A stretch of DNA of 56,488 bases from an uncultured Candidatus Saccharibacteria bacterium (GCA_964607655.1 CAZSKX010000004.1:1-56488), one strand, 5' to 3'; numbered from the stretch's first letter, positions 1 through 56,488 are shown. The notes: a model not told the origin generated them from the sequence alone. Translations and numbers: made by a program.

Positions 1-1
1 C

Positions 2-73
2 GCTCTCGTCGTTCAATGGATAGGACATCTCCCTCCGAAGGAGAAAATGCAGGTTCGATTCCTGCCGAGAGCA
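2..73 (+). tRNA. tRNA-Arg (anticodon CCG), copy 1
   Basis: Cloverleaf read by hand. Acceptor GCTCTCG/CGAGAGC, D arm GTTC-AATGGATA-GGAC, anticodon arm TCTCC-CTCCGAA-GGAGA, T arm GCAGG-TTCGATT-CCTGC, discriminator A. No encoded CCA. Confidence 0.85.
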
Positions 74-77
74 CTTG

Positions 78-2003
78 CTAACCAATAGTTAGTTCCGTGC
101 CTGGGGTTACCTGGTCACGAAGGAGAGCGTCTGCCACCGCGTTTTCCACCACATTCTGCACCGTACGCCGCAGCGCCCGCGCACCGTTCTTTTGGTCGAA
201 GCCTTGTTCTGCGAGCTTCGTCACCAACGAATCCGTAATATCAACGCGAACTCCCCTCTCTTGCTGTAGACGAGCGTTTAGCTCATTGAGCAAAAGGCGT
301 GTAATAGAATGCGCATCGTCGCGCGAGAGCGGACGAAACACGACCACATCATCGAAACGGTTTAAAAATTCTGGACTGAAAACCTGCTCTCCGACCAGAT
401 AGGTTCGGAGTTCATCCTTAGTTATCGCCGGCTCGGTCTCGATGTGGGCAGTGCCAGCATTCGATGTTGCGATGATGATTGTGTTGATAAATGAAACGGC
501 ACGTCCCTGCTGGGTCGTAAGGCGCCCCTCGTCGAGCACCTGTAGAAGCACATTCCACACCTTACGATCAGCCTTTTCGAGTTCGTCAAAGAACAGGAGT
601 CCATAGGGATATTCTTCAATCGTGGTGGCTAAACGGTTCACAAAGAGGCTTTCGCTCTCTGCTAACGCGAACTCTGACATGTCGAAGCGCACCATCACGC
701 TATCTCCACCGAAGTAGTGGCGCGCGAGCATCTTAGCGGTATGCGTTTTCCCGCTACCGGTGGGTCCAAGAAAGAGGAAGGAGCCGATCGGTCTAGCCTT
801 GCTCCCCACCCCCGTGCGCGCCCGGCGAAGCGCGGAGGCGACGTCGGATACCGCTTCAGTCTGGCCAATAACTTCGGTACGCAATGTCTCCTCAAGGGTA
901 AGCAGAGTCTGTTTCTCATCTCTCTCGAGAGTCCCCAATGGCACCCCCGTCTTCTGCGACAAGAGACGGTCCACATCTACTTTGGTCACCGCTGTCGCGC
1001 CTACCACAAGCTCTTCAACAAGGTCCAAAGATTTTTCTGGCTGTGGTTTAGTCTGAATAAGCTCGTTGGTGCGACGAACCACCTCTTCGAACACTCCTTC
1101 GTCGAAGCGTATGCGCGGATACCGTTCCCGCGCTAAGTCAGCAAGAAACTCAAGTGTAGAGGCGTCCGAGAGTGGCGGAATCTCCACCTTTTCAAAAAAA
1201 CGCAGCACGTCCAAACGATCTTTCCAGAACCCGAGATACCCGTCGAAGGTCGTCTCGACGATAACCTGAAGCTCATTCGCTTGGAGTAGCGGAATAAGAT
1301 CATCTAAAATACCTTGATATTTCTCTGGCTCATAGAGCACAACAATCAGATTCCCTGCCTGCCGAGCTTCGGCAAACATTCGCTGGAGCGTCTCGGGGCT
1401 CGTCGTTCCGAGCGGTATCTCGAGCACTTCCCGATTTTTAAGCTTCGCGGGCACCAGTCCTCGATATACACTTTTGGCAAACTGGGCAACGAGCGTATGT
1501 TTCCCCATGCCTGGTCCGCCCACGAGTATCACATTGTCTTTTTCGTCCCGGGACAGGATGCGCACGATACGCTCGAGCGTTTCTTCGCGTCCGTAGAGTT
1601 TTTTATCAAGGCCTTTGTAGAGGGCGACGCCAAAACGATGGAGCGTCGGCGCACTGCCATACGCCCACGACTTCCCGATCGAACCGATCTTTACCAGCCG
1701 TTCATACGACAGGCGTATCGGGAGCAGAAGCAATATCGGAAGAAGTCCAATGGCGACAATAAGCAGAACTGTGCCAACAAGTATCACCACCACTCGTATG
1801 ATGAGCCCTAAGATGACTAAAATCCCTTGGAGTATGAGCCGCTCCCACCACTCAAACTCCTCTGCCCTGTCTCGCTGCCAGCCTGAAAAGAGTGTTCTAA
1901 GGAGAATGGGCAGGGAGAAAAAATAGACAATGAACTTCTCCAGATTCCACCACGACCGGAATCCGGCAGTGAAATAGTTTTTCATTATTAAAGTATACAT
2001 TGC
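78..2003 (-). CDS. Membrane-anchored Clp/Hsp100-like double AAA+ ATPase with an N-terminal TM region
   Basis: Hydrophobic N-terminus (LVILGLIIRVVVILVGTVLLIVAIGLLPILLLL). D1 Walker A is GGPGMGKHT. D2 Walker A is GPTGSGKT and D2 Walker B is LLFFDELEKA, followed by a ClpB/C-like sensor region (GARALRR). The track ORF start at 2093 runs through the tRNA, so I prefer the ATG at 2003 (GGAG 10 nt upstream) or 1988. Confidence 0.8.
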   Translation of the reverse strand, partial: AMYTLIMKNYFTAGFRSWWNLEKFIVYFFSLPILLRTLFSGWQRDRAEEFEWWERLILQGILVILGLIIRVVVILVGTVLLIVAIGLLPILLLLPIRLSYERLVKIGSIGKSWAYGSAPTLHRFGVALYKGLDKKLYGREETLERIVRILSRDEKDNVILVGGPGMGKHTLVAQFAKSVYRGLVPAKLKNREVLEIPLGTTSPETLQRMFAEARQAGNLIVVLYEPEKYQGILDDLIPLLQANELQVIVETTFDGYLGFWKDRLDVLRFFEKVEIPPLSDASTLEFLADLARERYPRIRFDEGVFEEVVRRTNELIQTKPQPEKSLDLVEELVVGATAVTKVDVDRLLSQKTGVPLGTLERDEKQTLLTLEETLRTEVIGQTEAVSDVASALRRARTGVGSKARPIGSFLFLGPTGSGKTHTAKMLARHYFGGDSVMVRFDMSEFALAESESLFVNRLATTIEEYPYGLLFFDELEKADRKVWNVLLQVLDEGRLTTQQGRAVSFINTIIIATSNAGTAHIETEPAITKDELRTYLVGEQVFSPEFLNRFDDVVVFRPLSRDDAHSITRLLLNELNARLQQERGVRVDITDSLVTKLAEQGFDQKNGARALRRTVQNVVENAVADALLRDQVTPGTELTIG

Positions 2004-2017
2004 GTAACATCTCCACT

Positions 2018-2092
2018 GCTCTCGTCGTCCAATGGATAGGACATCTCCCTCCGAAGGAGAAAAAGCGGATTCGATTCCTGCCGAGAGCACCA
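2018..2092 (+). tRNA. tRNA-Arg (anticodon CCG), copy 2, with encoded CCA and a weakened T stem
   Basis: Matches copy 1 at 68 of 72 positions. The anticodon arm is identical. The T stem GCGGA/CCTGC has one G.T pair and an A-C mismatch at the normally conserved 53-61 pair. The 3-prime end is ...GAGAGCACCA. Confidence 0.7.
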
Positions 2093-2096
2093 AACG

Positions 2097-2137
2097 GTTA
2101 AAAGTGCACGCCCGCCAAACAGCTGTTTGGCGGGCGT
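2097..2137 (-). terminator. Intrinsic terminator after the small Zn-ribbon operon
   Basis: Perfect 30-nt palindrome ACGCCCGCCAAACAG/CTGTTTGGCGGGCGT at 2108-2137. On the minus strand it is followed by GCACTTTTAA. Confidence 0.6.
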
Positions 2138-2141
2138 TGCG

Positions 2142-2450
2142 CTACTCGCGCATGCTTCGTGGAAGAACTTTTGAGAAACGTGCTGCCAGCACCTCTCTTT
2201 CTTTCGTATCCTTCTCTCGTTGGAACTCCTGCAGGATTTCGATAGCTGCAGTCGGTCTATCGGGCGGGTGGTAGAAGAGTCCTTGACAGTTGTCGCAGTG
2301 GAACGAAACGACTTCCCAACGAAAATGGTGCCGTGAGCCGGGCCCAATCGGAATGCCGTCAAGTGGTCCGGTCGGGACTGATTCTACCTCCGCGACAATT
2401 TTTCCTTCTTTGCAATGTGGGCATGCCACACCGGTTTCATGTTGAGCCAT
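2142..2450 (-). CDS. Hypothetical zinc-ribbon protein, 102 aa (CPHC...CDNC)
   Basis: ATG at 2450 is preceded by GGAGGAAGTG, a strong SD. Its start overlaps the stop of the upstream ORF by 1 nt (TGATG). Two CxxC pairs are present. Confidence 0.6.
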   Translation of the reverse strand: MAQHETGVACPHCKEGKIVAEVESVPTGPLDGIPIGPGSRHHFRWEVVSFHCDNCQGLFYHPPDRPTAAIEILQEFQREKDTKEREVLAARFSKVLPRSMRE

Positions 2451-2719
2451 CACTTCCTCCTCGCGCACCCGCGTTGGGTGCACTGCTGTCCTCGAATGTA
2501 CCGCTTGCAGTTGCGCAACAAGACCTCTTCAGGCAAGGTCATTTGCCCCGCGCCCCCACCTCCTTCAGGAAGGGCTCTGTCGTAGAGCTGCTCGTCGCAG
2601 TGCCAACAACGAGCATTGTCTCGTTTCCTCTTGTGCGTACGAATGAGCGCACGAAGCCGCATGAGTTCTCTGCCCCGCGCTCGGTGGCTCATCGCTCTAA
2701 CATCCTTGTCGAGTTTCAC
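2450..2719 (-). CDS. Hypothetical basic Cys-containing protein, 89 aa
   Basis: GTG start is preceded by GGGAGG with a 6-nt spacer. The protein is Arg/Lys-rich and carries CWHC plus three further Cys. It is translationally coupled to the downstream Zn-ribbon ORF. Confidence 0.55.
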   Translation of the reverse strand: MKLDKDVRAMSHRARGRELMRLRALIRTHKRKRDNARCWHCDEQLYDRALPEGGGGAGQMTLPEEVLLRNCKRYIRGQQCTQRGCARRK

Positions 2720-2746
2720 TGGCGACCTCCCAGAACGTCCGCATGC

Positions 2747-2774
2747 ATCATAGCGTTTGTATAGAAAGGTACAA
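2747..2774 (-). promoter_or_regulatory. Candidate sigma70-type promoter for the small Zn-ribbon operon
   Basis: On the minus strand, TTGTAC (2774-2769), a 16-nt spacer, then TATGAT (2752-2747). It overlaps an inverted repeat TTGTA-N8-TACAA (2757-2774). Confidence 0.4.
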
Positions 2775-2790
2775 CCACCCCTTGCCCCAG

Positions 2791-3555
2791 CTATTTTGCC
2801 GGCTTAGAGCCCGCCCACAATCCTTCAAACCAAGCCTGCATGGTGTCGGCGTGTTCCTGCGAAGTGATCACCACACAGTAACTTTGCTTCTTCGAAGACA
2901 CGTACACGGTCTTGTCGTCATAAACGAAGATCGTTGTGTGGAATTTGCCGTGCATTACCTTGGGCAGGATTCGCACCTCAGACACACCCTCGTAATACTG
3001 TGCCATAAGATCTTTGTTCACCGGCGCTTCCCATAAGTTGCGCGTGGTGATACCCCGACGAAGGCGTTCCTCGATAAAAAGTTCGACAAACTCTCGGCCA
3101 ACCTGCCAGAAAAAGTTTTCTTTAGGCACCACCGAGTTGATGTGTCTGGTCTTTGAATACATCATCTCCATAATGGTGTTCTTTACCGCGTCTGCCCCTT
3201 CGAAGAAGGCTACGGTAGGTCGATCCCCTTGTGGTGCGTGAGTAGCAGCAAGAATTGGAACGAGTGCCTCGATCTGTTCTTGGCGTTTTGTGCTCTCAAG
3301 TGCCTGTTCTTTGGCAATGATCGAGAGCTTCTCGATGGGCTCGAGCGTAAACGCTTTATCCCCAGCCTGACCTGTTCGACTCAGTAGCCCTCTTTTTTCA
3401 AGGCACCCCAGTGCGTAATACACGGTAGGACGCTTTAAACGTGTCACCTTCACAAGATCTCGAGCTCTGTGAACACCTGAGACCATCGCCAGGTAGACCG
3501 TAACTTCCGATTCGCTAAGACCCAGTTCGAGCAAATGTTTTCGTGGTTCCTGCAT
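2791..3555 (-). CDS. TrmB-family winged-helix transcriptional regulator (paralog 1)
   Basis: N-terminal LLELGLSESEVTVYLAMV...ARDLVKVTRLKRPTVYYALGCLEKRGLL is the typical TrmB HTH. About 250 aa with a C-terminal domain, like the other three paralogs. Confidence 0.8.
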   Translation of the reverse strand: MQEPRKHLLELGLSESEVTVYLAMVSGVHRARDLVKVTRLKRPTVYYALGCLEKRGLLSRTGQAGDKAFTLEPIEKLSIIAKEQALESTKRQEQIEALVPILAATHAPQGDRPTVAFFEGADAVKNTIMEMMYSKTRHINSVVPKENFFWQVGREFVELFIEERLRRGITTRNLWEAPVNKDLMAQYYEGVSEVRILPKVMHGKFHTTIFVYDDKTVYVSSKKQSYCVVITSQEHADTMQAWFEGLWAGSKPAK

Positions 3556-3558
3556 GGT

Positions 3559-3578
3559 TGTATAACGGTTATTATACA
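3559..3578. promoter_or_regulatory. Inverted repeat TGTATAA-N6-TTATACA, candidate operator
   Basis: Perfect 7-bp arms, 4 nt upstream of the TrmB-1 ATG, in the divergent region shared with coaE. Confidence 0.35.
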
Positions 3579-3648
3579 GTATTGACGGTTTGGTTGTCTA
3601 GAGAGAACATGACCCCAGGTCCTGATAGTTCATTGAAAGGAGGAATGT

Positions 3649-4254
3649 ATGGGCATCTTTGGACTCACTGGCAACATCGGCTGCGGTAAGAGCACGGTCG
3701 CTTCCCTGCTCAGCACCTGTCCAAACGTCTACATCCACAACACCGACGAGATCGCCAAATCGATCCTCGCGGATCCAAAAAGTCTAGAGATTGTGAGAAG
3801 TATCCTTGGTTCTAAGGTCATTCACGATGGCATCGTCGACCGTAGCGCCGTAGCGAGGGTGATTTTCGGCAACAGCGTCAAGAAACGCTCGTTCGAAGCG
3901 TGGATGCATCCCCGTGTGTGGGAAACCGTCTACACTCAGATGAGTCCTAGCAGCTACGACGACATCCACGTTGTCGAATCAGCCATTATCTACGAAATGG
4001 GCGATGTCGATCGTTTTTCTGAGATCATTGTCGTGACCTGCGATGAAGAGGTGCAGAAGGAACGTCTGAGAAGAAATCGCAAGATGTCTGATGAAGACAT
4101 CGAGCTCCGGATGGACCATCAGCTGCCCGCCGCCGTGAAAGCGGCACGAGCAAACTTCGTCATCGACACCAACTGTGATCAGGGGACGCTTCTTAAGAAC
4201 GTCCTCAAATTGTATCGCTGGCTGATTCTGGCAAACCTGGAGGCAAGTAAGTAG
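3649..4254 (+). CDS. coaE: Dephospho-CoA kinase
   Basis: N-terminal GLTGNIGCGKST P-loop, about 200 aa. SD GAAAGGAGG lies upstream. Confidence 0.85.
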   Translation: MGIFGLTGNIGCGKSTVASLLSTCPNVYIHNTDEIAKSILADPKSLEIVRSILGSKVIHDGIVDRSAVARVIFGNSVKKRSFEAWMHPRVWETVYTQMSPSSYDDIHVVESAIIYEMGDVDRFSEIIVVTCDEEVQKERLRRNRKMSDEDIELRMDHQLPAAVKAARANFVIDTNCDQGTLLKNVLKLYRWLILANLEASK

Positions 4255-4255
4255 C

Positions 4256-5386
4256 ATGAAAGCAATCTACGCAGCGAGCCTTGACCCGATTACTAACGGA
4301 CACATCAACGTCGTCGAGCGAACGGCGCCACTCTTCGAGAGCTTGGTCGTGGTGGTTGCGGTTGATAGCCGCAAGCACTACACATTCGGAGCAGAGGAGC
4401 GAGTCGCCATGGCGCGGGAGTCAGTAGCGCATCTCCCAAATGTCTCGGTCGAGATGTGTGTCGGCACCTACGTGGTGAAGTACGCACGCTCGATCGGTGC
4501 CTCAGTGATCGTGCGCGGTCTACGGACCGTTAAGGATCTCGAGGATGAGCTCGTTCTGGCCGAGGAAAATCGTAAGATCTGCAGTGACGTCGAGACCATC
4601 TGGGTCCCTTGCCTACCTCACCTCGCGCACGTCAGTTCGAGCATGGTGAAGGGGCACGTGGGTGCTGACGCCGGCTGGGCAGAACAGGTGGCACGCTCGG
4701 TTCCTGGGCATGTTGCGAGTAAACTGAAGGAGAAATACATGGTCAACAAGGCGCGTAAACACTGGGACCGGCTCATGAGCCACTTCGGGGATCCGAAGGG
4801 GTCGGATGAAATCTTCGTTGACCTGGTCGCTCGTTACGGAGAAGAGCACCGTGGCTACCACGTGCTCGAGCACATCGTGAACATGCTCGACGAGTTCGTG
4901 CTCGTGCGCGACGAGGCCGAGGATCCGGATGCGATCGAGTGGGCCATCTGGCACCACGATGTGATCTACGACCCTCGGTCGAAGAGTAATGAGGCCGACA
5001 GCGTCGTACTCATGCGGAGCAACTCCAGGAAGCTCGGGCTGAGCGCAGTCATTGAAGGACGTGCCGAGAGGCATGTTCTCGCCACGATGCACGTGGACGC
5101 TCCCGAGGACCCCGACACGAAGATCTTGATCGATCTCGATCTGATGATCCTCGGCCGGCCAACCGATGAGTTCAACGCGTACGAAGATGGAATCTTCAAG
5201 GAATACAACTTCGTACCGTGGGAAACGTTCAGAGCCGGCCGTGCAAAGATCCTCCATTCATTCCTCGCTCGTCGTGAGATCTACTCGACCGAGTTCTTCC
5301 GCAGCCGATATGAAAGGTCGGCGCGTGAGAACCTGGAGCGAGCCCTCGCGCGACACGAGGCAGAGCCGTACCGCTTCACTGCGTGA
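4256..5386 (+). CDS. coaD: Phosphopantetheine adenylyltransferase fused to a C-terminal HD-like phosphohydrolase domain
   Basis: Residues 1 to about 150 read AIYAASLDPITNGHINVVERT...ISSSMVKG, which is CoaD-like (T/HxGH nucleotidyltransferase motif, SSxxxR/K-like tail). Residues about 165-376 contain YGEEHRGYHVLEHI...WHHDVIYD, typical of an uncharacterised HD-superfamily hydrolase family. Confidence 0.8.
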   Translation: MKAIYAASLDPITNGHINVVERTAPLFESLVVVVAVDSRKHYTFGAEERVAMARESVAHLPNVSVEMCVGTYVVKYARSIGASVIVRGLRTVKDLEDELVLAEENRKICSDVETIWVPCLPHLAHVSSSMVKGHVGADAGWAEQVARSVPGHVASKLKEKYMVNKARKHWDRLMSHFGDPKGSDEIFVDLVARYGEEHRGYHVLEHIVNMLDEFVLVRDEAEDPDAIEWAIWHHDVIYDPRSKSNEADSVVLMRSNSRKLGLSAVIEGRAERHVLATMHVDAPEDPDTKILIDLDLMILGRPTDEFNAYEDGIFKEYNFVPWETFRAGRAKILHSFLARREIYSTEFFRSRYERSARENLERALARHEAEPYRFTA

Positions 5387-5401
5387 GGTGGACAACAAAC
5401 T

Positions 5402-5441
5402 GGGCCCTGCGATGCATTATGCATCGCGGGGCCCTTTCTTT
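5402..5441. terminator. Bidirectional hairpin terminator between convergent genes
   Basis: GGGCCCTGCGATGCA-TTA-TGCATCGCGGGGCCC followed by TTTCTTT. Confidence 0.6.
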
Positions 5442-6132
5442 ATCCTTTCTTGACCGCTTCGGCGAAGAGACGAACTCGCTCTCTCGAGAGCTCGGTGAAC
5501 GAGTCGCTCACGCCGGTCGCCACCAAGAAGGCGTTGGCGTACGGCAGATACTCGTGCACATTCTCGGGGGTGATCCCGCTCGCGATGGCGAGCGCATGAT
5601 CCCCAATCGCCGCCCTCATCCTCCTGATCTTCTCGACATCCGGCGCACTCCCTGTGCTCACGCCGCTCGTGGTGATCACGTCCACATGCGGAACTGCGAG
5701 CGCTGCTTCTTCCGCCGCATCCATGAGCACCCTTTGGTGTTTGAATGCTACGCCACCGAAGTAGAGACCTTCCCAGCCGATCCTCTCACGCGATCGGGTG
5801 AAGTCCCCAGGGCTATAGCCCGGCATCCATTCTTCCCCGGCTCCCGCGTTGTCGGTCCACAGCCCAACGACTTCGTGCGGGATCACGCCGAGGGCTCTTC
5901 GACCGAGGTCGAGACAGTTCAGTCCGATCCAGAATCCGGGACGGGCTTGACGCACGGAGTCGTAGCAAAGGACGAGTCTTTGGTGCGAGATTGAGTGGTT
6001 GATGAGAAATACCCCATCAGCCCCCTCTTCGGCTGCGATGCGCGCGTTCTTACACGCCTGCATTTCGTCTTCGACGTGGATGACCGGCAGAAACACATGT
6101 TTCTTAGAAAAGACCTTTTGTATTGCGTTCAC
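5440..6132 (-). CDS. BtpA/SgcQ-like TIM-barrel protein (function unknown)
   Basis: PVIHV..., GADGVFLINH and a C-terminal IASGITPENV...FLVATGV pattern resemble the BtpA family. I prefer the GTG start at 6132 because AAGGAG lies 7 nt upstream. The track start is 6192. Confidence 0.5.
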   Translation of the reverse strand: MNAIQKVFSKKHVFLPVIHVEDEMQACKNARIAAEEGADGVFLINHSISHQRLVLCYDSVRQARPGFWIGLNCLDLGRRALGVIPHEVVGLWTDNAGAGEEWMPGYSPGDFTRSRERIGWEGLYFGGVAFKHQRVLMDAAEEAALAVPHVDVITTSGVSTGSAPDVEKIRRMRAAIGDHALAIASGITPENVHEYLPYANAFLVATGVSDSFTELSRERVRLFAEAVKKG

Positions 6133-6182
6133 TTCGATACTCCTTGAGTGATGTTCCCCTGGCACTATGGGGAACCGAGCAT

Positions 6183-6212
6183 AAAAAGTCAAAGCCGGGC
6201 TTTTGCCCGGCT
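6183..6212 (-). terminator. Intrinsic terminator downstream of rpsT
   Basis: AGCCGGGC-AAAA-GCCCGGCT followed on the minus strand by TTGACTTTTT. Confidence 0.65.
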
Positions 6213-6237
6213 GACTTCTCTCTATCTCTAGGAAGGC

Positions 6238-6501
6238 TTATTGTGCCTTCTTGATAGCGGCGGCGAGGCGAGACTTCTTGCGAGCCGCCGTATTGGCCTT
6301 GATAACTCCGCGCTTAAGCGCCTTGTCGATCGCCTTAAATGCTTCTGGAAGAGAGGCCTCGGCCTTCTTGGCGTCCTTGCCCGCGATAGCCTGGCGGACA
6401 GCCTTCGTTGTCTTATAGAGGGTAGCCTTCCGGCGCGCGTTAAACACGCGCTTCTTCTCCGACGAGCGGATAGCCTTTTTTGCTGAACTGGTGATTGCCA
6501 T
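6238..6501 (-). CDS. rpsT: 30S ribosomal protein S20
   Basis: MAITSSAKKAIRSSEKKRVFNARRK... is canonical S20 (87 aa). The 152-aa track ORF is a 5-prime over-extension. Confidence 0.9.
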   Translation of the reverse strand: MAITSSAKKAIRSSEKKRVFNARRKATLYKTTKAVRQAIAGKDAKKAEASLPEAFKAIDKALKRGVIKANTAARKKSRLAAAIKKAQ

Positions 6502-6555
6502 GTCCTCTATATATACGCTATCTCGGCAAAAGTCGCAATGGTGTATCCTGAAGGT

Positions 6556-7098
6556 ATGATTCGCCAGATCCGCGGCAAGGTCCTCGCCACCACCCTGACG
6601 AGCGCCACTATCGAGGTGGCCGGGTTTGGTATCGAAGTCCGCCTCTCCTCCCCCAACACTCTCCCTGTCGGGAAAGAAGCCGTGCTCGCGACGCACCTAG
6701 CCGTCAAACAGGACGGTATGGAGCTCTATGGATTTGAATCTCATGAGGATCGAGACTTTTTTGAACTCATTCTCTCGGTTTCTGGCGTCGGCCCTAAGAC
6801 GGCACTCAGCGTCTTGCGGCGCGCACCGCGCGAGGCACTTATTGGAGCGATCGGTGCTCGCGATCTAAACTACCTCACGAAGATCGTCGGTCTTGGGAAG
6901 AAGAGTGCCGAGAAAATGCTCGTCGAGCTTGCTGACAAGGTGACGGCGAGCACACACAGCGATCAAGACGGTGAGGTGTTCGACACGCTTGTCGCCCTCG
7001 GCTACACCGAACGCGAAGCGCGCAAGGCGGTACAAAGCATTCCTGATCACGTTACCGGCAAGGAGGCTCGCCTGAAGGCCTCGCTTGGGGCAAAATAG
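6556..7098 (+). CDS. ruvA: Holliday junction DNA helicase subunit RuvA
   Basis: MIRQIRGKV...IEVAGFGIEV, HhH region VSGVGPKTAL and a C-terminal domain III (LGYTEREARKAV). The start could also be 6538. Confidence 0.88.
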   Translation: MIRQIRGKVLATTLTSATIEVAGFGIEVRLSSPNTLPVGKEAVLATHLAVKQDGMELYGFESHEDRDFFELILSVSGVGPKTALSVLRRAPREALIGAIGARDLNYLTKIVGLGKKSAEKMLVELADKVTASTHSDQDGEVFDTLVALGYTEREARKAVQSIPDHVTGKEARLKASLGAK

Positions 7099-7103
7099 TT
7101 TTT

Positions 7104-8387
7104 ATGTACGAACTGGTAAATCGCCTCGTGGCCTCACTTAAAAGAATAGTGCCGGCGCCGATCGTCATCGCACTACGAACCCCATATCACGCCTTGCTCA
7201 CTATCGCGATGGCAGCACACTACGGCTTCCCTGCACGCAAGCTTACGGTGATCGGTGTCACGGGGACGAAGGGTAAGTCGACAGTGGCAGAAATGTTGTT
7301 CGCTTCTTTCCGAGCCGCAGGACACAAAACAGCACTCATCTCGACGATTCGATTTGCGATCAATGACGAGTCCGAGCCCAACCGCTACAAAATGACCCTC
7401 CAGGGTCGTGGTTTTGCCCAGGCGTTTATGCAGCGGGCACTTGCCCAAGGCTGTACTCACCTCATCATCGAGGTGACCAGCGAGAGCACCCTCCAGTTCC
7501 GCCATTGGTTTCTCTCTCTCGATGGTCTCGTGGTGACCAACATCGAGAAAGAACACATAGAAAGCCACGGATCATTCGAAAAGTACGTCGCGGCGAAACG
7601 CGCGATTGTCCGAACACTTGCCCGCTCCGGGAAGCGCCGACACGTGCTCGTAAGCAACGAGAATGTTCCAGAGACGCGCGCTTTTTTGGATGAACGGGGC
7701 ATTAGCCCGATCGGGTTCAGCGAACATGAGCTAAAGGATTTGACGATGACTGAGCGGAGTCTGCGGTTCGACCATGACGGAAATACTTTTAGTCTCCCTC
7801 TCCCGGGCGTGTTTAACGCAATGAATGCGCTCGCCACGATCAAAATGAGTGAAGCGTTCGGAGTGTCGCGAGATGCGCTCGTCCGAGCACTTGGTGGACT
7901 GCCGCCAGTGCGCGGTCGAGTTGAACACATCGACGCTGGTCAGAACTTCTTAGCAATCGTTGACTACGCACACACGCCCGATTCTCTTAAGGCCTTGTAC
8001 GGCGCCTTTGAAGGCAGGCGAAAAATCTGCGTACTTGGAAATACGGGTGGCGGGCGTGACACGTGGAAGCGTCCTGTTATGGGCCAGATTGCTTCAGGGA
8101 GCTGCGACGAGGTGGTCCTCACAAATGAAGATCCGTATGACGAGGATCCTGAAGCAATCATCGCTGAAATGGCCGAGGGCATGGAGCGTGCGCCCACAAT
8201 TATCCTTGATCGACGTGAGGCGATCCGTCACGCGCTGACACGAGCAAAGAGCGGTGACGCCGTTCTCATTTCAGGCAAAGGCACCGACCCATTCATCATG
8301 GGACCTAAGGGTACGAAAATTCCGTGGAGCGAAGCTGAGGTGGTGCGCGATGAACTCACACGACTGTTAGCTGGAGACGCGCTCTAG
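7104..8387 (+). CDS. murE: Mur ligase family protein, MurE-like
   Basis: VIGVTGTKGKSTV P-loop, a central Mur ligase domain and C-terminal GNTGGGRD...TNEDPYDEDP. Amino-acid specificity cannot be called from the sequence. Confidence 0.7.
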   Translation: MYELVNRLVASLKRIVPAPIVIALRTPYHALLTIAMAAHYGFPARKLTVIGVTGTKGKSTVAEMLFASFRAAGHKTALISTIRFAINDESEPNRYKMTLQGRGFAQAFMQRALAQGCTHLIIEVTSESTLQFRHWFLSLDGLVVTNIEKEHIESHGSFEKYVAAKRAIVRTLARSGKRRHVLVSNENVPETRAFLDERGISPIGFSEHELKDLTMTERSLRFDHDGNTFSLPLPGVFNAMNALATIKMSEAFGVSRDALVRALGGLPPVRGRVEHIDAGQNFLAIVDYAHTPDSLKALYGAFEGRRKICVLGNTGGGRDTWKRPVMGQIASGSCDEVVLTNEDPYDEDPEAIIAEMAEGMERAPTIILDRREAIRHALTRAKSGDAVLISGKGTDPFIMGPKGTKIPWSEAEVVRDELTRLLAGDAL

Positions 8388-8402
8388 CGGTACTATAGAG
8401 TC

Positions 8403-9368
8403 ATGCAGAATGATGCCTGGTTTTTTGTTGGTATCTTTATCTTCATCTTCTTGGTGTGGGTGGCGACGGGCGGCCCCACCCGCCCCATCTCGTTTGCAGG
8501 GCCTACGCTCGCCAAACCGCAGGAACTTGGGGGCGGCACGTATCTTCAGCTACCTCGCGCACCCACCAAGCTCGGAAGCAGTAAGACCACTGATTCGAGT
8601 GGAGATGTAAACTACAGTAACTACACGAGAAATTATTACGGCTCGAGTGGTTCAGGGCGTCCGCTCTCTGGGCCGTTGTACGGCATTCCCTTTGGAACAC
8701 CTTCGCCCTACACCAAAGAGATTTCGCTCTACAGCCACGTTCGTAACGCGAGCACCACAAAGGAATACTTACAGATCTCACTATCACGCAATGCGGCTGC
8801 TCCGGTACGAATCACGGGGTGGTGGTTTGAAAGCCAGATAACCGGGAAAGCGGCCGCAATCCCAGGCGGGACCGCAGTGCCCACAACTAACGGCGTGAAC
8901 CAAAAGACCAGCATCATCCTTTCACCCGGAGAAAAGGCGTACATCCACACTGGGGGTTCTCCTATTGGGACCTCCTTTCGAGAGAATAAATGTACGGGAT
9001 ACCTGAACGAGTTCCAAGACTTCTCCCCGAGTTTGAGCCGCTCCTGCCCGAGAGCTCTGAACGAGCTGCAGGCGTACTATGGCCCTTATTACCTACGAGA
9101 CACTTCTTGTGTAGATTATGTAAAAAAGATTTCAACGTGCGAGGCTGACCTGTTCCCTTCTTCTAAACTAACCCGTACCTGTCGCGACTTCGCCCGACAA
9201 TACCTCAATTACAACGGCTGCGTTGCGGCTCACAAGAACGATCCTGATTTCAGTGGCAAGACGTGGCACATTTATTTGGGCTACTCGAAGCCGCTCTGGC
9301 GCGGCCGCAGCGAAGTGATTAAGCTCCTCGACATAAACGGAAAAACAGTTGGGGTCTTTACCTACTAG
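8403..9368 (+). CDS. Membrane-anchored hypothetical protein with a lamin-tail-like domain and a Cys-rich C-terminus
   Basis: N-terminal TM (FFVGIFIFIFLVWVA). KEYLQISLS...VRITGWWFES resembles LTD signatures. Six Cys lie in the C-terminal third. Confidence 0.6.
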   Translation: MQNDAWFFVGIFIFIFLVWVATGGPTRPISFAGPTLAKPQELGGGTYLQLPRAPTKLGSSKTTDSSGDVNYSNYTRNYYGSSGSGRPLSGPLYGIPFGTPSPYTKEISLYSHVRNASTTKEYLQISLSRNAAAPVRITGWWFESQITGKAAAIPGGTAVPTTNGVNQKTSIILSPGEKAYIHTGGSPIGTSFRENKCTGYLNEFQDFSPSLSRSCPRALNELQAYYGPYYLRDTSCVDYVKKISTCEADLFPSSKLTRTCRDFARQYLNYNGCVAAHKNDPDFSGKTWHIYLGYSKPLWRGRSEVIKLLDINGKTVGVFTY

Positions 9369-9374
9369 AAACTG

Positions 9375-9447
9375 TGCGCCCGGGTGGGCTCGAACCACCG
9401 ACCAACGGCTTAAAAGGCCGCTGCTCTACCGACTGAGCTACGGGCGC
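9375..9447 (-). tRNA. tRNA-Lys (anticodon UUU)
   Basis: The reverse complement folds as GCGCCCG-TA-GCTC-AGTCGGTA-GAGC-A-GCGGC-CTTTTAA-GCCGT-TGGTC-GGTGG-TTCGAGC-CCACC-CGGGCGC-A. Confidence 0.9.
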
Positions 9448-9495
9448 GTACTCGTAATCTACTCTGTTTGCGGCACTTTTTCTAGTGGCGAGAGC

Positions 9496-10185
9496 TTAAA
9501 CCGACAGTGCGAAACGCTCGAGCGCGAGCGAGAGATCGAGACCGCCGCGCCGCGTCTCTTGGAGAAGAGTAAGGAGATTTAGAGAAAGCTTTCGTGACTC
9601 CTGTCCTGTCCAAGAACGACTTCCTTTCAACATCAGGTCGCGTGCCTTCCAGTGGAGAAGGCCGTGGAGCATCTCCGGCGCGTCGCCTGCGGCGAGCGCC
9701 CGACTGACCTCGAGCCAGAGTGCTTCCCTGTTGCGCGACGCGAGCGCGTTCACCAGAGCGGTATTAAAGCCTCGTGTCACCTCACGCTCTGTTTTTTTAT
9801 CAAACACATATACCATTTTCGCCTTAGCGCTGAGCTTTTTTAGCTTTGCGGCGGGGAGATTCGGTGCGAGAACCACGATCGCATTATCCGAGTCTGCAAG
9901 CGTGGAGAGATATTCCTCGACAACACCCCCCTTCTCTTCGTCTGTTTCAGTATCATCCTCATCACTCTTTTTGGTTGACACAAACGGGTCATCAAGCAGC
10001 ACAAGAATCCTCTGTACGAAGAGCCCACCTGCCGCAATCGCGTCTTCAAGCGCGGACCGTGTGATCTCATCTTTCGAAAGTCGCACGTAGGCGAGATTTG
10101 GCTCTTTTGCGCGCGCCTTCGCCACCCACTCGAAGGCCTTAGTGCGCACCTTATCGACGTCTGAGCCGTGGAAAAGATAGATCAT
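9496..10185 (-). CDS. holA: DNA polymerase III delta subunit-like protein
   Basis: MIYLFHGSD... with the usual delta N-terminal layout. The ATG overlaps the polA TGA (ATGA). Confidence 0.65.
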   Translation of the reverse strand: MIYLFHGSDVDKVRTKAFEWVAKARAKEPNLAYVRLSKDEITRSALEDAIAAGGLFVQRILVLLDDPFVSTKKSDEDDTETDEEKGGVVEEYLSTLADSDNAIVVLAPNLPAAKLKKLSAKAKMVYVFDKKTEREVTRGFNTALVNALASRNREALWLEVSRALAAGDAPEMLHGLLHWKARDLMLKGSRSWTGQESRKLSLNLLTLLQETRRGGLDLSLALERFALSV

Positions 10186-12581
10186 ACTTCCGTGAGACTT
10201 CCCCAATCACTCCCCGTTTTCAATACTGCCGTAAGAGGCACACCACGCGAATCTTCCTCAGGAAGAACCGATTCCATGATTTCTTTAATCTTGGGCGCGA
10301 GCTCACCAAGCCGACGATCGTTGATCTCATACACAAGCTCGTCATGCACCTGGAGAAGTAAGTACACATCCTCGGTTGCTTGCAACTCTCTGAGCATCGC
10401 ATCCACCCGCACCATCGCGAGCTTAATAACGTCTGCCGAGGTCCCTTGAATCGGCGCGTTGATCGCCATACGTTCCGCCTGTGCACGCACATACGGGAGT
10501 GAACTCTTCATCTCGGGGAACTGTCGGCGGCGACCAAACAACGTCTCGGTGTAACCGTGCTTGCGAGCAAAGCCTTTCGTTTTCTCAAGATATTCTGACA
10601 GCGTTTTAAAAGTGGCGAAGTAATTTTCAAGATACTGGTGCGCCTCGGCGGTCGTGCTGCCAAGCTGCGCCCGCAATGCATTAACTCCCATACCATAGAG
10701 AATCCCGAAGTTAATCACCTTCGCCCGACGGCGCATCTCGCTATCGACCGCACTTGGCTCTACGCCAAATACCTGCGCTGCCACCTCACGGTGTACGTCA
10801 CGCCCCGAGCGGAAAATCTCGCAGAACTTTTCATCTCCTGAGAGAATCGCCGCAATGCGCAGCTCCACCTGCGAATAGTCGAGTGCGGCAAGCGTAAACC
10901 CGGGTGACGCGATAAACGCGTGGCGGATCGCCTTCCCTCGCTCGGAGTGGAGCGGAATGTTCTGGAGATTAGGGTTCTGGCTCGCCATGCGCCCCGTTGT
11001 CGTGCCGGTTTGTATAAATTCTGCGTGGAGCCGCCCATCCGTCCCAAGAAGCGGTGGAAGGTTGTCGATATAAGTAGAAAGCAACTTCTTCAGCTCACGA
11101 TATTCGAGCACGTCACCAACGATCGGGTGTGCATCACGAATCTTCTCAAGCTCGCTTTCGCGCGTGGAGCGCTGGCCTCCCGCCGTCCGCTTCTGCTTCT
11201 CGGGGGTAATGTGGAGCTCATCGAACAGCACTTCCCCGAGCTGCTTAGGTGAGCTTACGTTGAACTCACGTCCCGCATGATCGTAGACGCTCTCCTCAAT
11301 GAGTTTAAGGTCCTTCGCATAGGTGGTGGCGAGTTTTTTTAGCACCTTCGTGTCAACGAGCACTCCACGCTCCTCCATTTGCTCGAGCACTGGGACGAGT
11401 GGCTTTTCGATCTTTTCAAAGACCGTCTCCACGCGCCCAAGCTTCTGCACCTCTTTTAGAAGCTCCTCGTAGGCCGCCTCAAGCGTCTTTTGCTTCGTAA
11501 AGACGAGAATGTCGTCAAGCGAGGGCTTGGTGAAGTCTGAAGAGATCAGCCAGAGGAGTGCGCCTGCTTCGCGCAATTTCTGCGTATCAACATCTTCTTC
11601 GACAGCGCCCTCAGCCTCTTCCTTACCCTCTGACGTTTCGATGCCCGAGACCTTTGCCACCACGGTCTTCACGCGTTCTCGGAGAGTTCTGAAGCCGAAT
11701 TCGTCACACATAGTGAGAATATTTGCCATCTCAAGGCGGTCGTACCAAGCGTTTGTAGGAAGCCCGAACGCGATTGGTGCGTCGGTGCGGATGGTGGCAA
11801 GTGACTTAGAGAATCGCGCATCCTCTTCGTGCTCCTTAAGGAGGTTTACGATGCGCGGCTTGATCCCCTTTTCTGTGAATACCACCTCTGCGTTCTTCTT
11901 CTGTAGCGCAGCGTAGAGCTCTTCAATCGAGCCAAATCCTTTAATGAGGTCGGTCGCCGTCTTCTCGCCGACGCCCGGCACACCTTTAATGTTGTCTGAC
12001 GGATCTCCCCGTAGCCCTTTGTAGTCAGGTATGAGCTCGGGCCCGAACCCATAACGCTCACGCACTGCCTTAGCGTCGTAGAGGATCGTGTCATTAATAC
12101 CTTTCTTGAGCGTATAGACGCGCACCCGGTCATCGTCAACGAGCTGGAGCGTGTCCATATCGCCCGAGGCAATAACCACATCGACGTCTTGATGAACGGC
12201 AAGTTCGTGGGCGATCGTGCCGAGCAGGTCATCAGCTTCAAATCCCGCCTTTGCGTACATCGGAATCCCAAATGCTTCAAAAACCTTATGCGCCTCGTCG
12301 AGCTGTACCGCGAGCGCGTCATCAGTCTTTGCCCGTGTGCCCTTGTACGCCTCGTATGCCTCGTGACGAATGGTCGGACCCGCCAGATCAAGACAAGCCA
12401 CGATATAGTCGGGTCGCAGGTCGGTGATGATCTTGAGAAGCATCGCCGTGAGGCCATAGAGCGCACCTGTCGGCTGCCCTTGTGGACCGGTAAACTCCGG
12501 AAGCGCGTGATACGCCCGGTGAATAATCGCGTGAGTGTCGAGGAGCACAATCCTCTTCTTGCCGAGTGCTGCTTTAGCCAT
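10182..12581 (-). CDS. polA: DNA polymerase I
   Basis: 5-prime nuclease domain (LLDTHAIIHRAYHA, GDPSDNIKGVPGVGEKTA) and family A polymerase motifs (DYSQVELRI, RRRAKVINFGILYGM, QVHDELV). Confidence 0.95.
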   Translation of the reverse strand: MAKAALGKKRIVLLDTHAIIHRAYHALPEFTGPQGQPTGALYGLTAMLLKIITDLRPDYIVACLDLAGPTIRHEAYEAYKGTRAKTDDALAVQLDEAHKVFEAFGIPMYAKAGFEADDLLGTIAHELAVHQDVDVVIASGDMDTLQLVDDDRVRVYTLKKGINDTILYDAKAVRERYGFGPELIPDYKGLRGDPSDNIKGVPGVGEKTATDLIKGFGSIEELYAALQKKNAEVVFTEKGIKPRIVNLLKEHEEDARFSKSLATIRTDAPIAFGLPTNAWYDRLEMANILTMCDEFGFRTLRERVKTVVAKVSGIETSEGKEEAEGAVEEDVDTQKLREAGALLWLISSDFTKPSLDDILVFTKQKTLEAAYEELLKEVQKLGRVETVFEKIEKPLVPVLEQMEERGVLVDTKVLKKLATTYAKDLKLIEESVYDHAGREFNVSSPKQLGEVLFDELHITPEKQKRTAGGQRSTRESELEKIRDAHPIVGDVLEYRELKKLLSTYIDNLPPLLGTDGRLHAEFIQTGTTTGRMASQNPNLQNIPLHSERGKAIRHAFIASPGFTLAALDYSQVELRIAAILSGDEKFCEIFRSGRDVHREVAAQVFGVEPSAVDSEMRRRAKVINFGILYGMGVNALRAQLGSTTAEAHQYLENYFATFKTLSEYLEKTKGFARKHGYTETLFGRRRQFPEMKSSLPYVRAQAERMAINAPIQGTSADVIKLAMVRVDAMLRELQATEDVYLLLQVHDELVYEINDRRLGELAPKIKEIMESVLPEEDSRGVPLTAVLKTGSDWGSLTEV

Positions 12582-13011
12582 AGATCAGTTTTCGCCCAGT
12601 CTCTGAGAGCGCCTCGATTGTGATGGTCGTCGCGGACACGAAAGTCTCGAGACCCACCTTTTCGGGCCATTCGAGCATGATGAGATCCTTCGGATCCTTA
12701 AGAAGTTCGTCGAAAGCCAGTGGCGCAAGCTCCTCTGGTCCTTCGAGTCGATACGCATCAATGTGGATCAGTCTTTGGTACCGCCCGTCGTTTGGGACCT
12801 GATAGATCTTCTCCAGAACAAATGTAGGGCTATTGACCACGCCCTCGATACCCAGCGTTTGCGCCACGGCTTTTACGAAGGCCGTCTTCCCCGCCCCCAA
12901 GTTGCCCGACAGGAGCACTAAAGTGGCACGGTCTCTATTAGGGACTAGTTCTCGGGCAAACCGAGCGGCCTCGGCCTCAAATGCTTCGAGACTGTGTGTT
13001 TCAACTGCCAT
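12574..13011 (-). CDS. tsaE: tRNA t6A biosynthesis ATPase TsaE
   Basis: LLSGNLGAGKTAFVK...VNSPTFVL...HIDAYRL. Confidence 0.85.
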   Translation of the reverse strand: MAVETHSLEAFEAEAARFARELVPNRDRATLVLLSGNLGAGKTAFVKAVAQTLGIEGVVNSPTFVLEKIYQVPNDGRYQRLIHIDAYRLEGPEELAPLAFDELLKDPKDLIMLEWPEKVGLETFVSATTITIEALSETGRKLIYG

Positions 13012-13080
13012 AGCCTCTATTGTACCGCCGAAACAGAAAAACACCCCTGCCAGAGTCGGCCTGAGTGGTATGATGTCCGC

Positions 13081-14751
13081 ATGGATCTACCGTTTGATGT
13101 AGAAAAAGAGGCTGAAAAAATCGCTGGCGTACGGGAACGCGAGGAAGAGGATGTCCAACAGATTCTCTCGCAAAAGTACGGGATCCCCTACACAGACCTG
13201 ACGCTCCACGAGATCGATAGCGAGGCCTTACGAACTATCCCCGAGGCCGAGGCTCGCGCTGCCGGCATTGCCGCTTTTGGCCGGGTTGCCCAAGAACTTT
13301 CTGTTGGCGTTCACAATCCTAATAGCGAAGCCCTACAGCCCGTTCTCGAGAAATTAACCGAACGAGGCTTTACTCTTAAACAATATCTGGTCTCAAGGAA
13401 GAGTCTTGAAAGGGCCTGGGACCGGTATGCTGACATCTCACTGAGCGTCGTGTCGAAGCCGGGAACTTTTACTGTTCGTCCTGAAACGGTCAAAAAGTTG
13501 TTGGATGCACCAAATCCTCACGCCGCACTTAAGTCAGAATTCGAAACTAGTGCTGCCGGAAAAACACTCGACCACGTTTCTTATATTTTCGAGCTTGTCT
13601 TAGCTGGCGCATTTGCTCTACGTTCATCTGACATCCACTTCGAACCCGACGAGACCCGCACACGCCTGCGCCTGCGTATTGACGGCCTCCTTACCGACAT
13701 CCACTACTTCGACAGCAAAACTTACCAGCAAATAAAATCACGCATCAAGCTCTTGTCGGGTATTAAACTCAACGTAACGAACCGGGCTCAAGACGGCCGC
13801 TTCTCTATCGTGCGTGGTGAGGACGAGATCGAGATGCGCGTGTCGTTTATTCCTGGCAACTTCGGCGAATCGATCGTGATGCGTATTCTCGACCCCAAGG
13901 CGACCATGGTTTCGTATAAGGACCTGGGTATTAATGACAAACTGCTCAAGCGACTCGAGACGGAGATCCGGCGACCAAACGGCATGCTCCTCACAACCGG
14001 CCCCACCGGCTCAGGCAAGACGACCACTCTTTACTCGTTCTTGCGAGGTATCCACTCGCCCGACATCAAGATCATCACCATCGAGGATCCGGTTGAATAC
14101 CACCTCGAAGGCATCGTGCAAACTCAGGTCGAAGGGGACAAATATACCTTTGCCGAGGGTCTGCGCTCGATCGTGCGTCAGGACCCCGACGTGATCATGG
14201 TCGGCGAGATCCGCGACGGCGAGACAGCTGGTATTGCCGTCCAAGCATCGCTCACGGGCCACTTCGTGTTCTCGACTATCCACACCAATGACGCTGCCGG
14301 CACCTTCCCCCGCTTGGTCGACCTCGGTGTTGATCCAAAATCGTTTGGCTCGGCCCTCACAGTAGCCATGGCGCAACGTCTGGTGCGCAAGCTTGACCCC
14401 ACCAAGAGGAAAGAGCGTCCACTCACTGATGAAGAAAAAGCGCGTATTGGCCGCGTGTTTGAAGCCTTCCCAGATAAGTCGCTCGTCCCCACCAAGCTTG
14501 AAACGGTCTGGGAGCCGGCACCTACGGCAGAAGGCGAAACGGGTTACCACGGACGCATTGGTCTTTATGAGGCTATTTTTATGGATGACCAGTTGGCGGA
14601 GATTCTTCGTGATAACCCACCTTCCCACGAAATCAATAAAGCAGTTGCTGGCCAAGGATGTCTCACCATGGCTCAGGACGGAATTCTCAAGGCACTCGAA
14701 GGCGTTACCACGCTCGACGAGGTGATCGCCACAGTTAACGTGCCTGCGTAG
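13081..14751 (+). CDS. GspE/PilB-family secretion ATPase (orphan paralog)
   Basis: N-terminal T2SSE_N-like region, Walker A TGPTGSGKTTT, Asp box, Walker B IMVGEIRD and His box STIHTN. The track start at 12994 overlaps tsaE, so the ATG at 13081 is preferred. Confidence 0.88.
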   Translation: MDLPFDVEKEAEKIAGVREREEEDVQQILSQKYGIPYTDLTLHEIDSEALRTIPEAEARAAGIAAFGRVAQELSVGVHNPNSEALQPVLEKLTERGFTLKQYLVSRKSLERAWDRYADISLSVVSKPGTFTVRPETVKKLLDAPNPHAALKSEFETSAAGKTLDHVSYIFELVLAGAFALRSSDIHFEPDETRTRLRLRIDGLLTDIHYFDSKTYQQIKSRIKLLSGIKLNVTNRAQDGRFSIVRGEDEIEMRVSFIPGNFGESIVMRILDPKATMVSYKDLGINDKLLKRLETEIRRPNGMLLTTGPTGSGKTTTLYSFLRGIHSPDIKIITIEDPVEYHLEGIVQTQVEGDKYTFAEGLRSIVRQDPDVIMVGEIRDGETAGIAVQASLTGHFVFSTIHTNDAAGTFPRLVDLGVDPKSFGSALTVAMAQRLVRKLDPTKRKERPLTDEEKARIGRVFEAFPDKSLVPTKLETVWEPAPTAEGETGYHGRIGLYEAIFMDDQLAEILRDNPPSHEINKAVAGQGCLTMAQDGILKALEGVTTLDEVIATVNVPA

Positions 14752-14962
14752 ACCAAAAACAAAAAGATCCTGTATATATTCCCCCAGGCAAAACCCGCAA
14801 AAATCTGCGGGGAGCACGAAACACCTGAGAAACACCACAGCAACACCACCGAAGCAGTGAACCACGATGCCCTTGGGGAGACGCGCGAAGCCGTCAAGCC
14901 TTGCCTAGAGGAATATGCACAAGATCAGTCTGTGGTAGAATGGTAGCACACACCTAGGTTTT

Positions 14963-15958
14963 ATGTCAACCCCTCCGACAAAACCCCCTTTTGTTCCTGA
15001 AGTGCTTGATCTGGCGCTCCGACCGAGCGCATGGGACGAATATGTAGGCCAAAAGCAAGTGAAAGCGAACGTCCGAATCGCCATTGACGCCGCAAAAAAG
15101 CGCGGCAGCATGCCCGAGCACTTTCTTTTTTACGGTCCCCCAGGTGTTGGCAAGACCACCCTCGCTCACCTGGTCGCGAACGCTCTTGAAGTACCGCTTA
15201 AAACCACCTCTGGCGTGGCAATAGAGCGCGCAGGGGACCTTGCCGCAATCCTCACGAACCTTGATGAGAGCAGCGTGCTTTTTATCGATGAGATTCATCG
15301 TCTTTCACACAAGATCGAGGAGCTTCTCTATCCAGCGCTCGAAGACGGCCATCTCGATCTCGTGCTCGGCAAGGGCCCTTCGGCAAGGACTGTTGAGCTT
15401 GCCCTCCCCCGCTTCACCCTTGTCGGCGCGACGACGCGCATGGCGGACCTGTCAGGACCGTTGCGCTCGCGTTTTGGAGGAGGCGTCTACCAACTCGATT
15501 TCTATGGCGAAGAAGACCTTCGCGACATTATCCGTCGTTCTGCACGCATGCTCGCGATCGAGGCGCCAGATGAGGTTATCGAACAAATCGCTCTTCGTAG
15601 CCGGGCCACCCCTCGTGTAGCAAATACGCTATTAAAACGGGTCCGTGATTACGCCGAAGTCAACGAACAGCCCCTCTCCCGAGAATTACTTGATGCTGCG
15701 TGCACAATGTTCGGCATTGATGCGCTGGGGCTCACCAAGGACGACCGGCGATACCTCGAAACACTTAAAACGAGTTTCCATGGTGGCCCCGCGGGCATTC
15801 GCGCACTTGCAGCGGCGCTTCACGAAGATCCCGACACCGTTGAACATGTGTATGAACCCTATCTCTTACGCCTCGCCTTCATCGAGCGCTCTCCACGTGG
15901 CCGCATCCTTACCAAAGCAGGTCGTGAGTACCTTGAGGAGACCACTTCTCTCTTTTGA
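14963..15958 (+). CDS. ruvB: Holliday junction DNA helicase RuvB
   Basis: LRPSAWDEYVGQ, GPPGVGKTTLA, LFIDEIHRL, a sensor region and a winged-helix tail. Confidence 0.95.
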   Translation: MSTPPTKPPFVPEVLDLALRPSAWDEYVGQKQVKANVRIAIDAAKKRGSMPEHFLFYGPPGVGKTTLAHLVANALEVPLKTTSGVAIERAGDLAAILTNLDESSVLFIDEIHRLSHKIEELLYPALEDGHLDLVLGKGPSARTVELALPRFTLVGATTRMADLSGPLRSRFGGGVYQLDFYGEEDLRDIIRRSARMLAIEAPDEVIEQIALRSRATPRVANTLLKRVRDYAEVNEQPLSRELLDAACTMFGIDALGLTKDDRRYLETLKTSFHGGPAGIRALAAALHEDPDTVEHVYEPYLLRLAFIERSPRGRILTKAGREYLEETTSLF

Positions 15959-15960
15959 CT

Positions 15961-16518
15961 ATGGCCGGACATAGTAAATGGGCACAGATCAAACGACAAA
16001 AGGCCGTAACTGACGCAGCTAAAGGTCGCATTTTTTCTAGGTTCTCTCGCGAGATCACGCTCGAGTCTAAAAAAGCCGGTGGCAGTGTCACCGCTCCTGG
16101 GCTTGCGGCAGTCATTTCGCGCGCCAAGGCAGCCAATATGCCAAAGGACAATATCGACCGCGCTGTCGCGAAGGGAGTGAGTAAAGACGCTGGCGACGTC
16201 GAGCAGGTCGTCTATGAATTCTATGGCCCTGGTGGCATCGCGGTTGTTGTTTCAGCGCTTACGGATAGCCGCAACCGCACCACACAAGAGATTAAACTCA
16301 TGCTGACAAAAAACGGGTTCGACCTCGGCACCCCCGGGAGTGCGACGTGGGCGTTTACGAAATCTCCTGAGGGTCGATTTGCCCCTAACGAGCCACTTAT
16401 AGAGGTTAGCGATCAGGATGAGAGACGGCTTTCGAACATTATGACCTTACTCGATGAGCAGGATGATGTGCAGTTAATAGCAACTAACGCCCGTGGTTAT
16501 GAAAGTTCTGGCGATTGA
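15961..16518 (+). CDS. yebC: YebC/PmpR-family protein (short form)
   Basis: MAGHSKWAQIKRQKAVTDAAKG is the canonical N-terminus. Confidence 0.88.
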   Translation: MAGHSKWAQIKRQKAVTDAAKGRIFSRFSREITLESKKAGGSVTAPGLAAVISRAKAANMPKDNIDRAVAKGVSKDAGDVEQVVYEFYGPGGIAVVVSALTDSRNRTTQEIKLMLTKNGFDLGTPGSATWAFTKSPEGRFAPNEPLIEVSDQDERRLSNIMTLLDEQDDVQLIATNARGYESSGD

Positions 16519-16978
16519 CCCCGGATACGGTCGACTTGGTATCGCCGTGGTGGAAGGCGATCCGTCTCGGCCCACACTTGTGATGAGCGCCTGTCTTGTT
16601 CCTGATGAAGACGAACCCTCGCTTCGCCTCGCCGAGATCGCACGAACCATACAGGAAGCCATTCACTCACACCGTCCCGACATCCTTGGTATTGAAACGC
16701 TGTTTTTCAGCACCAACAAGAAAACTGCCCTGGGAGTGGCGGAAGCGCGCGGCGCCATACTCGCAACCGCCGGACTAGCCAACCTCCCCGTCGTCGAATG
16801 TAGCCCCCAAGAAGTAAAGCTGGCGGTGACGGGGCACGGCGCCGCCGACAAGAAAGCCATTGCGCTTATGCTGCCCAAACTCATCACTCTTCCAGAAAGA
16901 AAGCGTCTCGACGACGAACTTGATGCGATCGCAGTAGGAATCACGACGCTTACTATGGGTCGTATCCGTATTCGATGA
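16499..16978 (+). CDS. ruvC: Crossover junction endodeoxyribonuclease RuvC
   Basis: MKVLAIDPGYGRLGIAVV... and DELDAIAVGI carry the catalytic acidic residues. Confidence 0.9.
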   Translation: MKVLAIDPGYGRLGIAVVEGDPSRPTLVMSACLVPDEDEPSLRLAEIARTIQEAIHSHRPDILGIETLFFSTNKKTALGVAEARGAILATAGLANLPVVECSPQEVKLAVTGHGAADKKAIALMLPKLITLPERKRLDDELDAIAVGITTLTMGRIRIR

Positions 16979-17943
16979 CCCATACCGAGCAAGGCGCCCA
17001 TGCGCTACAAGGGCGTATATTGCGGGGAGAACTCTCCGAAGAAGAGCTGCTTTCTGTTTTTGAAACCCTCGATCGTCCGCTCGAACCTGAAGAATTTCAA
17101 GGCTTTTATCGAGCTTCTCTGGAGGCAATGACGCCGGTTGAGGTCGACATTCCTTGTCTCGATACTTGTGGGACAGGTGGCGACGGACTAAACACGTTTA
17201 ATATCTCAACCGCTGCGGCTATTGTCTGCGCTGCACTCGGCATTCCCGTCGCTAAACATGGTAACCGATCAGCCTCAGGTGCGTGTGGGAGCGCGGACGT
17301 GCTCGAGGAGCTCGGCGTCCCTATCGTGCTTGGTGCAGAGGGGGTCGCGCGTTCGATCAAAACAACAAACTTCGGTTTTATGTTCGCGCCAAACTTTCAT
17401 CCCGCATTCAAACACGCTTCTTCTGCGCGCAAACGCTTTGGTAAACGTACATATTTCAATCTCCTCGGCCCCCTCTTAAACCCAGCTCACGCTCCGTATC
17501 GGGTCGTGGGAGTGTCTGATCCAGGCCATCATACACTCATTGGCCCCACCCTCCTTTCAGCGGGCGCAAGGCGGGTGTGGGTGGTATACGGCGCAGATGG
17601 TATGGATGAAATCTCGCCCACTGGCCCAACGACCATCTGGGAGTATGCGCCGACACACACTTGCTCATTCGAGCTCGAGCCCGCAGCGTTTGGGATACCA
17701 CAAACACAGCTGTCTGAGCTTGCGGGTGGCGACCGGACAATAAACGCGTCAATTTTGAAGGCGCTCCTTTCTGGGGGCGGCTCACCAGCCCAACAAAACG
17801 CTGTGGCGCTCACGGTCGCTGCCGGATTGGTGGTAACCGGACACTCCGGAGAGTATGTTTCGGCGCTAGAAAAAGTTCGTGAAGCCTTTCTTAATCCACA
17901 CCTCTTTCAGAAAACCCTTGCGAAAATTATTCAATTCGCTTAA
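16975..17943 (+). CDS. Glycosyl transferase family 3 protein (anthranilate phosphoribosyltransferase/TrpD-like)
   Basis: CGTGGDGLNTFNISTAAA and KHGNRSASGACGSADVLE motifs, 322 aa. The ATG overlaps the ruvC stop (ATGA). Confidence 0.75.
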   Translation: MTHTEQGAHALQGRILRGELSEEELLSVFETLDRPLEPEEFQGFYRASLEAMTPVEVDIPCLDTCGTGGDGLNTFNISTAAAIVCAALGIPVAKHGNRSASGACGSADVLEELGVPIVLGAEGVARSIKTTNFGFMFAPNFHPAFKHASSARKRFGKRTYFNLLGPLLNPAHAPYRVVGVSDPGHHTLIGPTLLSAGARRVWVVYGADGMDEISPTGPTTIWEYAPTHTCSFELEPAAFGIPQTQLSELAGGDRTINASILKALLSGGGSPAQQNAVALTVAAGLVVTGHSGEYVSALEKVREAFLNPHLFQKTLAKIIQFA

Positions 17944-17977
17944 ATATATTCGTTCCCTAAGGACTAACCTATTCACT

Positions 17978-18124
17978 ATGATTGATGATGAGCTGTTGGA
18001 CGCTTTTGATACGGGGGAGGATGCGAAAGAAGAGCTTAACTTGGCAGACGAAGAAGACAGCACGGCCGATACGGATGATGTTGACGAAATGGACGGATTC
18101 CATGAGGAAGTAGAGGGCTACTAG
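17978..18124 (+). CDS. Possible small, highly acidic protein (48 aa)
   Basis: MIDDELLDAFDTGEDAKEELNLADEEDSTADTDDVDEMDGFHEEVEGY. AAGGA lies 14 nt upstream. Support is weak. Confidence 0.3.
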   Translation: MIDDELLDAFDTGEDAKEELNLADEEDSTADTDDVDEMDGFHEEVEGY

Positions 18125-18138
18125 GCCACAAAACGCGT

Positions 18139-20364
18139 ATGCGTGGTAGCATACGCGATATGATCAAACGCTTACACCACCACGCGAAGAACCTTCATTC
18201 CCGAGGGAAGAAGGCTTCTCGCCACACCTTTTTGGTTGGTTTTTATACCATTGTCGGCACACTCTTGGTGGGCGGGGGTATTGTATTGGTCGCGATTGCC
18301 GCTGTTCCAGTCCCTGGAATTAGCTCCTTTGCTGATCGTCAGGTTGACCAGTCAACCAAGATTTATGATCGTACCGGACAAGTCCTCCTCTACGATTACA
18401 ACCGAGACGCTCGGCGCCAACTCATACCGCTCGCAAACATCTCACCAAACGCGATCAAAGCAACCCTCGCAATAGAGGACGCGAGCTTCTATGACCATGG
18501 TGGTATCCGGATCACCTCAATAATCCGAGCACTTATTGTGGACATTATGGGCGGCTCCCTTTCGCAAGGTGGGTCGACCATTACTCAGCAGGTAGTCAAG
18601 AACACCTTGCTCACTGGAAAAAAGAGTATTACCCGAAAGGTGCACGAGATGATCCTTGCGCTCAAGCTTGAACAAGTTTACTCGAAGGACCAGATCCTTG
18701 AGGCTTATCTCAACAACATTCCTTACGGCGGCACCCTCTACGGCATAGAAACCGCCTCTCAGGCGTACTTTGGCGTCCCCGCTCGGGATCTTTCAGTTCC
18801 TCAGTCAGCGTATCTGGCCGCAATGATCCAGGCGCCGACTTACTACTCTCCGTATGGGAGTCATCGTGCAGAGCTTGAGGAGCGGAAGAATCTAGTTCTC
18901 GAGCGCATGCGCAAGCTTGGGTTTATCGACGAAGCGGCATTTGAGAACGCTAAAGCTGAGCAGGTTGCATTCTCTCCAACCGGACAGAATTCAATTGTTG
19001 CTCCACACTTTGTTTTCTATATTCTCGACCTCCTCGAGAAGGAATACGGTGCGACAGCGCTCGCTTCAGGACTTAAGGTAACTACCACCTTGGATGCCGA
19101 CCTTCAGGTGCGGGCAGAGTCTATTGTGAACCAGTATGCCCTTGAGAACACCACGAAGTTTAATGCAAGCAATGCCTCGCTTGTAGCGCTCGATCCTTCG
19201 ACAGGCCAGATCCTTACCATGGTCGGGTCGCGGAACTTCTTTGACAAGGATATCGACGGTCAATACAACGCGGCGCTCGCACTCCGACAGCCAGGATCGA
19301 CGATGAAGCCTTTCGTCTACTCCCTTGCGCTCATGCGTGGTTACACCCGCGACACGGTGGTTTTTGACGCGCCGACACAGTTTTCAACCTCGTGTCAGCC
19401 CTCGGATGTTACCAACAACACCCCGCCCTGTTACGCCCCTCAAAACTATGATGACAGTTTCCGCGGCCCGATGACATTTAGAACTGCACTCGCCCAATCG
19501 ATCAACATCCCTGCGGTTAAGGTGTTGTATTTGGTCGGGGTTAAAAACGCTGTTAACTTGGCTAAATCGTTTGGACTCACCACCCTTGGTGACGCCAACC
19601 AATACGGCCTCACTTTGGTGCTCGGAGGTGGTGAGGTTCGTCTCCTTGACCTCGTTGGTGCCTACAGCGTCTTTGCAAACGACGGCATCCTTAACACCCC
19701 AACCGGTATCCTTGAGGTCACTGATTCTCAAGGGACAGTGTTAAAAAAGTTCGCCAAGAATCCTTCTCAGGTCCTACCCGCAAGTACCGCTCACGATATG
19801 TCAGCCATACTCTCAGACGCCTACGCTCGTTTGCCTGGGTACAGTCTCTCCTCTCCTCTCTCGATCCCTGGATATGACGTCGCGGTAAAAACAGGTACCA
19901 CTGACGACACGCGCGACGCGTGGATAGTTGGCTACACTCCCTCTATTGCCCTCGGGGTGTGGACAGGAAATAACGACAACAAGGCAATGGCTAAATCTGT
20001 TGCTGGTTTCATTGCAGCGCCAATGTGGCATGAGGCTATGGCCTATGCTCTCGCGAAATATCCGAAGGCTTATTTTGCCCCCGCAACCCAAATCTCTTCT
20101 TCAGTACCTCCAATGTTGCAAGGAAACTGGCGTGTCCCAGACGCTACAGGTGCAATGTACCCCCACAGTCTTCTGTACTGGACGGACAAGAACAATCCAC
20201 TCTCTGGACCACCATCAAACCCCGCGAATGATTCGCAATTTGCATATTGGGAGTATGGAGTCTCAGCGTGGTACCAACGCCACCCTGAACTCTTCTCGGG
20301 TGGAATCATGCTCTCTTCTCCCTTAGTAGGAGACGTTGTTCCTACTGATTCATCGGAGATATAA
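18139..20364 (+). CDS. Class A penicillin-binding protein (glycosyltransferase plus transpeptidase)
   Basis: TM anchor, GT51 motifs (EDASFYDHGGI, GGSTITQQ, RKVHEM) and transpeptidase motifs SxxK (STMKP) and KTGT. Confidence 0.92.
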   Translation: MRGSIRDMIKRLHHHAKNLHSRGKKASRHTFLVGFYTIVGTLLVGGGIVLVAIAAVPVPGISSFADRQVDQSTKIYDRTGQVLLYDYNRDARRQLIPLANISPNAIKATLAIEDASFYDHGGIRITSIIRALIVDIMGGSLSQGGSTITQQVVKNTLLTGKKSITRKVHEMILALKLEQVYSKDQILEAYLNNIPYGGTLYGIETASQAYFGVPARDLSVPQSAYLAAMIQAPTYYSPYGSHRAELEERKNLVLERMRKLGFIDEAAFENAKAEQVAFSPTGQNSIVAPHFVFYILDLLEKEYGATALASGLKVTTTLDADLQVRAESIVNQYALENTTKFNASNASLVALDPSTGQILTMVGSRNFFDKDIDGQYNAALALRQPGSTMKPFVYSLALMRGYTRDTVVFDAPTQFSTSCQPSDVTNNTPPCYAPQNYDDSFRGPMTFRTALAQSINIPAVKVLYLVGVKNAVNLAKSFGLTTLGDANQYGLTLVLGGGEVRLLDLVGAYSVFANDGILNTPTGILEVTDSQGTVLKKFAKNPSQVLPASTAHDMSAILSDAYARLPGYSLSSPLSIPGYDVAVKTGTTDDTRDAWIVGYTPSIALGVWTGNNDNKAMAKSVAGFIAAPMWHEAMAYALAKYPKAYFAPATQISSSVPPMLQGNWRVPDATGAMYPHSLLYWTDKNNPLSGPPSNPANDSQFAYWEYGVSAWYQRHPELFSGGIMLSSPLVGDVVPTDSSEI

Positions 20365-21442
20365 GGTAGAGGAGCGAGTTATCGCCAACCCCCTTCATAA
20401 TAAGAGGGCGCCCGATACCCGCTGCATGTAGTGAAATGCTTTCAGCATTTGTAAGACTAAATACTGTAGTTAAAAATCGGTGGTTAAAAGACAGGGCGAG
20501 CATCTCTCCTTCAAGTTTCGCATTTACCGTCTCTGATGACTCCCCAAGATCAGGATTTTTTGCAAAAAACGCGAGACTGTTCTTTTTGGGTTCAAAATGA
20601 ATCGACACTTTTTGAAATGCGTCCGAGAAAATTGCCGTGTGTTTAAGAGCCTGCTCGAAGTCTTTGCGTAAGGTTACTGCTTCGGCCACCGATTCTTTTG
20701 GAATAATCTGTTTATAATCTGGGTAGCCAGCACTCGTAAGTCGTGAGACGATCGCTCCATTTGGAGTTATAAAGGCGCATTGATGTTCATCAAACACAAC
20801 TTGTATCTCGTCATCAGGAAGCGCCTGAGCGATATCTAGAGCATTTTTAGCAGGAATAAGAAACTTACCCTGGAGACCCTTTTGGCTTATGGGTGTTTTC
20901 TTTTCTGCGAGTCTAAATGAATCTGTCGCCACAACAGTTAGAATCCCTCCTTCAATAACGAAATAGAGGCTGGCGAGTTCTGGACGTACTGTTGAAACAG
21001 AAGCGCATGCGGCGATTGAGGTAAAAAATGTACGTAGTGTTATTCCTGAAAGCACGAATGTGTTTTTTGATTGCTCAGGTAACGGAATCGACGGAAAATC
21101 CTCATACGGTACGGTTTTGATAGCGCTTTTACTCGAATCACTCGTTAAGGAGATCGTGTCGCCTGTGTGCTCAAGAGTTATCAACCCCTCCCCTGAAAGC
21201 GAGGATGCGATCTGCTGGAGAAGAGTGGCCGGGATTGCAACAACCCCATGTGTTTTACACACCCCTTGAATCGAAAGATCAATACCTGTTTCAAGGTTTG
21301 TGGCACGCATTTTAATTCCCTCCTCATTAGCCAAAATAAGTATTGAGGCGAGTGCCGGCAGTGTGGTGCTCTTACGTTCTGCGAATCGAGCGACTTTATA
21401 CACAGCATCTATAAATATCTTTTTTTCTATTGAAATATTCAT
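20342..21442 (-). CDS. dnaN: DNA polymerase III beta sliding clamp
   Basis: MNISIEKKIF... with three-domain length, located downstream of dnaA. The ATG at 21442 is preferred over 21481. Confidence 0.88.
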   Translation of the reverse strand: MNISIEKKIFIDAVYKVARFAERKSTTLPALASILILANEEGIKMRATNLETGIDLSIQGVCKTHGVVAIPATLLQQIASSLSGEGLITLEHTGDTISLTSDSSKSAIKTVPYEDFPSIPLPEQSKNTFVLSGITLRTFFTSIAACASVSTVRPELASLYFVIEGGILTVVATDSFRLAEKKTPISQKGLQGKFLIPAKNALDIAQALPDDEIQVVFDEHQCAFITPNGAIVSRLTSAGYPDYKQIIPKESVAEAVTLRKDFEQALKHTAIFSDAFQKVSIHFEPKKNSLAFFAKNPDLGESSETVNAKLEGEMLALSFNHRFLTTVFSLTNAESISLHAAGIGRPLIMKGVGDNSLLYLISPMNQ

Positions 21443-21555
21443 ACGAGTCCTATTAGGGGTGTTGATACCGTGGATAAACAAGAAAGAACGAACATACTCA
21501 ACAGTTTTTTGAGATTATTTTTATGAACAACATGTGAATTCATAGTAGATTCAGG

Positions 21556-22911
21556 CTATACAAGTAGTGAACGGATACTTTGAATCTCCTTTGCGAGCTC
21601 ACTATCCACAATCAAATCGTTCTTTATTTTCTCGCAAGAGTGGATAACAGTTGTGTGGTCACGACCACCAAGCTTCGCACCGATTGATGGATACGAAATA
21701 CGAAAATCTTCGCGCAAAAGGAACATGATCACTTGTCGCGGGCGCACCACCTCCCTTCTTCTGGTCTTCTCGTAGATACTGTCCTCATTAATACCGTAAA
21801 ATTCGGCAACTCGATCAACCACATTTTTAACTGAAATGGTTTTTTGAGGGCGAGTAAAGGAACGAAGTGACTGTCGAACCTCAGCGATGTCTGGAGGAGC
21901 CCCTTTTACCTGAGCGTGACAGACAATGTTGTTTACCATCCCTTCAAGTTCGCGAATAGAACCGGTCAAAGTTGTAGCAACATACTCCACAACCTCGTCA
22001 GAGAGCATAATGCCGTGCGAAGCGGCCTTCTTTCGCACAATTATCATGCGACTCTCGGGGTCAGGCTCGCCGATATCTATGGTCATACCGCTAGAGAAAC
22101 GACCTTTCAGGCGGTCAGCGATATCCGCAATCGCAACAGGAGCCCGATCTGAGGAGAAAATAATCTGCTTATTAGTATCATGGAGGGCATTAAAGAGGTG
22201 GAAGAGTTCCTCTTGAGTCTTATCCTTCTTTGATAAGAATTGCACATCGTCCATGATAAGAAGGTCATATTGGCGATACTTATCTTTGAAACGGTTTGCA
22301 GTCCCGGCCTGTACAGAATCGGTATAATCGATAACAAACTTCTCTGAGGTGAGATAAAACGCCTTCCGTCCCGGATACTGTTTCTTATACTGATTTCCTA
22401 TCGCCTGAATAAGGTGTGTTTTCCCCCGACCAGTCTCGCCGTAGATGAAGAGCGGGTTGTACGTAATACCTGGTCGTTCAATGGCTACCTGAGCTGCAGC
22501 GTGTGCAAGGTTGTTGAAAGAGCCAACCACGAACGTGTCGAAGGTGTAGCGGGGGTTTAAATTATCACTTTTATTTATGTAAAACTCGTTGAGTGGAAGC
22601 TCAACAGCGCCACGGATGGGTGTTTTTACTTCTCGCGCAGGCTTGCGACGCTCATCTTTAACGATCATATACTCAATATTTCTGAATTCATATGACACAT
22701 CACGGAAAATCTTGAGCAGGAGCGTGTGAAATTTCTTCAAATACCAATCCTTGAAGAACTGGCTTGGTACGCCGATGTACACCACCCCGTCCTCCCCCAC
22801 CTTAACGATATGGCTGCTACCGAACCAAGTGTTGAAATTTGCAGGAGAGATGGATAATTCAACCTGGGTAAGCACATACTCCCATAGTTCACGCGGATTC
22901 CCTTTATCCAT
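21556..22911 (-). CDS. dnaA: Chromosomal replication initiator DnaA
   Basis: GETGRGKTHL Walker A, LLIMDDVQFL Walker B and C-terminal domain IV (HTTVIHSCEKI). Confidence 0.95.
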   Translation of the reverse strand: MDKGNPRELWEYVLTQVELSISPANFNTWFGSSHIVKVGEDGVVYIGVPSQFFKDWYLKKFHTLLLKIFRDVSYEFRNIEYMIVKDERRKPAREVKTPIRGAVELPLNEFYINKSDNLNPRYTFDTFVVGSFNNLAHAAAQVAIERPGITYNPLFIYGETGRGKTHLIQAIGNQYKKQYPGRKAFYLTSEKFVIDYTDSVQAGTANRFKDKYRQYDLLIMDDVQFLSKKDKTQEELFHLFNALHDTNKQIIFSSDRAPVAIADIADRLKGRFSSGMTIDIGEPDPESRMIIVRKKAASHGIMLSDEVVEYVATTLTGSIRELEGMVNNIVCHAQVKGAPPDIAEVRQSLRSFTRPQKTISVKNVVDRVAEFYGINEDSIYEKTRRREVVRPRQVIMFLLREDFRISYPSIGAKLGGRDHTTVIHSCEKIKNDLIVDSELAKEIQSIRSLLV

Positions 22912-22998
22912 AGTAGTTTGTAGTATACGCTCTTAGCGTACAGTGTGCATCACTGGTGTTTTTGTTCAAACCTGTTAGTATCTTGTGTATAACGTTAT
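22912..22998. promoter_or_regulatory. dnaA-rpmH divergent intergenic region, candidate oriC/promoter region
   Basis: DnaA-box-like 9-mers with one mismatch each: TTATCCATA (22904-22912) and TGTGTATAA (22984-22992, the complement of TTATACACA). A third, TTATCCACG, lies at 21469-21477 upstream of dnaN. Confidence 0.35.
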
Positions 22999-23139
22999 AT
23001 GGCCACAAAACGAACCTATCAGCCAAAGAAGCGTAAGCGCGCTAAGACCCATGGTTTCCGCGCCCGCACAGAGACCAGCTCAGGTCGCAAGATCGTCCGC
23101 CGCCGCCGCCGGATCGGTCGCGCTCGCCTCACGGTCTAA
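22999..23139 (+). CDS. rpmH: 50S ribosomal protein L34
   Basis: Translated by hand as [46 protein letters not shown]. It is too short for the ORF track, which lists an out-of-frame ORF at 22985-23287 instead. Confidence 0.93.
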
Positions 23140-23145
23140 TATCCC

Positions 23146-23448
23146 GTGTTTCCTCGTCGCGTACGGCTTGCCCGAGGCGATTTCGACACTGCAGCTCGAC
23201 GAGCGCTCCGGCGCTCGTCGCCTTGTTTTACCGTGCTTGTGTCCGCCCAAACACGAGGCTGTGCGGTGGTTGTCTCGAAAAAAGTAGCTCGCAAGGCGGT
23301 CGATCGCCATAGGCTCAAACGGCGGATCGTGGGGGCTCTGAAGAGCCTTCCGCTCCCCCGAGGGCTCATTGTGTATCCAAAAAAAGAAGCCAGCACGCTT
23401 TCGGCAAGCGAGATGCGGGCTGAGCTAGCTCAACTCCTTTCCCAATAA
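23146..23448 (+). CDS. rnpA: RNase P protein component
   Basis: Basic 100-aa protein with VSKKVARKAVDRHRLKRR (RNR-like motif), located immediately after rpmH. Confidence 0.85.
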   Translation: MFPRRVRLARGDFDTAARRALRRSSPCFTVLVSAQTRGCAVVVSKKVARKAVDRHRLKRRIVGALKSLPLPRGLIVYPKKEASTLSASEMRAELAQLLSQ

Positions 23449-23473
23449 GGGCAGGATAACGTACAATAGCAGC

Positions 23474-24208
23474 GTGATCTCAGCTGTCTTCCACAGTGTT
23501 TTTTATAATCCGATCTATAACGCCCTCGTTGCGTTGGTGGCGCTTGTTCCCGGCTCAGACGTAGGAATAGCAATCATCATTCTGACCCTTATTATTCGGC
23601 TTATCCTGCTCCCCCTCTCGCTATCTGCAGCACGCACCCAACGGGTGATAAAGGACCTCGAGCCAAAAATCAAAGAATTAAAAGAGAAGCATAAGGGCGA
23701 TCGCGAGAAAGAGGCTGTCGAAACACTCGCTCTCTACCGCGAGGCTCAAGTGAACCCCTTTGCGAGCGTGGTTACTGTTTTTATACAGATTCCCGTCCTT
23801 TTGGCGCTCTACTTCGTGTTTCTGTATGAGCCGTTCACGACCGTTAATACTTCCCTTCTCTACGGGTTTACTCCCACTCCAGACGTCATTTCCTTAGAAT
23901 TCCTAGGAATCCTTTCAGTGATGAGCAAAAGCCTCGTACTCGCCGTTCTGGCAGGCATAACACAGTACCTCCAAGCAACCCTCGCCCTAAAAGGAACTCT
24001 CAAGCACGCTCCAACCACAGGGATGCAAGGAGATTTTCAACGAGTGCTTCAGGCGCAGCTTAAGTACGTGTTTCCGTTCATTATTGCAGCCATCTCCTAC
24101 ACCACATCGGGAGCGATCGCCCTCTACTTCGTAACAACCAACCTCGCAGGAGCTCTCCAGGAGTGGTATGTGCGCCGTGCCCTCACCCCTCAAGAAGTGG
24201 CTGCTTAG
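23474..24208 (+). CDS. yidC: Membrane protein insertase YidC (short form)
   Basis: Five-TM layout, ILLPLSL...Q and KGDREK...LYRE..VNP motifs, in the conserved rpmH-rnpA-yidC context. Confidence 0.88.
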   Translation: MISAVFHSVFYNPIYNALVALVALVPGSDVGIAIIILTLIIRLILLPLSLSAARTQRVIKDLEPKIKELKEKHKGDREKEAVETLALYREAQVNPFASVVTVFIQIPVLLALYFVFLYEPFTTVNTSLLYGFTPTPDVISLEFLGILSVMSKSLVLAVLAGITQYLQATLALKGTLKHAPTTGMQGDFQRVLQAQLKYVFPFIIAAISYTTSGAIALYFVTTNLAGALQEWYVRRALTPQEVAA

Positions 24209-25401
24209 AGTGAGTAACCCCAGAGCGAGCCGTCAGTTTTATTCACAAACGTAAGGAATTGGCCTCGAGAATCGAGAGATAGAGCGACAGCATCAACAGG
24301 ATTAGTGGTTTTTTTATTGAAATCGAGCACAAGCTGGGCAAAACGACCTTGCACATCTACCTTCCAAATCCGGTCAGAGAAAGAGATGGCGCCCTGATAC
24401 CAATCGTCAGGGTAGGCCGCACCCGCGGACGGGCTAATGGGTACCCCACAATACACACTAGACTCATCGCTAGCCCACACGCACTTATCAGCAATGGTCG
24501 CGAGCGGTAGCGGGAGCGTCTCGCGTGTCGAAACGTTTACGAGATAAAGATTAAGCCTTCCCTGTTCGGCGGTCGACACCAGAAGCCAGGCGCCAGAGGG
24601 GCTCGGGAGGGCCACTAGACCAGCCGACGGGCCCGCGATGCGGCTGAATTGGCCAGTACCATCCACCACGAAGGCGTTACCAAGCAGCGTCTGGGTCGGC
24701 TTGGTGAAGGCTATATACTTGTCCTTTCCAGCAAAGGCTACCCGTAGTTGAGTAAGAGGGGTGGTGAAGACGGTCGTCGCGCGCGAGCCATCAGGTCGAG
24801 CAACTGAGGCGACCGAGCCATTCACGCCAGTCGCGAGGTAAAGGATGCTCGTGCTCGAGACAGCAAGTGATGAAACGTTTTGTGGTAAGAAGAAACCGTC
24901 GACACCAGCAGCAGAAAGCGCATAAGTGTTAACAGTTGAAAAGTTGCTGCCAGAGAGATACTGAACAAAGGCGGTCGAGGCATTCGGTAGCCAGCTGGCT
25001 GTCATGACACCCGGCACGGTGCGGTTGCTGGTGCGAGAGACGCTGCCAGTCTGGGTATTGTAACGGAACACGTTACCACTCTTTCGTTCGATATAGTTCA
25101 CCATAAGCGGGGGCGTAGAAGTCCCGGCTGCTGGCCCAGGAGAAACCACAGTGCCGAGGGCCACCGGCCCACGGCTTATCTGTACCAGCCGAGGAGGTTT
25201 GGACCCGGGTCTGACTTCGGTGCCGTTCTCGTCTTCCGCTGATAAGGAAGGGGTGGTGCTCGTTGCGCTTCCTGATCCAGGAAGGGAGATGTCCGGCAAG
25301 GAAACAAGTGGGCTCTCGCCCCCAAAGAACAGCACATAGACAAATATTCCTATCCCGGCGAGGAGGATTAGAATAATCCCGAAGATAAGAGGTCGACGCA
25401 T
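24205..25401 (-). CDS. Membrane-anchored beta-rich (propeller-like) hypothetical protein
   Basis: N-terminal TM (LIFGIILILLAGIGIFVYVLFF), a Ser/Thr/Pro linker and then repeated beta-strand-rich segments. It is the last gene of the T4SS-like operon. Its stop overlaps the yidC stop (TTAG). Confidence 0.6.
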   Translation of the reverse strand: MRRPLIFGIILILLAGIGIFVYVLFFGGESPLVSLPDISLPGSGSATSTTPSLSAEDENGTEVRPGSKPPRLVQISRGPVALGTVVSPGPAAGTSTPPLMVNYIERKSGNVFRYNTQTGSVSRTSNRTVPGVMTASWLPNASTAFVQYLSGSNFSTVNTYALSAAGVDGFFLPQNVSSLAVSSTSILYLATGVNGSVASVARPDGSRATTVFTTPLTQLRVAFAGKDKYIAFTKPTQTLLGNAFVVDGTGQFSRIAGPSAGLVALPSPSGAWLLVSTAEQGRLNLYLVNVSTRETLPLPLATIADKCVWASDESSVYCGVPISPSAGAAYPDDWYQGAISFSDRIWKVDVQGRFAQLVLDFNKKTTNPVDAVALSLDSRGQFLTFVNKTDGSLWGYSL

Positions 25402-25404
25402 GAA

Positions 25405-26850
25405 TTAATCAATAGATCCACCGCACACAGTTGTTGATATGTTTTTTACACAAAGAGCATTGGTGCGGAGACACTTGGTGTTATTTAACGAACCCACCAC
25501 TGGAGTGCCTGGTGGGCACGCAAACTCAGTGGTTATGGAATTAGTTCCGATATCTGCCGCACACACGCTTCCACCATCGCGGATACACTGAGAACTAAAT
25601 TGTGAATATTGTGTAGATAAAGCCTGGGAAGCAGAATTCGAAAGCTCCAAAAGACTTAATTGCCAAATTACATCGAATATTCGCACGCTAGTAGTGGTGT
25701 AGAATTCGAAGATAGTACTCGAGTAAGAACCACAATAAGCTGTAAAGGTGACTGTGTCTCTGCACACACTTCGACCCTCGGCGTTGAGTACATATCCACT
25801 GCGGCAATAGTAGGTATCTTGACGCTGTAGAGTCCCAATATTATCTGCGGCAGCACAATTAGAGACAAATTCCTGGGCAGCCTCAGACGAAGGGCAGGTT
25901 GCCGTTTGTAGAAGTTGGCCTACGACGGTGCACCCAGTTTCTTCATCCAACACTCCGCTTCCAGGAGAAGGTGGACCTGGTTGGAGTTTGGTTAACCCAA
26001 TATTTAAACTCAGGATCGCAGGATTAATGATCGAGAATACGAGGAAAGGCGCGAAAACGAGAATTAAACCCTGGATCGCACGCATAATTCGGCTCTTGCT
26101 ATCGAGCAGGCTACTCACGCTATCGCGGTTCACAGCCATCTGGATGCCCCCCCAGATGATCTCAATGACCGCCGCCGCGGCAGCGATACCAAGGAGGTAT
26201 TTGTAGAGATTGTTTAGGAATTTGGCCAGTGTAGTGGAGTTCACGACGCTCGTTGAGCTGTTATCGGTGAGCCCAGGAATCGGGGCGAGGGCGCAAAACG
26301 GCGCATTCGGTGAGCAAGAGGCAGGTGGAGGTGGAGGTGTAGGTGGATCATCATCCCCATCAGCCACACAAGAGAGGTTGCTGTCGCAGCGACCGAGAAT
26401 GCTAGAAGCACCATCGCTAGCATCACACACATCCCCAACGGACTTGCCAATACAGGCAGTGTGAGCAGGATCATCAGCTACACAAGACAGAGTGTTAGTG
26501 CTGAAAGTATAGGTCGGGTCACTCACTATAGAATGTGATCCTGTGGCGCAATGGCCTGTTTGCGCATTTCCAGCGTCACATACTTGTCCGTTTGTTTTAT
26601 CCACACAAGCTGCAGCCACCCCAACAGGCTCTGGCAAAATACATTGGGTGTTAAAGGAAGTCTGCCCGGTTACGGCCACCTGAACATAGGATCCGCTTCT
26701 CGACTCACACCAGGTTCTTGCTGAGTCACAACCGCTACCAGGATCGCACCGCCCGGTTAAGGTCTCGCTTGCGAGGGCGGTCTGAGCAAAGGATACGCTC
26801 AAAACAAGAAGGGATGACAGTGTCAGCAATTTTCTAGAGAGCTTCATCAT
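25405..26850 (-). CDS. Secreted Cys-rich protein with a central T4SS-pilin-like two-helix core
   Basis: Signal peptide (LLVLSVSFAQTALA), an N-terminal domain with many Cys, a PPTPPPPP linker, then CALAPIPGL...LYKYLLGIAAAAAVIEIIWGGIQMAV...AIQGLILVFAPFLVFSIINP (two TM helices), then a second Cys-rich domain. Confidence 0.65.
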   Translation of the reverse strand: MMKLSRKLLTLSSLLVLSVSFAQTALASETLTGRCDPGSGCDSARTWCESRSGSYVQVAVTGQTSFNTQCILPEPVGVAAACVDKTNGQVCDAGNAQTGHCATGSHSIVSDPTYTFSTNTLSCVADDPAHTACIGKSVGDVCDASDGASSILGRCDSNLSCVADGDDDPPTPPPPPASCSPNAPFCALAPIPGLTDNSSTSVVNSTTLAKFLNNLYKYLLGIAAAAAVIEIIWGGIQMAVNRDSVSSLLDSKSRIMRAIQGLILVFAPFLVFSIINPAILSLNIGLTKLQPGPPSPGSGVLDEETGCTVVGQLLQTATCPSSEAAQEFVSNCAAADNIGTLQRQDTYYCRSGYVLNAEGRSVCRDTVTFTAYCGSYSSTIFEFYTTTSVRIFDVIWQLSLLELSNSASQALSTQYSQFSSQCIRDGGSVCAADIGTNSITTEFACPPGTPVVGSLNNTKCLRTNALCVKNISTTVCGGSID

Positions 26851-27836
26851 AGACCTAATATACCAAGCCCAGAGGGTGCGGCACCGAAGGAGAGGGACAG
26901 CTCTGTGCCCGCGAGCACCGACCCGCTACCCTTAGCCGAGAGTGAAAGCCGCGCCGCACCGGCCCCAGAACCAGTCGGTCGTAGCGTGATGAGGGGGCCA
27001 TTTTGAGCAAGGGAGCCGTTTAAGGACCAAGTAAGAGCGGGCTGTGAGACATTGGTTGGGAAAGAATACGGGGCAGCAAAAAGAGTTTTCTCCTTGCTGG
27101 CGACGCTATACGAGCCAGTAATAGCGCGATTAAAGAGTATCCCAAGCAGAGGGTCGCTCTCATAGACGCGCACGAGGGGCTCTTGGGCGGTTAACGTCAC
27201 CTTGCTGCCCCCTACGAGGGAGCCATCGGGCGCCGAGACAGTGACGGAGACATCGCGAGAGCGGTACTGAAGGGGTGAAGCCACGACGATAGTGGTCTTT
27301 CCAATGCCTGAAGAATTAAAAATGCGAGTGTCATCGACGACCCAGCTATAGGAGAGCGCTGTGGGGTTAATCGGAGTGCCAGCACTATTACGGAGGTTTG
27401 CTATAGCCACCACTCGAACAGCTCCCTCGAGAGGCACCAGCGGCTTCCCCGGATAGAGCGCGGGGGCAGAAGCGAGAGGTTCTACGACAAGGTTAAGCTC
27501 CTGGGGTCGGACAGAGATTGTTTTTGAAAAGCTTTTTCCATTGCTTACCATCACCACCTGTGCCGTGGTAAGGGTTCCCGCAGCCCCCAAGGTTATAGAG
27601 ACGGGCTTGGCGCTGCCCTTGTAGATAGATTTTCCGCCAACTATAACCTCCATGGTGGCGGTGCTGAGGTCGAGTGAGCCCGAGGTTGGGGTCAGGGTAA
27701 CGCGTCCATAAGGCGTTGGGTAGTTAGGGCTCACACCGACGGTGAAGACCTCAGTGCCAGGAAGGAGTTGGGCAAACGCTACCCCTGGGGACAAGACGAG
27801 TAGTCCAAGGATAAGGCGCGCGAGAAGAGAACGCAT
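26847..27836 (-). CDS. Secreted all-beta (Ig-like repeat?) hypothetical protein
   Basis: Signal peptide MRSLLARLILGLLVLSPGVAFAQ starting at the ATG at 27836. Composition is Ser/Thr/Gly/Val-rich. There is a 4-nt overlap with the downstream gene. Confidence 0.6.
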   Translation of the reverse strand: MRSLLARLILGLLVLSPGVAFAQLLPGTEVFTVGVSPNYPTPYGRVTLTPTSGSLDLSTATMEVIVGGKSIYKGSAKPVSITLGAAGTLTTAQVVMVSNGKSFSKTISVRPQELNLVVEPLASAPALYPGKPLVPLEGAVRVVAIANLRNSAGTPINPTALSYSWVVDDTRIFNSSGIGKTTIVVASPLQYRSRDVSVTVSAPDGSLVGGSKVTLTAQEPLVRVYESDPLLGILFNRAITGSYSVASKEKTLFAAPYSFPTNVSQPALTWSLNGSLAQNGPLITLRPTGSGAGAARLSLSAKGSGSVLAGTELSLSFGAAPSGLGILGL

Positions 27837-27864
27837 ACGATCTAAGTATATAACTTCTTTTGCC

Positions 27865-28815
27865 TCATTCCTTCGATTCTCCAGAATTCTCGGGGATTTC
27901 GTACGACTCCTTAATTGTGTGTTGCTGGAGCTTGTGTCTCCGGCGAGCCCGGGCAAGCTTCACCACGCGGGCCACATCACGCGAGAACGCGAGTTCCCCA
28001 TGGTATCGATTTCGAGCTGTATCATCGAGCTCGCGCTCTGCTTCTGCGTGAGCCACGGCGAGCGCAGCTGCTTCCGCAACTTTCTTCTCCTCTGCCTCTC
28101 TGGCGGCAGCTTCTTCCGCTCTCTGTTCCTCCTCTTTCTCCTTTTCCTGTGCCGCGCGCTCGGCAGCTTCCTCCTCCTCGGTGATCCGAGCCTCCTCTTC
28201 GGCTGTTGCAGCTTCTTCCTCGGCTGCAGCCGCTGCCTCAGCGACAGCCTGCGCTTCGGTGAGAGCCGCAAACCGAGCCTGCTGGTCGCGGATAAGCTGG
28301 GCCTGTTGCGCAGCTCTCCACTCCTGAAGACGTTTTTTATCGTGATGTATCTGGACGCGATACATATGGAAAGTGCGGAAGGTAAGGGCAGGAAGAGACC
28401 CAATGAAGGGCAACTCCATAATCCCTAGGGTAACGACAAGTTTAAAGAGTGCCGAGGCATTTTCTTTAAAAATACGGGGATTATTTAACATCAAAAAGAG
28501 CCAGACTGTCATCCACCCCGTAAGTCCAAGAAACATGGCAACAAAAGTGCCGAAAGAAAATAATGCCGGACTCAGAAAGTATCCCGCTCCAGCGGCAGCA
28601 GAGGCGCACAGGGCGCCCGTAACCTCTGAACCGAGCAAGTCACCCACGGCGCCCGCCTCAGAGAGGCAGGCGGCGGCGGCCACGACCGGGCCAAGTAGCC
28701 AAAACAAACTAAAAAAACCTCTTGCGACGTCAAACAACACGCAAACCAATAAGATGGGCGTTGCGCGCGGCCACGTCATCCCCTTAGGGGGGCTACTGCT
28801 TGCTCTCGGTATCAT
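27865..28815 (-). CDS. Polytopic membrane protein with a Glu/Ala-rich coiled-coil tail (VirB6-like role possible)
   Basis: About four hydrophobic helices in the first 150 aa, then about 110 aa of EEEAAxAEEE-type low complexity. The start is uncertain (28815 or 28779). Confidence 0.55.
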   Translation of the reverse strand: MIPRASSSPPKGMTWPRATPILLVCVLFDVARGFFSLFWLLGPVVAAAACLSEAGAVGDLLGSEVTGALCASAAAGAGYFLSPALFSFGTFVAMFLGLTGWMTVWLFLMLNNPRIFKENASALFKLVVTLGIMELPFIGSLPALTFRTFHMYRVQIHHDKKRLQEWRAAQQAQLIRDQQARFAALTEAQAVAEAAAAAEEEAATAEEEARITEEEEAAERAAQEKEKEEEQRAEEAAAREAEEKKVAEAAALAVAHAEAERELDDTARNRYHGELAFSRDVARVVKLARARRRHKLQQHTIKESYEIPENSGESKE

Positions 28816-30622
28816 GGCGGTCCTTCGCAGCCTTGATGGCGATCAGCTGTGAAGGATCAGAAGTGATGATCTGGTCCTCGGTATAGCTTGCTACAACCTT
28901 GATCGCGACGTGTTTGAGGCCAGCAAAGAAGAGCCCCTCCCCCACCCCAGCTTCAAGCAGGAGATATTTTTCTTCGTCGGTGAGGCTAAACGTTTCTTGA
29001 AGCACGTTGATTGTGGTTGGCGACTGCTTGAGCAAGAGCTGCATCGACGAGTTTGTCAGAATGGGTCGGCCATACGGGCTCTTCAAGAAGTCCTCAACGT
29101 CTTGCGTGATGGTGCAGACGCCAAGATAGTACTTACGACCTCGCTTCGCGAGCGAGTAGAGGAAGGATGCGGTGTCTTCGCTCTTCATCATCCACCACGC
29201 CTCATCGATAATAAGAAGGCGCTTGCGAATATCTCGACGCACCGCATTCCAGATGTAGTGCGTTACGATATACATCGCTACCGGCTTGAGCTCGTCTTCC
29301 ATATCACGGACCGAGAAGACTACGAACTGCTGCTTGATGTCGATGTTCGTTGCCTGGTTTAGGAAGCCCGCCCAGGTACCACGGGTATACTTCGAAAGGC
29401 GTTCGACGAGCGACTCGCTTCCCTCCATGCCGATGAGTACCTGCTCGAAGTCAGAGAGTAGTGGCGGTTCGGCACCTGTGAAGTCAGAGTCGCCCGTGAT
29501 GTCTTTAAGTGCGTAGGTCTCGCTGATGGCGCGGTCGACCAGGGCGTCCTCTTCTGGAGTGAGTCCTCCAGCCATGATGCGGAAGAGGCCCACGAGGTTA
29601 ATGATGTTAGACCGCAGAATGTCGCGCGGATCCTCGTCCTCCTTAACTGGAGGAAGGTCAAACGGGTTGATGTGGTGTTCAGACGAAAGCGAGATGTGGA
29701 ATGATCGGCCGCCAGTGGCCTCCACGAGCTGGTCATACTCGCGCTCAGGGTCGATCACGATCACGTCAGTACCAAACATGAGCGAGCGCAGAATCTCAAG
29801 CTTGGTGGTGTAACTCTTACCAGAACCCGACTTGGCAAAGATTACGGAGTTATAGTTCTCGAGCGAGTAGCGATCAAAGATGATGAGTGAGGAGTTGTGG
29901 CGGTTGATGCCATAGAGGATGCCTCGATCGCTCGTCAAGTCGAACGAAACGAATGGGAAAATTGAGGAGAGCGGCGAGGAGTTTAGTTTTGAGGTGACGA
30001 GGAGCTCGTCGGTACCGAGTGGTAGACAGGAGCGGAAGCCTTGTTCTTGCTGGAAGAGGGCCGGCTTAGTGTAGACGAGCTTTGAGTCGAGAATGCTGTG
30101 CACCGACCCTTCGATCTTGTCGATCTCCTCCTTCGAGTCGCCGTACACCGCTAAGTAGAGCCCCACATCGAACAACTTTTCCTGGGCTTGTTGGAGGCTG
30201 TCGCGTAGAGACTCAAGGTCTTGGTATGCGGTGTCGAGGAGTGGATCTCGCACCAGACCTTTCGCCTCGCGCTCGTTGATCTGGCTCTGGACCTCGGCCA
30301 CCTTCTTTTGGAAACCACGAAGCGCCACGTCGGTAGCAATCGGGTGGACAAAGATGGCGATATCCATGACCTTGTCGAGGTTGATGATCGGCGCAAACCA
30401 CCCGTCAGAAAGGAAGCGGGGATACGAGATGGTGTAAAAGCTGCGCACCAGCTTTTCACCGAGCTCGATCTCACGAGAGCCAATTTTGAGCGCTGTTGGG
30501 GCGATGACATCAACCAGGTTGAGTGGCTGCCCTATCGCAGCGTCTTTTGGTAGCACAGGAAGTACCGAGGTATCAATAGGTTTCGGACCCTGTTTTTTGT
30601 TAAAAAAGTCGAGGAGGGACAT
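28793..30622 (-). CDS. VirB4/TrbE/CagE-type T4SS ATPase
   Basis: Walker A IFAKSGSGKSYTTK, Walker B LLIIDEAWWMM and TITQDVEDF, with a VirB4-like N-domain (GWFAPIINL...DIAIFVHP). The ATG at 30622 lies 1 nt after the upstream stop. Confidence 0.85.
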   Translation of the reverse strand: MSLLDFFNKKQGPKPIDTSVLPVLPKDAAIGQPLNLVDVIAPTALKIGSREIELGEKLVRSFYTISYPRFLSDGWFAPIINLDKVMDIAIFVHPIATDVALRGFQKKVAEVQSQINEREAKGLVRDPLLDTAYQDLESLRDSLQQAQEKLFDVGLYLAVYGDSKEEIDKIEGSVHSILDSKLVYTKPALFQQEQGFRSCLPLGTDELLVTSKLNSSPLSSIFPFVSFDLTSDRGILYGINRHNSSLIIFDRYSLENYNSVIFAKSGSGKSYTTKLEILRSLMFGTDVIVIDPEREYDQLVEATGGRSFHISLSSEHHINPFDLPPVKEDEDPRDILRSNIINLVGLFRIMAGGLTPEEDALVDRAISETYALKDITGDSDFTGAEPPLLSDFEQVLIGMEGSESLVERLSKYTRGTWAGFLNQATNIDIKQQFVVFSVRDMEDELKPVAMYIVTHYIWNAVRRDIRKRLLIIDEAWWMMKSEDTASFLYSLAKRGRKYYLGVCTITQDVEDFLKSPYGRPILTNSSMQLLLKQSPTTINVLQETFSLTDEEKYLLLEAGVGEGLFFAGLKHVAIKVVASYTEDQIITSDPSQLIAIKAAKDRHDTESKQ

Positions 30623-30623
30623 A

Positions 30624-31253
30624 TTATTTATCAAGACGGATCGGATTCTCAAGCTCGCCGGGGTTGAAGGATCGGTAGAAGAGCTCGATCACCTCCTCAG
30701 TTCCGAGAGAGGCGGCCCGTACACCAGTGCCGGCAAGCCCGTCGGCAATGAGAGTCATGCGTTGCTGAAGTTGAATCTTGCTCTCCTCGAAAACATTCTC
30801 AGTAGCTGCCTTGCTGCTCGTGGTGAGACCAATAAAATTCGTTGCGGTGGAGGTAGAGACCTTGGGCGAATAAGGCACCACAACATAAAACGATTTAGTC
30901 ATGATGTTTGTTTGTTCGGTAAATGAGCTGATAAACGCAACATATTCACGCAACTGGATTTTCATGAGGTCGGTTTTTTGATCGGCGGCCTTGGTCTCAA
31001 GCAGCGCCAAATAGGGGCGGAGATCCATACGGCGTGAATTCACGATGATTTGCATAGAAAAATCGAGCGTGTTGAGAAAGTTCTGGAAGCCGAGCGTGAT
31101 GGCCCGTTGCTCGTCAATACTCTTCAGGCCAAAGTTGATCGAAGAGCAGATCAGAATTCCCCGATAGCTCCCGTCCTTAAGAAGGACAATGCCATCACGG
31201 ATGTCTTTTACCGGGACGAAGTCTTGCGTTGCGCCAGAGGGTTTAGTTGCCAT
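30624..31253 (-). CDS. Stand-alone protein resembling the N-terminal domain of Gram-positive VirB4 homologs
   Basis: QDFVPVKDIRDGIVLLKDGSYRGILICSSINFGLKSIDEQ... matches the N-terminal pattern of PrgJ/Orf16-type VirB4 proteins. No P-loop is present. Confidence 0.55.
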   Translation of the reverse strand: MATKPSGATQDFVPVKDIRDGIVLLKDGSYRGILICSSINFGLKSIDEQRAITLGFQNFLNTLDFSMQIIVNSRRMDLRPYLALLETKAADQKTDLMKIQLREYVAFISSFTEQTNIMTKSFYVVVPYSPKVSTSTATNFIGLTTSSKAATENVFEESKIQLQQRMTLIADGLAGTGVRAASLGTEEVIELFYRSFNPGELENPIRLDK

Positions 31254-31734
31254 GGTCGGATGGAGTAAGAACGATTGAGCCGTGCAGTATTTCCGGGCTG
31301 CGCTTCTCTTCACCCTGGGGCACATCGAGTGAAGACGCGAGCTCGCTCAGTCTTCCTCTGGTGAGCCGTGGTATGGCAGCCTGGGCAACTGCTGCCTCGG
31401 CCTCTGCGGCGGCTTTCTTCGCAGCCGCAGCTGCGGAGGTCGCCGTCTTATCGCTTTTGTGCTGCCAGAGGAAAAACTTGGCTCCGATGTAATAGTTAAA
31501 ACCAGCCTCAAGAACTTCAACGAAGGGTTTACCATTGATTTTATAGAACGAGAGTGCGCCGCCGAGGGCTATCGTCGGTATGCTCAACAGAACTCCAGGC
31601 AGAAGGGGGAGTTTGAAGAAAAAAACAATACACAAACCGATCGTGCCGGCGATATAGATAAACTGCTTCAGCGTAAGCGGTCCAACAATCTTATCTTCTA
31701 CTTCAATAAATTGAGGTACCTGATACTCCATCAC
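31243..31734 (-). CDS. PrgI-family (VirB3-like) membrane protein
   Basis: YQVPQFIEVEDKIVGPLTLKQFIYI followed by two TM helices, then an Ala-rich tail. Confidence 0.65.
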   Translation of the reverse strand: MMEYQVPQFIEVEDKIVGPLTLKQFIYIAGTIGLCIVFFFKLPLLPGVLLSIPTIALGGALSFYKINGKPFVEVLEAGFNYYIGAKFFLWQHKSDKTATSAAAAAKKAAAEAEAAVAQAAIPRLTRGRLSELASSLDVPQGEEKRSPEILHGSIVLTPSDHGN

Positions 31735-31790
31735 CTTCTAGTATACCCTATGAGATACGCAGGATAATGACAGCTCACCCGGTTGGTTGG

Positions 31791-32420
31791 TTATTGCCCG
31801 ATGATCAAGGTTGAAATGTTTAGGACAAGAATATAAAACGGTCTTGCCAAGAACGAGGAGAAAACAAAGAGGAATATAATAAGGGCAAATATACCCGACT
31901 GGCGCACCTGATCTTCAAACTGTTGTAGACGATAACCCGCACGCCAAGGAAGAAGGGCGCGAAGCGCAGTAAAACCGTCGAGCGGAGGGAACGGTATTAA
32001 GTTGAACAGGCCGAGGAAGAGGTTTGCAAAAGAAATAACTGAGGCAATAAGAAGGGCTGGCTCAGGAAGACCCGCCCCGTATCGCACAATGAGCCCGAAG
32101 ATAACGGCGAGGGCGATGTTTGTCGCGCTTCCGGCGAGGGCCACGGCAGCCTCGGCCCACCGACGATTGTGCAGGTTGTAGGGGTTATAAGGCACGGGTC
32201 TGGCCCAGCCGAAAAGGATGTTAGCAGGAGACAGAACTCCTAAAAGCGGCACAAGTATTGAACCAACTGGGTCAATGTGTGGAATTGGGTTTAACGTAAG
32301 GCGTCCAGCTAGGCGAGCTGTCGGGTCGCCAAGGGAGTTTGCCGCATAGCCGTGGGCGACTTCGTGGAGAATGATCGAGAGGATAAGGATGACAAGATAG
32401 GTCAGGTCGAGAGGGGTCAT
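31791..32420 (-). CDS. Site-2 protease family (M50) zinc metalloprotease
   Basis: HEVAHGY (HExxH) inside a TM helix. The protein is polytopic and has a later LDG motif. Confidence 0.8.
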   Translation of the reverse strand: MTPLDLTYLVILILSIILHEVAHGYAANSLGDPTARLAGRLTLNPIPHIDPVGSILVPLLGVLSPANILFGWARPVPYNPYNLHNRRWAEAAVALAGSATNIALAVIFGLIVRYGAGLPEPALLIASVISFANLFLGLFNLIPFPPLDGFTALRALLPWRAGYRLQQFEDQVRQSGIFALIIFLFVFSSFLARPFYILVLNISTLIIGQ

Positions 32421-32461
32421 AGGTTTGCGCGTTCGTGAACCTATGGTACCATGGCCGGATT

Positions 32462-32704
32462 ATGGCACGAGCTTGCGAAATAACCGGTAAATCAACGCAA
32501 ATTGGGGGTCGCTACTCCAACCGCGTTCGTGCTACCCAATTTAACCCAACCGGGAAGGTCCGCCGCAAGGCCAATCTCTCGCGCCGCCGCATCTACGTCG
32601 CAGAGCTCGGGAAGACGGTCATTGTCGACGTTTCGGTTAAGGGTCTGAAGACGATCAAGAAGAACGGCACCTATTCTACTCTCAAGAAGGCGGGAGTCAT
32701 ATAA
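32462..32704 (+). CDS. rpmB: 50S ribosomal protein L28
   Basis: MARACEITGKSTQIGGRYSNRVRATQ... Confidence 0.88.
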   Translation: MARACEITGKSTQIGGRYSNRVRATQFNPTGKVRRKANLSRRRIYVAELGKTVIVDVSVKGLKTIKKNGTYSTLKKAGVI

Positions 32705-32724
32705 TAAAAGGTGCGGAGAGTAGT

Positions 32725-32750
32725 AAAACGGGGCCGAAAGGCCCTGTTTT
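32725..32750 (+). terminator. Intrinsic terminator after rpmB
   Basis: AAAACGGGGCC-GAAA-GGCCCTGTTTT. Confidence 0.7.
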
Positions 32751-32765
32751 GCTATACTGGCGGGT

Positions 32766-33377
32766 ATGACCTACATCGCAAAAACCTTCAACCTCCCTGC
32801 CCTGCCGGGGATTTCAGACAAACAAGTCCAGGTGCACCTTGCCCTCTACGAAGGCTACGTCAAGCATGTAAACCTGATCATGGAGAAGCTGGGTGCGGTA
32901 CGAGCTGGGCAGCTCGAGCTCGATCCGTACATTGTGGCAGAGCTTCGTCGCCGATTTGCGTTTGAATTCGATGGGATGCGAATGCACGAGTATTACTTTG
33001 AACAGCTCGAAGGAGGAAGTGTTGCGCAAGCGGCCGAGAGCAAGTTCGTTCAAGCGGCCGCAGAAAAATATGGTAGCAGCGAGAATTTTGTCGCACACCT
33101 TAAAGAGGTTGCCGGAACCCGTGGCATTGGTTGGGTGGTGGTATATGCCGACCCTCGTACGCGTGGCGGCCTCCATACGGTTTTCGTTGCCGACCATGAA
33201 CTTGGGCAACTTGCAGGCCTCCCTATCGTGCTCGCCCTCGACCTCTGGGAGCATGCGTACATGGTCGACTATGTGCCGGCAGACAAAAAGAGCTACGTGG
33301 ACGCTTTTTTTGCCAATGCTAACTGGTCAGTTGTCGAGAAGCGTTTTGATGACGCGATAAAAACGAGTGCTGCATAG
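32766..33377 (+). CDS. Fe/Mn-family superoxide dismutase
   Basis: LPGISDKQVQVHLALYEGY... and DLWEHAYMVDY carry the metal ligand motifs. Confidence 0.85.
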   Translation: MTYIAKTFNLPALPGISDKQVQVHLALYEGYVKHVNLIMEKLGAVRAGQLELDPYIVAELRRRFAFEFDGMRMHEYYFEQLEGGSVAQAAESKFVQAAAEKYGSSENFVAHLKEVAGTRGIGWVVVYADPRTRGGLHTVFVADHELGQLAGLPIVLALDLWEHAYMVDYVPADKKSYVDAFFANANWSVVEKRFDDAIKTSAA

Positions 33378-34825
33378 GCAGCGACAACCCACAGAAACGA
33401 GAATGCAGGAATGATACGCGCGGCGCCAGGGAGCGCCGCGCTTTCAGTCGCAATAAAGATTATGTAGCGAGTGAGAAGATCAGCGGGTATTGAAAGAACC
33501 TCTCCTAGAAGCGTGAACGTTGAAGCGAAGATTGCGCCACTCACTCCAGCGAGCGCTGCAGCGGCCATCGCGAGCGGTGTTACAACAACGACAAGCAAGT
33601 TTGCTGGGAGCGCGACAAGCGAGAGATTTCCCGTGTTGTAGAGGAGGAGCGGAAGTACGCCCGTTTGTGCAGCTAACGTTGTCGCGACAGCTTGTAACCA
33701 AAAGAATTGCAGTTTGCTTGGCGCACCTCTACCCAAGCGTGTGCGTGCATGCAAGAGCGCGCTTTCGAATAATGGTGAGAGCCAGATGAGCCCCGCTGTC
33801 GCCGCAACAGAGAGACCAAAACCCGGATCGTAGAGAAGGTAGAGCGGATTCCAGATAAGCATGAGGAGTATTGCAACAAAGAGCGCGCGACTTGCCGCAT
33901 ATGTGCGGCCGGTTGCGCGTGCGTAGAGCGCGATGAGTGCCATGAGGGTTGCGCGTACGGCTGTTGCTGAGAATCCTGCAATGCCAACAAACAGGAGTAA
34001 AGCGCCTGCGCCTGCGACCGCGCGTACGCGTCGAGAAGTCGTCATAAGGGCAAGTAAGGCCATCATCCATTCGGCCACGACCATGACGTTGTAGCCGGAG
34101 AGTACGATGACGTGCACGAGACCGCTGGTGATAAAGGAGTCACGGAGCGCCTGACTTAATCCAGTACGACCCCCGATCACGATGCCGCCCGCGAGCGCCG
34201 CGCCTTCTTTGGGCAAGGTCTCCTCAAGTCCGTGCAAGAAGCTGTGTTTGATACGGGCGAGACTTGCCGGAAGTGAGTACCACGGGGCAGGCTCTATAAG
34301 TTGTAGTGCTGCGAAATTTAATAAAAAGCGGATACCATCTTTTTCTAAATATTTATCGTAGCGAAAGACGCGTCCACCGTCGGTGTCGAAAGGCTGTGGT
34401 CGGGTGAGAATGCCCGAGACGTAAATGCGATCCCCGACTCTCACGATCGGTGCCAGCTCGGCCACAGCGAGGATGGTAGTTGTCTCGCTGCCTCGCGTAA
34501 CCCGTATTGCCACACGTTGACTCTTCTCTCGCACATCAGGATCAGTGACGACGACGCCCGTGTAGGTGACACGCTGACGCACATCTTCGGCAAACGCTTT
34601 CGGTAAAGGAGACTCAGCGTAGTGCGCTCGAAGAATGCCGAGCACCACAAACGCGCAAAAGATTCCTGCGAGGCGGAACCATTTCCACCCTCTCCAGCGA
34701 TATGCGGCCGTAGCCGCACCGAAGAGGAGTAGAAAAATAAATGTCACTAATCCACCCGAAACGAAAAGCGAGCGGAGGAATACCCCGCTCGCAAATCCAG
34801 AAACCAGCGTAAGAAGGATATTCAT
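33293..34825 (-). CDS. comEC: ComEC/Rec2 DNA internalisation channel (no metallo-beta-lactamase domain)
   Basis: N-terminal TM plus an OB-like region, then a polytopic competence domain (SGLVHVIVLSGYNV). It ends at 510 aa with no HxHxDH motif. Confidence 0.82.
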   Translation of the reverse strand: MNILLTLVSGFASGVFLRSLFVSGGLVTFIFLLLFGAATAAYRWRGWKWFRLAGIFCAFVVLGILRAHYAESPLPKAFAEDVRQRVTYTGVVVTDPDVREKSQRVAIRVTRGSETTTILAVAELAPIVRVGDRIYVSGILTRPQPFDTDGGRVFRYDKYLEKDGIRFLLNFAALQLIEPAPWYSLPASLARIKHSFLHGLEETLPKEGAALAGGIVIGGRTGLSQALRDSFITSGLVHVIVLSGYNVMVVAEWMMALLALMTTSRRVRAVAGAGALLLFVGIAGFSATAVRATLMALIALYARATGRTYAASRALFVAILLMLIWNPLYLLYDPGFGLSVAATAGLIWLSPLFESALLHARTRLGRGAPSKLQFFWLQAVATTLAAQTGVLPLLLYNTGNLSLVALPANLLVVVVTPLAMAAAALAGVSGAIFASTFTLLGEVLSIPADLLTRYIIFIATESAALPGAARIIPAFSFLWVVAAYAALVFIASSKRFSTTDQLALAKKAST

Positions 34826-35259
34826 GCGCCGCGGTCCATCGCCTCGTTGGCGAGCGCGTCAGCGTCAGCGTTCTGCGCGCGTGGAACATGCATAAACTGC
34901 ACGCGGCCAAAGGGTGCGAGTGCCGTACCGAGACGCAGGAACTGTTCTTTTAACACAGGGTGTTTCACCTTATATTCTTTTTTTACTTGTTTGACTACGA
35001 GCTCGCTGTCCATCTTCACGTCGACGGAGACACTCCCCCACTGCTCCTGAGGCACAATTTTTTGTAACGTTTGAAATGCAAGAATCACCGATTCGTACTC
35101 GGCGTAATTATTGGTGCGTATACCTAAGAACTGTGAGACGGTCGCCACAAGGCCACCACTCTCGTCACGGATCACTGCGCCAGAGCCCGCGGGCCCAGGA
35201 TTGCCGCGAGAGCCGCCGTCGCCATGGATTGTGAAATGCATGCGGAGAGTATACCGCAC
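34822..35259 (-). CDS. rnhA: Ribonuclease HI
   Basis: IHGDGGSRGNPGPAGSG...NNYAEYESV...NADADALAN. The start may be 35241. Confidence 0.85.
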   Translation of the reverse strand: MRYTLRMHFTIHGDGGSRGNPGPAGSGAVIRDESGGLVATVSQFLGIRTNNYAEYESVILAFQTLQKIVPQEQWGSVSVDVKMDSELVVKQVKKEYKVKHPVLKEQFLRLGTALAPFGRVQFMHVPRAQNADADALANEAMDRGA

Positions 35260-35274
35260 CAGGCGTAGAACGTT

Positions 35275-36996
35275 TTACACGGCTTTGAGCTTAAGTAGGC
35301 GAAGCCGTACCGGCTGACCGCGAGAAAACAGATCGCGCTCGAGGTGGGCCAATAGGTTGACGTGTGCACCAGAAGGAAGTGCAAGTGCGGTGTGCGCGAG
35401 CGAGCCTTTAGCAAAGAAGACTATGGCGTCGATATTTTTTTCACCACCTGCGATTGTTAGTTTCAGATGCTCAGAACCTTTGCCAAATTGAGACACGGCC
35501 TGTACGACAGCGTCACGGACGAAAAATATCGGCTTAGGATTTTCCATGCCGAAGGGTGCGAGTTTCTCAAGGTGCTTTAGAAGGGTAAGGTCGATCTCTT
35601 CTGGAGTGATCACAGCGTCAGCGTGCTCAGAAAAATCATCGAGTACGTTCTGCTTCGCGACCACCTGCGCGTGAGCGTGGGCGAGTCGGTCTTCGAGATC
35701 GAATACCGCAGTTTCGCGGACAGTGAAACCTCCCGCAGCGGCGTGACCTCCAAACTCTACAAAGGTATCGACCGCCGTCTGCATGAGCTCGAGAGCGTGC
35801 ACGCCAGCACTTCGCACCGAGCCTTTGGTGCTTCCGTTCCCTTCTCTTCCCCAGAGGAAGACAGGTCGATCGTATTCTTCTGCGATCCCATTGGCTACGA
35901 GTCCGAGTAGTGCCGGCCGCCACGAGGGATCACCGAGTGCGATGACGCTCTGCAGCTCAGATCGTGCTTTGAGTCGTTCGTGTACCGCGCGAGTGATCGC
36001 GCCGGCCTCGGCCTTACGCTTTCGATTCGCGGCTTCGAGTTTCTTCGCGAGGGTGTCCGCGAGATCCTCATCAGAGGTGGTGAGTAAATGAAACGCGTCG
36101 AACGCGTCACCCATACGACTCGCAGCATTCACCCGCGGGGCGATCATGAAGCCGACATCGTCTTCAGAAATGAATCGCTGGTTCACACGCGTAACACGAC
36201 AGAGCTTCTGAAGCCCTAGTCGCGGCGACTTACGCATCACGAGAAGTCCGTAGGTCGCGAGTACGCGATTTTCACCAGTGAGTGGAACCATGTCAGCGAT
36301 GGTGGCGAGGCCGACCATGTCGAGCAACCACTTCTCCCATCCTCCTCCGACGCGTTCGCGAAGTTCGGGCGACACATCGAGCGTGGCGCACACGAGCTTC
36401 CATGCGACGCCGCTTCCACAGAGACTTTTAAATGGATACGGCTCGTCGGCACGTGCGTTTGGGTTCACAACGGCGTATGCGTCAGGGAGACCCTCTGCCG
36501 AGGGCAAGTGATGGTCAGTAACGATGACATCAACCCCGAGCTCTTTTGCTCGCGCGACAGCTTCGAGATCTGTGATCCCAGAGTCGACGGTGACGATGAG
36601 TGTGGCGCCTTGCTTGGCGAGCTTTTCGATACCTGCGACGTTTACCCCGTATCCCTCGAGGTGGCGATGTGGAATATAGTTTTCAAAATTTGCACCAGCC
36701 TTTTTTAAAAAATCGTGCAGTAACACTGCGCCCGGGACCCCGTCGCAATCGTAGTCGCTCCACACAACAATTTTTTCCTTATCAATAATTGCCCGTGCGA
36801 ACCGTTCAGCCGCCTTCGGCATATCCGTCATCAAGAGCGGGTCGTGGAGGTGGAGGTCATACGAAGGATTCAAAAATGCATCAGCGCCTTCGGCGCTCGT
36901 CACCCCACGGCGATGCAGTAGGGCTGATATAAGATCATCGTATTCACGTAAGGCTTCACGGACCTCGTCACCCAGCGATTCGTGAAGCGGAAACAT
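35275..36996 (-). CDS. recJ: Single-stranded-DNA-specific exonuclease RecJ
   Basis: DHH motifs (DYDCDGV, VTDHH) and DHHA1 GGHAAAGG. Confidence 0.92.
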   Translation of the reverse strand: MFPLHESLGDEVREALREYDDLISALLHRRGVTSAEGADAFLNPSYDLHLHDPLLMTDMPKAAERFARAIIDKEKIVVWSDYDCDGVPGAVLLHDFLKKAGANFENYIPHRHLEGYGVNVAGIEKLAKQGATLIVTVDSGITDLEAVARAKELGVDVIVTDHHLPSAEGLPDAYAVVNPNARADEPYPFKSLCGSGVAWKLVCATLDVSPELRERVGGGWEKWLLDMVGLATIADMVPLTGENRVLATYGLLVMRKSPRLGLQKLCRVTRVNQRFISEDDVGFMIAPRVNAASRMGDAFDAFHLLTTSDEDLADTLAKKLEAANRKRKAEAGAITRAVHERLKARSELQSVIALGDPSWRPALLGLVANGIAEEYDRPVFLWGREGNGSTKGSVRSAGVHALELMQTAVDTFVEFGGHAAAGGFTVRETAVFDLEDRLAHAHAQVVAKQNVLDDFSEHADAVITPEEIDLTLLKHLEKLAPFGMENPKPIFFVRDAVVQAVSQFGKGSEHLKLTIAGGEKNIDAIVFFAKGSLAHTALALPSGAHVNLLAHLERDLFSRGQPVRLRLLKLKAV

Positions 36997-37042
36997 CGTC
37001 CCGTGATTGTATCAAATGCCCAGTAAGGTATGCTTGTTTTAT

Positions 37043-37444
37043 ATGAACGACTGTATTTTTTGCAAAATTGTTTCCGGAGAGATTCCGGCGCATAAGGTGT
37101 ATGAGGACACGGAAGTCCTTGCCTTTCTAGATATACATCCTATACGCGAAGGCCATACGCTTGTCATACCGAAAAAACACGAGCCAGAATTCCAACATCT
37201 TGACGACGTTTCCTACGTTGAGGTTATGAGAGTGGCTAAAGCAATGGCTAGCAAAGTCGAATCAGTACTTAAACCCGCTCGAGTAGGGTTAGTGATTGCC
37301 GGTTGGGATGTGCCGCATGCACACATTCATGTGGTACCCATGCATGAACATCATGACCTCACGTCCAAGAGATTGTTAGACGGAACGCTCGGAGAGCCCT
37401 CGCAAGAAGAGTTAAAAGTTACGAGAGAAAAATTGGCATTCTAG
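37043..37444 (+). CDS. HIT-family nucleotide hydrolase/transferase
   Basis: CIFCKIVSGEIPA... and the histidine triad HAHIHVVP. Confidence 0.88.
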   Translation: MNDCIFCKIVSGEIPAHKVYEDTEVLAFLDIHPIREGHTLVIPKKHEPEFQHLDDVSYVEVMRVAKAMASKVESVLKPARVGLVIAGWDVPHAHIHVVPMHEHHDLTSKRLLDGTLGEPSQEELKVTREKLAF

Positions 37445-38589
37445 CCTAGTACCCTGATACCAGGGAGTGTGCCCTTTGCCAAAAATTCGAGCATGGCTCC
37501 CCCACCAGTCGAGACAAAGGAGAATTTAGAAAAGAGACCCAACTTCTCGATTGAGGCGATAGTGTCCCCGCCGCCTACGACAGAATGAGCGCCTGAGGCA
37601 GCAATGGCTCGTGCGAGATTGTCCGTAGCGTCAATAAAGCCGTGTTCATAGTTACCAAGCGGCCCATTCCATAAAATGCTCTTGGCGCCAAGGCAGAGCT
37701 TCGCGAGCAGGACACTTGTTGCAGGACCGTGGTCAACAAGGATTTCATCGCTTTTTACATCCTCAAGTGAGGTCACTCGAGCGTGGTCCAGGGCCGTCGG
37801 GTCGCCAAGCTTGGCGGCAGGAACGGCGATGGCGTCAACGGGTAGTACGAGCTTTGGATGTTGAAGCAGTCTCGAAATTTGATCAGTCTCTGCATCAGAA
37901 ATGAGTGATTGGCCCACCTGTCTCCCCTGTGCCTTAAAGAAGTCGTTAGCGAGCGCACCGCCTACAAACACATGATCATATGCCGCGAGCAGAGCCGTGA
38001 GGACGGGCTCTTTGGTGCTGAACTTCGCCCCGCCTATGATCGCAACGCTCGGCGAGGTGGGCGTAAGGGCCTGTGAGAGAGCGGCCACCTCCTCTTCGAC
38101 GATGAGGCCGGCATACGATGGCAGCAACGAAGGGACGCCTACGATCGAGGCGTGTGAGCGGTGGCAGGTGTCAAAGGAGTCTTCGACGAAGACGTCCGCA
38201 AGAGAGGCGAGTTCAGCGGCAAAGGCTGGATCGTTTGAAGTCTCCCCGGCGTTACGACGTAAGTTCTCTAGCACGAGAATATCACCAGGATACATCTCGC
38301 GGATTTTCTGCCGCACGCGCGGGCCGACCGTTTCTCCAAAAAACTTTACCCGATGCACCAACTTCCCCAGACTCGCTGCAACGGGCTCGAGTGTCTCCGT
38401 TCCCTTTTCGCCCAGGTGGCCCACGACGATCACGCGAGCGTGGCGTTCCTGAAGCAGTTTCAGTGTGGGCACCGCACGGCGTAGGCGATATGCGTTTGCT
38501 ACCGAGCCGTGGTCGGTCGGTACATTTAGTGCGCCGCGCACGAGAATGGGAACATTTTCATACGCACCGATGTCTCCAAGGAATTGCAT
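37441..38589 (-). CDS. pgk: Phosphoglycerate kinase
   Basis: VRGALNVP, VVGHLG and a C-terminal STGGGAMLEFL. Confidence 0.92.
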   Translation of the reverse strand: MQFLGDIGAYENVPILVRGALNVPTDHGSVANAYRLRRAVPTLKLLQERHARVIVVGHLGEKGTETLEPVAASLGKLVHRVKFFGETVGPRVRQKIREMYPGDILVLENLRRNAGETSNDPAFAAELASLADVFVEDSFDTCHRSHASIVGVPSLLPSYAGLIVEEEVAALSQALTPTSPSVAIIGGAKFSTKEPVLTALLAAYDHVFVGGALANDFFKAQGRQVGQSLISDAETDQISRLLQHPKLVLPVDAIAVPAAKLGDPTALDHARVTSLEDVKSDEILVDHGPATSVLLAKLCLGAKSILWNGPLGNYEHGFIDATDNLARAIAASGAHSVVGGGDTIASIEKLGLFSKFSFVSTGGGAMLEFLAKGTLPGIRVLG

Positions 38590-38590
38590 G

Positions 38591-39334
38591 TCACCCGAGC
38601 GCAGTTACTAAAGCCGAGAACGTTTCAGGGTCGACTGAGGCGTGGCCCACCAAGAAGCCATCGACTCCCGAGCCGCCCACGAGCCCTCGAACGTTTGCGG
38701 GCTCTACCGATCCTCCGTATAGGATGGGTAATTCTTGAGCACTCTTGCCGGGGAGAAATTCAGAAAGCACCTTACGGATATATCCAACCGTTTCATTCAA
38801 ATCGCGCACGTCGATGGCCATGGCAGCAGTCTTGTTGATCGCCCACAGCGGCTCGTAGGCAATGACGATGTTTTTGCGTTCGCGCAGAGAAAGGGGAGCA
38901 AATACACTGGTGATTTCTTGGCGCAGCGTGCTTAGATACCGCCCTTCCCCATCTCGAGTCTGTTCACCGATGCAAAGGATGGGCACGAGCCCGTGTGCGA
39001 GAGCGTGAGACACCTTCTCAGTCGCGATACTGTTGGTGTCGCCGAGCGCGCGACGCTCAGAATGCCCAACGATAGCGTAAGTGGCACCCACACTTGCGAA
39101 AGTGGAGGCGACATTTTCTCCCGTATGCGCTCCTCCGGTCGTTGCCGAGACGTCCTGAGCGGCAAAAGCGATCTTTGAGGCGTTGCCTACCGCGAGGGCG
39201 CCCAGTAGTGGAGCGGGAGGCGCGAGCACAATACGGAGCTTGCTTCGCAGTGTAAGACGTTTGCTGAGCGCGAAGAGGGCTTTCGCTCTTTTTAAATCGT
39301 CCACGTAGGCCTTCCAGTTTGCAACAATAAGCAT
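38591..39334 (-). CDS. tpiA: Triosephosphate isomerase
   Basis: MLIVANWKAY, VGHSERR, CIGE, YEPLWAI and YGGSV. The track ORF (to 39511) is a 5-prime over-extension into the upstream gene. Confidence 0.92.
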   Translation of the reverse strand: MLIVANWKAYVDDLKRAKALFALSKRLTLRSKLRIVLAPPAPLLGALAVGNASKIAFAAQDVSATTGGAHTGENVASTFASVGATYAIVGHSERRALGDTNSIATEKVSHALAHGLVPILCIGEQTRDGEGRYLSTLRQEITSVFAPLSLRERKNIVIAYEPLWAINKTAAMAIDVRDLNETVGYIRKVLSEFLPGKSAQELPILYGGSVEPANVRGLVGGSGVDGFLVGHASVDPETFSALVTALG

Positions 39335-39371
39335 AAAGGAAGTATACCTCAGCACTGCGACGGGGGGCTGA

Positions 39372-40598
39372 TTATTGGGTTTGCTGCCAGCTCGTGAAGA
39401 TCTTTGTGGCCGAAACGGTCGGCGTGTACGGAGGCGGATTATTGGAGTTTCCGGTGTCGACCGTGAGCGACCGGGTCTGATAGCCGGCAGCATTTCCACC
39501 AAAGCAACCATTAGCCCAGTTCGTAATTGGTGTATAGTTCGACACGATCGTTCCTAGTATGGTTAATGAACCACGGGGTTCATAGAGCCCGGTGCAACCT
39601 CCGCTTGGGCTGTAGTAGTTATTTCGCCCAAAGTAACCCGATACCGTCACAAAAATCCCATGCAAGGTCATGTCCATTGGGGAGTTTGCAGCAATCATGA
39701 CGTTGCGCTCGGCGATAACCGTGAGGCCGACAGAGCCGTCGGTGGTGGTGTAGGTTAGATCATTCCGTAACATAACATCAGCCCCAGACCCACTCCCGGC
39801 AAACTTTCCTACCACCACCGTCACCTTAGAGGCGACGACGCCTTCGAGCCAGGCGTTGCCTTCAACAAAGATAAGGCCACAGTCTACGGGGATAGTGTAC
39901 CCCTGGTAGAGACTTTCTTCGGCGATGAGAGAATAGTCCTTGCCATTTTTATTGGTGTCAACCATCTTAACGCTGTTAAGGGAAGTGGTGTTGGTGACGA
40001 GTCGTACGGTGAGTGTTCCGTCACCGCTGAAGATGAGGTGGTATCCATTGTGTGGATCCTCGGGTGCCTGGCGTGGGGGCAGATAAATGCCGCTTGCCTG
40101 AGCTGCAGTTCTGAGCGCGGCAAAGTCGGGAGTTATTTGACTAAAGCTGACACCATCAGGCGGGTTAGCGCTGGTGATCTGATTATACTGAGCGACAGAA
40201 GGCGAGCTGTAGGTGGCTTCTATCGTAGAAGGATATTCGGGGAATGCTATAGAAGACCCTTGGCTGCTGATGGTAACCGCCTGGGTTGCGCCACAAGCGC
40301 TACTGCCCTCGATGGAGAGCGTATAAGTCCCAAGCGGGTCTCCTGTCTGAGGGTCGTTGTAAGTAACGACGTAAGGGCCTACTTGGCCGGTGCCGTTCTC
40401 AAAGTCGGACGGGAAATGCGAGAGGAACCAGCCGTAGTAGTTAATGCCAGCCTCTGCGATCGAAAAAGACTGAGTTCGACCGAGGAGCATGTTTTGCATT
40501 CGGTTCTGGACAATAACAAACTGGATTGAGGCTGCCAAGATAATGAAAAAGATGGAGCCAAAGACGAGAACAAGGAGCATGATCGAGCCGCGTTTCAT
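39372..40598 (-). CDS. PilX-N-like large pilus-associated protein
   Basis: MKRGSIMLLVLVFGSIFFIIL anchor, then a 380-aa beta-rich ectodomain. There is a 4-nt overlap with the upstream pseudopilin gene. Confidence 0.6.
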   Translation of the reverse strand: MKRGSIMLLVLVFGSIFFIILAASIQFVIVQNRMQNMLLGRTQSFSIAEAGINYYGWFLSHFPSDFENGTGQVGPYVVTYNDPQTGDPLGTYTLSIEGSSACGATQAVTISSQGSSIAFPEYPSTIEATYSSPSVAQYNQITSANPPDGVSFSQITPDFAALRTAAQASGIYLPPRQAPEDPHNGYHLIFSGDGTLTVRLVTNTTSLNSVKMVDTNKNGKDYSLIAEESLYQGYTIPVDCGLIFVEGNAWLEGVVASKVTVVVGKFAGSGSGADVMLRNDLTYTTTDGSVGLTVIAERNVMIAANSPMDMTLHGIFVTVSGYFGRNNYYSPSGGCTGLYEPRGSLTILGTIVSNYTPITNWANGCFGGNAAGYQTRSLTVDTGNSNNPPPYTPTVSATKIFTSWQQTQ

Positions 40599-41155
40599 AG
40601 GTTGCTGTTACGGAGCGTGGCCGTGCCCGACAAGGTAAGTGGTGGGGGCGAGCGCTGGGCGTCAATATCAGTGACGAGGGTCATCGTTACTGATTTAATT
40701 AGATTAGTAGTTACGGGATCGGTAAGCTCCACCCCAGAAGCGTTGTAATACTGAAAGATTGGAGTTGAGGTGCTGTTGCGCACAAAGGCGGAGATGGTGG
40801 CACTGGTTTCACTTCCGGTAGATAAGGTCACGGTACGAGTGATCGTAGAGCCCGCGAGCACGTATGCTACGGTGTCGACCGCCCCGTCGTCATCCACATC
40901 AGCCCAGAAAGCGATCGATGAGGTTGCAGCCTCGGTGATTGGAGAGGACCCGTCACTCCCCTGCGACGCCTCGCGTAGATAGCGCACTGTATCCTCGATG
41001 CCACGTCGCGCCTCGAAAACCGCGCTCCCCTGCTGAAAGAGAAAAGCGTTCGTGCGATAAAAAGAAATGAGAACTGAGCCAAGGACACCCATAATAAGGC
41101 TCGTGAGCCCCACCACGACAAGAGTTTCTACTAAGGTAAGTCCAGCGTTCTTCAT
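40595..41155 (-). CDS. Type IV pilin-like (minor pilin/pseudopilin) protein
   Basis: Prepilin signal MKNAG/LTLVETLVVVGL, with Gly at -1 and Glu at +5. Confidence 0.75.
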   Translation of the reverse strand: MKNAGLTLVETLVVVGLTSLIMGVLGSVLISFYRTNAFLFQQGSAVFEARRGIEDTVRYLREASQGSDGSSPITEAATSSIAFWADVDDDGAVDTVAYVLAGSTITRTVTLSTGSETSATISAFVRNSTSTPIFQYYNASGVELTDPVTTNLIKSVTMTLVTDIDAQRSPPPLTLSGTATLRNSNL

Positions 41156-41604
41156 TGTTCAACCCCTTGGGGGATAAAATTCGAGACCAGTAGCACCGAC
41201 TGAGTTCTACCCTGAATGACGTAGGACACCGTAATGCGAGCGGCCTTATAATCCTCGGGTATGTTGTTTGAATCTTGAGGTCCGGTGCCATCGGCACCGT
41301 CGTCGATATAACTAATGTCGGTGCGTACGACATAGGTCCCTCCGCTGTCGGTGCTTGTCGCGACGGTGGGAATTGCTCCGCTAGGAGTGCCGCCGACGGT
41401 GCCGAGTGAGGCGTAAGGTAAGCTGCGGAGATATTCCATCTGCGAGGAGGCGAGCTGAGTGGCCACCGCCTTAGCTTTGGCTAGTTTTGAGAGCTCAAGA
41501 GCGACGCGTAACGCAGTGAAAAGTGCCATAAACACGATCACCATGAGGCTAACTCCGATGATCACGTCGATGAGCCCCATTCCGCGGAAATGATCGCGAC
41601 GCAT
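41152..41604 (-). CDS. Type IV pilin-like protein with an atypical leader
   Basis: MRRDHFRG/MGLIDVIIGVSLMVIV has Asp instead of Glu at +5 and a hydrophobic N-terminal helix. Confidence 0.65.
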   Translation of the reverse strand: MRRDHFRGMGLIDVIIGVSLMVIVFMALFTALRVALELSKLAKAKAVATQLASSQMEYLRSLPYASLGTVGGTPSGAIPTVATSTDSGGTYVVRTDISYIDDGADGTGPQDSNNIPEDYKAARITVSYVIQGRTQSVLLVSNFIPQGVEQ

Positions 41605-41640
41605 GAAAACAGTATAGCGCGTGTTCAGTATGTGTTGTGT

Positions 41641-42861
41641 CTAGAACGCAGAGGACAGGGAGTAGATAGGTGCGATCATCGAGACCGCAAAGACACCCAC
41701 GACACTGCCGATGAGAAGCATGAGAACCGGCTCGATAATAGTCGAGAGATCTTTGGTCTTTTGGTTCACGTCGTCTTCGTAGACCTCCGCAGCCTGCTTG
41801 AGCATACTGGCAACCTTTCCTGTTTCCTCGCCGACGATAAGCATCTCGCCCATAAGCACGGGGTACACGTGGGCGTGTTCCGTAAAGGCGGAGGAAAGGG
41901 CCTCCCCTTTTTTAACTCGATTTTCCGCATCCTCGATCACGTCGGCGAAGGGATGAGCCTTCACCACGTCCTTGGTGATAGCAAGTGCCTCGAGCACCGG
42001 GACACCAGCGGTAAGTAGCGATGAGAGGGTGCGCGCCGTGCGTGCGGCAAAGGTCTCCCGCACGAGCTCTCCGACGACGGGCAGCTTAAGACTCACGCGA
42101 ATGATGAGTGCGCTTCCCCACCTAGAGCGAATGAACCCGACAAGAAGTGCGGAGAGTACTATGAGTCCGCCTATCACCAGGAAGACGTGATTGACCATAA
42201 AATCAGAAATGCCAACGAAGACTTTTGTTGCGGCCGGTAACTCGACCTTCAAGTCCTTAAACGTTTGGGTAAGGGTCGGCACCACGTAGATCATCATCAG
42301 CACGCTCACGATGACGATCGCGACGACAATAATACTCGGATAGATAAGAGCGCCCTTAATTTTTCTCGTGAGTTCGTCGGAATGCTCCATCTGGAGCGCT
42401 ACAGTCAAGAGAGACTCGGCTAAAGACCCTGACTCTTCGCCGACGCGCACCATCGCTACCAAGATCTCGGGGAAGATGCTGGGATACTCGGCGAGCGCAG
42501 AGTGAAAGGGAGACCCCTTCTCGACCACGGCCGCCAGATGTGTGGCGACCTCCTTCAAGTGTTTGTTCTCAGTCTCTCGTTCGATCACGAGGAGAGCGCG
42601 AGATAACGAGAGGCCGGCGCTGAGCATCGTTGAGAGGTCCTTAGCCACGCGTGCCACTTCAGCGTGCTTGATACGCCCTTCGATAAACGTGTGGAGCCAC
42701 TCCGGAAGCTTTAGAGTAAACAACCCAGTTTTTTCCCGGAGCGCGATCACCGTTCCTCCCTCTTTTTCGATCGTCTCGTATACCGCAAAACGATTTGGGA
42801 CATCCATCGTGCGCACCTCATCTTCCTGCCCCTCTTTGTGGATCGTTACGAGAAATGCCAT
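41641..42861 (-). CDS. pilC: Type IV pilus platform protein PilC/GspF
   Basis: Duplicated T2SSF domains, three TM segments and 406 aa. Confidence 0.9.
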   Translation of the reverse strand: MAFLVTIHKEGQEDEVRTMDVPNRFAVYETIEKEGGTVIALREKTGLFTLKLPEWLHTFIEGRIKHAEVARVAKDLSTMLSAGLSLSRALLVIERETENKHLKEVATHLAAVVEKGSPFHSALAEYPSIFPEILVAMVRVGEESGSLAESLLTVALQMEHSDELTRKIKGALIYPSIIVVAIVIVSVLMMIYVVPTLTQTFKDLKVELPAATKVFVGISDFMVNHVFLVIGGLIVLSALLVGFIRSRWGSALIIRVSLKLPVVGELVRETFAARTARTLSSLLTAGVPVLEALAITKDVVKAHPFADVIEDAENRVKKGEALSSAFTEHAHVYPVLMGEMLIVGEETGKVASMLKQAAEVYEDDVNQKTKDLSTIIEPVLMLLIGSVVGVFAVSMIAPIYSLSSAF

Positions 42862-42863
42862 AG

Positions 42864-44612
42864 TTATTCGCTCACCGCGCGAAGCACTTCTTCAACTGAA
42901 GTGATACCTCGAGCCGATTTGTAGAGGCCGTCTTCAAACATCGTCAGCATCCCCTCCTTCCGGGCCTGTGCCTCGATAGCATCACTGGTTCCCGTGTGGA
43001 GGATCACGTCACGGATCGCTGAAGAAACCGTAAGCACTTCGTGGATACCAATACGACCTTTGTATCCGTCATCACTATCGCTTACCACCTTTGGTCGATA
43101 AAACGGAATGGCGTCGATACTTGTGTCAGCCTTTACCAACTGCTCATCCTTGAGGGTCTTAAGGGCGACGTCGAACTCGCTTTCGCTCGCCACTTTGGCA
43201 CGCGTAGTTGCGTCCATCAGATACTCCTCTTTCGTTTCGGAGAGTTGGCGTACCAGACGCTGTCCTATCACCGCGCGAATGGTGGAGACGAGGAGGAATG
43301 GCTCAATGCCCATGTCGACAAGACGTGGAATTGCACCAGCGGCGCTATTGGTGTGAATGGTGGAGAGTACGAGGTGGCCGGTGAGCGCCGCGTTGATCGC
43401 GAGTGAGGCGGTCTCGGCGTCACGGATCTCTCCCACCATGATGATGTCCGGGTCCTGGCGCACGAGCGAGCGTAGGCCGTTGGCGAATGTAAAGCCGATC
43501 TGAGGATTAACCTGTGCCTGGTTCACTCGCTTCATCTGATACTCGATCGGGTCTTCGATCGTGGCAATGTTTACGTCAGGAGTATTGAGAATATCGAGCA
43601 TCGTGTAGAGCGTGGTGGTCTTTCCGCTTCCGGTAGGGCCTGACATGAGGATGATGCCGGTCGTTTGCTTCAACACCTTGTGGACGCGTTCGAGGTCTTC
43701 GCCGTGAAGACCAAGTGCCTCGAGCGTGAAGCCCTGCCCTCCCTCGCGAAGAAGACGCATCACGATCTTCTCCCCGTAAAAAATCGGAAACGTTGAGACA
43801 CGGAAGGAGACCTGCTCGGCTTCAGTAGCCATCTTGAAACGCCCGTCTTGTGGGAGACGCTTCTCATCGAGCTTAAGGTTCGAAAGCACTTTGATACGCG
43901 CGACGATGCCCGCTGCAGCATTCTTGGGTAGGGTCATGGCGTCGTGCAGGAGGCCATCGATGCGATAACGGACCAGCACTTCTCCCTCCATCGGCTCGAT
44001 GTGGATATCTGAAGCGCTCTGTGTAACGGCGTGTCGTAGGAGCGTGTCGACGATACGCACGATCGGCAGGTCCTCGGCCATCTTCTGTAGATCGTCTTTT
44101 GAGACATCGGCGCTGTTCTCGTTTACGATACGGATCTTCCCTGCCTCGCTGCTGATGATGTCACCGAACTCATCCTTAAGGGACTTCTGGTACTGTACGA
44201 GCGCGTGTTTAATACTCTCGGTGTCGGTCAATCGTGAGAGGATCTTCAGCCCAGTCTTCTTACGTACCGAGTCGATCGAGGGCAGGTCTTCGACGTCGAG
44301 CATCGCGACCTCGAGGGCATCATTCTCCTTTTTGTACGCGATGATGTTGTGGGTGCGCGCGATAGGCTCAGGGATGAGCGAGAGAACATCAGGCGGAATT
44401 TTGAATTCCATGAGATTCACAAAAGGGATCCCGAACACGTAGGCCTGGATTCGACGAAGAGAGTCTTCAGTAAGCGCGCCGCGCGCGATGAGTGTCGAGG
44501 AGAGCGTCTGCCCTTTCTCCGCCGCTTCTGCGGCCGCAGCATCAATGTCCTTCTTTGCGACGAGCCCGGAGTCGACGATAAATGTTTTCAATTCCGCCTC
44601 GGATGCATGCAT
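42864..44612 (-). CDS. pilB: Type IV pilus assembly ATPase PilB/GspE
   Basis: T2SSE_N domain, Walker A SGPTGSGKTTT, IMVGEIRD and STIHTN. The ATG at 44612 is preferred because 44631-44662 is a hairpin. Confidence 0.9.
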   Translation of the reverse strand: MHASEAELKTFIVDSGLVAKKDIDAAAAEAAEKGQTLSSTLIARGALTEDSLRRIQAYVFGIPFVNLMEFKIPPDVLSLIPEPIARTHNIIAYKKENDALEVAMLDVEDLPSIDSVRKKTGLKILSRLTDTESIKHALVQYQKSLKDEFGDIISSEAGKIRIVNENSADVSKDDLQKMAEDLPIVRIVDTLLRHAVTQSASDIHIEPMEGEVLVRYRIDGLLHDAMTLPKNAAAGIVARIKVLSNLKLDEKRLPQDGRFKMATEAEQVSFRVSTFPIFYGEKIVMRLLREGGQGFTLEALGLHGEDLERVHKVLKQTTGIILMSGPTGSGKTTTLYTMLDILNTPDVNIATIEDPIEYQMKRVNQAQVNPQIGFTFANGLRSLVRQDPDIIMVGEIRDAETASLAINAALTGHLVLSTIHTNSAAGAIPRLVDMGIEPFLLVSTIRAVIGQRLVRQLSETKEEYLMDATTRAKVASESEFDVALKTLKDEQLVKADTSIDAIPFYRPKVVSDSDDGYKGRIGIHEVLTVSSAIRDVILHTGTSDAIEAQARKEGMLTMFEDGLYKSARGITSVEEVLRAVSE

Positions 44613-44630
44613 AGTATCTAAAGTATAACG

Positions 44631-44662
44631 CAACGGCGGCACCGTAAGAGGTGCCGCCGTTG
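44631..44662 (-). terminator. 13-bp stem hairpin between hup and pilB
   Basis: CAACGGCGGCACC-GTAAGA-GGTGCCGCCGTTG with no clear U-tract. It may act as an attenuator or partial terminator. Confidence 0.45.
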
Positions 44663-44680
44663 ATTGCGCTCTGTGAAAAG

Positions 44681-44953
44681 TTATTTCACCGCGTCCTTGA
44701 GTGCCTTTGCAGGGCGGAACTTCGCCGTGCGCGTTGCAGGAATGCGGATCGTTTCGCCCGTGCGAGGGTTGCGACCTTCGCGAGCCGGGCGAGCCTTCGT
44801 CGCGAAGATGCCGAGACCAGCAATCGAAACCTCGTCACCGCTCTTGAGAGCCTTCACAATTGAGTCAATGATCGTCTCGACAGCACGCTCGGCGTCAGCC
44901 TTGGTCGAGCCGAGTACGTTGTGTACCTTGTCGACAATTTCAGCTTTATTCAT
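44681..44953 (-). CDS. hup: HU-family DNA-binding protein
   Basis: MNKAEIVDKV...GLGIFATKARPAREGRNPRTGETIRIPA. Confidence 0.93.
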   Translation of the reverse strand: MNKAEIVDKVHNVLGSTKADAERAVETIIDSIVKALKSGDEVSIAGLGIFATKARPAREGRNPRTGETIRIPATRTAKFRPAKALKDAVK

Positions 44954-44974
44954 GAGTATCTACTAGAGTTAGTA

Positions 44975-45003
44975 ATCCCCGCGGGCGTTAAGCGAGGCGG
45001 GAT
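44975..45003. repeat. ATCCCCGC...GCGGGAT hairpin (element copy C)
   Basis: On the minus strand it ends GCGGGGATTA about 20 nt upstream of the hup ATG. It shares the AATCCCCGC arm with the copies at 46633 and 48920. Confidence 0.5.
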
Positions 45004-45073
45004 GAAAATAAGTATAAGTGGCGCCATTTTTTCCGCAAGGGAGTTGCCAATATGAGCTAAGTGGTGTGCAATG

Positions 45074-46603
45074 TCATCGTGCAAACTCGACGACGCGATT
45101 TTCGCGGATGATATTGACCTTAATTTCCCCAGGATACTTAAGCTCCGTTTGGATGCGCTTCGCGACATCTCGAGCAAGTTTGTGCATCGCGAGATCAGAA
45201 ACCTTGCCCGGGTTAACAAATACACGGATTTCGCGTCCGGCGGCGATGGCGTAGACCTTCTCTACTCCTTCAAACTGCCCAGCAACGCGCTCGAGGTCAG
45301 TGAGGCGCTCGAGATAGCGATCGATAGTGTCGCGGCGAGCGCCCGGCCGGCCGGCAGAAATCGAGTCTGCCACCTGGACCAGTACCGATTCAGGGGTTTC
45401 ATACGGAAACTCTTCATGATGCGACTGCATCGCTTGGATGATGCGTCGGTCGACACCGTACTTCTCGAGAATGCGACGACCAATTTCGACATGCGTACCC
45501 TCTACCTCGTGGTCCACGGCCTTGCCAATGTCATGGAGCAGTGCGCCTGCGCGTGCGACTGCAGGGTCAGCGCCGAGCTCTGTGGCGAGCATGCCAGCAA
45601 TGTGCGCCATTTCAATAGAGTGTTGGAGAACGTTCTGGCCATAGCTTGTGCGGAAGTAGAGCCTGCCGAGGAGGGCTGTCAGCTTCGGGTCGAGACCGAT
45701 CACGCCGGTCTCGTAAGCTGCAGCCTCGCCTTTCTCGCGCATGAGCTCGGCGACCTCGCTCCTCGTCTTCTCGACGATTTCTTCAATCTTTGCCGGCTGG
45801 ATGCGACCGTCAGCGATCAGTTTATCGAGTGCGATCTTGGCGATATGCCGACGAAGTGGGTCAAATGACGAGAGGCCGATCCGATCCGGCACGTCGTCGA
45901 TCAAGACATCGACACCTGTCGCTTTCTCGAAGGCTTTAATGTTGCGTCCTTCCTTACCGATAATCTTCCCTTTCACCTCATCTGAGGGGAGGGTGACGGT
46001 GAGTGTGGTCGTCTCAGCGTTTACGGCATTACCCAGGCGATGAATGATACTCGTGAGAATTGTGCGTGCTTTATTTTCGAGCATGGCGCGACCGTGCGCC
46101 TCAAGCTTTTGCATTCGTAGGAGTAAGGATTCTTCGTACGCGCGTTCGACGTCGCTGAAGAGCTCCTCCTTAGCCTGTGCCTCGGTAAAGTGGGCGACCT
46201 TTGAGAGTTCTCGCGTGCGATCTTTAAGCAGGGTCTCAAATTGACCCTTCAAGCGTTCGGCTTCTATCTCGCGTGCGCGAACTTCGTCTTCCTTCTCGTC
46301 GAGATCGCGTTGGCGCGAGTCGAGAAACTCCTCTCGGGTATCAAGACGCTCTTCCTTGCTCTCGAGCTTGTTTTCGCGTTCTTCGATGGGCGCGAGACGC
46401 TCGGTCTCGAACACTTCGGCGCGGTACTCTGCTTCGGTGATAATCTTTGCCGCTTCTTCCTTGGCCTGGAGGAGCTTCTGCTTTACCTCGAGTTCGACTG
46501 AGCCGCGTGAGGCAAGGCCGATAAGTACGCGCAGCACATAGCCTAAAATCACGCCTCCGAGCCCTGAAAGCGCAAGCATGATGAGAATAATCTGAAGCGA
46601 CAT
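45074..46603 (-). CDS. rny: Ribonuclease Y
   Basis: N-terminal TM, coiled coil, KH domain (GKIIGKEGRNI) and HD domain (LLHDIGKA). Confidence 0.93.
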   Translation of the reverse strand: MSLQIILIMLALSGLGGVILGYVLRVLIGLASRGSVELEVKQKLLQAKEEAAKIITEAEYRAEVFETERLAPIEERENKLESKEERLDTREEFLDSRQRDLDEKEDEVRAREIEAERLKGQFETLLKDRTRELSKVAHFTEAQAKEELFSDVERAYEESLLLRMQKLEAHGRAMLENKARTILTSIIHRLGNAVNAETTTLTVTLPSDEVKGKIIGKEGRNIKAFEKATGVDVLIDDVPDRIGLSSFDPLRRHIAKIALDKLIADGRIQPAKIEEIVEKTRSEVAELMREKGEAAAYETGVIGLDPKLTALLGRLYFRTSYGQNVLQHSIEMAHIAGMLATELGADPAVARAGALLHDIGKAVDHEVEGTHVEIGRRILEKYGVDRRIIQAMQSHHEEFPYETPESVLVQVADSISAGRPGARRDTIDRYLERLTDLERVAGQFEGVEKVYAIAAGREIRVFVNPGKVSDLAMHKLARDVAKRIQTELKYPGEIKVNIIRENRVVEFAR

Positions 46604-46632
46604 AGTCTGTTCGTGAGCCCGTACGGTACCAC

Positions 46633-46655
46633 AAATCCCCGCCCGGCGCATGCCG
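46633..46655. repeat. 23-nt repeat AAATCCCCGCCCGGCGCATGCCG (element copy A)
   Basis: Matches 48920-48942 at 22 of 23 positions. It lies about 29 nt upstream of the rny ATG on the minus strand. Confidence 0.6.
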
Positions 46656-46664
46656 CGCAGAAAC

Positions 46665-47468
46665 CTACTTTTTCGAGGGAACGCCCTGCCAGGATAGCTC
46701 GAAGATCATAGTCATCATGTCGTGGATCACCTGGTCCTCAATGATGGTGGCGGCAAACTGGGGTTCGCTAAAGTTGATAATCGAGACCTTATTCCCGCCA
46801 TAGATCGTTAGATCACTCTTATAGGGAAATTTGTCGCGAGAGACGTGGCGGAGTACAGGCCAGATCTTCTGGGGGAAGTCCTTATATATAGACTCGTTGT
46901 AGTTGATATCGAGCTCCTCATCAGGGAGAACTGCACGGGTGGTGATCCCGACCTTCGCCTTACGTTTTATGTATCTCTCGCGGAATTCGGGGGTGAGAAA
47001 GCGCATCAGGTCGCTCGTGTTGCTAAACGCGAGCATTTCATAGGGCGTATCACTCGCCACGTGGTCCTCATAGACTTTAAGTACGCCTTCCTCTCCTTCG
47101 AAGAAGCGCACGATCGGCTTATTCTCGGCGCCAGCAAAGAGGCCCTCGAGCGTCGGAAGGATGGTCTCGAGGCTCTCTACCCCACGCTTCGCGAGCGTTA
47201 CGCGCGAAGCCGCGTACCGCTCAAGGTTCTTCGGGTTCTCGACCTGGTAGAAGAACTTCTTGCGCTTCTCGAGCTCGGTCACGAGGCCCTTAATCGTGAG
47301 GCCTTCGAGCACCTTATATACCGTAGTGCGGTTAAGCCGGGTAATTTCAGAGAGTTTTGAGGGAAACGCACCGCCCGAGGCGAGGAGGGCGACGTAGACC
47401 TGGGCCTCTTTATCAGAGAGGCCAGCGCCCCGGACCTTGTCGACGAGCTTGGTATCGAGTTCGAGCAT
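46665..47468 (-). CDS. TrmB-family transcriptional regulator (paralog 2)
   Basis: GLSDKEAQVYVALLASGGAFPSKLSEITRLNRTTVYKVLEGLTIKGLV. Confidence 0.8.
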   Translation of the reverse strand: MLELDTKLVDKVRGAGLSDKEAQVYVALLASGGAFPSKLSEITRLNRTTVYKVLEGLTIKGLVTELEKRKKFFYQVENPKNLERYAASRVTLAKRGVESLETILPTLEGLFAGAENKPIVRFFEGEEGVLKVYEDHVASDTPYEMLAFSNTSDLMRFLTPEFRERYIKRKAKVGITTRAVLPDEELDINYNESIYKDFPQKIWPVLRHVSRDKFPYKSDLTIYGGNKVSIINFSEPQFAATIIEDQVIHDMMTMIFELSWQGVPSKK

Positions 47469-47674
47469 GCTTATAGCCTAGCTTCTATGGCCATTTCTGT
47501 CAATCCGTACGCACAAAACAGAGCAATAAGTCATAATATCGCTTAAAATAATGCCGTTATAGTCATACAAATTTGCTGTACGCGCACAAAAGTTGTGTAT
47601 TGATCTATGCTTACCGCAGACAGTTTGTTCCTTGTAAATCCTGACCGCAAGGCAGGCGAAGGAAGGAGGTTCTT

Positions 47675-48052
47675 ATGGCATTTGCAGAGATATTCGCAAG
47701 CCGGGCCGAGGCGTTCTGTCGACTGGGCTGCTATTGCTGGGAGTGTCACCAAAACATTCTTGGCCACGAGCCTTGCAGGGAGGGTGTCGAGGAGTTTTGG
47801 CGCCTCATGGAGTTTTTCGCGCAGGAAGGCGTCCTCGACGACTTCCTGGCCGAGATCCATGAGTTTCACCAGCGCTGGCTTGTTAGCCTCGACGGGCGGG
47901 AACCGGGGGACTACCCCGATTCCTGGTGGCACAGCATGTGTCGCTATGCCAATGAGCGGCACATGACGGACCGACATCCAGATTGTCGGTACGCCTTTTG
48001 GTTGGCGCATTTCGCCATCCACCGCACCTTCGGGAGCGTGTATCTGGCGTAG
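47675..48052 (+). CDS. Hypothetical Cys/His/Trp-rich protein, 125 aa
   Basis: Strong SD GGAAGGAGG 5 nt before the ATG and an intrinsic terminator directly downstream. The overlapping antisense ORF 47543-48022 has neither. Confidence 0.6.
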   Translation: MAFAEIFASRAEAFCRLGCYCWECHQNILGHEPCREGVEEFWRLMEFFAQEGVLDDFLAEIHEFHQRWLVSLDGREPGDYPDSWWHSMCRYANERHMTDRHPDCRYAFWLAHFAIHRTFGSVYLA

Positions 48053-48058
48053 CCAGAC

Positions 48059-48093
48059 GAGTCGAGTGCCTAGGAAACACTCGACTCCTTTTC
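48059..48093 (+). terminator. Intrinsic terminator
   Basis: GAGTCGAGTG-CCTAGGAAA-CACTCGACTC followed by CTTTTC. Confidence 0.7.
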
Positions 48094-48154
48094 AGAGCGC
48101 CTGAAGCAGTTCGAACGCTCTGAATTGGAAAAGTTCTTTTCAAAAGTATAGCCG

Positions 48155-48370
48155 GATAGTGTGCAGCTATCTGGGCTGGTGAGGCCATCACCCCACGCAA
48201 GGGATGACTTCAGTGACGTTCGCGGATGGTCCGGAACGTTATGGGTAGCCCTGAGGGGTCCCCTAAGTGGACGTGTGCACACCAGCGGTGCGCACACCAA
48301 TCCACGGATCTCATCGGGCGCGATGAGTATCCACTGCACAAGCGCGTCGAATGGTTCGGCGCGCTTTTTT
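48155..48370 (+). ncRNA. Candidate structured small RNA of unknown family
   Basis: Promoter-like TTGGAA-16 nt-TATAGC (48125-48152), five consecutive stable hairpins and a strong terminator GCGCGTCGAA-TGG-TTCGGCGCGC-TTTTTT (48342-48370). No credible ORF is present. Confidence 0.45.
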
Positions 48371-48390
48371 ATTCGATCTTCACGGACGCT

Positions 48391-48894
48391 TTACGAAACG
48401 GCCTCTCCGTCCATCTGCGCTCTTAATGCTAGGGCGCGCTGCATGATGTGGTCGCCGATCTCACCCCAATCAAAGTACTCCTTGTAATCCTCTGGGTTAA
48501 TCAATTCAATTTTTGTTACTTCTCCATCCGGATCGCTCTCAAAAGGACCGTCGGGCTCGACGATGCAAATTGAGCGAGTTTGGGAGACCACGCCCTTTGG
48601 ACCGATGATGTCCTGGCAGCCGATCAAGTGCTGTTTGAGCACGTGCATATTCGTTTCTTCTTTTACTTCACGCTCCACTGCTGCTTGCACGTCCTCACCT
48701 TCTTCTACGCTCCCGCCGGGTGGCGTCCAGCCCTTCTTCTCCGAATACACCAATACGAGCTTATCTCCACAGAAGCAGTAAGCATGGACTCCCTGTATTT
48801 TCTTGTCTCTCAAGTCAACCTCGCCGCCGATGTCGATATACACAACCTCGAGTGCCTCGCCTGACGGATTAGTCAGAGTGGATTTAATTTCCAT
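48391..48894 (-). CDS. NUDIX hydrolase
   Basis: Nudix box GGSVEEGEDVQAAVREVKEETN-like (GGSVEEGEDVQAAVEREVKEETN). Confidence 0.85.
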   Translation of the reverse strand: MEIKSTLTNPSGEALEVVYIDIGGEVDLRDKKIQGVHAYCFCGDKLVLVYSEKKGWTPPGGSVEEGEDVQAAVEREVKEETNMHVLKQHLIGCQDIIGPKGVVSQTRSICIVEPDGPFESDPDGEVTKIELINPEDYKEYFDWGEIGDHIMQRALALRAQMDGEAVS

Positions 48895-48919
48895 TAGCGA
48901 AGTATAGCGTAGACAGCGC

Positions 48920-48951
48920 AAATCCCCGCTCGGCGCATGCCGGGCGGGGAT
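48920..48951. repeat. Repeat plus hairpin AAATCCCCGCTCGGCGCATGCCGGGCGGGGAT (element copy B)
   Basis: Arms ATCCCCGC/GCGGGGAT form a hairpin. It lies between the clpP stop and the NUDIX start, about 25 nt upstream of the NUDIX ATG. Confidence 0.6.
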
Positions 48952-48970
48952 GTGGTCGAGAAGCCGTTAA

Positions 48971-49567
48971 TTAGTTAAATACTTTGTCGACGATGCCGTA
49001 TTTCTTTGCTTCGTCAGCACTGAGGAAGAAGTCGCGCTCGACATCCTTCTCGATCTTCGCGAGCGGTTGGCCGGTGTTCTTGGCCATGATTTTATTCAAA
49101 CGTTCGCGCAGCTTCAGGATCTGCTTAGCAGTGATCTCGATGTCGGTCGCCTGTCCTTGCGCACCGCCATGGGGCTGGTGGATCATCACTTCCGCGTTCG
49201 GGAGGGCGTAGCGCTTCCCCTTCTCCCCCGCCGACAGGATCACCGCTGCGGCCGAGGCGGCCATGCCGACGCAGACCGTCGATACGCTGGGCTTCACGTG
49301 ATTCATCGTGTCGACGATCGCGAGGCCGGCAGTGACGACGCCACCGGGTGAGTTGATATAGAGCGAGATGTCGCGCTTTGGGTCCTCGGCTTCGAGGAAG
49401 AGGAGCTGAGCGATCACCAGATTTGCTACGTCATCATCGATCGGCCCGCCAAGGAAGACGACGCGCTCTTTAAGAAGACGTGAGTAAATATCATACGCGC
49501 GCTCGCCAAACTGACTCTTCTCGACCACCATCGGTACCAACATAGACGATGAAATTTTATTGCTCAT
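48971..49567 (-). CDS. clpP: ATP-dependent Clp protease proteolytic subunit
   Basis: [11 protein letters not shown], the catalytic-Ser context GMAASAA, and IHQP. Confidence 0.93.
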
Positions 49568-49584
49568 AGCGTTATCTCGTTACT

Positions 49585-49797
49585 CTAATAACCACCCACC
49601 GTTGCCTGCGTGCCACTAGTATACGCTCCGGTGCGTTTCTCAAAAGCGTAGTACGCTCCCAAGACGACCATCGCCATAATAATAATGATCGAGAGCATCG
49701 CGCCCCAAGACTGCTGCTTTCTCGAAGGAAGCTCGGGAGGTCGCCCGGCGAGCATGGCGGCGACCTCTTCGTGGGCCTTGTCCGATTTAGTCGGCAT
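49585..49797 (-). CDS. Small single-TM hypothetical protein, 70 aa
   Basis: One hydrophobic helix (AMLSIIIIMAMVVLGAYYAF), sandwiched in the same direction between ppa and clpP. Confidence 0.45.
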   Translation of the reverse strand: MPTKSDKAHEEVAAMLAGRPPELPSRKQQSWGAMLSIIIIMAMVVLGAYYAFEKRTGAYTSGTQATVGGY

Positions 49798-50311
49798 CGA
49801 GGTACATCTGGCACGCCCTCTGGAAGGCTGCTACGGCAGCATCCTTTCCTTCGTAGCCCTTGATCTCGACGGCAGCGGGCTTGCCCTTAAGATTCTTGTA
49901 GGTCTCGAAGAAGTGCACAAACTCTTTAAGCGTGTGCTTATTTAGATCATTCAGGTCCTGCACGTCGTCCCATCGCTTGTCGTCGACCGGTACAGCAATA
50001 ACCTTGTCGTCAGCGTCACCACCATCAATCATGCGGAGGATCCCAACCGGTCGTGCAGCGACGAGTAAGCCGACATTTAAGGGGTACGTAGTCATCACGA
50101 TCACGTCGAGCGCGTCACCGTCGTCCCAGAGTGTTTGCGGCACGAAGCCGTAATCAAAGGGATATGCTGCTGCTGAGTAGTTGGCGCGATCGAGCTTAAT
50201 AAGGCCGGTCTTCTTATCGATTTCGTATTTATTATGAGAATCTTTTGGGATCTCGATAATGACATTCATTGCTTCGGCTGTTCCCGCCTCGATATCGTGA
50301 AGTAGATTCAT
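49787..50311 (-). CDS. ppa: Inorganic pyrophosphatase (family I)
   Basis: VIIEIPKDSHNKYEID, YPFDYGFVPQT and DGDALDV. Confidence 0.93.
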   Translation of the reverse strand: MNLLHDIEAGTAEAMNVIIEIPKDSHNKYEIDKKTGLIKLDRANYSAAAYPFDYGFVPQTLWDDGDALDVIVMTTYPLNVGLLVAARPVGILRMIDGGDADDKVIAVPVDDKRWDDVQDLNDLNKHTLKEFVHFFETYKNLKGKPAAVEIKGYEGKDAAVAAFQRACQMYLDAD

Positions 50312-50327
50312 AGTGGTTCAGTATATC

Positions 50328-51683
50328 TTACTCGTCGTTTGCGCGGTCGCGATCGCCTTCCTTATCGGCGACTGACTCGTCACTGCCGGGGATTGTGGCG
50401 AGTTCTTCTTCAGCTGGGAGTGTGGTCACTTCCTCGCTGAGGTCAGTGATTACCTCTAAGCTTTCCGTAGGCATCAACCCTGCAGCTTCTGCAGGATCTT
50501 CCTCAGGGAGTGTGATCTCGACTGATTCACCATCGCTCTCGGCGACATCGGTGCCGCCCGTTGAGACGATGTCGATATTCCAGCCAGTGAGCTTGGCGGC
50601 GAGGCGCACGTTCTGGCCGCCGCGGCCGATCGCTCGGCTCTGCTCGTCTTCGCTCACAGTGACGACGGCGCGGTGCTGCTCCTCATCGAGCTCGACTGAG
50701 ATCGGCATGGCCGGAGAGAGCGCTTCCTTCACGAACTCGCGCGCATCCTCGTTCCACTCAATAATGTCGATGCGCTCACCCCCGAGCTCGCTCATCACGG
50801 TCGAGACGCGCACGCCACGCTGGCCCACGAGGGAGCCGACAGGGTCGACGTGAGGGTCGGTCGACACGAGGGCGAGCTTGGTGCGGCTGCCTGGTTCGCG
50901 AGCGATCGCCTTCACCTCGATTGCGCCGGTGGCGAGCTCTGGGGCCTCAAGCTCGAAGAGCTTAACTACAAACTTAGGATGTGCGCGCGAGAGGCGCAGG
51001 TACACACCGCGGAAGCCCTCATCGACGGCGTAGAGGTACGCGCGGATACGCTCGCCCATGCGGTAGCGCTCGCCCGGGATCTGCTCCTCGTATGGGATGA
51101 TGCCGGTCGTGCGGCCGAGGTCGACGAAGATCGCGCCGCGCTCCATGCGCTGCACGATACCGCCGACGATCTCACCCTTCTTCTCACCGAACTCTTCCAT
51201 CATCGAGATCTTCTCGGCTTCGCGCACCTTCTGGATCACGACCTGCTTGGCCGTTTGTGCGGCGATGCGACCGAAGTCGTCCTGTGGCTCGAGCGGGAAG
51301 ACAATCTCCTCCCCTACTTCTGCCCCGCGCTTGATCAGCTTCGCGTTTTCAAGAAGGATGTGCTTTTCCGCGTCAAAGCGTGGAAGCTCGCCCTCGGCGA
51401 GGGTCTCCTCTTCGTGGAAGCCGTGTGGATGCTCCTCAGGAAGCTCTTCCCCGTCATCGGGGAAACGGACAGCGCTCTCGTCTACAACGGTCTTTACCTG
51501 TTCAAATGAAACGGTGCCTGAGTTAAGGTCGAGCTTCGCGCGGATCACCTGTCCGCGCTTACCGTACTCGCGCTTATAGGCAGTGGCCATTGCGCTTTCA
51601 ATTGCATCAATCATCGTCTCACGACTAATGCCTCGAGTTTCAAACTCTCCGAGCACTGCGTGTATGGTTTTAAGGTCAATCAT
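50328..51683 (-). CDS. nusA: Transcription termination/antitermination factor NusA
   Basis: N-terminal domain, S1 domain (GGIVQRMERGAIFVDLG), two KH domains (GQRGVRV, GRGGQNVRLA) and an acidic tail. Confidence 0.93.
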   Translation of the reverse strand: MIDLKTIHAVLGEFETRGISRETMIDAIESAMATAYKREYGKRGQVIRAKLDLNSGTVSFEQVKTVVDESAVRFPDDGEELPEEHPHGFHEEETLAEGELPRFDAEKHILLENAKLIKRGAEVGEEIVFPLEPQDDFGRIAAQTAKQVVIQKVREAEKISMMEEFGEKKGEIVGGIVQRMERGAIFVDLGRTTGIIPYEEQIPGERYRMGERIRAYLYAVDEGFRGVYLRLSRAHPKFVVKLFELEAPELATGAIEVKAIAREPGSRTKLALVSTDPHVDPVGSLVGQRGVRVSTVMSELGGERIDIIEWNEDAREFVKEALSPAMPISVELDEEQHRAVVTVSEDEQSRAIGRGGQNVRLAAKLTGWNIDIVSTGGTDVAESDGESVEITLPEEDPAEAAGLMPTESLEVITDLSEEVTTLPAEEELATIPGSDESVADKEGDRDRANDE

Positions 51684-51773
51684 GGTTATGGGCTATGTAT
51701 GTTCGCACACGTAATAAAACTACTCAAACGAGAACGGTAGTTAACTACAAAGTACCAGATGGAATAGGGGGTG

Positions 51774-52502
51774 TCAAACAGCGCTGTATTCTCTCCAGAA
51801 GATTTCGAAAAGAGAATGTAGTGTCGCAAACGCAGCAGGGTCCTCTATAACAACTACACGGAAGTCGTCAACAAAGGAGACAAAGGCTACTTTATTAGTC
51901 CAAAGAAAAACATGAGATCCAAAAGGTAGCGAGTTGGCGATAATTTTTGTTTGACGCAGAAATTTTGTGTCTTGAGTGGCCCGATTTCGTGCGTAGGGAG
52001 AATCTTCACATATGCTGCGATAGGGTATTTTGCGGGCGATGCGTCTGCGATCAAATTGCTCCCAATGGCCGCCTGTTTGGAAGTTTGGATCGTTTTGATT
52101 AAAAGAAAATATCTCCTTAGCTTCATCAACCATGTGCCGAAATATGTTGCGGAGCCCTTGGGGGCCATCAAAAAACGCTACGGTTGGGGTTTTTGCCTGA
52201 GAGTCATATGCGGCTTTCAGCTCAGGAAGTACGCGCCCGAGAGCGTCGACCTGGGCATCTAGGGCGTCGCGGAGCACTTCAGGGTCAGCTGGCGTATACC
52301 ATTTACGTTTTTTTACGAAGAAAATACGAACATAGCCCTTGATTCGAAGAGATTTCAGAACCTCGTTTACTGTTGATTTAGGAAGCATGGCACGTTCTGC
52401 CAACATCGGTGGAGACGCGCGCCCGAGCATAAGAAGCGTCTTATAAACAGCCGCTTCCTTCTCAGACAAGCCCAGGAGCTGTAATTCTGTGATGAATTTC
52501 AT
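51774..52502 (-). CDS. TrmB-family transcriptional regulator (paralog 3)
   Basis: LQLLGLSEKEAAVYKTLLMLGRASPPMLAERAMLPKSTVNEVLKSLRIKGYV. The ATG at 52502 is preferred over 52571. Confidence 0.78.
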   Translation of the reverse strand: MKFITELQLLGLSEKEAAVYKTLLMLGRASPPMLAERAMLPKSTVNEVLKSLRIKGYVRIFFVKKRKWYTPADPEVLRDALDAQVDALGRVLPELKAAYDSQAKTPTVAFFDGPQGLRNIFRHMVDEAKEIFSFNQNDPNFQTGGHWEQFDRRRIARKIPYRSICEDSPYARNRATQDTKFLRQTKIIANSLPFGSHVFLWTNKVAFVSFVDDFRVVVIEDPAAFATLHSLFEIFWREYSAV

Positions 52503-52537
52503 AAATAGACGATGAAATTGTCCAATTTCTAGTAAGA

Positions 52538-52552
52538 TAATACATTGTATTA
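52538..52552. promoter_or_regulatory. Perfect palindrome TAATACA-T-TGTATTA, candidate operator
   Basis: Lies in the AT-rich divergent region between TrmB-3 and the 310-aa ORF. Confidence 0.35.
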
Positions 52553-52673
52553 TATACATATATTTATGCAAGGGTACATTAATACGCTACTCGATAGTTT
52601 ATTTATACGGTATTGATAAAGTCTCGGTGGATGGAGTACGTTACAACCGAACACGCTGATAAGGAGGAAACAA

Positions 52674-53606
52674 ATGCCCGTAACGCTACATGTCGACCCG
52701 AAACAGAACGGAATGTCCTGGAAGGAGTTCCTTGCTACTAAGCCGCCATTCTCGATAGCGCTCGACGGCTACGTCGAAGACGCTCCGCGTTATCAGACCA
52801 AAGGTCCCTATCTCAACCTGAACCATCACGAGAAAGTCTCTAGGATGGAAACGCGAGCAACCTGTGCTCAGGCGCGAATTCATGTCGAGCAAGGGCTCTT
52901 TACGAGGTTCCAGCAGGACGGCGAACCACATGCCCACGTCTGGGTGAACGACTGCGATCAGGATGTATGTTTTGCCTGGGCGATACTAAACAACCCGAAA
53001 CGATTGCTTGGGCACAGCTTCCCCGAATGTGTCGATGCGGTGGATCGACTCGATACTTGCGGTGGGTTTACGCGGACTTTCTGTCGCAAGAATGAGTTGG
53101 CATGGATCTTCGAACCCTATGACCTATTTCGAACCTCTGGGGAGCTGAGCAAGCGCGATCCAGAGCAGTTTCGGAAAGTCATCAAGGAAGTGGTCGAACG
53201 GGTGGACTCTGTACAGAAGGACGAGGGATCTCCCTGGGTTGGCCACAAGATGCGAGACGCTTATGAAATTATCCGAACGGGTACAGGATGGATTCTAGTG
53301 AAAGAGGAGTCGACAAACGCACGCGGAGTCATGTACCAGGATGGGCATCGGGCTTTCGTGGCGATGACGGAACGTCCCGATGGTGCCTGGCAGTACTCAG
53401 TCGGGCGAGCGTCGCCTCTCGTGCCCTTCCCGGTTCCGCAGATACTCAAAGCGCTTGCGAGGGCCGAGCATGATCCAAAACACACGTGGGGAGGGTCGGA
53501 TTTGATCGGCGGGTGTAACCGAGTGCACGGCAGCACGCTTTGTCCCGAAGAGGTGGCCGGCACTGTGGAGAATACGATAAAGAAATTCCTTAGGAGGTGT
53601 AAGTAG
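52674..53606 (+). CDS. Hypothetical protein, 310 aa (cargo 1)
   Basis: SD AAGGAGG 8 nt upstream and its own terminator. I recognise no family. NHHE, NDCDQD and a late WGGSDLIGG give only a faint DHH/DHHA1 flavour. Confidence 0.6.
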   Translation: MPVTLHVDPKQNGMSWKEFLATKPPFSIALDGYVEDAPRYQTKGPYLNLNHHEKVSRMETRATCAQARIHVEQGLFTRFQQDGEPHAHVWVNDCDQDVCFAWAILNNPKRLLGHSFPECVDAVDRLDTCGGFTRTFCRKNELAWIFEPYDLFRTSGELSKRDPEQFRKVIKEVVERVDSVQKDEGSPWVGHKMRDAYEIIRTGTGWILVKEESTNARGVMYQDGHRAFVAMTERPDGAWQYSVGRASPLVPFPVPQILKALARAEHDPKHTWGGSDLIGGCNRVHGSTLCPEEVAGTVENTIKKFLRRCK

Positions 53607-53616
53607 AGGAACAGCA

Positions 53617-53655
53617 AACCCCGATCGCGCGAAGCGAGTTCGGGGTTCACTTTTT
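53617..53655 (+). terminator. Intrinsic terminator of the 310-aa ORF
   Basis: AACCCCGA...TCGGGGTT followed by CACTTTTT. Confidence 0.7.
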
Positions 53656-53690
53656 GTGCGGGACAGAAGACCTCAAGTGCGCTGGTGACC

Positions 53691-53728
53691 TAAAAATAAG
53701 GGCCGGCACATTGGTTTGTGCCGGCCCT
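53691..53728 (-). terminator. Intrinsic terminator of the 230-aa ORF
   Basis: AGGGCCGGCACA-N6-TGTGCCGGCCCT, followed on the minus strand by TATTTTTA. Confidence 0.7.
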
Positions 53729-53739
53729 AGTTTCATGGG

Positions 53740-54432
53740 TCACCTCCAGAAAATTTGGTCGATCGTCGGTGGAACCACCTTTGCTGCTCCGTATACCAGC
53801 ATGCTTGTCGTAAGCTCGAGCTTCACGTCGCACGCAGGGGCTCCGATGGACCGGATCCACGCGCAGAGCTGAGCGTAGAATTCCTTACCCTCCGTCAGGC
53901 GACTCACTCCCTGTACGGTGTACACGGCGAATCGTTCTTTTCTACCACCGGGCACGTTTTTGATGCGTGCGAGGTAGTAGACGCCGTTCTCGATAAGCAT
54001 CTCCCCGAGACCCCTGGGCATTTCGCTTTCGCGGAACGCCAGGTGGATATCCCAGACCTTGTGGGTCTCGCGCGGCTCTGAGCGCAGACGCTCGAAAGGC
54101 AGCAGGTGAAGCTTGAATGCAGTCTCCGGCTCGATGCGGTTATCAGCCAAGACGCACTCGCTGTGGTAGTAACCTACTGCGCCGGTCTCCCGCAACAGTC
54201 GGTCCACCTCGATCTCCAGTTCGCGAAGTTCAGGGTGATTTCTCACCTTCTTCGAGACGTGGATGTCGATCAATGGGCAAGCTGTGTAGTACCGAGCGGT
54301 TTCCTCGTCAAAGATGAGTCCCCGCTCGGCGAGGCTGTCGTCGGCGAATCCGAGGCTCGCGAGAGCCTCTTTCAGAGTTGGGCCTCCCCCAGCTTCAGTG
54401 GCCACGTGCATGTCGTATCCGAGTTTCTTCAT
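53740..54432 (-). CDS. Hypothetical protein, 230 aa (cargo 2)
   Basis: The ATG at 54432 is preceded by AAGGAGGG. Three recurring D-x-H-hydrophobic strands are present (YDMHVA, IDIHVS, WDIHLA). I recognise no family. Confidence 0.6.
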   Translation of the reverse strand: MKKLGYDMHVATEAGGGPTLKEALASLGFADDSLAERGLIFDEETARYYTACPLIDIHVSKKVRNHPELRELEIEVDRLLRETGAVGYYHSECVLADNRIEPETAFKLHLLPFERLRSEPRETHKVWDIHLAFRESEMPRGLGEMLIENGVYYLARIKNVPGGRKERFAVYTVQGVSRLTEGKEFYAQLCAWIRSIGAPACDVKLELTTSMLVYGAAKVVPPTIDQIFWR

Positions 54433-54512
54433 AGACCCTCCTTTGGTCAGTTGTTGTGGTGAACTAATGGTCTGCTCAGACTTTACACCATACCTTTTTA
54501 ATGTATAGTAAT

Positions 54513-54527
54513 TCACATAACATGTGA
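54513..54527. promoter_or_regulatory. Inverted repeat TCACAT-AAC-ATGTGA, candidate operator
   Basis: Lies in the divergent region between cargo 2 and TrmB-4. Confidence 0.3.
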
Positions 54528-54570
54528 GGAAAAACTTGTATTTTGAGCCCGAGACGGTAATGTTACTCAC

Positions 54571-55296
54571 ATGAAAATACTTGAAGAACTGGGATTAACG
54601 CGGGCCGAGGCCAGGACCTACGAGCGGCTGTTGCAACTTGGCGAGTGTCCTGTAAGTGTTTTGCAAAAGTCACTAGCGGCCCACCCTCAGGTGGTGTACA
54701 GGTCAGTGGATGGTCTTGTACAAAAGGGGCTTGCTGTCGTCGTGGTTAAGAAAAGCAAAAAGTACGTTAGCCCAGAACATCCAAAGAAGCTAGAACAGCT
54801 CGAACGAGAGAAGACAGAGCGGTTAAAAGAGAGCTTGCCAGAGCTCATGCGTCTCATGGCTCCGCATAAAGACGCGTTAGTGAAAACCAGCGTGGGTATC
54901 GAAGCAGTCCAAGCCTTTCGTCGCAGAAGCATCGATGAACTAAAGAGGGGTGACAGTCTGTATATCATTGGTGGGTCGGGGGACAGGTTCTACAGTGTTA
55001 TGGGCGAGAAGTATGAAGAGATTGAAGCCAAAAGAATCAAGAAAAAGATCTACAAGAAACTAATAGCTTTTTCCTCTGAAAAGGAGAAGTTTCAATCTGA
55101 TCCACACAGGCTCTATACAGTATTCAGATTCTTCCCCTCTTATCATCCAACCACATCGAGTATTAATATATTTGGCGATAATGTCGGGATATTAATATGG
55201 GCAACTGAACCCATTGTCATCCATATCAAGAGCGAAGAAGTCGCGCTTTCCTACAGAAACTACTTTGATGAACTCTGGGCCGCCGCTGTCGAATAG
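54571..55296 (+). CDS. TrmB-family transcriptional regulator (paralog 4)
   Basis: LEELGLTRAEARTYERLLQLGECPVSVLQKSLAAHPQVVYRSVDGLVQKGL. Confidence 0.78.
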   Translation: MKILEELGLTRAEARTYERLLQLGECPVSVLQKSLAAHPQVVYRSVDGLVQKGLAVVVVKKSKKYVSPEHPKKLEQLEREKTERLKESLPELMRLMAPHKDALVKTSVGIEAVQAFRRRSIDELKRGDSLYIIGGSGDRFYSVMGEKYEEIEAKRIKKKIYKKLIAFSSEKEKFQSDPHRLYTVFRFFPSYHPTTSSINIFGDNVGILIWATEPIVIHIKSEEVALSYRNYFDELWAAAVE

Positions 55297-55344
55297 GAGA
55301 TCGCGAGTACACGATCGAGTACGTTGCTCACGCTGTTTTCAATG

Positions 55345-55415
55345 TGCGGGATAGGAGAATCGAACTCCTGCTCTCAGTTTGGAAAACTGATGTTCTACCA
55401 TTAAACTAATCCCGC
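55345..55415 (-). tRNA. tRNA-Gly (anticodon UCC)
   Basis: Reverse complement GCGGGAT-TA-GTTT-AATGGTA-GAAC-A-TCAGT-TTTCCAA-ACTGA-GAGC-AGGAG-TTCGATT-CTCCT-ATCCCGC-A. Confidence 0.88.
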
Positions 55416-55497
55416 TTTAATGATTTTGAGCATACCACACCTCGCTTAGTAGTGGATCTGCCTTGCGCCAAGCGCGGAGAGGAGTCCTTCGCAGCTA

Positions 55498-55526
55498 TTG
55501 ACAAGTAACTAAACAAATGCTACATT
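55498..55526 (+). promoter_or_regulatory. Near-consensus sigma70 promoter
   Basis: TTGACA, a 17-nt spacer, then TACATT, about 100 nt upstream of the high-GC ORF. Confidence 0.5.
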
Positions 55527-55626
55527 AACGCGAGCAGGTGTGTAGGGCTCTTGCCCCACTGACCATGCCCTCAAATCCAAACCGAGGGCAAAACTCGATC
55601 CAAACAGACCGAAAAAGGAGAAAACT

Positions 55627-56319
55627 ATGAGGAAACTCATCTTCACGTCCTTCGTCGCGCTCGTCGCGGCCGTCTCGTTCAGCACCCCGGCCTCGGCTGG
55701 TGACAACCCGAACCGGCACAAGGTCGATGGCATCGTCATCGGCCTCGCGCATGAGCAGCAGGCCAAGCTCCACGAGATGGAGCGCGGCAAGAAGCGGCTC
55801 GAGAAGTCGGGAGGTGTCACGATCGCCTGCACCGACCAGCTGTGGAGCGACGATGTCGGAGACGCCGTCTCCGGCATCTTCAGCGAGTGGGGATACCAGC
55901 AGCGCCGCGGCAAGCCCGTGGTGCACGTGGTGGCGAACTTCGCCGTCACGGTGTGCAAGCACGGCGCGTGCAACACCACGTACGAGTACGTGGATCCCGC
56001 GAACGTGAACTACGTGGGCGGCGTGCTGACGATGCACAACGACTCCCACTACCTGCGGTGCCAGGACGTCGAAAACGGGTACCTGTACCAGAGCGACGAC
56101 CGGTCGCACTGGTTCAACAACCAGGGCTCGAGTGGGCAGAACAAGAACGAGTACCAGTACCGCGACGTGGACATCAGCGGCGCCTGGCACCCCGATCTTG
56201 GTGACAACGTGTTCCACCAGCAGTACCTGCAGGTGTGGACCGGTGACAGCAAGCAGGTCCACCCCGTCAACGAGACGCAGCCGGGCGCGGGCGGATCGGG
56301 CGGCGGCGGCAAGAAGTAG
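55627..56319 (+). CDS. Secreted hypothetical protein encoded by a compositionally foreign (high-GC) gene
   Basis: SD AAAAGGAG, signal peptide MRKLIFTSFVALVAAVSFSTPASA, four Cys and a Gly-rich KK tail. Third codon positions are almost all G/C. A terminator lies downstream. Confidence 0.7.
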   Translation: MRKLIFTSFVALVAAVSFSTPASAGDNPNRHKVDGIVIGLAHEQQAKLHEMERGKKRLEKSGGVTIACTDQLWSDDVGDAVSGIFSEWGYQQRRGKPVVHVVANFAVTVCKHGACNTTYEYVDPANVNYVGGVLTMHNDSHYLRCQDVENGYLYQSDDRSHWFNNQGSSGQNKNEYQYRDVDISGAWHPDLGDNVFHQQYLQVWTGDSKQVHPVNETQPGAGGSGGGGKK

Positions 56320-56372
56320 CCGCCGCGATCACGGCCGAAGAGTATGGTTTTGCCTCCTTCGCTTCGGCCAAC

Positions 56373-56410
56373 GGCCGGCATCCCTCACAGGATGTCGGCC
56401 GTTTCTTTTT
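56373..56410 (+). terminator. Intrinsic terminator
   Basis: GGCCGGCATCC-CTCACA-GGATGTCGGCC followed by GTTTCTTTTT. Confidence 0.7.
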
Positions 56411-56415
56411 GTTTG

Positions 56416-56486
56416 TCGGGCCGCCGAGAGTCGAACTCGGTCAGCTTGCTCCCAAAGCAAGTGTACTACCGTCATACGCCGGCCCG
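56416..56486 (-). tRNA. tRNA-Pro (anticodon UGG)
   Basis: Reverse complement CGGGCCG-GC-GTAT-GACGGTA-GTAC-A-CTTGC-TTTGGGA-GCAAG-CTGA-CCGAG-TTCGACT-CTCGG-CGGCCCG-A. The C1-G72 pair is typical of bacterial tRNA-Pro. Position 8 is G rather than U. Confidence 0.75.
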
Positions 56487-56488
56487 TT

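Follow-up and report, generated by a model that had tools for sequence, protein, structure and literature searches.

A cluster of co-directional genes at positions 24205-31734 encodes a VirB4-type ATPase among genes of evident core function, which raises the question of whether it represents the transfer module of a mobile element or a chromosomal T4SS used for interaction with a host, and whether it is as minimal as it looks. We addressed this question in the window, i.e., the whole stretch of DNA analysed (56,488 nt), which is the entire 56-kb contig and the one contig by which this genome is known. With a probability of about 0.8, the seven genes of the cluster are the origin-proximal half of a chromosomal, vertically inherited T4SS of the Patescibacteria clade.

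ORF analysis with the most plausible starts gave seven tightly packed genes on the minus strand (g1 to g7, counted from 31734 downwards), with successive junctions of -11, +1, -23, +28, -4, and +3 nt. An earlier note on this DNA had described the same ORFs and coordinates, with consecutive genes overlapping or separated by no more than 30 nt, all of which agrees with our analysis; it had counted eight genes, but its own list also contains seven, and the eighth co-directional gene, an M50 peptidase (31791-32420), lies outside 24205-31734. The cluster ends convergently on yidC (23474-24208, plus strand; 4-nt overlap with g7), beyond which are rnpA (23146-23448, plus strand), rpmH (22999-23139, plus strand, recognized as an ORF), and dnaA (21556-22911, minus strand). 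Pfam searches identified yidC, rnpA, and dnaA and confirmed the flanks proposed earlier, with yidC on one side and the M50 peptidase and rpmB on the other. The dnaA/rpmH/rnpA/yidC neighbours (21556-24208) place the cluster beside the replication origin, and the cumulative GC-skew minimum lies at 22-24 kb of the window. At least 541 relatives of the locus were found; counts out of 80 given below refer to the best 80 of these, all from Paceibacteria-type MAGs with VirB4 identity of 72-88%.

The T4SS-like character noted previously is supported by profile matches to PrgI, TrsD, VirB4, and pilin families. The first gene, g1 (31243-31731/31734, minus strand), encodes a small membrane protein bearing two TM helices and a tail rich in Ala and Glu, and its assignment as PrgI/VirB3-like stands on a Pfam PrgI match (E-value 7.5e-8; 33.3 bits, cutoff 27), accompanied by a weak Pfam match to TcpE. 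Translation probably begins at the ATG at 31731 or 31728, judging from a preceding AAGGTG Shine-Dalgarno sequence, and tblastn recovered it in 77/80 related loci. The next gene, g2 (30624-31253, minus strand, 209 aa), is a TrsD-like, free-standing VirB4 N-terminal domain with a match to NCBIfam TrsD/TraD (1.6e-4). Positions 2-164 of the NCBIfam CD1110 VirB4 model match g2 and positions 185-733 match g3, so complementary a pattern as to bear out the earlier description of a protein with the VirB4 N domain only; g2 is a separate ORF in 79 of the 80 related loci, and its ortholog in one relative (locus L084) carries the Pfam TraC-like domain PF26593. As previously suggested, g3 (28793-30622, minus strand) is a 609-aa VirB4 ATPase, here of the MPF-FATA type. 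Its Walker A (AKSGSGKS) and Walker B (LLIIDE) motifs are both intact, and it matches NCBIfam conju_CD1110 (1.2e-110; 371 bits, cutoff 325), the Pfam TraG P-loop family (2e-26), and Thermoanaerobacter VirB4 in PDB (4AG5, 4e-43). It is at most 35.5% identical to any of 3,576 plasmid VirB4s, the best of which are from Bacillota and Actinomycetota. By sequence comparison, the g3 lineage is placed inside the monoderm MPF-FATA class, and its nearest-neighbour identities (72-88% among relatives versus at most 35.5% among plasmid proteins) strongly suggest that it belongs to a monophyletic Patescibacteria VirB4 clade.

The remaining four genes encode membrane and secreted partners. g4 (27865-28815, minus strand) is a small polytopic membrane protein of 316 aa by hydropathy and alignment, with a Glu/Ala-rich C-terminal tail corresponding to the coiled coil reported before. 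Its family is fast-evolving, with an invariant Asp in TM1 and the motif E-x-I-P-x-x-N-A-x-P-A-x-T in the last TM helix, and a positional ortholog follows VirB4 in approximately 57/80 related loci. No matches to g4 were found in Pfam, PDB, or a word-indexed database, and its assignment as VirB6 is not demonstrable. g5 (26847-27836, minus strand, 329 aa), previously described as an all-beta protein with a signal peptide, is a Sec-secreted protein whose AF2 model (pLDDT 81) consists of three tandem Ig/FnIII-like beta-sandwich domains; Foldseek returned generic multi-Ig matches alone (SGBP-B, GhpA, CD22, and fibronectin), no Pfam or NCBIfam family was assigned, and the protein is present in 75/80 related loci. 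The 481-aa product of g6 (25405-26850, minus strand) contains the T4SS-pilin-like core anticipated in the earlier note: residues 197-267 match Pfam TrbC/VirB2 (31.7 bits, cutoff 27.9) and T4SS_pilin (26.7 bits, cutoff 26.6), within a VirB2-like core (approximately residues 185-290) that has the motif F-C-A-L-A-P-I-P-G-L-T and two TM helices. It is indeed Cys-rich, with 13 of its 26 Cys residues in a 157-aa N-terminal extension and 12 in a 191-aa C-terminal extension. The core is conserved in an alignment with 26 orthologs, the extensions differ in length among orthologs, and an HMM built from this core alignment detects g6 as the sole pilin ORF of the window. A 481-aa pilin with large domains at both ends is not known to polymerise, and g6 may instead serve as a minor or tip subunit or fail to assemble altogether. 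Finally, g7 (24205-25401, minus strand) is a bitopic membrane protein comprising a TM helix (residues 3-26), a disordered Ser/Thr/Pro linker (27-66), and a 7-bladed beta-propeller (AF2 pLDDT 84, pTM 0.78), in line with the membrane-anchored propeller-like protein recognized earlier; the propeller is predicted to be extracellular. Its top structural matches in Foldseek (oligogalacturonate lyase, TolB, tricorn, and WD40 proteins) are all generic propellers, and no Pfam family was assigned; the family comprises at least 1,440 representative clusters (50% identity) at E<=1e-30, and g7 occurs in 66/80 related loci, each time just before convergent yidC. Of the whole cluster, only these three conserved partners (g4, g5, and g7) appear to be undescribed, and the roles given to them are guesses based on their topology and fold.

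We then considered what the contig lacks. Pfam searches of 46 flanking ORFs (all those of at least 300 aa, most smaller ones, and the immediate neighbours) detected housekeeping genes only: no T4CP (VirD4/TcpA), relaxase, or VirB8/9/10 was found among them, nor was VirB7 found among these ORFs and the cluster. Within the window we also found no cell-wall hydrolase (lysozyme, SLT, CHAP, or M23) and no VirB8/NTF2 protein; the folds of g5 and g7 are Ig and propeller, not NTF2. The earlier negatives concerning the coupling protein, relaxase, VirB8/9/10, and peptidoglycan hydrolase thus hold for the window, and neither a relaxase nor a T4CP is found across the full 56-kb contig. VirB6 was likewise not found in the window, and the earlier note had called the cluster minimal. 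However, in 49/80 related loci a block consisting of ksgA, a TSP3-repeat protein, a protein of ~560 aa, an extended VirB6, and a protein of ~268 aa is located directly upstream of PrgI. The extended VirB6 occupies this position in locus L019 and in more distant Paceibacteria relatives, and scores above Pfam thresholds in loci L021 and L019 (TrbL 31.5 bits, threshold 25.9; TrbL_4 29 bits, threshold 27). The block is detached in 14 assemblies from the clade to which the window belongs, and in four of these it is on the same contig, inverted, ~38 kb from PrgI. It was apparently moved over this distance by inversion in this Kaiserbacteria-like clade. Because only 24.7 kb of the window lies on that side of PrgI, the VirB6 block of this genome would lie beyond the contig end, as judged from its relatives. 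The minimal look is probably a window-edge artefact, and caution is due before a T4SS seen on one CPR contig is called minimal.

Comparison with relatives bears directly on how the locus was inherited. The order g1-g2-g3-g5-g7-yidC-dnaA is collinear in all 56 complete related Paceibacteria loci (56/56), and the convergent yidC-rnpA-rpmH-dnaA-dnaN order at the end of the cluster is the same in each of them. In the most distant group of relatives, VirB4 is 74% identical, compared with 54% for DnaA and 34% for DnaN, while g5, g6, and g7 diverge fastest (~28-31% identity). These patterns indicate that the locus is vertically inherited and under strong selection, and the higher conservation of VirB4 than of DnaA across Paceibacteria argues for a core cellular role.

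The closest described system is the Paceibacteria arrangement of Quinonero-Coronel et al. 2025 (PMC12102498), from which the locus does not differ in kind. The Patescibacteria clade T4SS described there contains TrsD, PrgI, VirB6, and VirB2-like pilins, lacks a relaxase, and is located near dnaA/rnpA/rpmH/ksgA. Shared with the window are a VirB4 of MPF-FATA ancestry with adjacent TrsD-like and PrgI/VirB3 genes, a VirB2-like pilin nearby, the chromosomal position beside dnaA, dnaN, rnpA, and rpmH with no relaxase or T4CP nearby, and, as seen in relatives, the adjacency of ksgA to the VirB6 half. The main text of that study does not include the three-Ig, beta-propeller, and small polytopic proteins downstream of VirB4, the TSP3-repeat, ~560-aa, and ~268-aa proteins around VirB6, or the separation of the two halves by ~38 kb in the Kaiserbacteria-like clade. 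The T4SS of Southlakia epibionticum ML1 (SEML1_0004-0019; Wang et al. 2023, PMC10633639) also adjoins dnaA and dnaN, lacks a recognisable relaxase or T4CP within the cluster, and shares with the window PrgI, TrsD-like, VirB4, VirB2-like pilin, and exported beta-sandwich proteins downstream of VirB4. However, it includes a pair of giant VirB6-like proteins, an NTF2 (VirB8-like) protein, lysozyme/CHAP and DD-peptidase proteins, and an array of six small pilins, whereas the window has one large Cys-rich pilin, the beta-propeller, and the small polytopic protein, and neither a hydrolase nor NTF2.

Outside Patescibacteria, Gram-positive conjugative MPF-FATA systems (CTn2/CD1110 type, e.g., Clostridium botulinum pCDC3875) have PrgI in common with the window and VirB4s that are 28-35% identical to g3, and the split between TrsD and VirB4 is the arrangement of pGO1 and pIP501 (pGO1/pSK41 Trs and pIP501 Tra). 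These clusters carry a VirD4-like T4CP, a CD1112 VirB6, an SLT/amidase hydrolase, and a MOB relaxase on the plasmid, but lack a VirB2-like pilin, an Ig protein, and a propeller; profiles of g4, g5, and g7 gave no matches to them. The best non-CPR match found was a pilin-containing, relaxase-less cluster on a megaplasmid of Pontibacillus sp. ALD_SL1 (NZ_CP062975), whose record is typed non-mobilizable. It contains a split VirB4 (2e-113; 34% identical) and TrsD-like gene (phmmer E-value of g2 1.5e-28), and of its pilin-like ORFs one is annotated as Mbov_0395-family pilin-like and an adjacent one matches g6 at 4.7e-6. It differs from the window in having a 779-aa membrane protein, a 1050-aa DD-metalloendopeptidase, and adjoining flagellar genes on a megaplasmid, and in lacking Ig or propeller partners.

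How the cluster might act can be outlined by analogy with established T4SS biology, and for the pilus/host-contact mechanism taken alone we see roughly even odds. The pilin would be inserted into the membrane by Sec/YidC and extracted from it by a VirB3-anchored VirB4 hexamer, which, on a VirB6 platform, would feed it into a VirB2-type filament or tube. Pilus biogenesis in Agrobacterium requires VirB4, and the coupling protein VirD4 is dispensable for it. The Cys-rich pilin extensions, the Ig protein, and the propeller would form the extracellular, host-facing part, and the filament would touch or penetrate the host bacterium, serving adhesion and/or macromolecule exchange for epibiotic growth rather than relaxase-dependent conjugation. 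A coupling protein may be encoded elsewhere in this genome, since VirD4-like homologues lie elsewhere in most Patescibacteria genomes (PMC12102498). In agreement with the earlier note, the cluster is the most plausible candidate in the window for host interaction, which fits the finding that a Saccharimonadia homologue and its pilins are essential by Tn-seq for epibiotic growth (PMC10633639). It should be kept in mind that essentiality is known solely from the S. epibionticum homologue, whose accessory set differs (lysozymes, an NTF2 protein, and a six-pilin array) (PMC10633639). A pilus conduit has been proposed (PMC12857230), and tubular structures penetrating the host, together with uptake of host RNA, have been reported (bioRxiv 10.64898/2026.06.21.733656).

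Several other explanations for the cluster were weighed. An ordinary conjugation module with its relaxase, oriT, and coupling protein elsewhere, or the remnant of a decayed integrated conjugative element, is highly improbable. VirB4, PrgI, and TrsD are homologous to Gram-positive conjugation parts, many Patescibacteria carry VirD4-like genes at a distance from virB4, and a survey counted 109 relaxases in 103 genomes (PMC12102498); however, ~97% of the surveyed genomes lack a relaxase, and the T4CP is non-essential in S. epibionticum (PMC12102498). The strict vertical inheritance at one chromosomal site beside oriC in 56/56 loci and a VirB4 more conserved than DnaA also speak against conjugation, such strong purifying selection not being expected of a remnant. 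Moreover, the GC profile bins at 24-32 kb covering the cluster (0.51-0.55) are inside the window's range, and neither an integrase nor repeats were found on the contig. The hallmarks of conjugative MPF-FATA systems (MOB with a coupling protein, VirB1/VirB8-like proteins, and carriage on a mobile element) were not found on the 56-kb contig, and the earlier view that this is not a plasmid or ICE module agrees with this absence and with the collinear core-gene setting. Export of effectors that manipulate or lyse the host, as by pathogen T4SSs or Streptococcus suis 89K, is doubtful, although less so than conjugation. The T4SS architecture and the secreted or surface proteins in the operon would suit it, protein export is one option suggested by PMC10633639, and exporters without a T4CP exist (Bordetella Ptl and Brucella VirB, cited in PMC12102498 and PMC12857230). 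However, the window yielded no candidate effector, no chaperone, and no T4CP, the signal-peptide proteins of the cluster would exit via Sec and not the T4SS, and cluster content is invariant over hundreds of species while effector repertoires usually vary.

An inward-working tube, like archaeal Ced or Helicobacter pylori ComB, that takes up RNA, DNA, or nucleotides from the host for a cell unable to make nucleotides is unlikely too, if a shade more credible than export; it refines the preferred host-contact explanation with regard to cargo and direction and does not exclude it. The window lacks a coupling protein and a relaxase, and Ced and ComB are likewise without a relaxase. g3 resembles CedB and CedD weakly, with scores far under the NCBIfam cutoffs (36 bits against 700 and 27 against 600, respectively), and neither the CedA/CedB set nor ComB6-10 outer-membrane core proteins were found in the window. 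comEC, RNase H, and recJ are located 1.5 kb upstream of the cluster (33293-36996); however, comEC adjacency is limited to the closest 18/80 loci, and since deletion of comEC in S. epibionticum ends competence but leaves the cells viable (PMC12857230, citing PMC10633639), T4SS essentiality does not operate through ComEC. Host-RNA uptake, putative T4SS tubes, and a phylum-monophyletic VirB4 (bioRxiv 10.64898/2026.06.21.733656) are in favour of import, whereas a nucleic-acid-binding component was not identified among the cluster genes.

The reading of the locus as half of a Patescibacteria-clade T4SS is not new, the same conclusions having been published from thousands of genomes of this group (PMC12102498). 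Since the features that define it appeared in print in 2023-2025, the locus does not represent a further kind of system, yet the Patescibacteria T4SS is biologically important, being near-universal and essential in the one species tested. A more speculative and rather unlikely proposal is that in the Paceibacteria T4SS a lineage-specific envelope module (the propeller, the three-Ig protein, the protein with the Asp/Pro motif, and a pilin bearing hypervariable disulfide-rich domains) replaces the VirB1/VirB8 components of other monoderm systems and, with the VirB6 half, forms a tube for uptake of host macromolecules such as RNA. If true, this would represent a new outer architecture for T4SSs and open a molecular route to understanding the feeding of CPR bacteria. 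The propeller, three-Ig, and small membrane proteins are large unannotated families strictly co-inherited with the T4SS, and they give structural and genetic studies of the host-contact apparatus well-defined targets.

Inspection of the open reading frames (ORFs) within 24205-31734 revealed seven co-directional minus-strand genes (designated g1-g7) rather than the eight counted in an earlier note, the eighth co-directional gene being an M50 peptidase (31791-32420) outside that range. The tight spacing described there was recovered, as neighbouring genes read from their likeliest start codons meet at -11, +1, -23, +28, -4, and +3 nt, all within 30 nt. This spacing suggests that g1-g7 are co-transcribed; counts of sigma-70-like promoters and terminators equal the shuffle background and are thus uninformative on operon structure either way. 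The proposed type IV secretion system (T4SS) components were also supported by profile searches. The PrgI/VirB3-like protein g1 (31243-31731 or 31734) belongs to the PrgI family (Pfam, 33.3 bits versus a cutoff of 27), g2 (30624-31253), proposed as a VirB4 N-domain protein, hits NCBIfam TrsD/TraD as well as the CD1110 VirB4 model at positions 2-164, and the VirB4 ATPase g3 (28793-30622) hits that model at positions 185-733 (NCBIfam, 371 bits versus a cutoff of 325). Because complementary positions of one model were matched, g2 and g3 represent one split VirB4. The Walker A and B motifs of g3 are intact, and its best relative of solved structure is 4AG5, the C-terminal domain of Thermoanaerobacter VirB4 (4e-43).

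The pilin-like core suggested for g6 (25405-26850) was identified as both TrbC/VirB2 and T4SS_pilin at amino acids 197-267 (Pfam, both above gathering thresholds). It sits between two Cys-rich extensions (26 Cys in the whole protein), and a pilin-core HMM matched g6 alone in the window, giving no second pilin. Comparison with the pilins of related loci L003, L022, L030, and L059 revealed that a mature-end motif, F/Y-V-P-L-A-P-I-P-G-L-T, normally directly follows the signal peptide. In g6 the motif is displaced inwards by 157 residues, preceded by a domain that has 13 Cys and short C-x-D-x-C-like repeats. Pilins of other species carry unrelated N-terminal extensions (50-210 aa), and the motif is duplicated in the L059 pilin. 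Judged from these sequences, the extensions look like hypervariable cassettes.

The remaining genes, g4 (27865-28815), g5 (26847-27836), and g7 (24205-25401), have no family match in Pfam or NCBIfam. AlphaFold2 models built with 60-sequence alignments bore out the earlier structural guesses of a secreted all-beta protein (g5) and a propeller (g7): g5 is modelled as three Ig/FnIII-like sandwiches in tandem after a signal peptide (pLDDT 81), and g7 as an N-terminal transmembrane (TM) helix joined through a disordered linker to a 7-bladed beta-propeller (pLDDT 84, pTM 0.78). Foldseek searches against PDB returned only generic Ig matches for g5 and generic propellers for g7 (oligogalacturonate lyase, TolB, tricorn, and WD40 proteins), and VirB8-, VirB9-, or VirB5-like identities for the two proteins were rejected. 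The g7 family comprises at least 1,440 representative clusters at E<=1e-30, almost all of the matches listed being full-length, and three sampled distant members have the same genomic context. The protein g4 is a small, polytopic membrane protein; in its positional orthologs an Asp in TM1 is invariant and the motif E-x-IP-x-x-NA-x-PA-x-T is shared. Relative to orthologs 110-180 aa long, the window protein has an additional Gly/Ala-rich hydrophobic hairpin (amino acids 45-85) and a much longer Glu/Ala-rich tail (amino acids 180-300). A g4-like gene is missing after VirB4 in about 20 of 80 related loci, implying that g4 is dispensable or relocated in some lineages. We also considered g4 as a VirB6. 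Neither the window protein nor 18 positional orthologs matched Pfam, a PDB profile search and a word-indexed protein database search with amino acids 1-163 were both empty, and the actual VirB6 is a different protein of 700-1085 aa upstream of PrgI in relatives; g4 was therefore kept as an undescribed family. Searching the Clostridium and Pontibacillus clusters described below with g4, g5, and g7 profiles gave no counterpart, and none of the three can be equated with any named T4SS component.

Scanning one genome per species turned up at least 541 relatives of VirB4; the 80 best (72-88% identity) all belong to Paceibacteria, Kaiserbacteria, or Parcubacteria-type metagenome-assembled genomes. 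Among these 80 loci, tblastn matches were found for g1 in 77, g2 in 79, g3 in 80, g5 in 75, the pilin g6 in 46, g7 in 66, yidC in 64, and dnaA in 60, with missing genes mostly reflecting contigs that end early. Gene order proved conserved: g1-g2-g3-g5-g7-yidC-dnaA are collinear in all 56 loci having all of them. In the most distant group (L041-L080), median identity is 74% for VirB4, 54% for DnaA, and 34% for DnaN, and the extracellular g5, g6, and g7 fall to 28-31%; the motor is under strong purifying selection and the exposed parts evolve fast. Given the collinearity, the conservation of VirB4, and the wide g7 family, the system is a core feature that is ancient and was passed on vertically, rather than an integrated element.

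The earlier reading of a minimal T4SS, like the absence of VirB6, holds only for the window, where no match to the block from ksgA to a ~268-aa gene, which includes VirB6, was found. Upstream of PrgI, L019 and more distant relatives encode a 700-1085-aa protein predicted to span the membrane 7-10 times, and Pfam identified it as TrbL/VirB6 in L021 (31.5 bits versus a threshold of 25.9) and as TrbL_4 in L019 (29 versus 27 bits). The ancestral order is ksgA, a TSP3-repeat protein (~345 aa), a ~560-aa protein, extended VirB6, a ~268-aa protein, PrgI, TrsD, VirB4, (g4), three-Ig protein, pilin, and propeller. VirB6 was detected in 49 and ksgA in 43 of the 80 loci. Among the 22 closest loci, 21 have the window's upstream flank (M50-rpmB-SOD-comEC) or contigs too short to tell, and none of these 21 has the ksgA-to-~268-aa block within 10 kb. 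A single-protein scan for VirB6 relatives returned only the query itself, and a targeted scan with a narrower alignment (A5) located the detached block in 14 assemblies, all of exactly the window's clade. The system is thus bipartite in this clade, and the minimal reading fails. The three unknown proteins of the block have no Pfam or PDB match other than the TSP3 repeat; the ~268-aa and ~560-aa proteins have no sequence relatives in PDB and no Pfam family. A ~640-aa gene adjoining the block was considered as a coupling protein and identified as UvrD. With this gene, the detached block comprises uvrD, ksgA, TSP3-repeat, ~560-aa, extended VirB6, and ~268-aa, and is also found in L088-L091, L102, and L134; in L089 it adjoins rpsL-rpsG-fusA. 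Relatives of the Paceibacteria extended VirB6 were also observed on two contigs labelled as non-CPR, L245 (JBLNCF010000007.1, 'Bacillota bacterium MAG132'; 30% identity) and L247 ('Victivallales'; 49%), which are either mis-binned CPR or genuine occurrences outside the phylum.

In four of the 14 assemblies, the detached block lies on the contig of the VirB4 half in the opposite orientation (L169, L185, L199, and L238, the same contigs as L003, L007, L011, and L012). The start of ksgA is ~38 kb from that of PrgI in JACRFL010000002, JAHFMR010000002, and CAZJKG010000003; in CALRBA010000007, where ksgA is missing from the fetched locus, the TSP3-repeat gene is ~36.7 kb from PrgI. A single ~45-kb inversion close to the origin, one of its breakpoints falling between the ~268-aa gene and PrgI, would account for these arrangements. 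The flanks of the detached blocks have no genes in common with the window, implying that it falls short of the second half. The window is a whole contig, since g7 is recorded on just one contig, 56,488 bp long. As the window stretches 24.7 kb upstream of g1, compared with ~38 kb in these relatives, the second half is expected ~14 kb past the contig end.

The cluster end is convergent with yidC (4-nt overlap), beyond which lie rnpA, rpmH (22999-23139), dnaA, and dnaN. The cumulative GC-skew minimum at 22-24 kb, indicative of the replication origin region, and a GC dip to 0.45 at 20-22 kb coincide exactly with dnaN-dnaA/rpmH-rnpA-yidC (20000-24300). By skew, the plus strand is leading to the right of the origin, so the minus-strand T4SS operon is head-on to replication, an orientation unusual for a strongly conserved operon. 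Pfam scanning of 46 flanking ORFs revealed housekeeping functions only, including ClpB, PolA, RuvABC, PBP1, RecJ, ComEC, RNase Y, NusA, ClpP, glycolytic enzymes, two type IV pilus ATPases, and PilC. A minus-strand run encoding ComEC (DUF4131 and Competence domains), an RNase H-like protein, and RecJ (33293-36996) is found upstream of the T4SS half-cluster at a distance of 1.5 kb; the ComEC ORF shares ~85 nt with the convergent SOD gene, and the comEC-T4SS adjacency is kept only in the 18 closest loci. The type IV pilus assembly ATPase genes (T2SSE/PilB-like) are located at 12994-14751 (plus strand) and within 39372-44642 (minus strand), the latter followed by PilC (41641-42861) and three ORFs without a Pfam family (41152-41604, 40595-41155, and 39372-40598), which may encode pilins or assembly proteins. 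Four paralogues (~240-270 aa) carry a TrmB-type HTH at the N-terminus, with no domain recognised at the C-terminus (2791-3555, 46665-47468, and 51774-52571 on the minus strand; 54571-55296 on the plus strand), a high number for 56 kb of a reduced genome.

Outside CPR, the best plasmid VirB4 matches to g3 (at most 35.5% identity) are from Bacillota and Actinomycetota. Clostridium botulinum pCDC3875 has a typical conjugative cluster with a VirD4-like coupling protein, CD1112 VirB6, PrgI, full-length VirB4, an SLT hydrolase, and a MOBP relaxase. The cluster holding the top plasmid match and closest non-CPR VirB4 (34% identity; L081, Pontibacillus sp. ALD_SL1 megaplasmid NZ_CP062975, 351-361 kb) is relaxase-less, on a record typed as non-mobilizable, and adjoins flagellar genes. 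It contains a split VirB4 with a TrsD-like gene, a 779-aa protein, a 1050-aa DD-endopeptidase, an ORF annotated as an Mbov_0395-family pilin-like protein, and a neighbouring ORF matching g6. This hints that pilin-bearing, relaxase-less relatives exist outside CPR too, and Patescibacteria may not be the only monoderms with VirB2-like pilins in their T4SSs.

We consider it highly probable (roughly 0.8-0.9) that the locus is the Patescibacteria T4SS described by Quinonero-Coronel et al. 2025, who reported that VirB4s of Patescibacteria form a monophyletic clade within MPF-FATA, present in 2,407 of 3,035 genomes, associated with TrsD, PrgI/VirB3, VirB6, and VirB2-like pilins and located near dnaA, dnaN, rnpA, rpmH, and ksgA in Paceibacteria and Microgenomatia (PMC12102498). 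The Saccharimonadia version (SEML1_0004-0019) and its pilin array were found by Tn-seq to be essential for epibiotic growth, and this T4SS has no recognisable coupling or relaxase proteins (Wang et al. 2023, PMC10633639). A 2025 review regarded it as the first T4SS essential for its own carrier bacterium and speculated on a pilus conduit (PMC12857230). The propeller is unmentioned in the main text of PMC12102498, and we found no account in the literature that names the three-Ig, propeller, or g4 family among T4SS partners.

Both g5 and g6 carry Sec signal peptides, and g7 has a TM anchor. In established T4SS biology, VirB3 anchors VirB4, VirB4 pulls the VirB2 pilin out of the membrane, and VirB6 is the assembly platform; in Agrobacterium, pilus biogenesis is independent of VirD4. 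Given these roles, the machine most likely assembles a VirB2-type filament or tube, and Cys-rich pilin domains, the Ig protein, and the propeller would form its host-facing surface. We give such a pilus/host-contact mechanism about an even chance. Import of host macromolecules, a refinement of this explanation, seems rather unlikely; a 2026 preprint reported host-penetrating tubular structures, host RNA uptake, and a phylum-wide monophyletic VirB4 (bioRxiv 10.64898/2026.06.21.733656). Effector export, another refinement, is somewhat more doubtful still. Relaxase-dependent conjugation appears highly improbable: no coupling protein, relaxase, VirB8/9/10, or cell-wall hydrolase was found by Pfam in the 46 flanking ORFs, as the earlier note had reported, and relaxases occur in only 103 genomes (PMC12102498).

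The earlier conclusions that the system is non-conjugative, core, and involved in host interaction are correct and already published. The contig bears both filament systems implicated in host attachment in CPR, the T4SS and the type IV pilus. The feature is genuine and its parts had been recognised correctly. It is an instance of an already-described system, and what it still offers is the set of conserved accessory families, which are undescribed.

What the first reader, a model, noticed from the sequence alone, without database searches (positions are those of the whole stretch)
51774..55296. Mirror-symmetric double cassette: TrmB<- ->cargo1 >< cargo2<- ->TrmB
Two TrmB-like regulators sit at the outer ends. 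Each is transcribed divergently from an uncharacterised gene, of 310 aa and 230 aa respectively. The two cargo genes converge on a 133-nt spacer that holds two separate strong intrinsic terminators (53617-53655 on the plus strand, 53691-53728 on the minus strand). Both cargo genes have strong SDs. Both divergent control regions are AT-rich and contain palindromes: TAATACA-T-TGTATTA at 52538, and TCACAT-AAC-ATGTGA at 54513. Cargo 1 has clustered His/Asp/Cys motifs (NHHE, NDCDQD, WGGSDLIGG) that hint at a metal-dependent hydrolase. Cargo 2 has three D-x-H strand motifs. The locus abuts a tRNA gene and the high-GC island, which suggests an accessory, individually regulated two-module system of unknown function.
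Basis: partly seen in the sequence, partly recalled or inferred. Interest (0 to 1): 0.65.

Follow-up and report, generated by a model that had tools for sequence, protein, structure and literature searches.

The report
Two unrelated regulator–enzyme gene pairs
The "mirror double cassette" is two unrelated regulator–gene pairs lying tail to tail: one is a conserved regulator–enzyme module with a conserved DNA operator in Saccharibacteria-type bacteria, and the other is a pairing seen only in this genome.

Summary
They do not form one system.

**Right pair (TrmB2 and cargo 2).** This is a real module. A TrmB-like gene lies divergently next to a cargo-2 homolog in 12 of 13 other informative loci. 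An operator, TCACA-N5-TGTGA, is present in all ten aligned intergenic regions. Cargo 2 belongs to a rare family with no name, no Pfam model and no solved-structure neighbour. It is an internally duplicated tandem βαββαβ protein with invariant His9, Glu92, His130 and Glu206. I read it as a metal-dependent enzyme of unknown chemistry.

**Left pair (TrmB1 and cargo 1).** This pairing is specific to this genome.
- TrmB1 has no relative above 31% identity.
- Among neighbours of cargo-1 homologs, 0 of 52 upstream and 1 of 58 downstream are TrmB proteins.
- Cargo 1 is a divergent two-domain DHH/DHHA1-fold protein from a widespread unnamed family, probably a phosphoesterase.

The two pairs never co-occur elsewhere. 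TrmB1 and TrmB2 share only 25% identity. The window carries four such paralogs in 56 kb, so the symmetry is most simply a coincidence.

Interest is moderate. It rests on two uncharacterised enzyme families and one testable operator.

The parts
51774..52502 (-). trmB1: an orphan TrmBL2-type winged-helix regulator, 242 aa, with no Shine-Dalgarno site
   Evidence: PF01978 at E 7.8e-15. The best relative anywhere is 31% identical. A family profile matches TrmBL2 full length.
52537..52553 (.). Palindrome ATAATACA-T-TGTATTAT in the trmB1 / cargo 1 control region; a candidate TrmB1 operator, not verified
   Evidence: 65 of 2000 shuffles do as well. It overlaps the weak promoter-like site ATGAAA-18-GATAAT at 52512-52541. 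No orthologous region exists to test conservation.
52674..53606 (+). Cargo 1: a 310-aa DHH/DHHA1-fold protein, probably a phosphoesterase, from an unnamed and widespread family
   Evidence: No Pfam match. pLDDT 93. Foldseek matches a PAP phosphatase (8a8k), the NrnA-like TM1595, GdpP and RecJ at E 2e-5 to 1e-3. Invariant D31, H51, H52, D93, D95, D97, D124, D127, G273, G280 and R283.
53617..53655 (+). Hairpin plus T-run after cargo 1; a moderate intrinsic terminator
   Evidence: dG -20.7, z -1.8. The scan did not call it.
53691..53728 (-). Strong intrinsic terminator after cargo 2
   Evidence: 12-bp stem with 9 G-C pairs, followed by TATTTTTA. dG -28.9, z -5.25.
53740..54432 (-). Cargo 2: a 230-aa internally duplicated tandem βαββαβ protein with an invariant His/Glu set, from a rare unnamed family
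   Evidence: No Pfam, PADLOC or PHROG match. 66 cluster representatives among 1.84 billion. pLDDT 92.5. No PDB neighbour. Matches BFVD viral models at TM 0.5-0.57. The N-terminal half aligns to the C-terminal half at E 4.7e-7. Invariant H9, E92, H130 and E206.
54480..54509 (.). Two conserved promoter boxes. Read on the + strand they give -35 TTTACA (54482-87) and -10 TATAGT (54504-09) for trmB2. Read on the - strand they give -35 TATACA and -10 TAAAGT for cargo 2.
   Evidence: The + strand match scores 10 of 12. TGTAAAGT and TnTACA are conserved across 10 loci. In L088 the first box reads TATAAT on the cargo-2 strand.
54513..54527 (.). Conserved operator TCACA-N5-TGTGA, the probable TrmB2 binding site
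   Evidence: Exact in the window and 8 loci, with one mismatch in L088. It occurs once per locus and always in the intergenic region. The half-sites are conserved and the spacer varies.
54571..55296 (+). trmB2: a TrmBL2-type regulator, 241 aa, the conserved partner of cargo 2
   Evidence: PF01978 at 31.2 bits. Orthologs at 62-76% identity lie divergently next to cargo 2 in L003-L007 and L089-L091. L096 and L097 also carry a divergent PF01978 gene, though its identity to TrmB2 was not measured.
55344..55415 (-). tRNA-Gly(UCC) abutting the trmB2 3' end
   Evidence: A tRNA gene lies within 200 nt of the pair in 5 of 11 loci, a different tRNA each time.

Best explanation
The region holds two independent divergent regulator–target units placed tail to tail.

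**Unit 2 (trmB2 and cargo 2) is a conserved module.** I infer that a TrmB2 dimer binds the TCACA-N5-TGTGA site. This site overlaps the predicted transcription start of the trmB2-directed promoter, which would give autorepression. It also sits about 5 nt upstream of the -35 box of the cargo-2-directed reading of the same conserved boxes. TrmB2 would therefore switch cargo 2 on or off, presumably in response to a small ligand sensed by its C-terminal domain. Cargo 2 is a pseudo-twofold tandem ferredoxin-like protein. Its invariant His9/Glu92 and His130/Glu206, plus His58, most likely form a metal centre, so it is probably a metalloenzyme of unknown substrate.

**Unit 1 (trmB1 and cargo 1) is a lineage-specific juxtaposition.** It joins an orphan TrmB paralog to a stand-alone DHH/DHHA1-fold protein. 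That protein is probably a Mn2+/Mg2+-dependent phosphoesterase acting on nucleotides or short oligonucleotides. TrmB1 may regulate it through the 8+8 palindrome.

**Shown versus inferred.** Shown: the genes, the folds, the conserved residues, the conservation of pair 2 and of its operator, and the lack of conservation of pair 1 and of the four-gene arrangement. Inferred: DNA binding at the palindromes, the direction of regulation, the existence of a ligand, and all catalytic chemistry.
For: **Pair 2 conservation.**
- A TrmB-like gene is the divergent neighbour of the cargo-2 homolog in L003-L007, L088-L091, L092 (cargo only 31% identical), L095 (a small ORF lies between them) and L096/L097.
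- The only exception is the most distant homolog, L094.
- Across L003-L007 and L089-L091 the regulator is more conserved (62-76%) than the cargo (49-65%).

**Operator and promoter.**
- The half-sites are conserved and the spacer varies across 10 loci.

**Regulator type.** The full-length profile matches TrmBL2 at E 2.9e-12.

**Cargo 2.**

**Cargo 1.**

**Independence of the two units.** The window has four TrmB paralogs.
Against: - There is no experimental or expression evidence.
- The conserved boxes can be read as a promoter in either direction, so whether TrmB2 represses or activates cargo 2 is open.
- Cargo 1 shares no detectable sequence similarity with DHH families. Its motif-like elements occur in the order D31, NHH, DxDxD, DTxG, which is not the canonical I-II-III-IV order.
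- Foldseek TM-scores for cargo 1 are modest (0.29-0.42).
- Cargo 2 has no structural or sequence link to any characterised enzyme, so it could be a binding protein instead.
- The pair 1 relationship rests only on adjacency and one palindrome with a shuffle frequency near 3%.
- The neighbour gene calls in the 80 cargo-1 loci come from a crude longest-ORF heuristic of my own.
Confidence: 0.72

Rival explanations
1. The four genes form one accessory two-module system, with the two cargos acting together and each regulated by its own TrmB.
For: The four genes form a compact mirror arrangement with paired terminators and lie next to a tRNA gene.
Against: There is no co-occurrence in either direction. 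TrmB1 is an orphan. Cargo-1 neighbours are essentially never TrmB proteins. The genes downstream of cargo 2 differ in every locus examined.
Confidence: 0.05
2. The trmB2 / cargo 2 pair is a small mobile accessory cassette that lands beside tRNA genes. It could be a stress, defence or toxin-like function under a tight repressor, rather than a metabolic enzyme.
For: A tRNA gene lies within 200 nt of the pair in 5 of 11 loci, and it is a different tRNA each time: Gly, Gln, His, Cys and Ser. In a control set of cargo-1 loci the figure is 5 of 59. The flanking genes vary. The family is rare and patchy. The only structural relatives are uncharacterised phage and giant-virus proteins.
Against: No integrase, transposase or tRNA-derived direct repeats flank the pair in the window. 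There is no PADLOC or PHROG match. The tRNA enrichment rests on small numbers; my binomial estimate is about 1e-3, and the control set comes from different taxa.
Confidence: 0.15
3. Cargo 2 is not an enzyme. It is a ligand- or nucleic-acid-binding protein with a tandem ferredoxin-like fold of the ACT, RAM, TBP or RRM type, and its polar sheet face binds a partner.
For: The weak PDB similarities are to TBP, ACT-domain proteins, uL5 and designed ferredoxin folds. Tandem βαββαβ folds are often binding modules.
Against: Pseudo-symmetric invariant His/Glu pairs plus conserved D-x-H strands are more typical of metal sites. All PDB matches are insignificant, with E at least 0.026 and TM no higher than 0.26.
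Confidence: 0.2
4. TrmB1 does not regulate cargo 1. It is a general, TrmBL2-like or otherwise targeted regulator, and its position next to cargo 1 is incidental.
For: The pairing is not conserved. TrmBL2, the closest solved relative, is from my own knowledge a broad chromatin-like DNA binder. The other two paralogs in the window sit beside the housekeeping genes coaE and RNase Y.
Against: The genes are divergent across a 171-nt AT-rich gap. An 8+8 palindrome overlaps the -10-like box of the cargo-1-directed promoter-like site.
Confidence: 0.35

Closest known systems
TrmBL2 of Thermococcales (PDB 5bqt, 5box, 5bpd), within the TrmB family (PF01978)
   Same: Both have an N-terminal winged helix-turn-helix, a coiled-coil linker and a C-terminal domain of about 130 aa, with no separate sugar-binding subdomain. 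The profile of the window's paralogs aligns over residues 14-245 against 17-261 of TrmBL2 at E 2.9e-12.
   Different: The window proteins are bacterial (Saccharibacteria-type) rather than archaeal. TrmB2 is tied to one divergent target gene and one specific palindromic operator. TrmBL2 (my own knowledge) is a broad binder. The NCBIfam TrmBL2 equivalog scores only 13-18 bits against a cut-off of 530, so these are not orthologs.
DHH/DHHA1 phosphoesterases: NrnA-like TM1595, GdpP, DhhP, archaeal PAP phosphatase 8a8k, RecJ
   Same: Cargo 1 has the same predicted two-domain fold, with full-length Foldseek alignments of 325-344 columns and probability 0.93-1.0. It has an invariant Asp/His set: D31, H51, H52, D93, D95, D97, D124 and D127. 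It also has a Gly-rich C-terminal motif, WGG...IGGSxR, which recalls the DHHA1 GGGH motif.
   Different: There is no Pfam DHH or DHHA1 match and no PDB sequence match. The motif-like elements are in a non-canonical order. NHH replaces DHH. The family has its own signature, DRLxTRATCAQ.
Dimeric α+β-barrel / tandem ferredoxin-like proteins (chlorite dismutase-like, DyP, sulfur oxygenase reductase)
   Same: Cargo 2 is predicted as two βαββαβ units in one chain, and the two halves are demonstrably homologous. These proteins are its top PDB hits, although the hits are insignificant.
   Different: E is at least 0.026 and TM no higher than 0.26, so membership is not established. The His/Glu pattern is unique to this family. 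The better structural matches are uncharacterised viral proteins in BFVD.
Classical divergent regulator–target pairs with an operator in the shared control region (for example LysR- or TetR-type arrangements)
   Same: The genes are divergent, and a palindromic site with conserved half-sites lies between the start codons and overlaps the regulator's own predicted promoter.
   Different: The regulator family (TrmB-like) is mainly known from archaea. The target enzyme and the ligand are unknown.

Membership tests
TrmB family transcription regulators | N-terminal TrmB-type winged HTH (PF01978) above the gathering score | tested here: met
   TrmB1 scores 54.9 bits and TrmB2 31.2 bits against a cut-off of 25.6.
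TrmB family transcription regulators | Sugar-binding effector domain of TrmB proper, or equivalog-level match to TrmB or TrmBL1 | tested here: not met
   No C-terminal Pfam domain was found. The NCBIfam equivalogs score 11-34 bits against cut-offs of 500-650.
TrmBL2-type architecture | Full-length similarity (wHTH, coiled coil and C-terminal domain) to solved TrmBL2 | tested here: met
   The profile A8 against 5bqt/5box/5bpd gives E 2.9e-12, covering 14-245 against 17-261.
DHH phosphoesterase superfamily (cargo 1) | Two-domain DHH plus DHHA1 fold | tested here: met
   The AlphaFold model has pLDDT 93.2. Foldseek matches 8a8k, 5o7f, 5xt3 and 7yor at E 2e-5 to 1e-3 and probability at least 0.97, but TM is only 0.3-0.42.
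DHH phosphoesterase superfamily (cargo 1) | Motifs I-IV (DxD, D, DHH, D) in canonical order, and the GGGH motif in DHHA1 | tested here: inconclusive
   Invariant D31, H51-H52, D93xD95xD97, D124xxD127-T-x-x-G and WGG...GGSxR are present. Their order differs from the canonical one and the first residue of motif III is Asn. No residue-level structural superposition was available.
DHH phosphoesterase superfamily (cargo 1) | Match to Pfam DHH (PF01368) or DHHA1 (PF02272), or to a solved member by sequence | tested here: not met
   No match for the query or for 45 family members at E up to 1. No PDB sequence match at E up to 10.
DHH phosphoesterase superfamily (cargo 1) | Metal-dependent phosphoesterase activity | not testable with these tools
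   This needs an enzyme assay.
Dimeric α+β-barrel / CDE-type tandem ferredoxin fold (cargo 2) | Significant structural match to a member | tested here: not met
   The best PDB hit has E 0.026 and TM 0.24-0.26. The topology is consistent and the internal duplication is confirmed.
Intrinsic terminators | G+C-rich hairpin directly followed by a U-run, more stable than shuffles | tested here: met
   This holds for the minus-strand site. The plus-strand site is only marginal, at z -1.8.
Known anti-phage defence or toxin-antitoxin systems | Match of a component to PADLOC models | tested here: not met
   Only weak wHTH-level matches (CasR, Csa3) were found for the regulators, and none for either cargo.
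tRNA-targeted integrative island | Adjacency to a tRNA gene, plus an integrase and flanking direct repeats derived from the tRNA | tested here: not met
   tRNA adjacency is present. No tRNA-derived direct repeat was found in 49500-56488, and no integrase lies among the four genes or their neighbours.

The most novel reading that the evidence does not exclude
Cargo 2 founds a previously undescribed enzyme family with a fold not represented in the PDB. The fold would be a pseudo-twofold tandem βαββαβ protein with a His/Glu metal centre. The family is confined mainly to Saccharibacteria and other CPR bacteria, and has structural relatives in phages and giant viruses. It would be carried with its own dedicated TrmB-type repressor as a two-gene cassette that relocates next to tRNA genes. 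Separately, cargo 1 could define a permuted branch of the DHH superfamily with a new nucleotide substrate.
Probability: 0.3. Interest if true: 0.6.

Novelty: new member of a known kind. Interest (0 to 1): 0.38.

Why it matters
Saccharibacteria and other CPR bacteria have very small genomes. Much of their regulation and many of their conserved hypothetical proteins are unexplained.

- **A testable regulator–operator–target triplet.** The analysis gives a concrete, comparatively supported case for a bacterial TrmB-like regulator: TrmB2, the TCACA-N5-TGTGA site, and cargo 2. It can be tested directly by EMSA or a reporter assay.
- **Two unnamed protein families flagged.** One is a widespread DHH-fold putative phosphoesterase, with at least 385 metagenomic loci. 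The other is a rare duplicated His/Glu protein with no solved structural relative. Both are reasonable targets for structure and function work.
- **A caution about the four-gene symmetry.** The eye-catching arrangement should not be treated as one system.

Tried and rejected
- **Inverted duplication.** Rejected. TrmB1 and TrmB2 share 25% identity over 154 aa, and the two cargos are unrelated.
- **Cargos as known families.** Pfam, NCBIfam, PADLOC and PHROGs scans found nothing for either cargo. Scanning 45 and 56 family members at E up to 1 also found nothing consistent. PDB sequence profiles gave nothing for cargo 1, and for cargo 2 only a chance-level match to Ta1207 at E 0.07.
- **SulP link for cargo 1.** A SulP–STAS–cNMP-binding transporter lies downstream of cargo-1 homologs in 8 loci. 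Together with the PAP-phosphatase structural hit, this looked like a functional clue. All 8 loci belong to one clade (70-100% identity), so it counts as a single event. I keep it only as a weak lead.
- **Riboswitch or other known RNA.** Only the two tRNAs were found in 51500-56488.
- **att-like repeats of the tRNA-Gly 3' end.** None found.
- **Viral-contig scan with the wide cargo-2 alignment.** This failed because the alignment has no conserved stretch long enough.
- **Literature.** Searches for TrmB together with Saccharibacteria, Patescibacteria or CPR returned nothing.
- **Origin of the window.** A look-up of the window's own cargo 2 found no record. The taxonomic assignment rests on the nearest loci being Saccharibacteria and Paceibacterota MAGs.

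Full report
**1. What is in the sequence**

Between NusA (50328-51683, minus strand) and tRNA-Gly(UCC) (55344-55415, minus strand) lie four genes:
- trmB1, 51774-52502(-)
- cargo 1, 52674-53606(+)
- cargo 2, 53740-54432(-)
- trmB2, 54571-55296(+)

Both outer proteins pass the Pfam TrmB gathering score, with 54.9 and 31.2 bits against 25.6.

The 230-aa start of cargo 2 is fixed by alignment with 24 homologs. For trmB1, the ATG at 52502 fits the family N-terminus better than the upstream TTG.

The 133-nt convergent spacer holds two hairpins.
- The minus-strand terminator is strong: a 12-bp stem, dG -28.9 and z -5.25.
- The plus-strand hairpin with its T-run is weaker (dG -20.7, z -1.8), and the scan did not call it.

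Both palindromes are at the stated coordinates and are unique in the window. Shuffling each intergenic region gives different results for the two. The left 8+8 palindrome is somewhat unusual, matched by 65 of 2000 shuffles. The right 6+6 palindrome is not unusual on its own, matched by 390 of 2000.

The cargos have AAGGAGG Shine-Dalgarno sites. The two regulators have none.

**2. The right-hand pair is a conserved module**

Cargo 2 has only 24 relatives at 48-67% identity in the 5.8-billion-protein set. An exhaustive profile search found 66 cluster representatives among 1.84 billion proteins. The nearest genomic loci are Saccharibacteria and Paceibacterota MAGs.

A TrmB-like gene is the divergent upstream neighbour of the cargo-2 homolog in the following loci:
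- L003-L007
- L088-L091
- L096/L097
- L092, where the cargo is only 31% identical
- L095, where a small ORF is inserted between the two genes

Only the most remote homolog, L094, lacks the TrmB neighbour. In L003-L007 and L089-L091 the regulator is 62-76% identical to TrmB2, which is more conserved than the cargo at 49-65%.

Alignment of ten intergenic regions shows three features:
- The half-sites TCACA and TGTGA are conserved around a variable 5-nt spacer. The site is exact in the window and 8 loci, has one mismatch in L088, and occurs once per locus.
- Two further boxes, TnTACA and TGTAAAGT, are conserved.
- On the + strand these boxes give the best sigma-70-like promoter in the region: TTTACA, 16 nt, TATAGT, scoring 10 of 12.

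The predicted start of that promoter falls inside the palindrome. This geometry fits autorepression of trmB2.

On the opposite strand the same boxes read as -35 TATACA and -10 TAAAGT. In L088 the -10 box is a perfect TATAAT. This reading puts the palindrome just upstream of a cargo-2 promoter. The direction of control of cargo 2 is therefore an inference and remains undecided.

**3. What cargo 2 is**

Cargo 2 has no match in Pfam, NCBIfam, PADLOC or PHROGs. The same holds for 56 family members.

The AlphaFold model is confident (pLDDT 92.5) and shows two βαββαβ units. The two halves are homologous by profile-profile comparison: probability 92.5% and E 4.7e-7. This alignment pairs H9 with H130 and E92 with E206.

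Across 56 diverse members, H9, E92, H130 and E206 are invariant apart from the start Met. H58 is conserved in at least 90%.

No PDB structure matches, with a best E of 0.026 and TM no higher than 0.26. BFVD contains uncharacterised phage and giant-virus proteins at TM 0.5-0.57, including a 602-aa Tupanvirus protein annotated as adenylate kinase.

My best reading is a pseudo-symmetric His/Glu metalloenzyme of unknown substrate. A binding-protein reading cannot be excluded.

**4. The left-hand pair is not conserved**

Cargo 1 belongs to a large family.
- It has more than 200 hits.
- 385 metagenomic stretches were confirmed by tblastn.
- Source names include Uhrbacteria and Omnitrophica.

Using my own ORF heuristic, I scanned the immediate neighbours of homologs with Pfam. 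TrmB appeared in 0 of 52 upstream neighbours and 1 of 58 downstream neighbours.

TrmB1 itself has no relative above 31% identity.

Cargo 1 has no Pfam or PDB sequence match. Its model (pLDDT 93.2) matches two-domain DHH/DHHA1 phosphoesterases at E 2e-5 to 1e-3. These include the archaeal PAP phosphatase 8a8k, the NrnA-like TM1595, GdpP, DhhP and RecJ. The DHHA1-like C-Ala domain of AlaRS also matches.

The family-invariant residues resemble the DHH metal and substrate motifs: D31, H51/H52, D93/D95/D97, D124/D127 and the WGG...GGSxR motif. They occur in a non-canonical order.

A probable phosphoesterase is thus supported by fold and residues. It is not supported by sequence-family membership.

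**5. The two pairs are independent**

- None of the 10 cargo-2 loci scanned with all four window proteins holds a cargo-1 or TrmB1 homolog.
- None of 82 cargo-1 loci holds cargo 2 or TrmB2.
- The regulators share 25% identity over 154 aa.
- The window carries four full-length TrmBL2-type paralogs, at 2794-3555, 46668-47468, 51774-52502 and 54571-55296.

With about one paralog per 14 kb, two of them framing a convergent gene pair is unremarkable.

**6. tRNA adjacency**

A tRNA gene lies within 200 nt of the trmB2 / cargo 2 pair in 5 of 11 loci. It is a different tRNA each time: Gly, Gln, His, Cys and Ser. In the control set, 5 of 59 cargo-1 loci have a tRNA that close. By my binomial estimate this is about p = 1e-3.

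Together with the variable flanking genes, this hints that the pair relocates as a unit next to tRNA genes. No integrase or att-like repeat was found, so it remains a minor rival or an add-on to the main explanation.

**7. Comparison with known systems and verdict**

Functionally the right pair works like any divergent regulator–target unit with a shared operator. The regulator is a bacterial member of the TrmB family with TrmBL2-like architecture, but it is not an ortholog of any named TrmB.

Cargo 1 is best described as a new, sequence-divergent family with the DHH fold. Cargo 2 is an uncharacterised family with no solved relative.

The double cassette as a system is not real. The parts are a new member of a known kind of regulatory unit, plus two uncharacterised enzyme-like families. 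Interest is moderate.

Noticed in passing
window 2794-3555(-), 46668-47468(-): There are two further full-length TrmBL2-type paralogs in the window. One is divergent from coaE (3649-4254). The other sits directly upstream of RNase Y (45074-46651) on the same strand. That makes four paralogs in 56 kb.
   Followed up: partly
window 20342-22911 and about 23-24 kb: dnaN and dnaA lie in a low-GC stretch (44-46%), and the cumulative GC-skew minimum is at about 24 kb. The window therefore spans the chromosomal replication origin, and the finding lies about 30 kb from it.
   Followed up: partly
window 2-74 and 2018-2092: Two nearly identical tRNA-Arg(CCG) genes flank a ClpB/ClpC-like AAA+ ORF (78-2093, minus strand).
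   Followed up: partly
window 49542-49556 and 52505-52519: An exact 15-nt direct repeat, ATAGACGATGAAATT, occurs twice: once inside the 5' end of clpP and once immediately upstream of the trmB1 start codon. Chance is possible, and its meaning is unknown.
   Followed up: no
window 55627-56319(+): A 64.5% GC gene lies between tRNA-Gly and tRNA-Pro. It encodes a 230-aa protein with a signal-peptide-like N-terminus and no Pfam match, and is followed by a strong terminator at 56370-56403.
   Followed up: partly
window 54566-54573, and the first columns of alignment A7: The bases TCAC directly before the trmB2 ATG are conserved in 9 of 10 loci. Together with the start codon they read TTCACATG, which is the same as an operator half-site. 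This could be a third TrmB2 contact or a leaderless-start context.
   Followed up: no
L008 5001-6716 and 7020-8039: The closest metagenomic cargo-1 homolog (52% identity) is a 571-aa protein whose extra C-terminal half weakly resembles CitG, the triphosphoribosyl-dephospho-CoA synthase (24.2 bits, below the cut-off of 27). An ADP-ribosylglycohydrolase gene follows it.
   Followed up: partly
L009 1-7300: A cargo-1 homolog is embedded in an array of 13 tRNA genes within 7.3 kb.
   Followed up: no
L059, L062, L069, L073, L075, L078, L080, L082: In one clade of cargo-1 homologs (70-100% identical to each other), the downstream gene is a SulP sulfate-permease-family transporter. STAS was detected in 6 of these downstream proteins and a cyclic-nucleotide-binding domain in 5; some are truncated by contig ends. 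Two upstream neighbours elsewhere carry adenylate/guanylate cyclase domains. This is a weak hint towards pAp or cyclic-nucleotide chemistry.
   Followed up: partly
L092 271-363: A distant cargo-2 homolog (31% identity) with its own divergent TrmB-like gene has a different palindrome, CCCTATAGGG, in the shared control region. This suggests the operator has co-diverged with the regulator.
   Followed up: no
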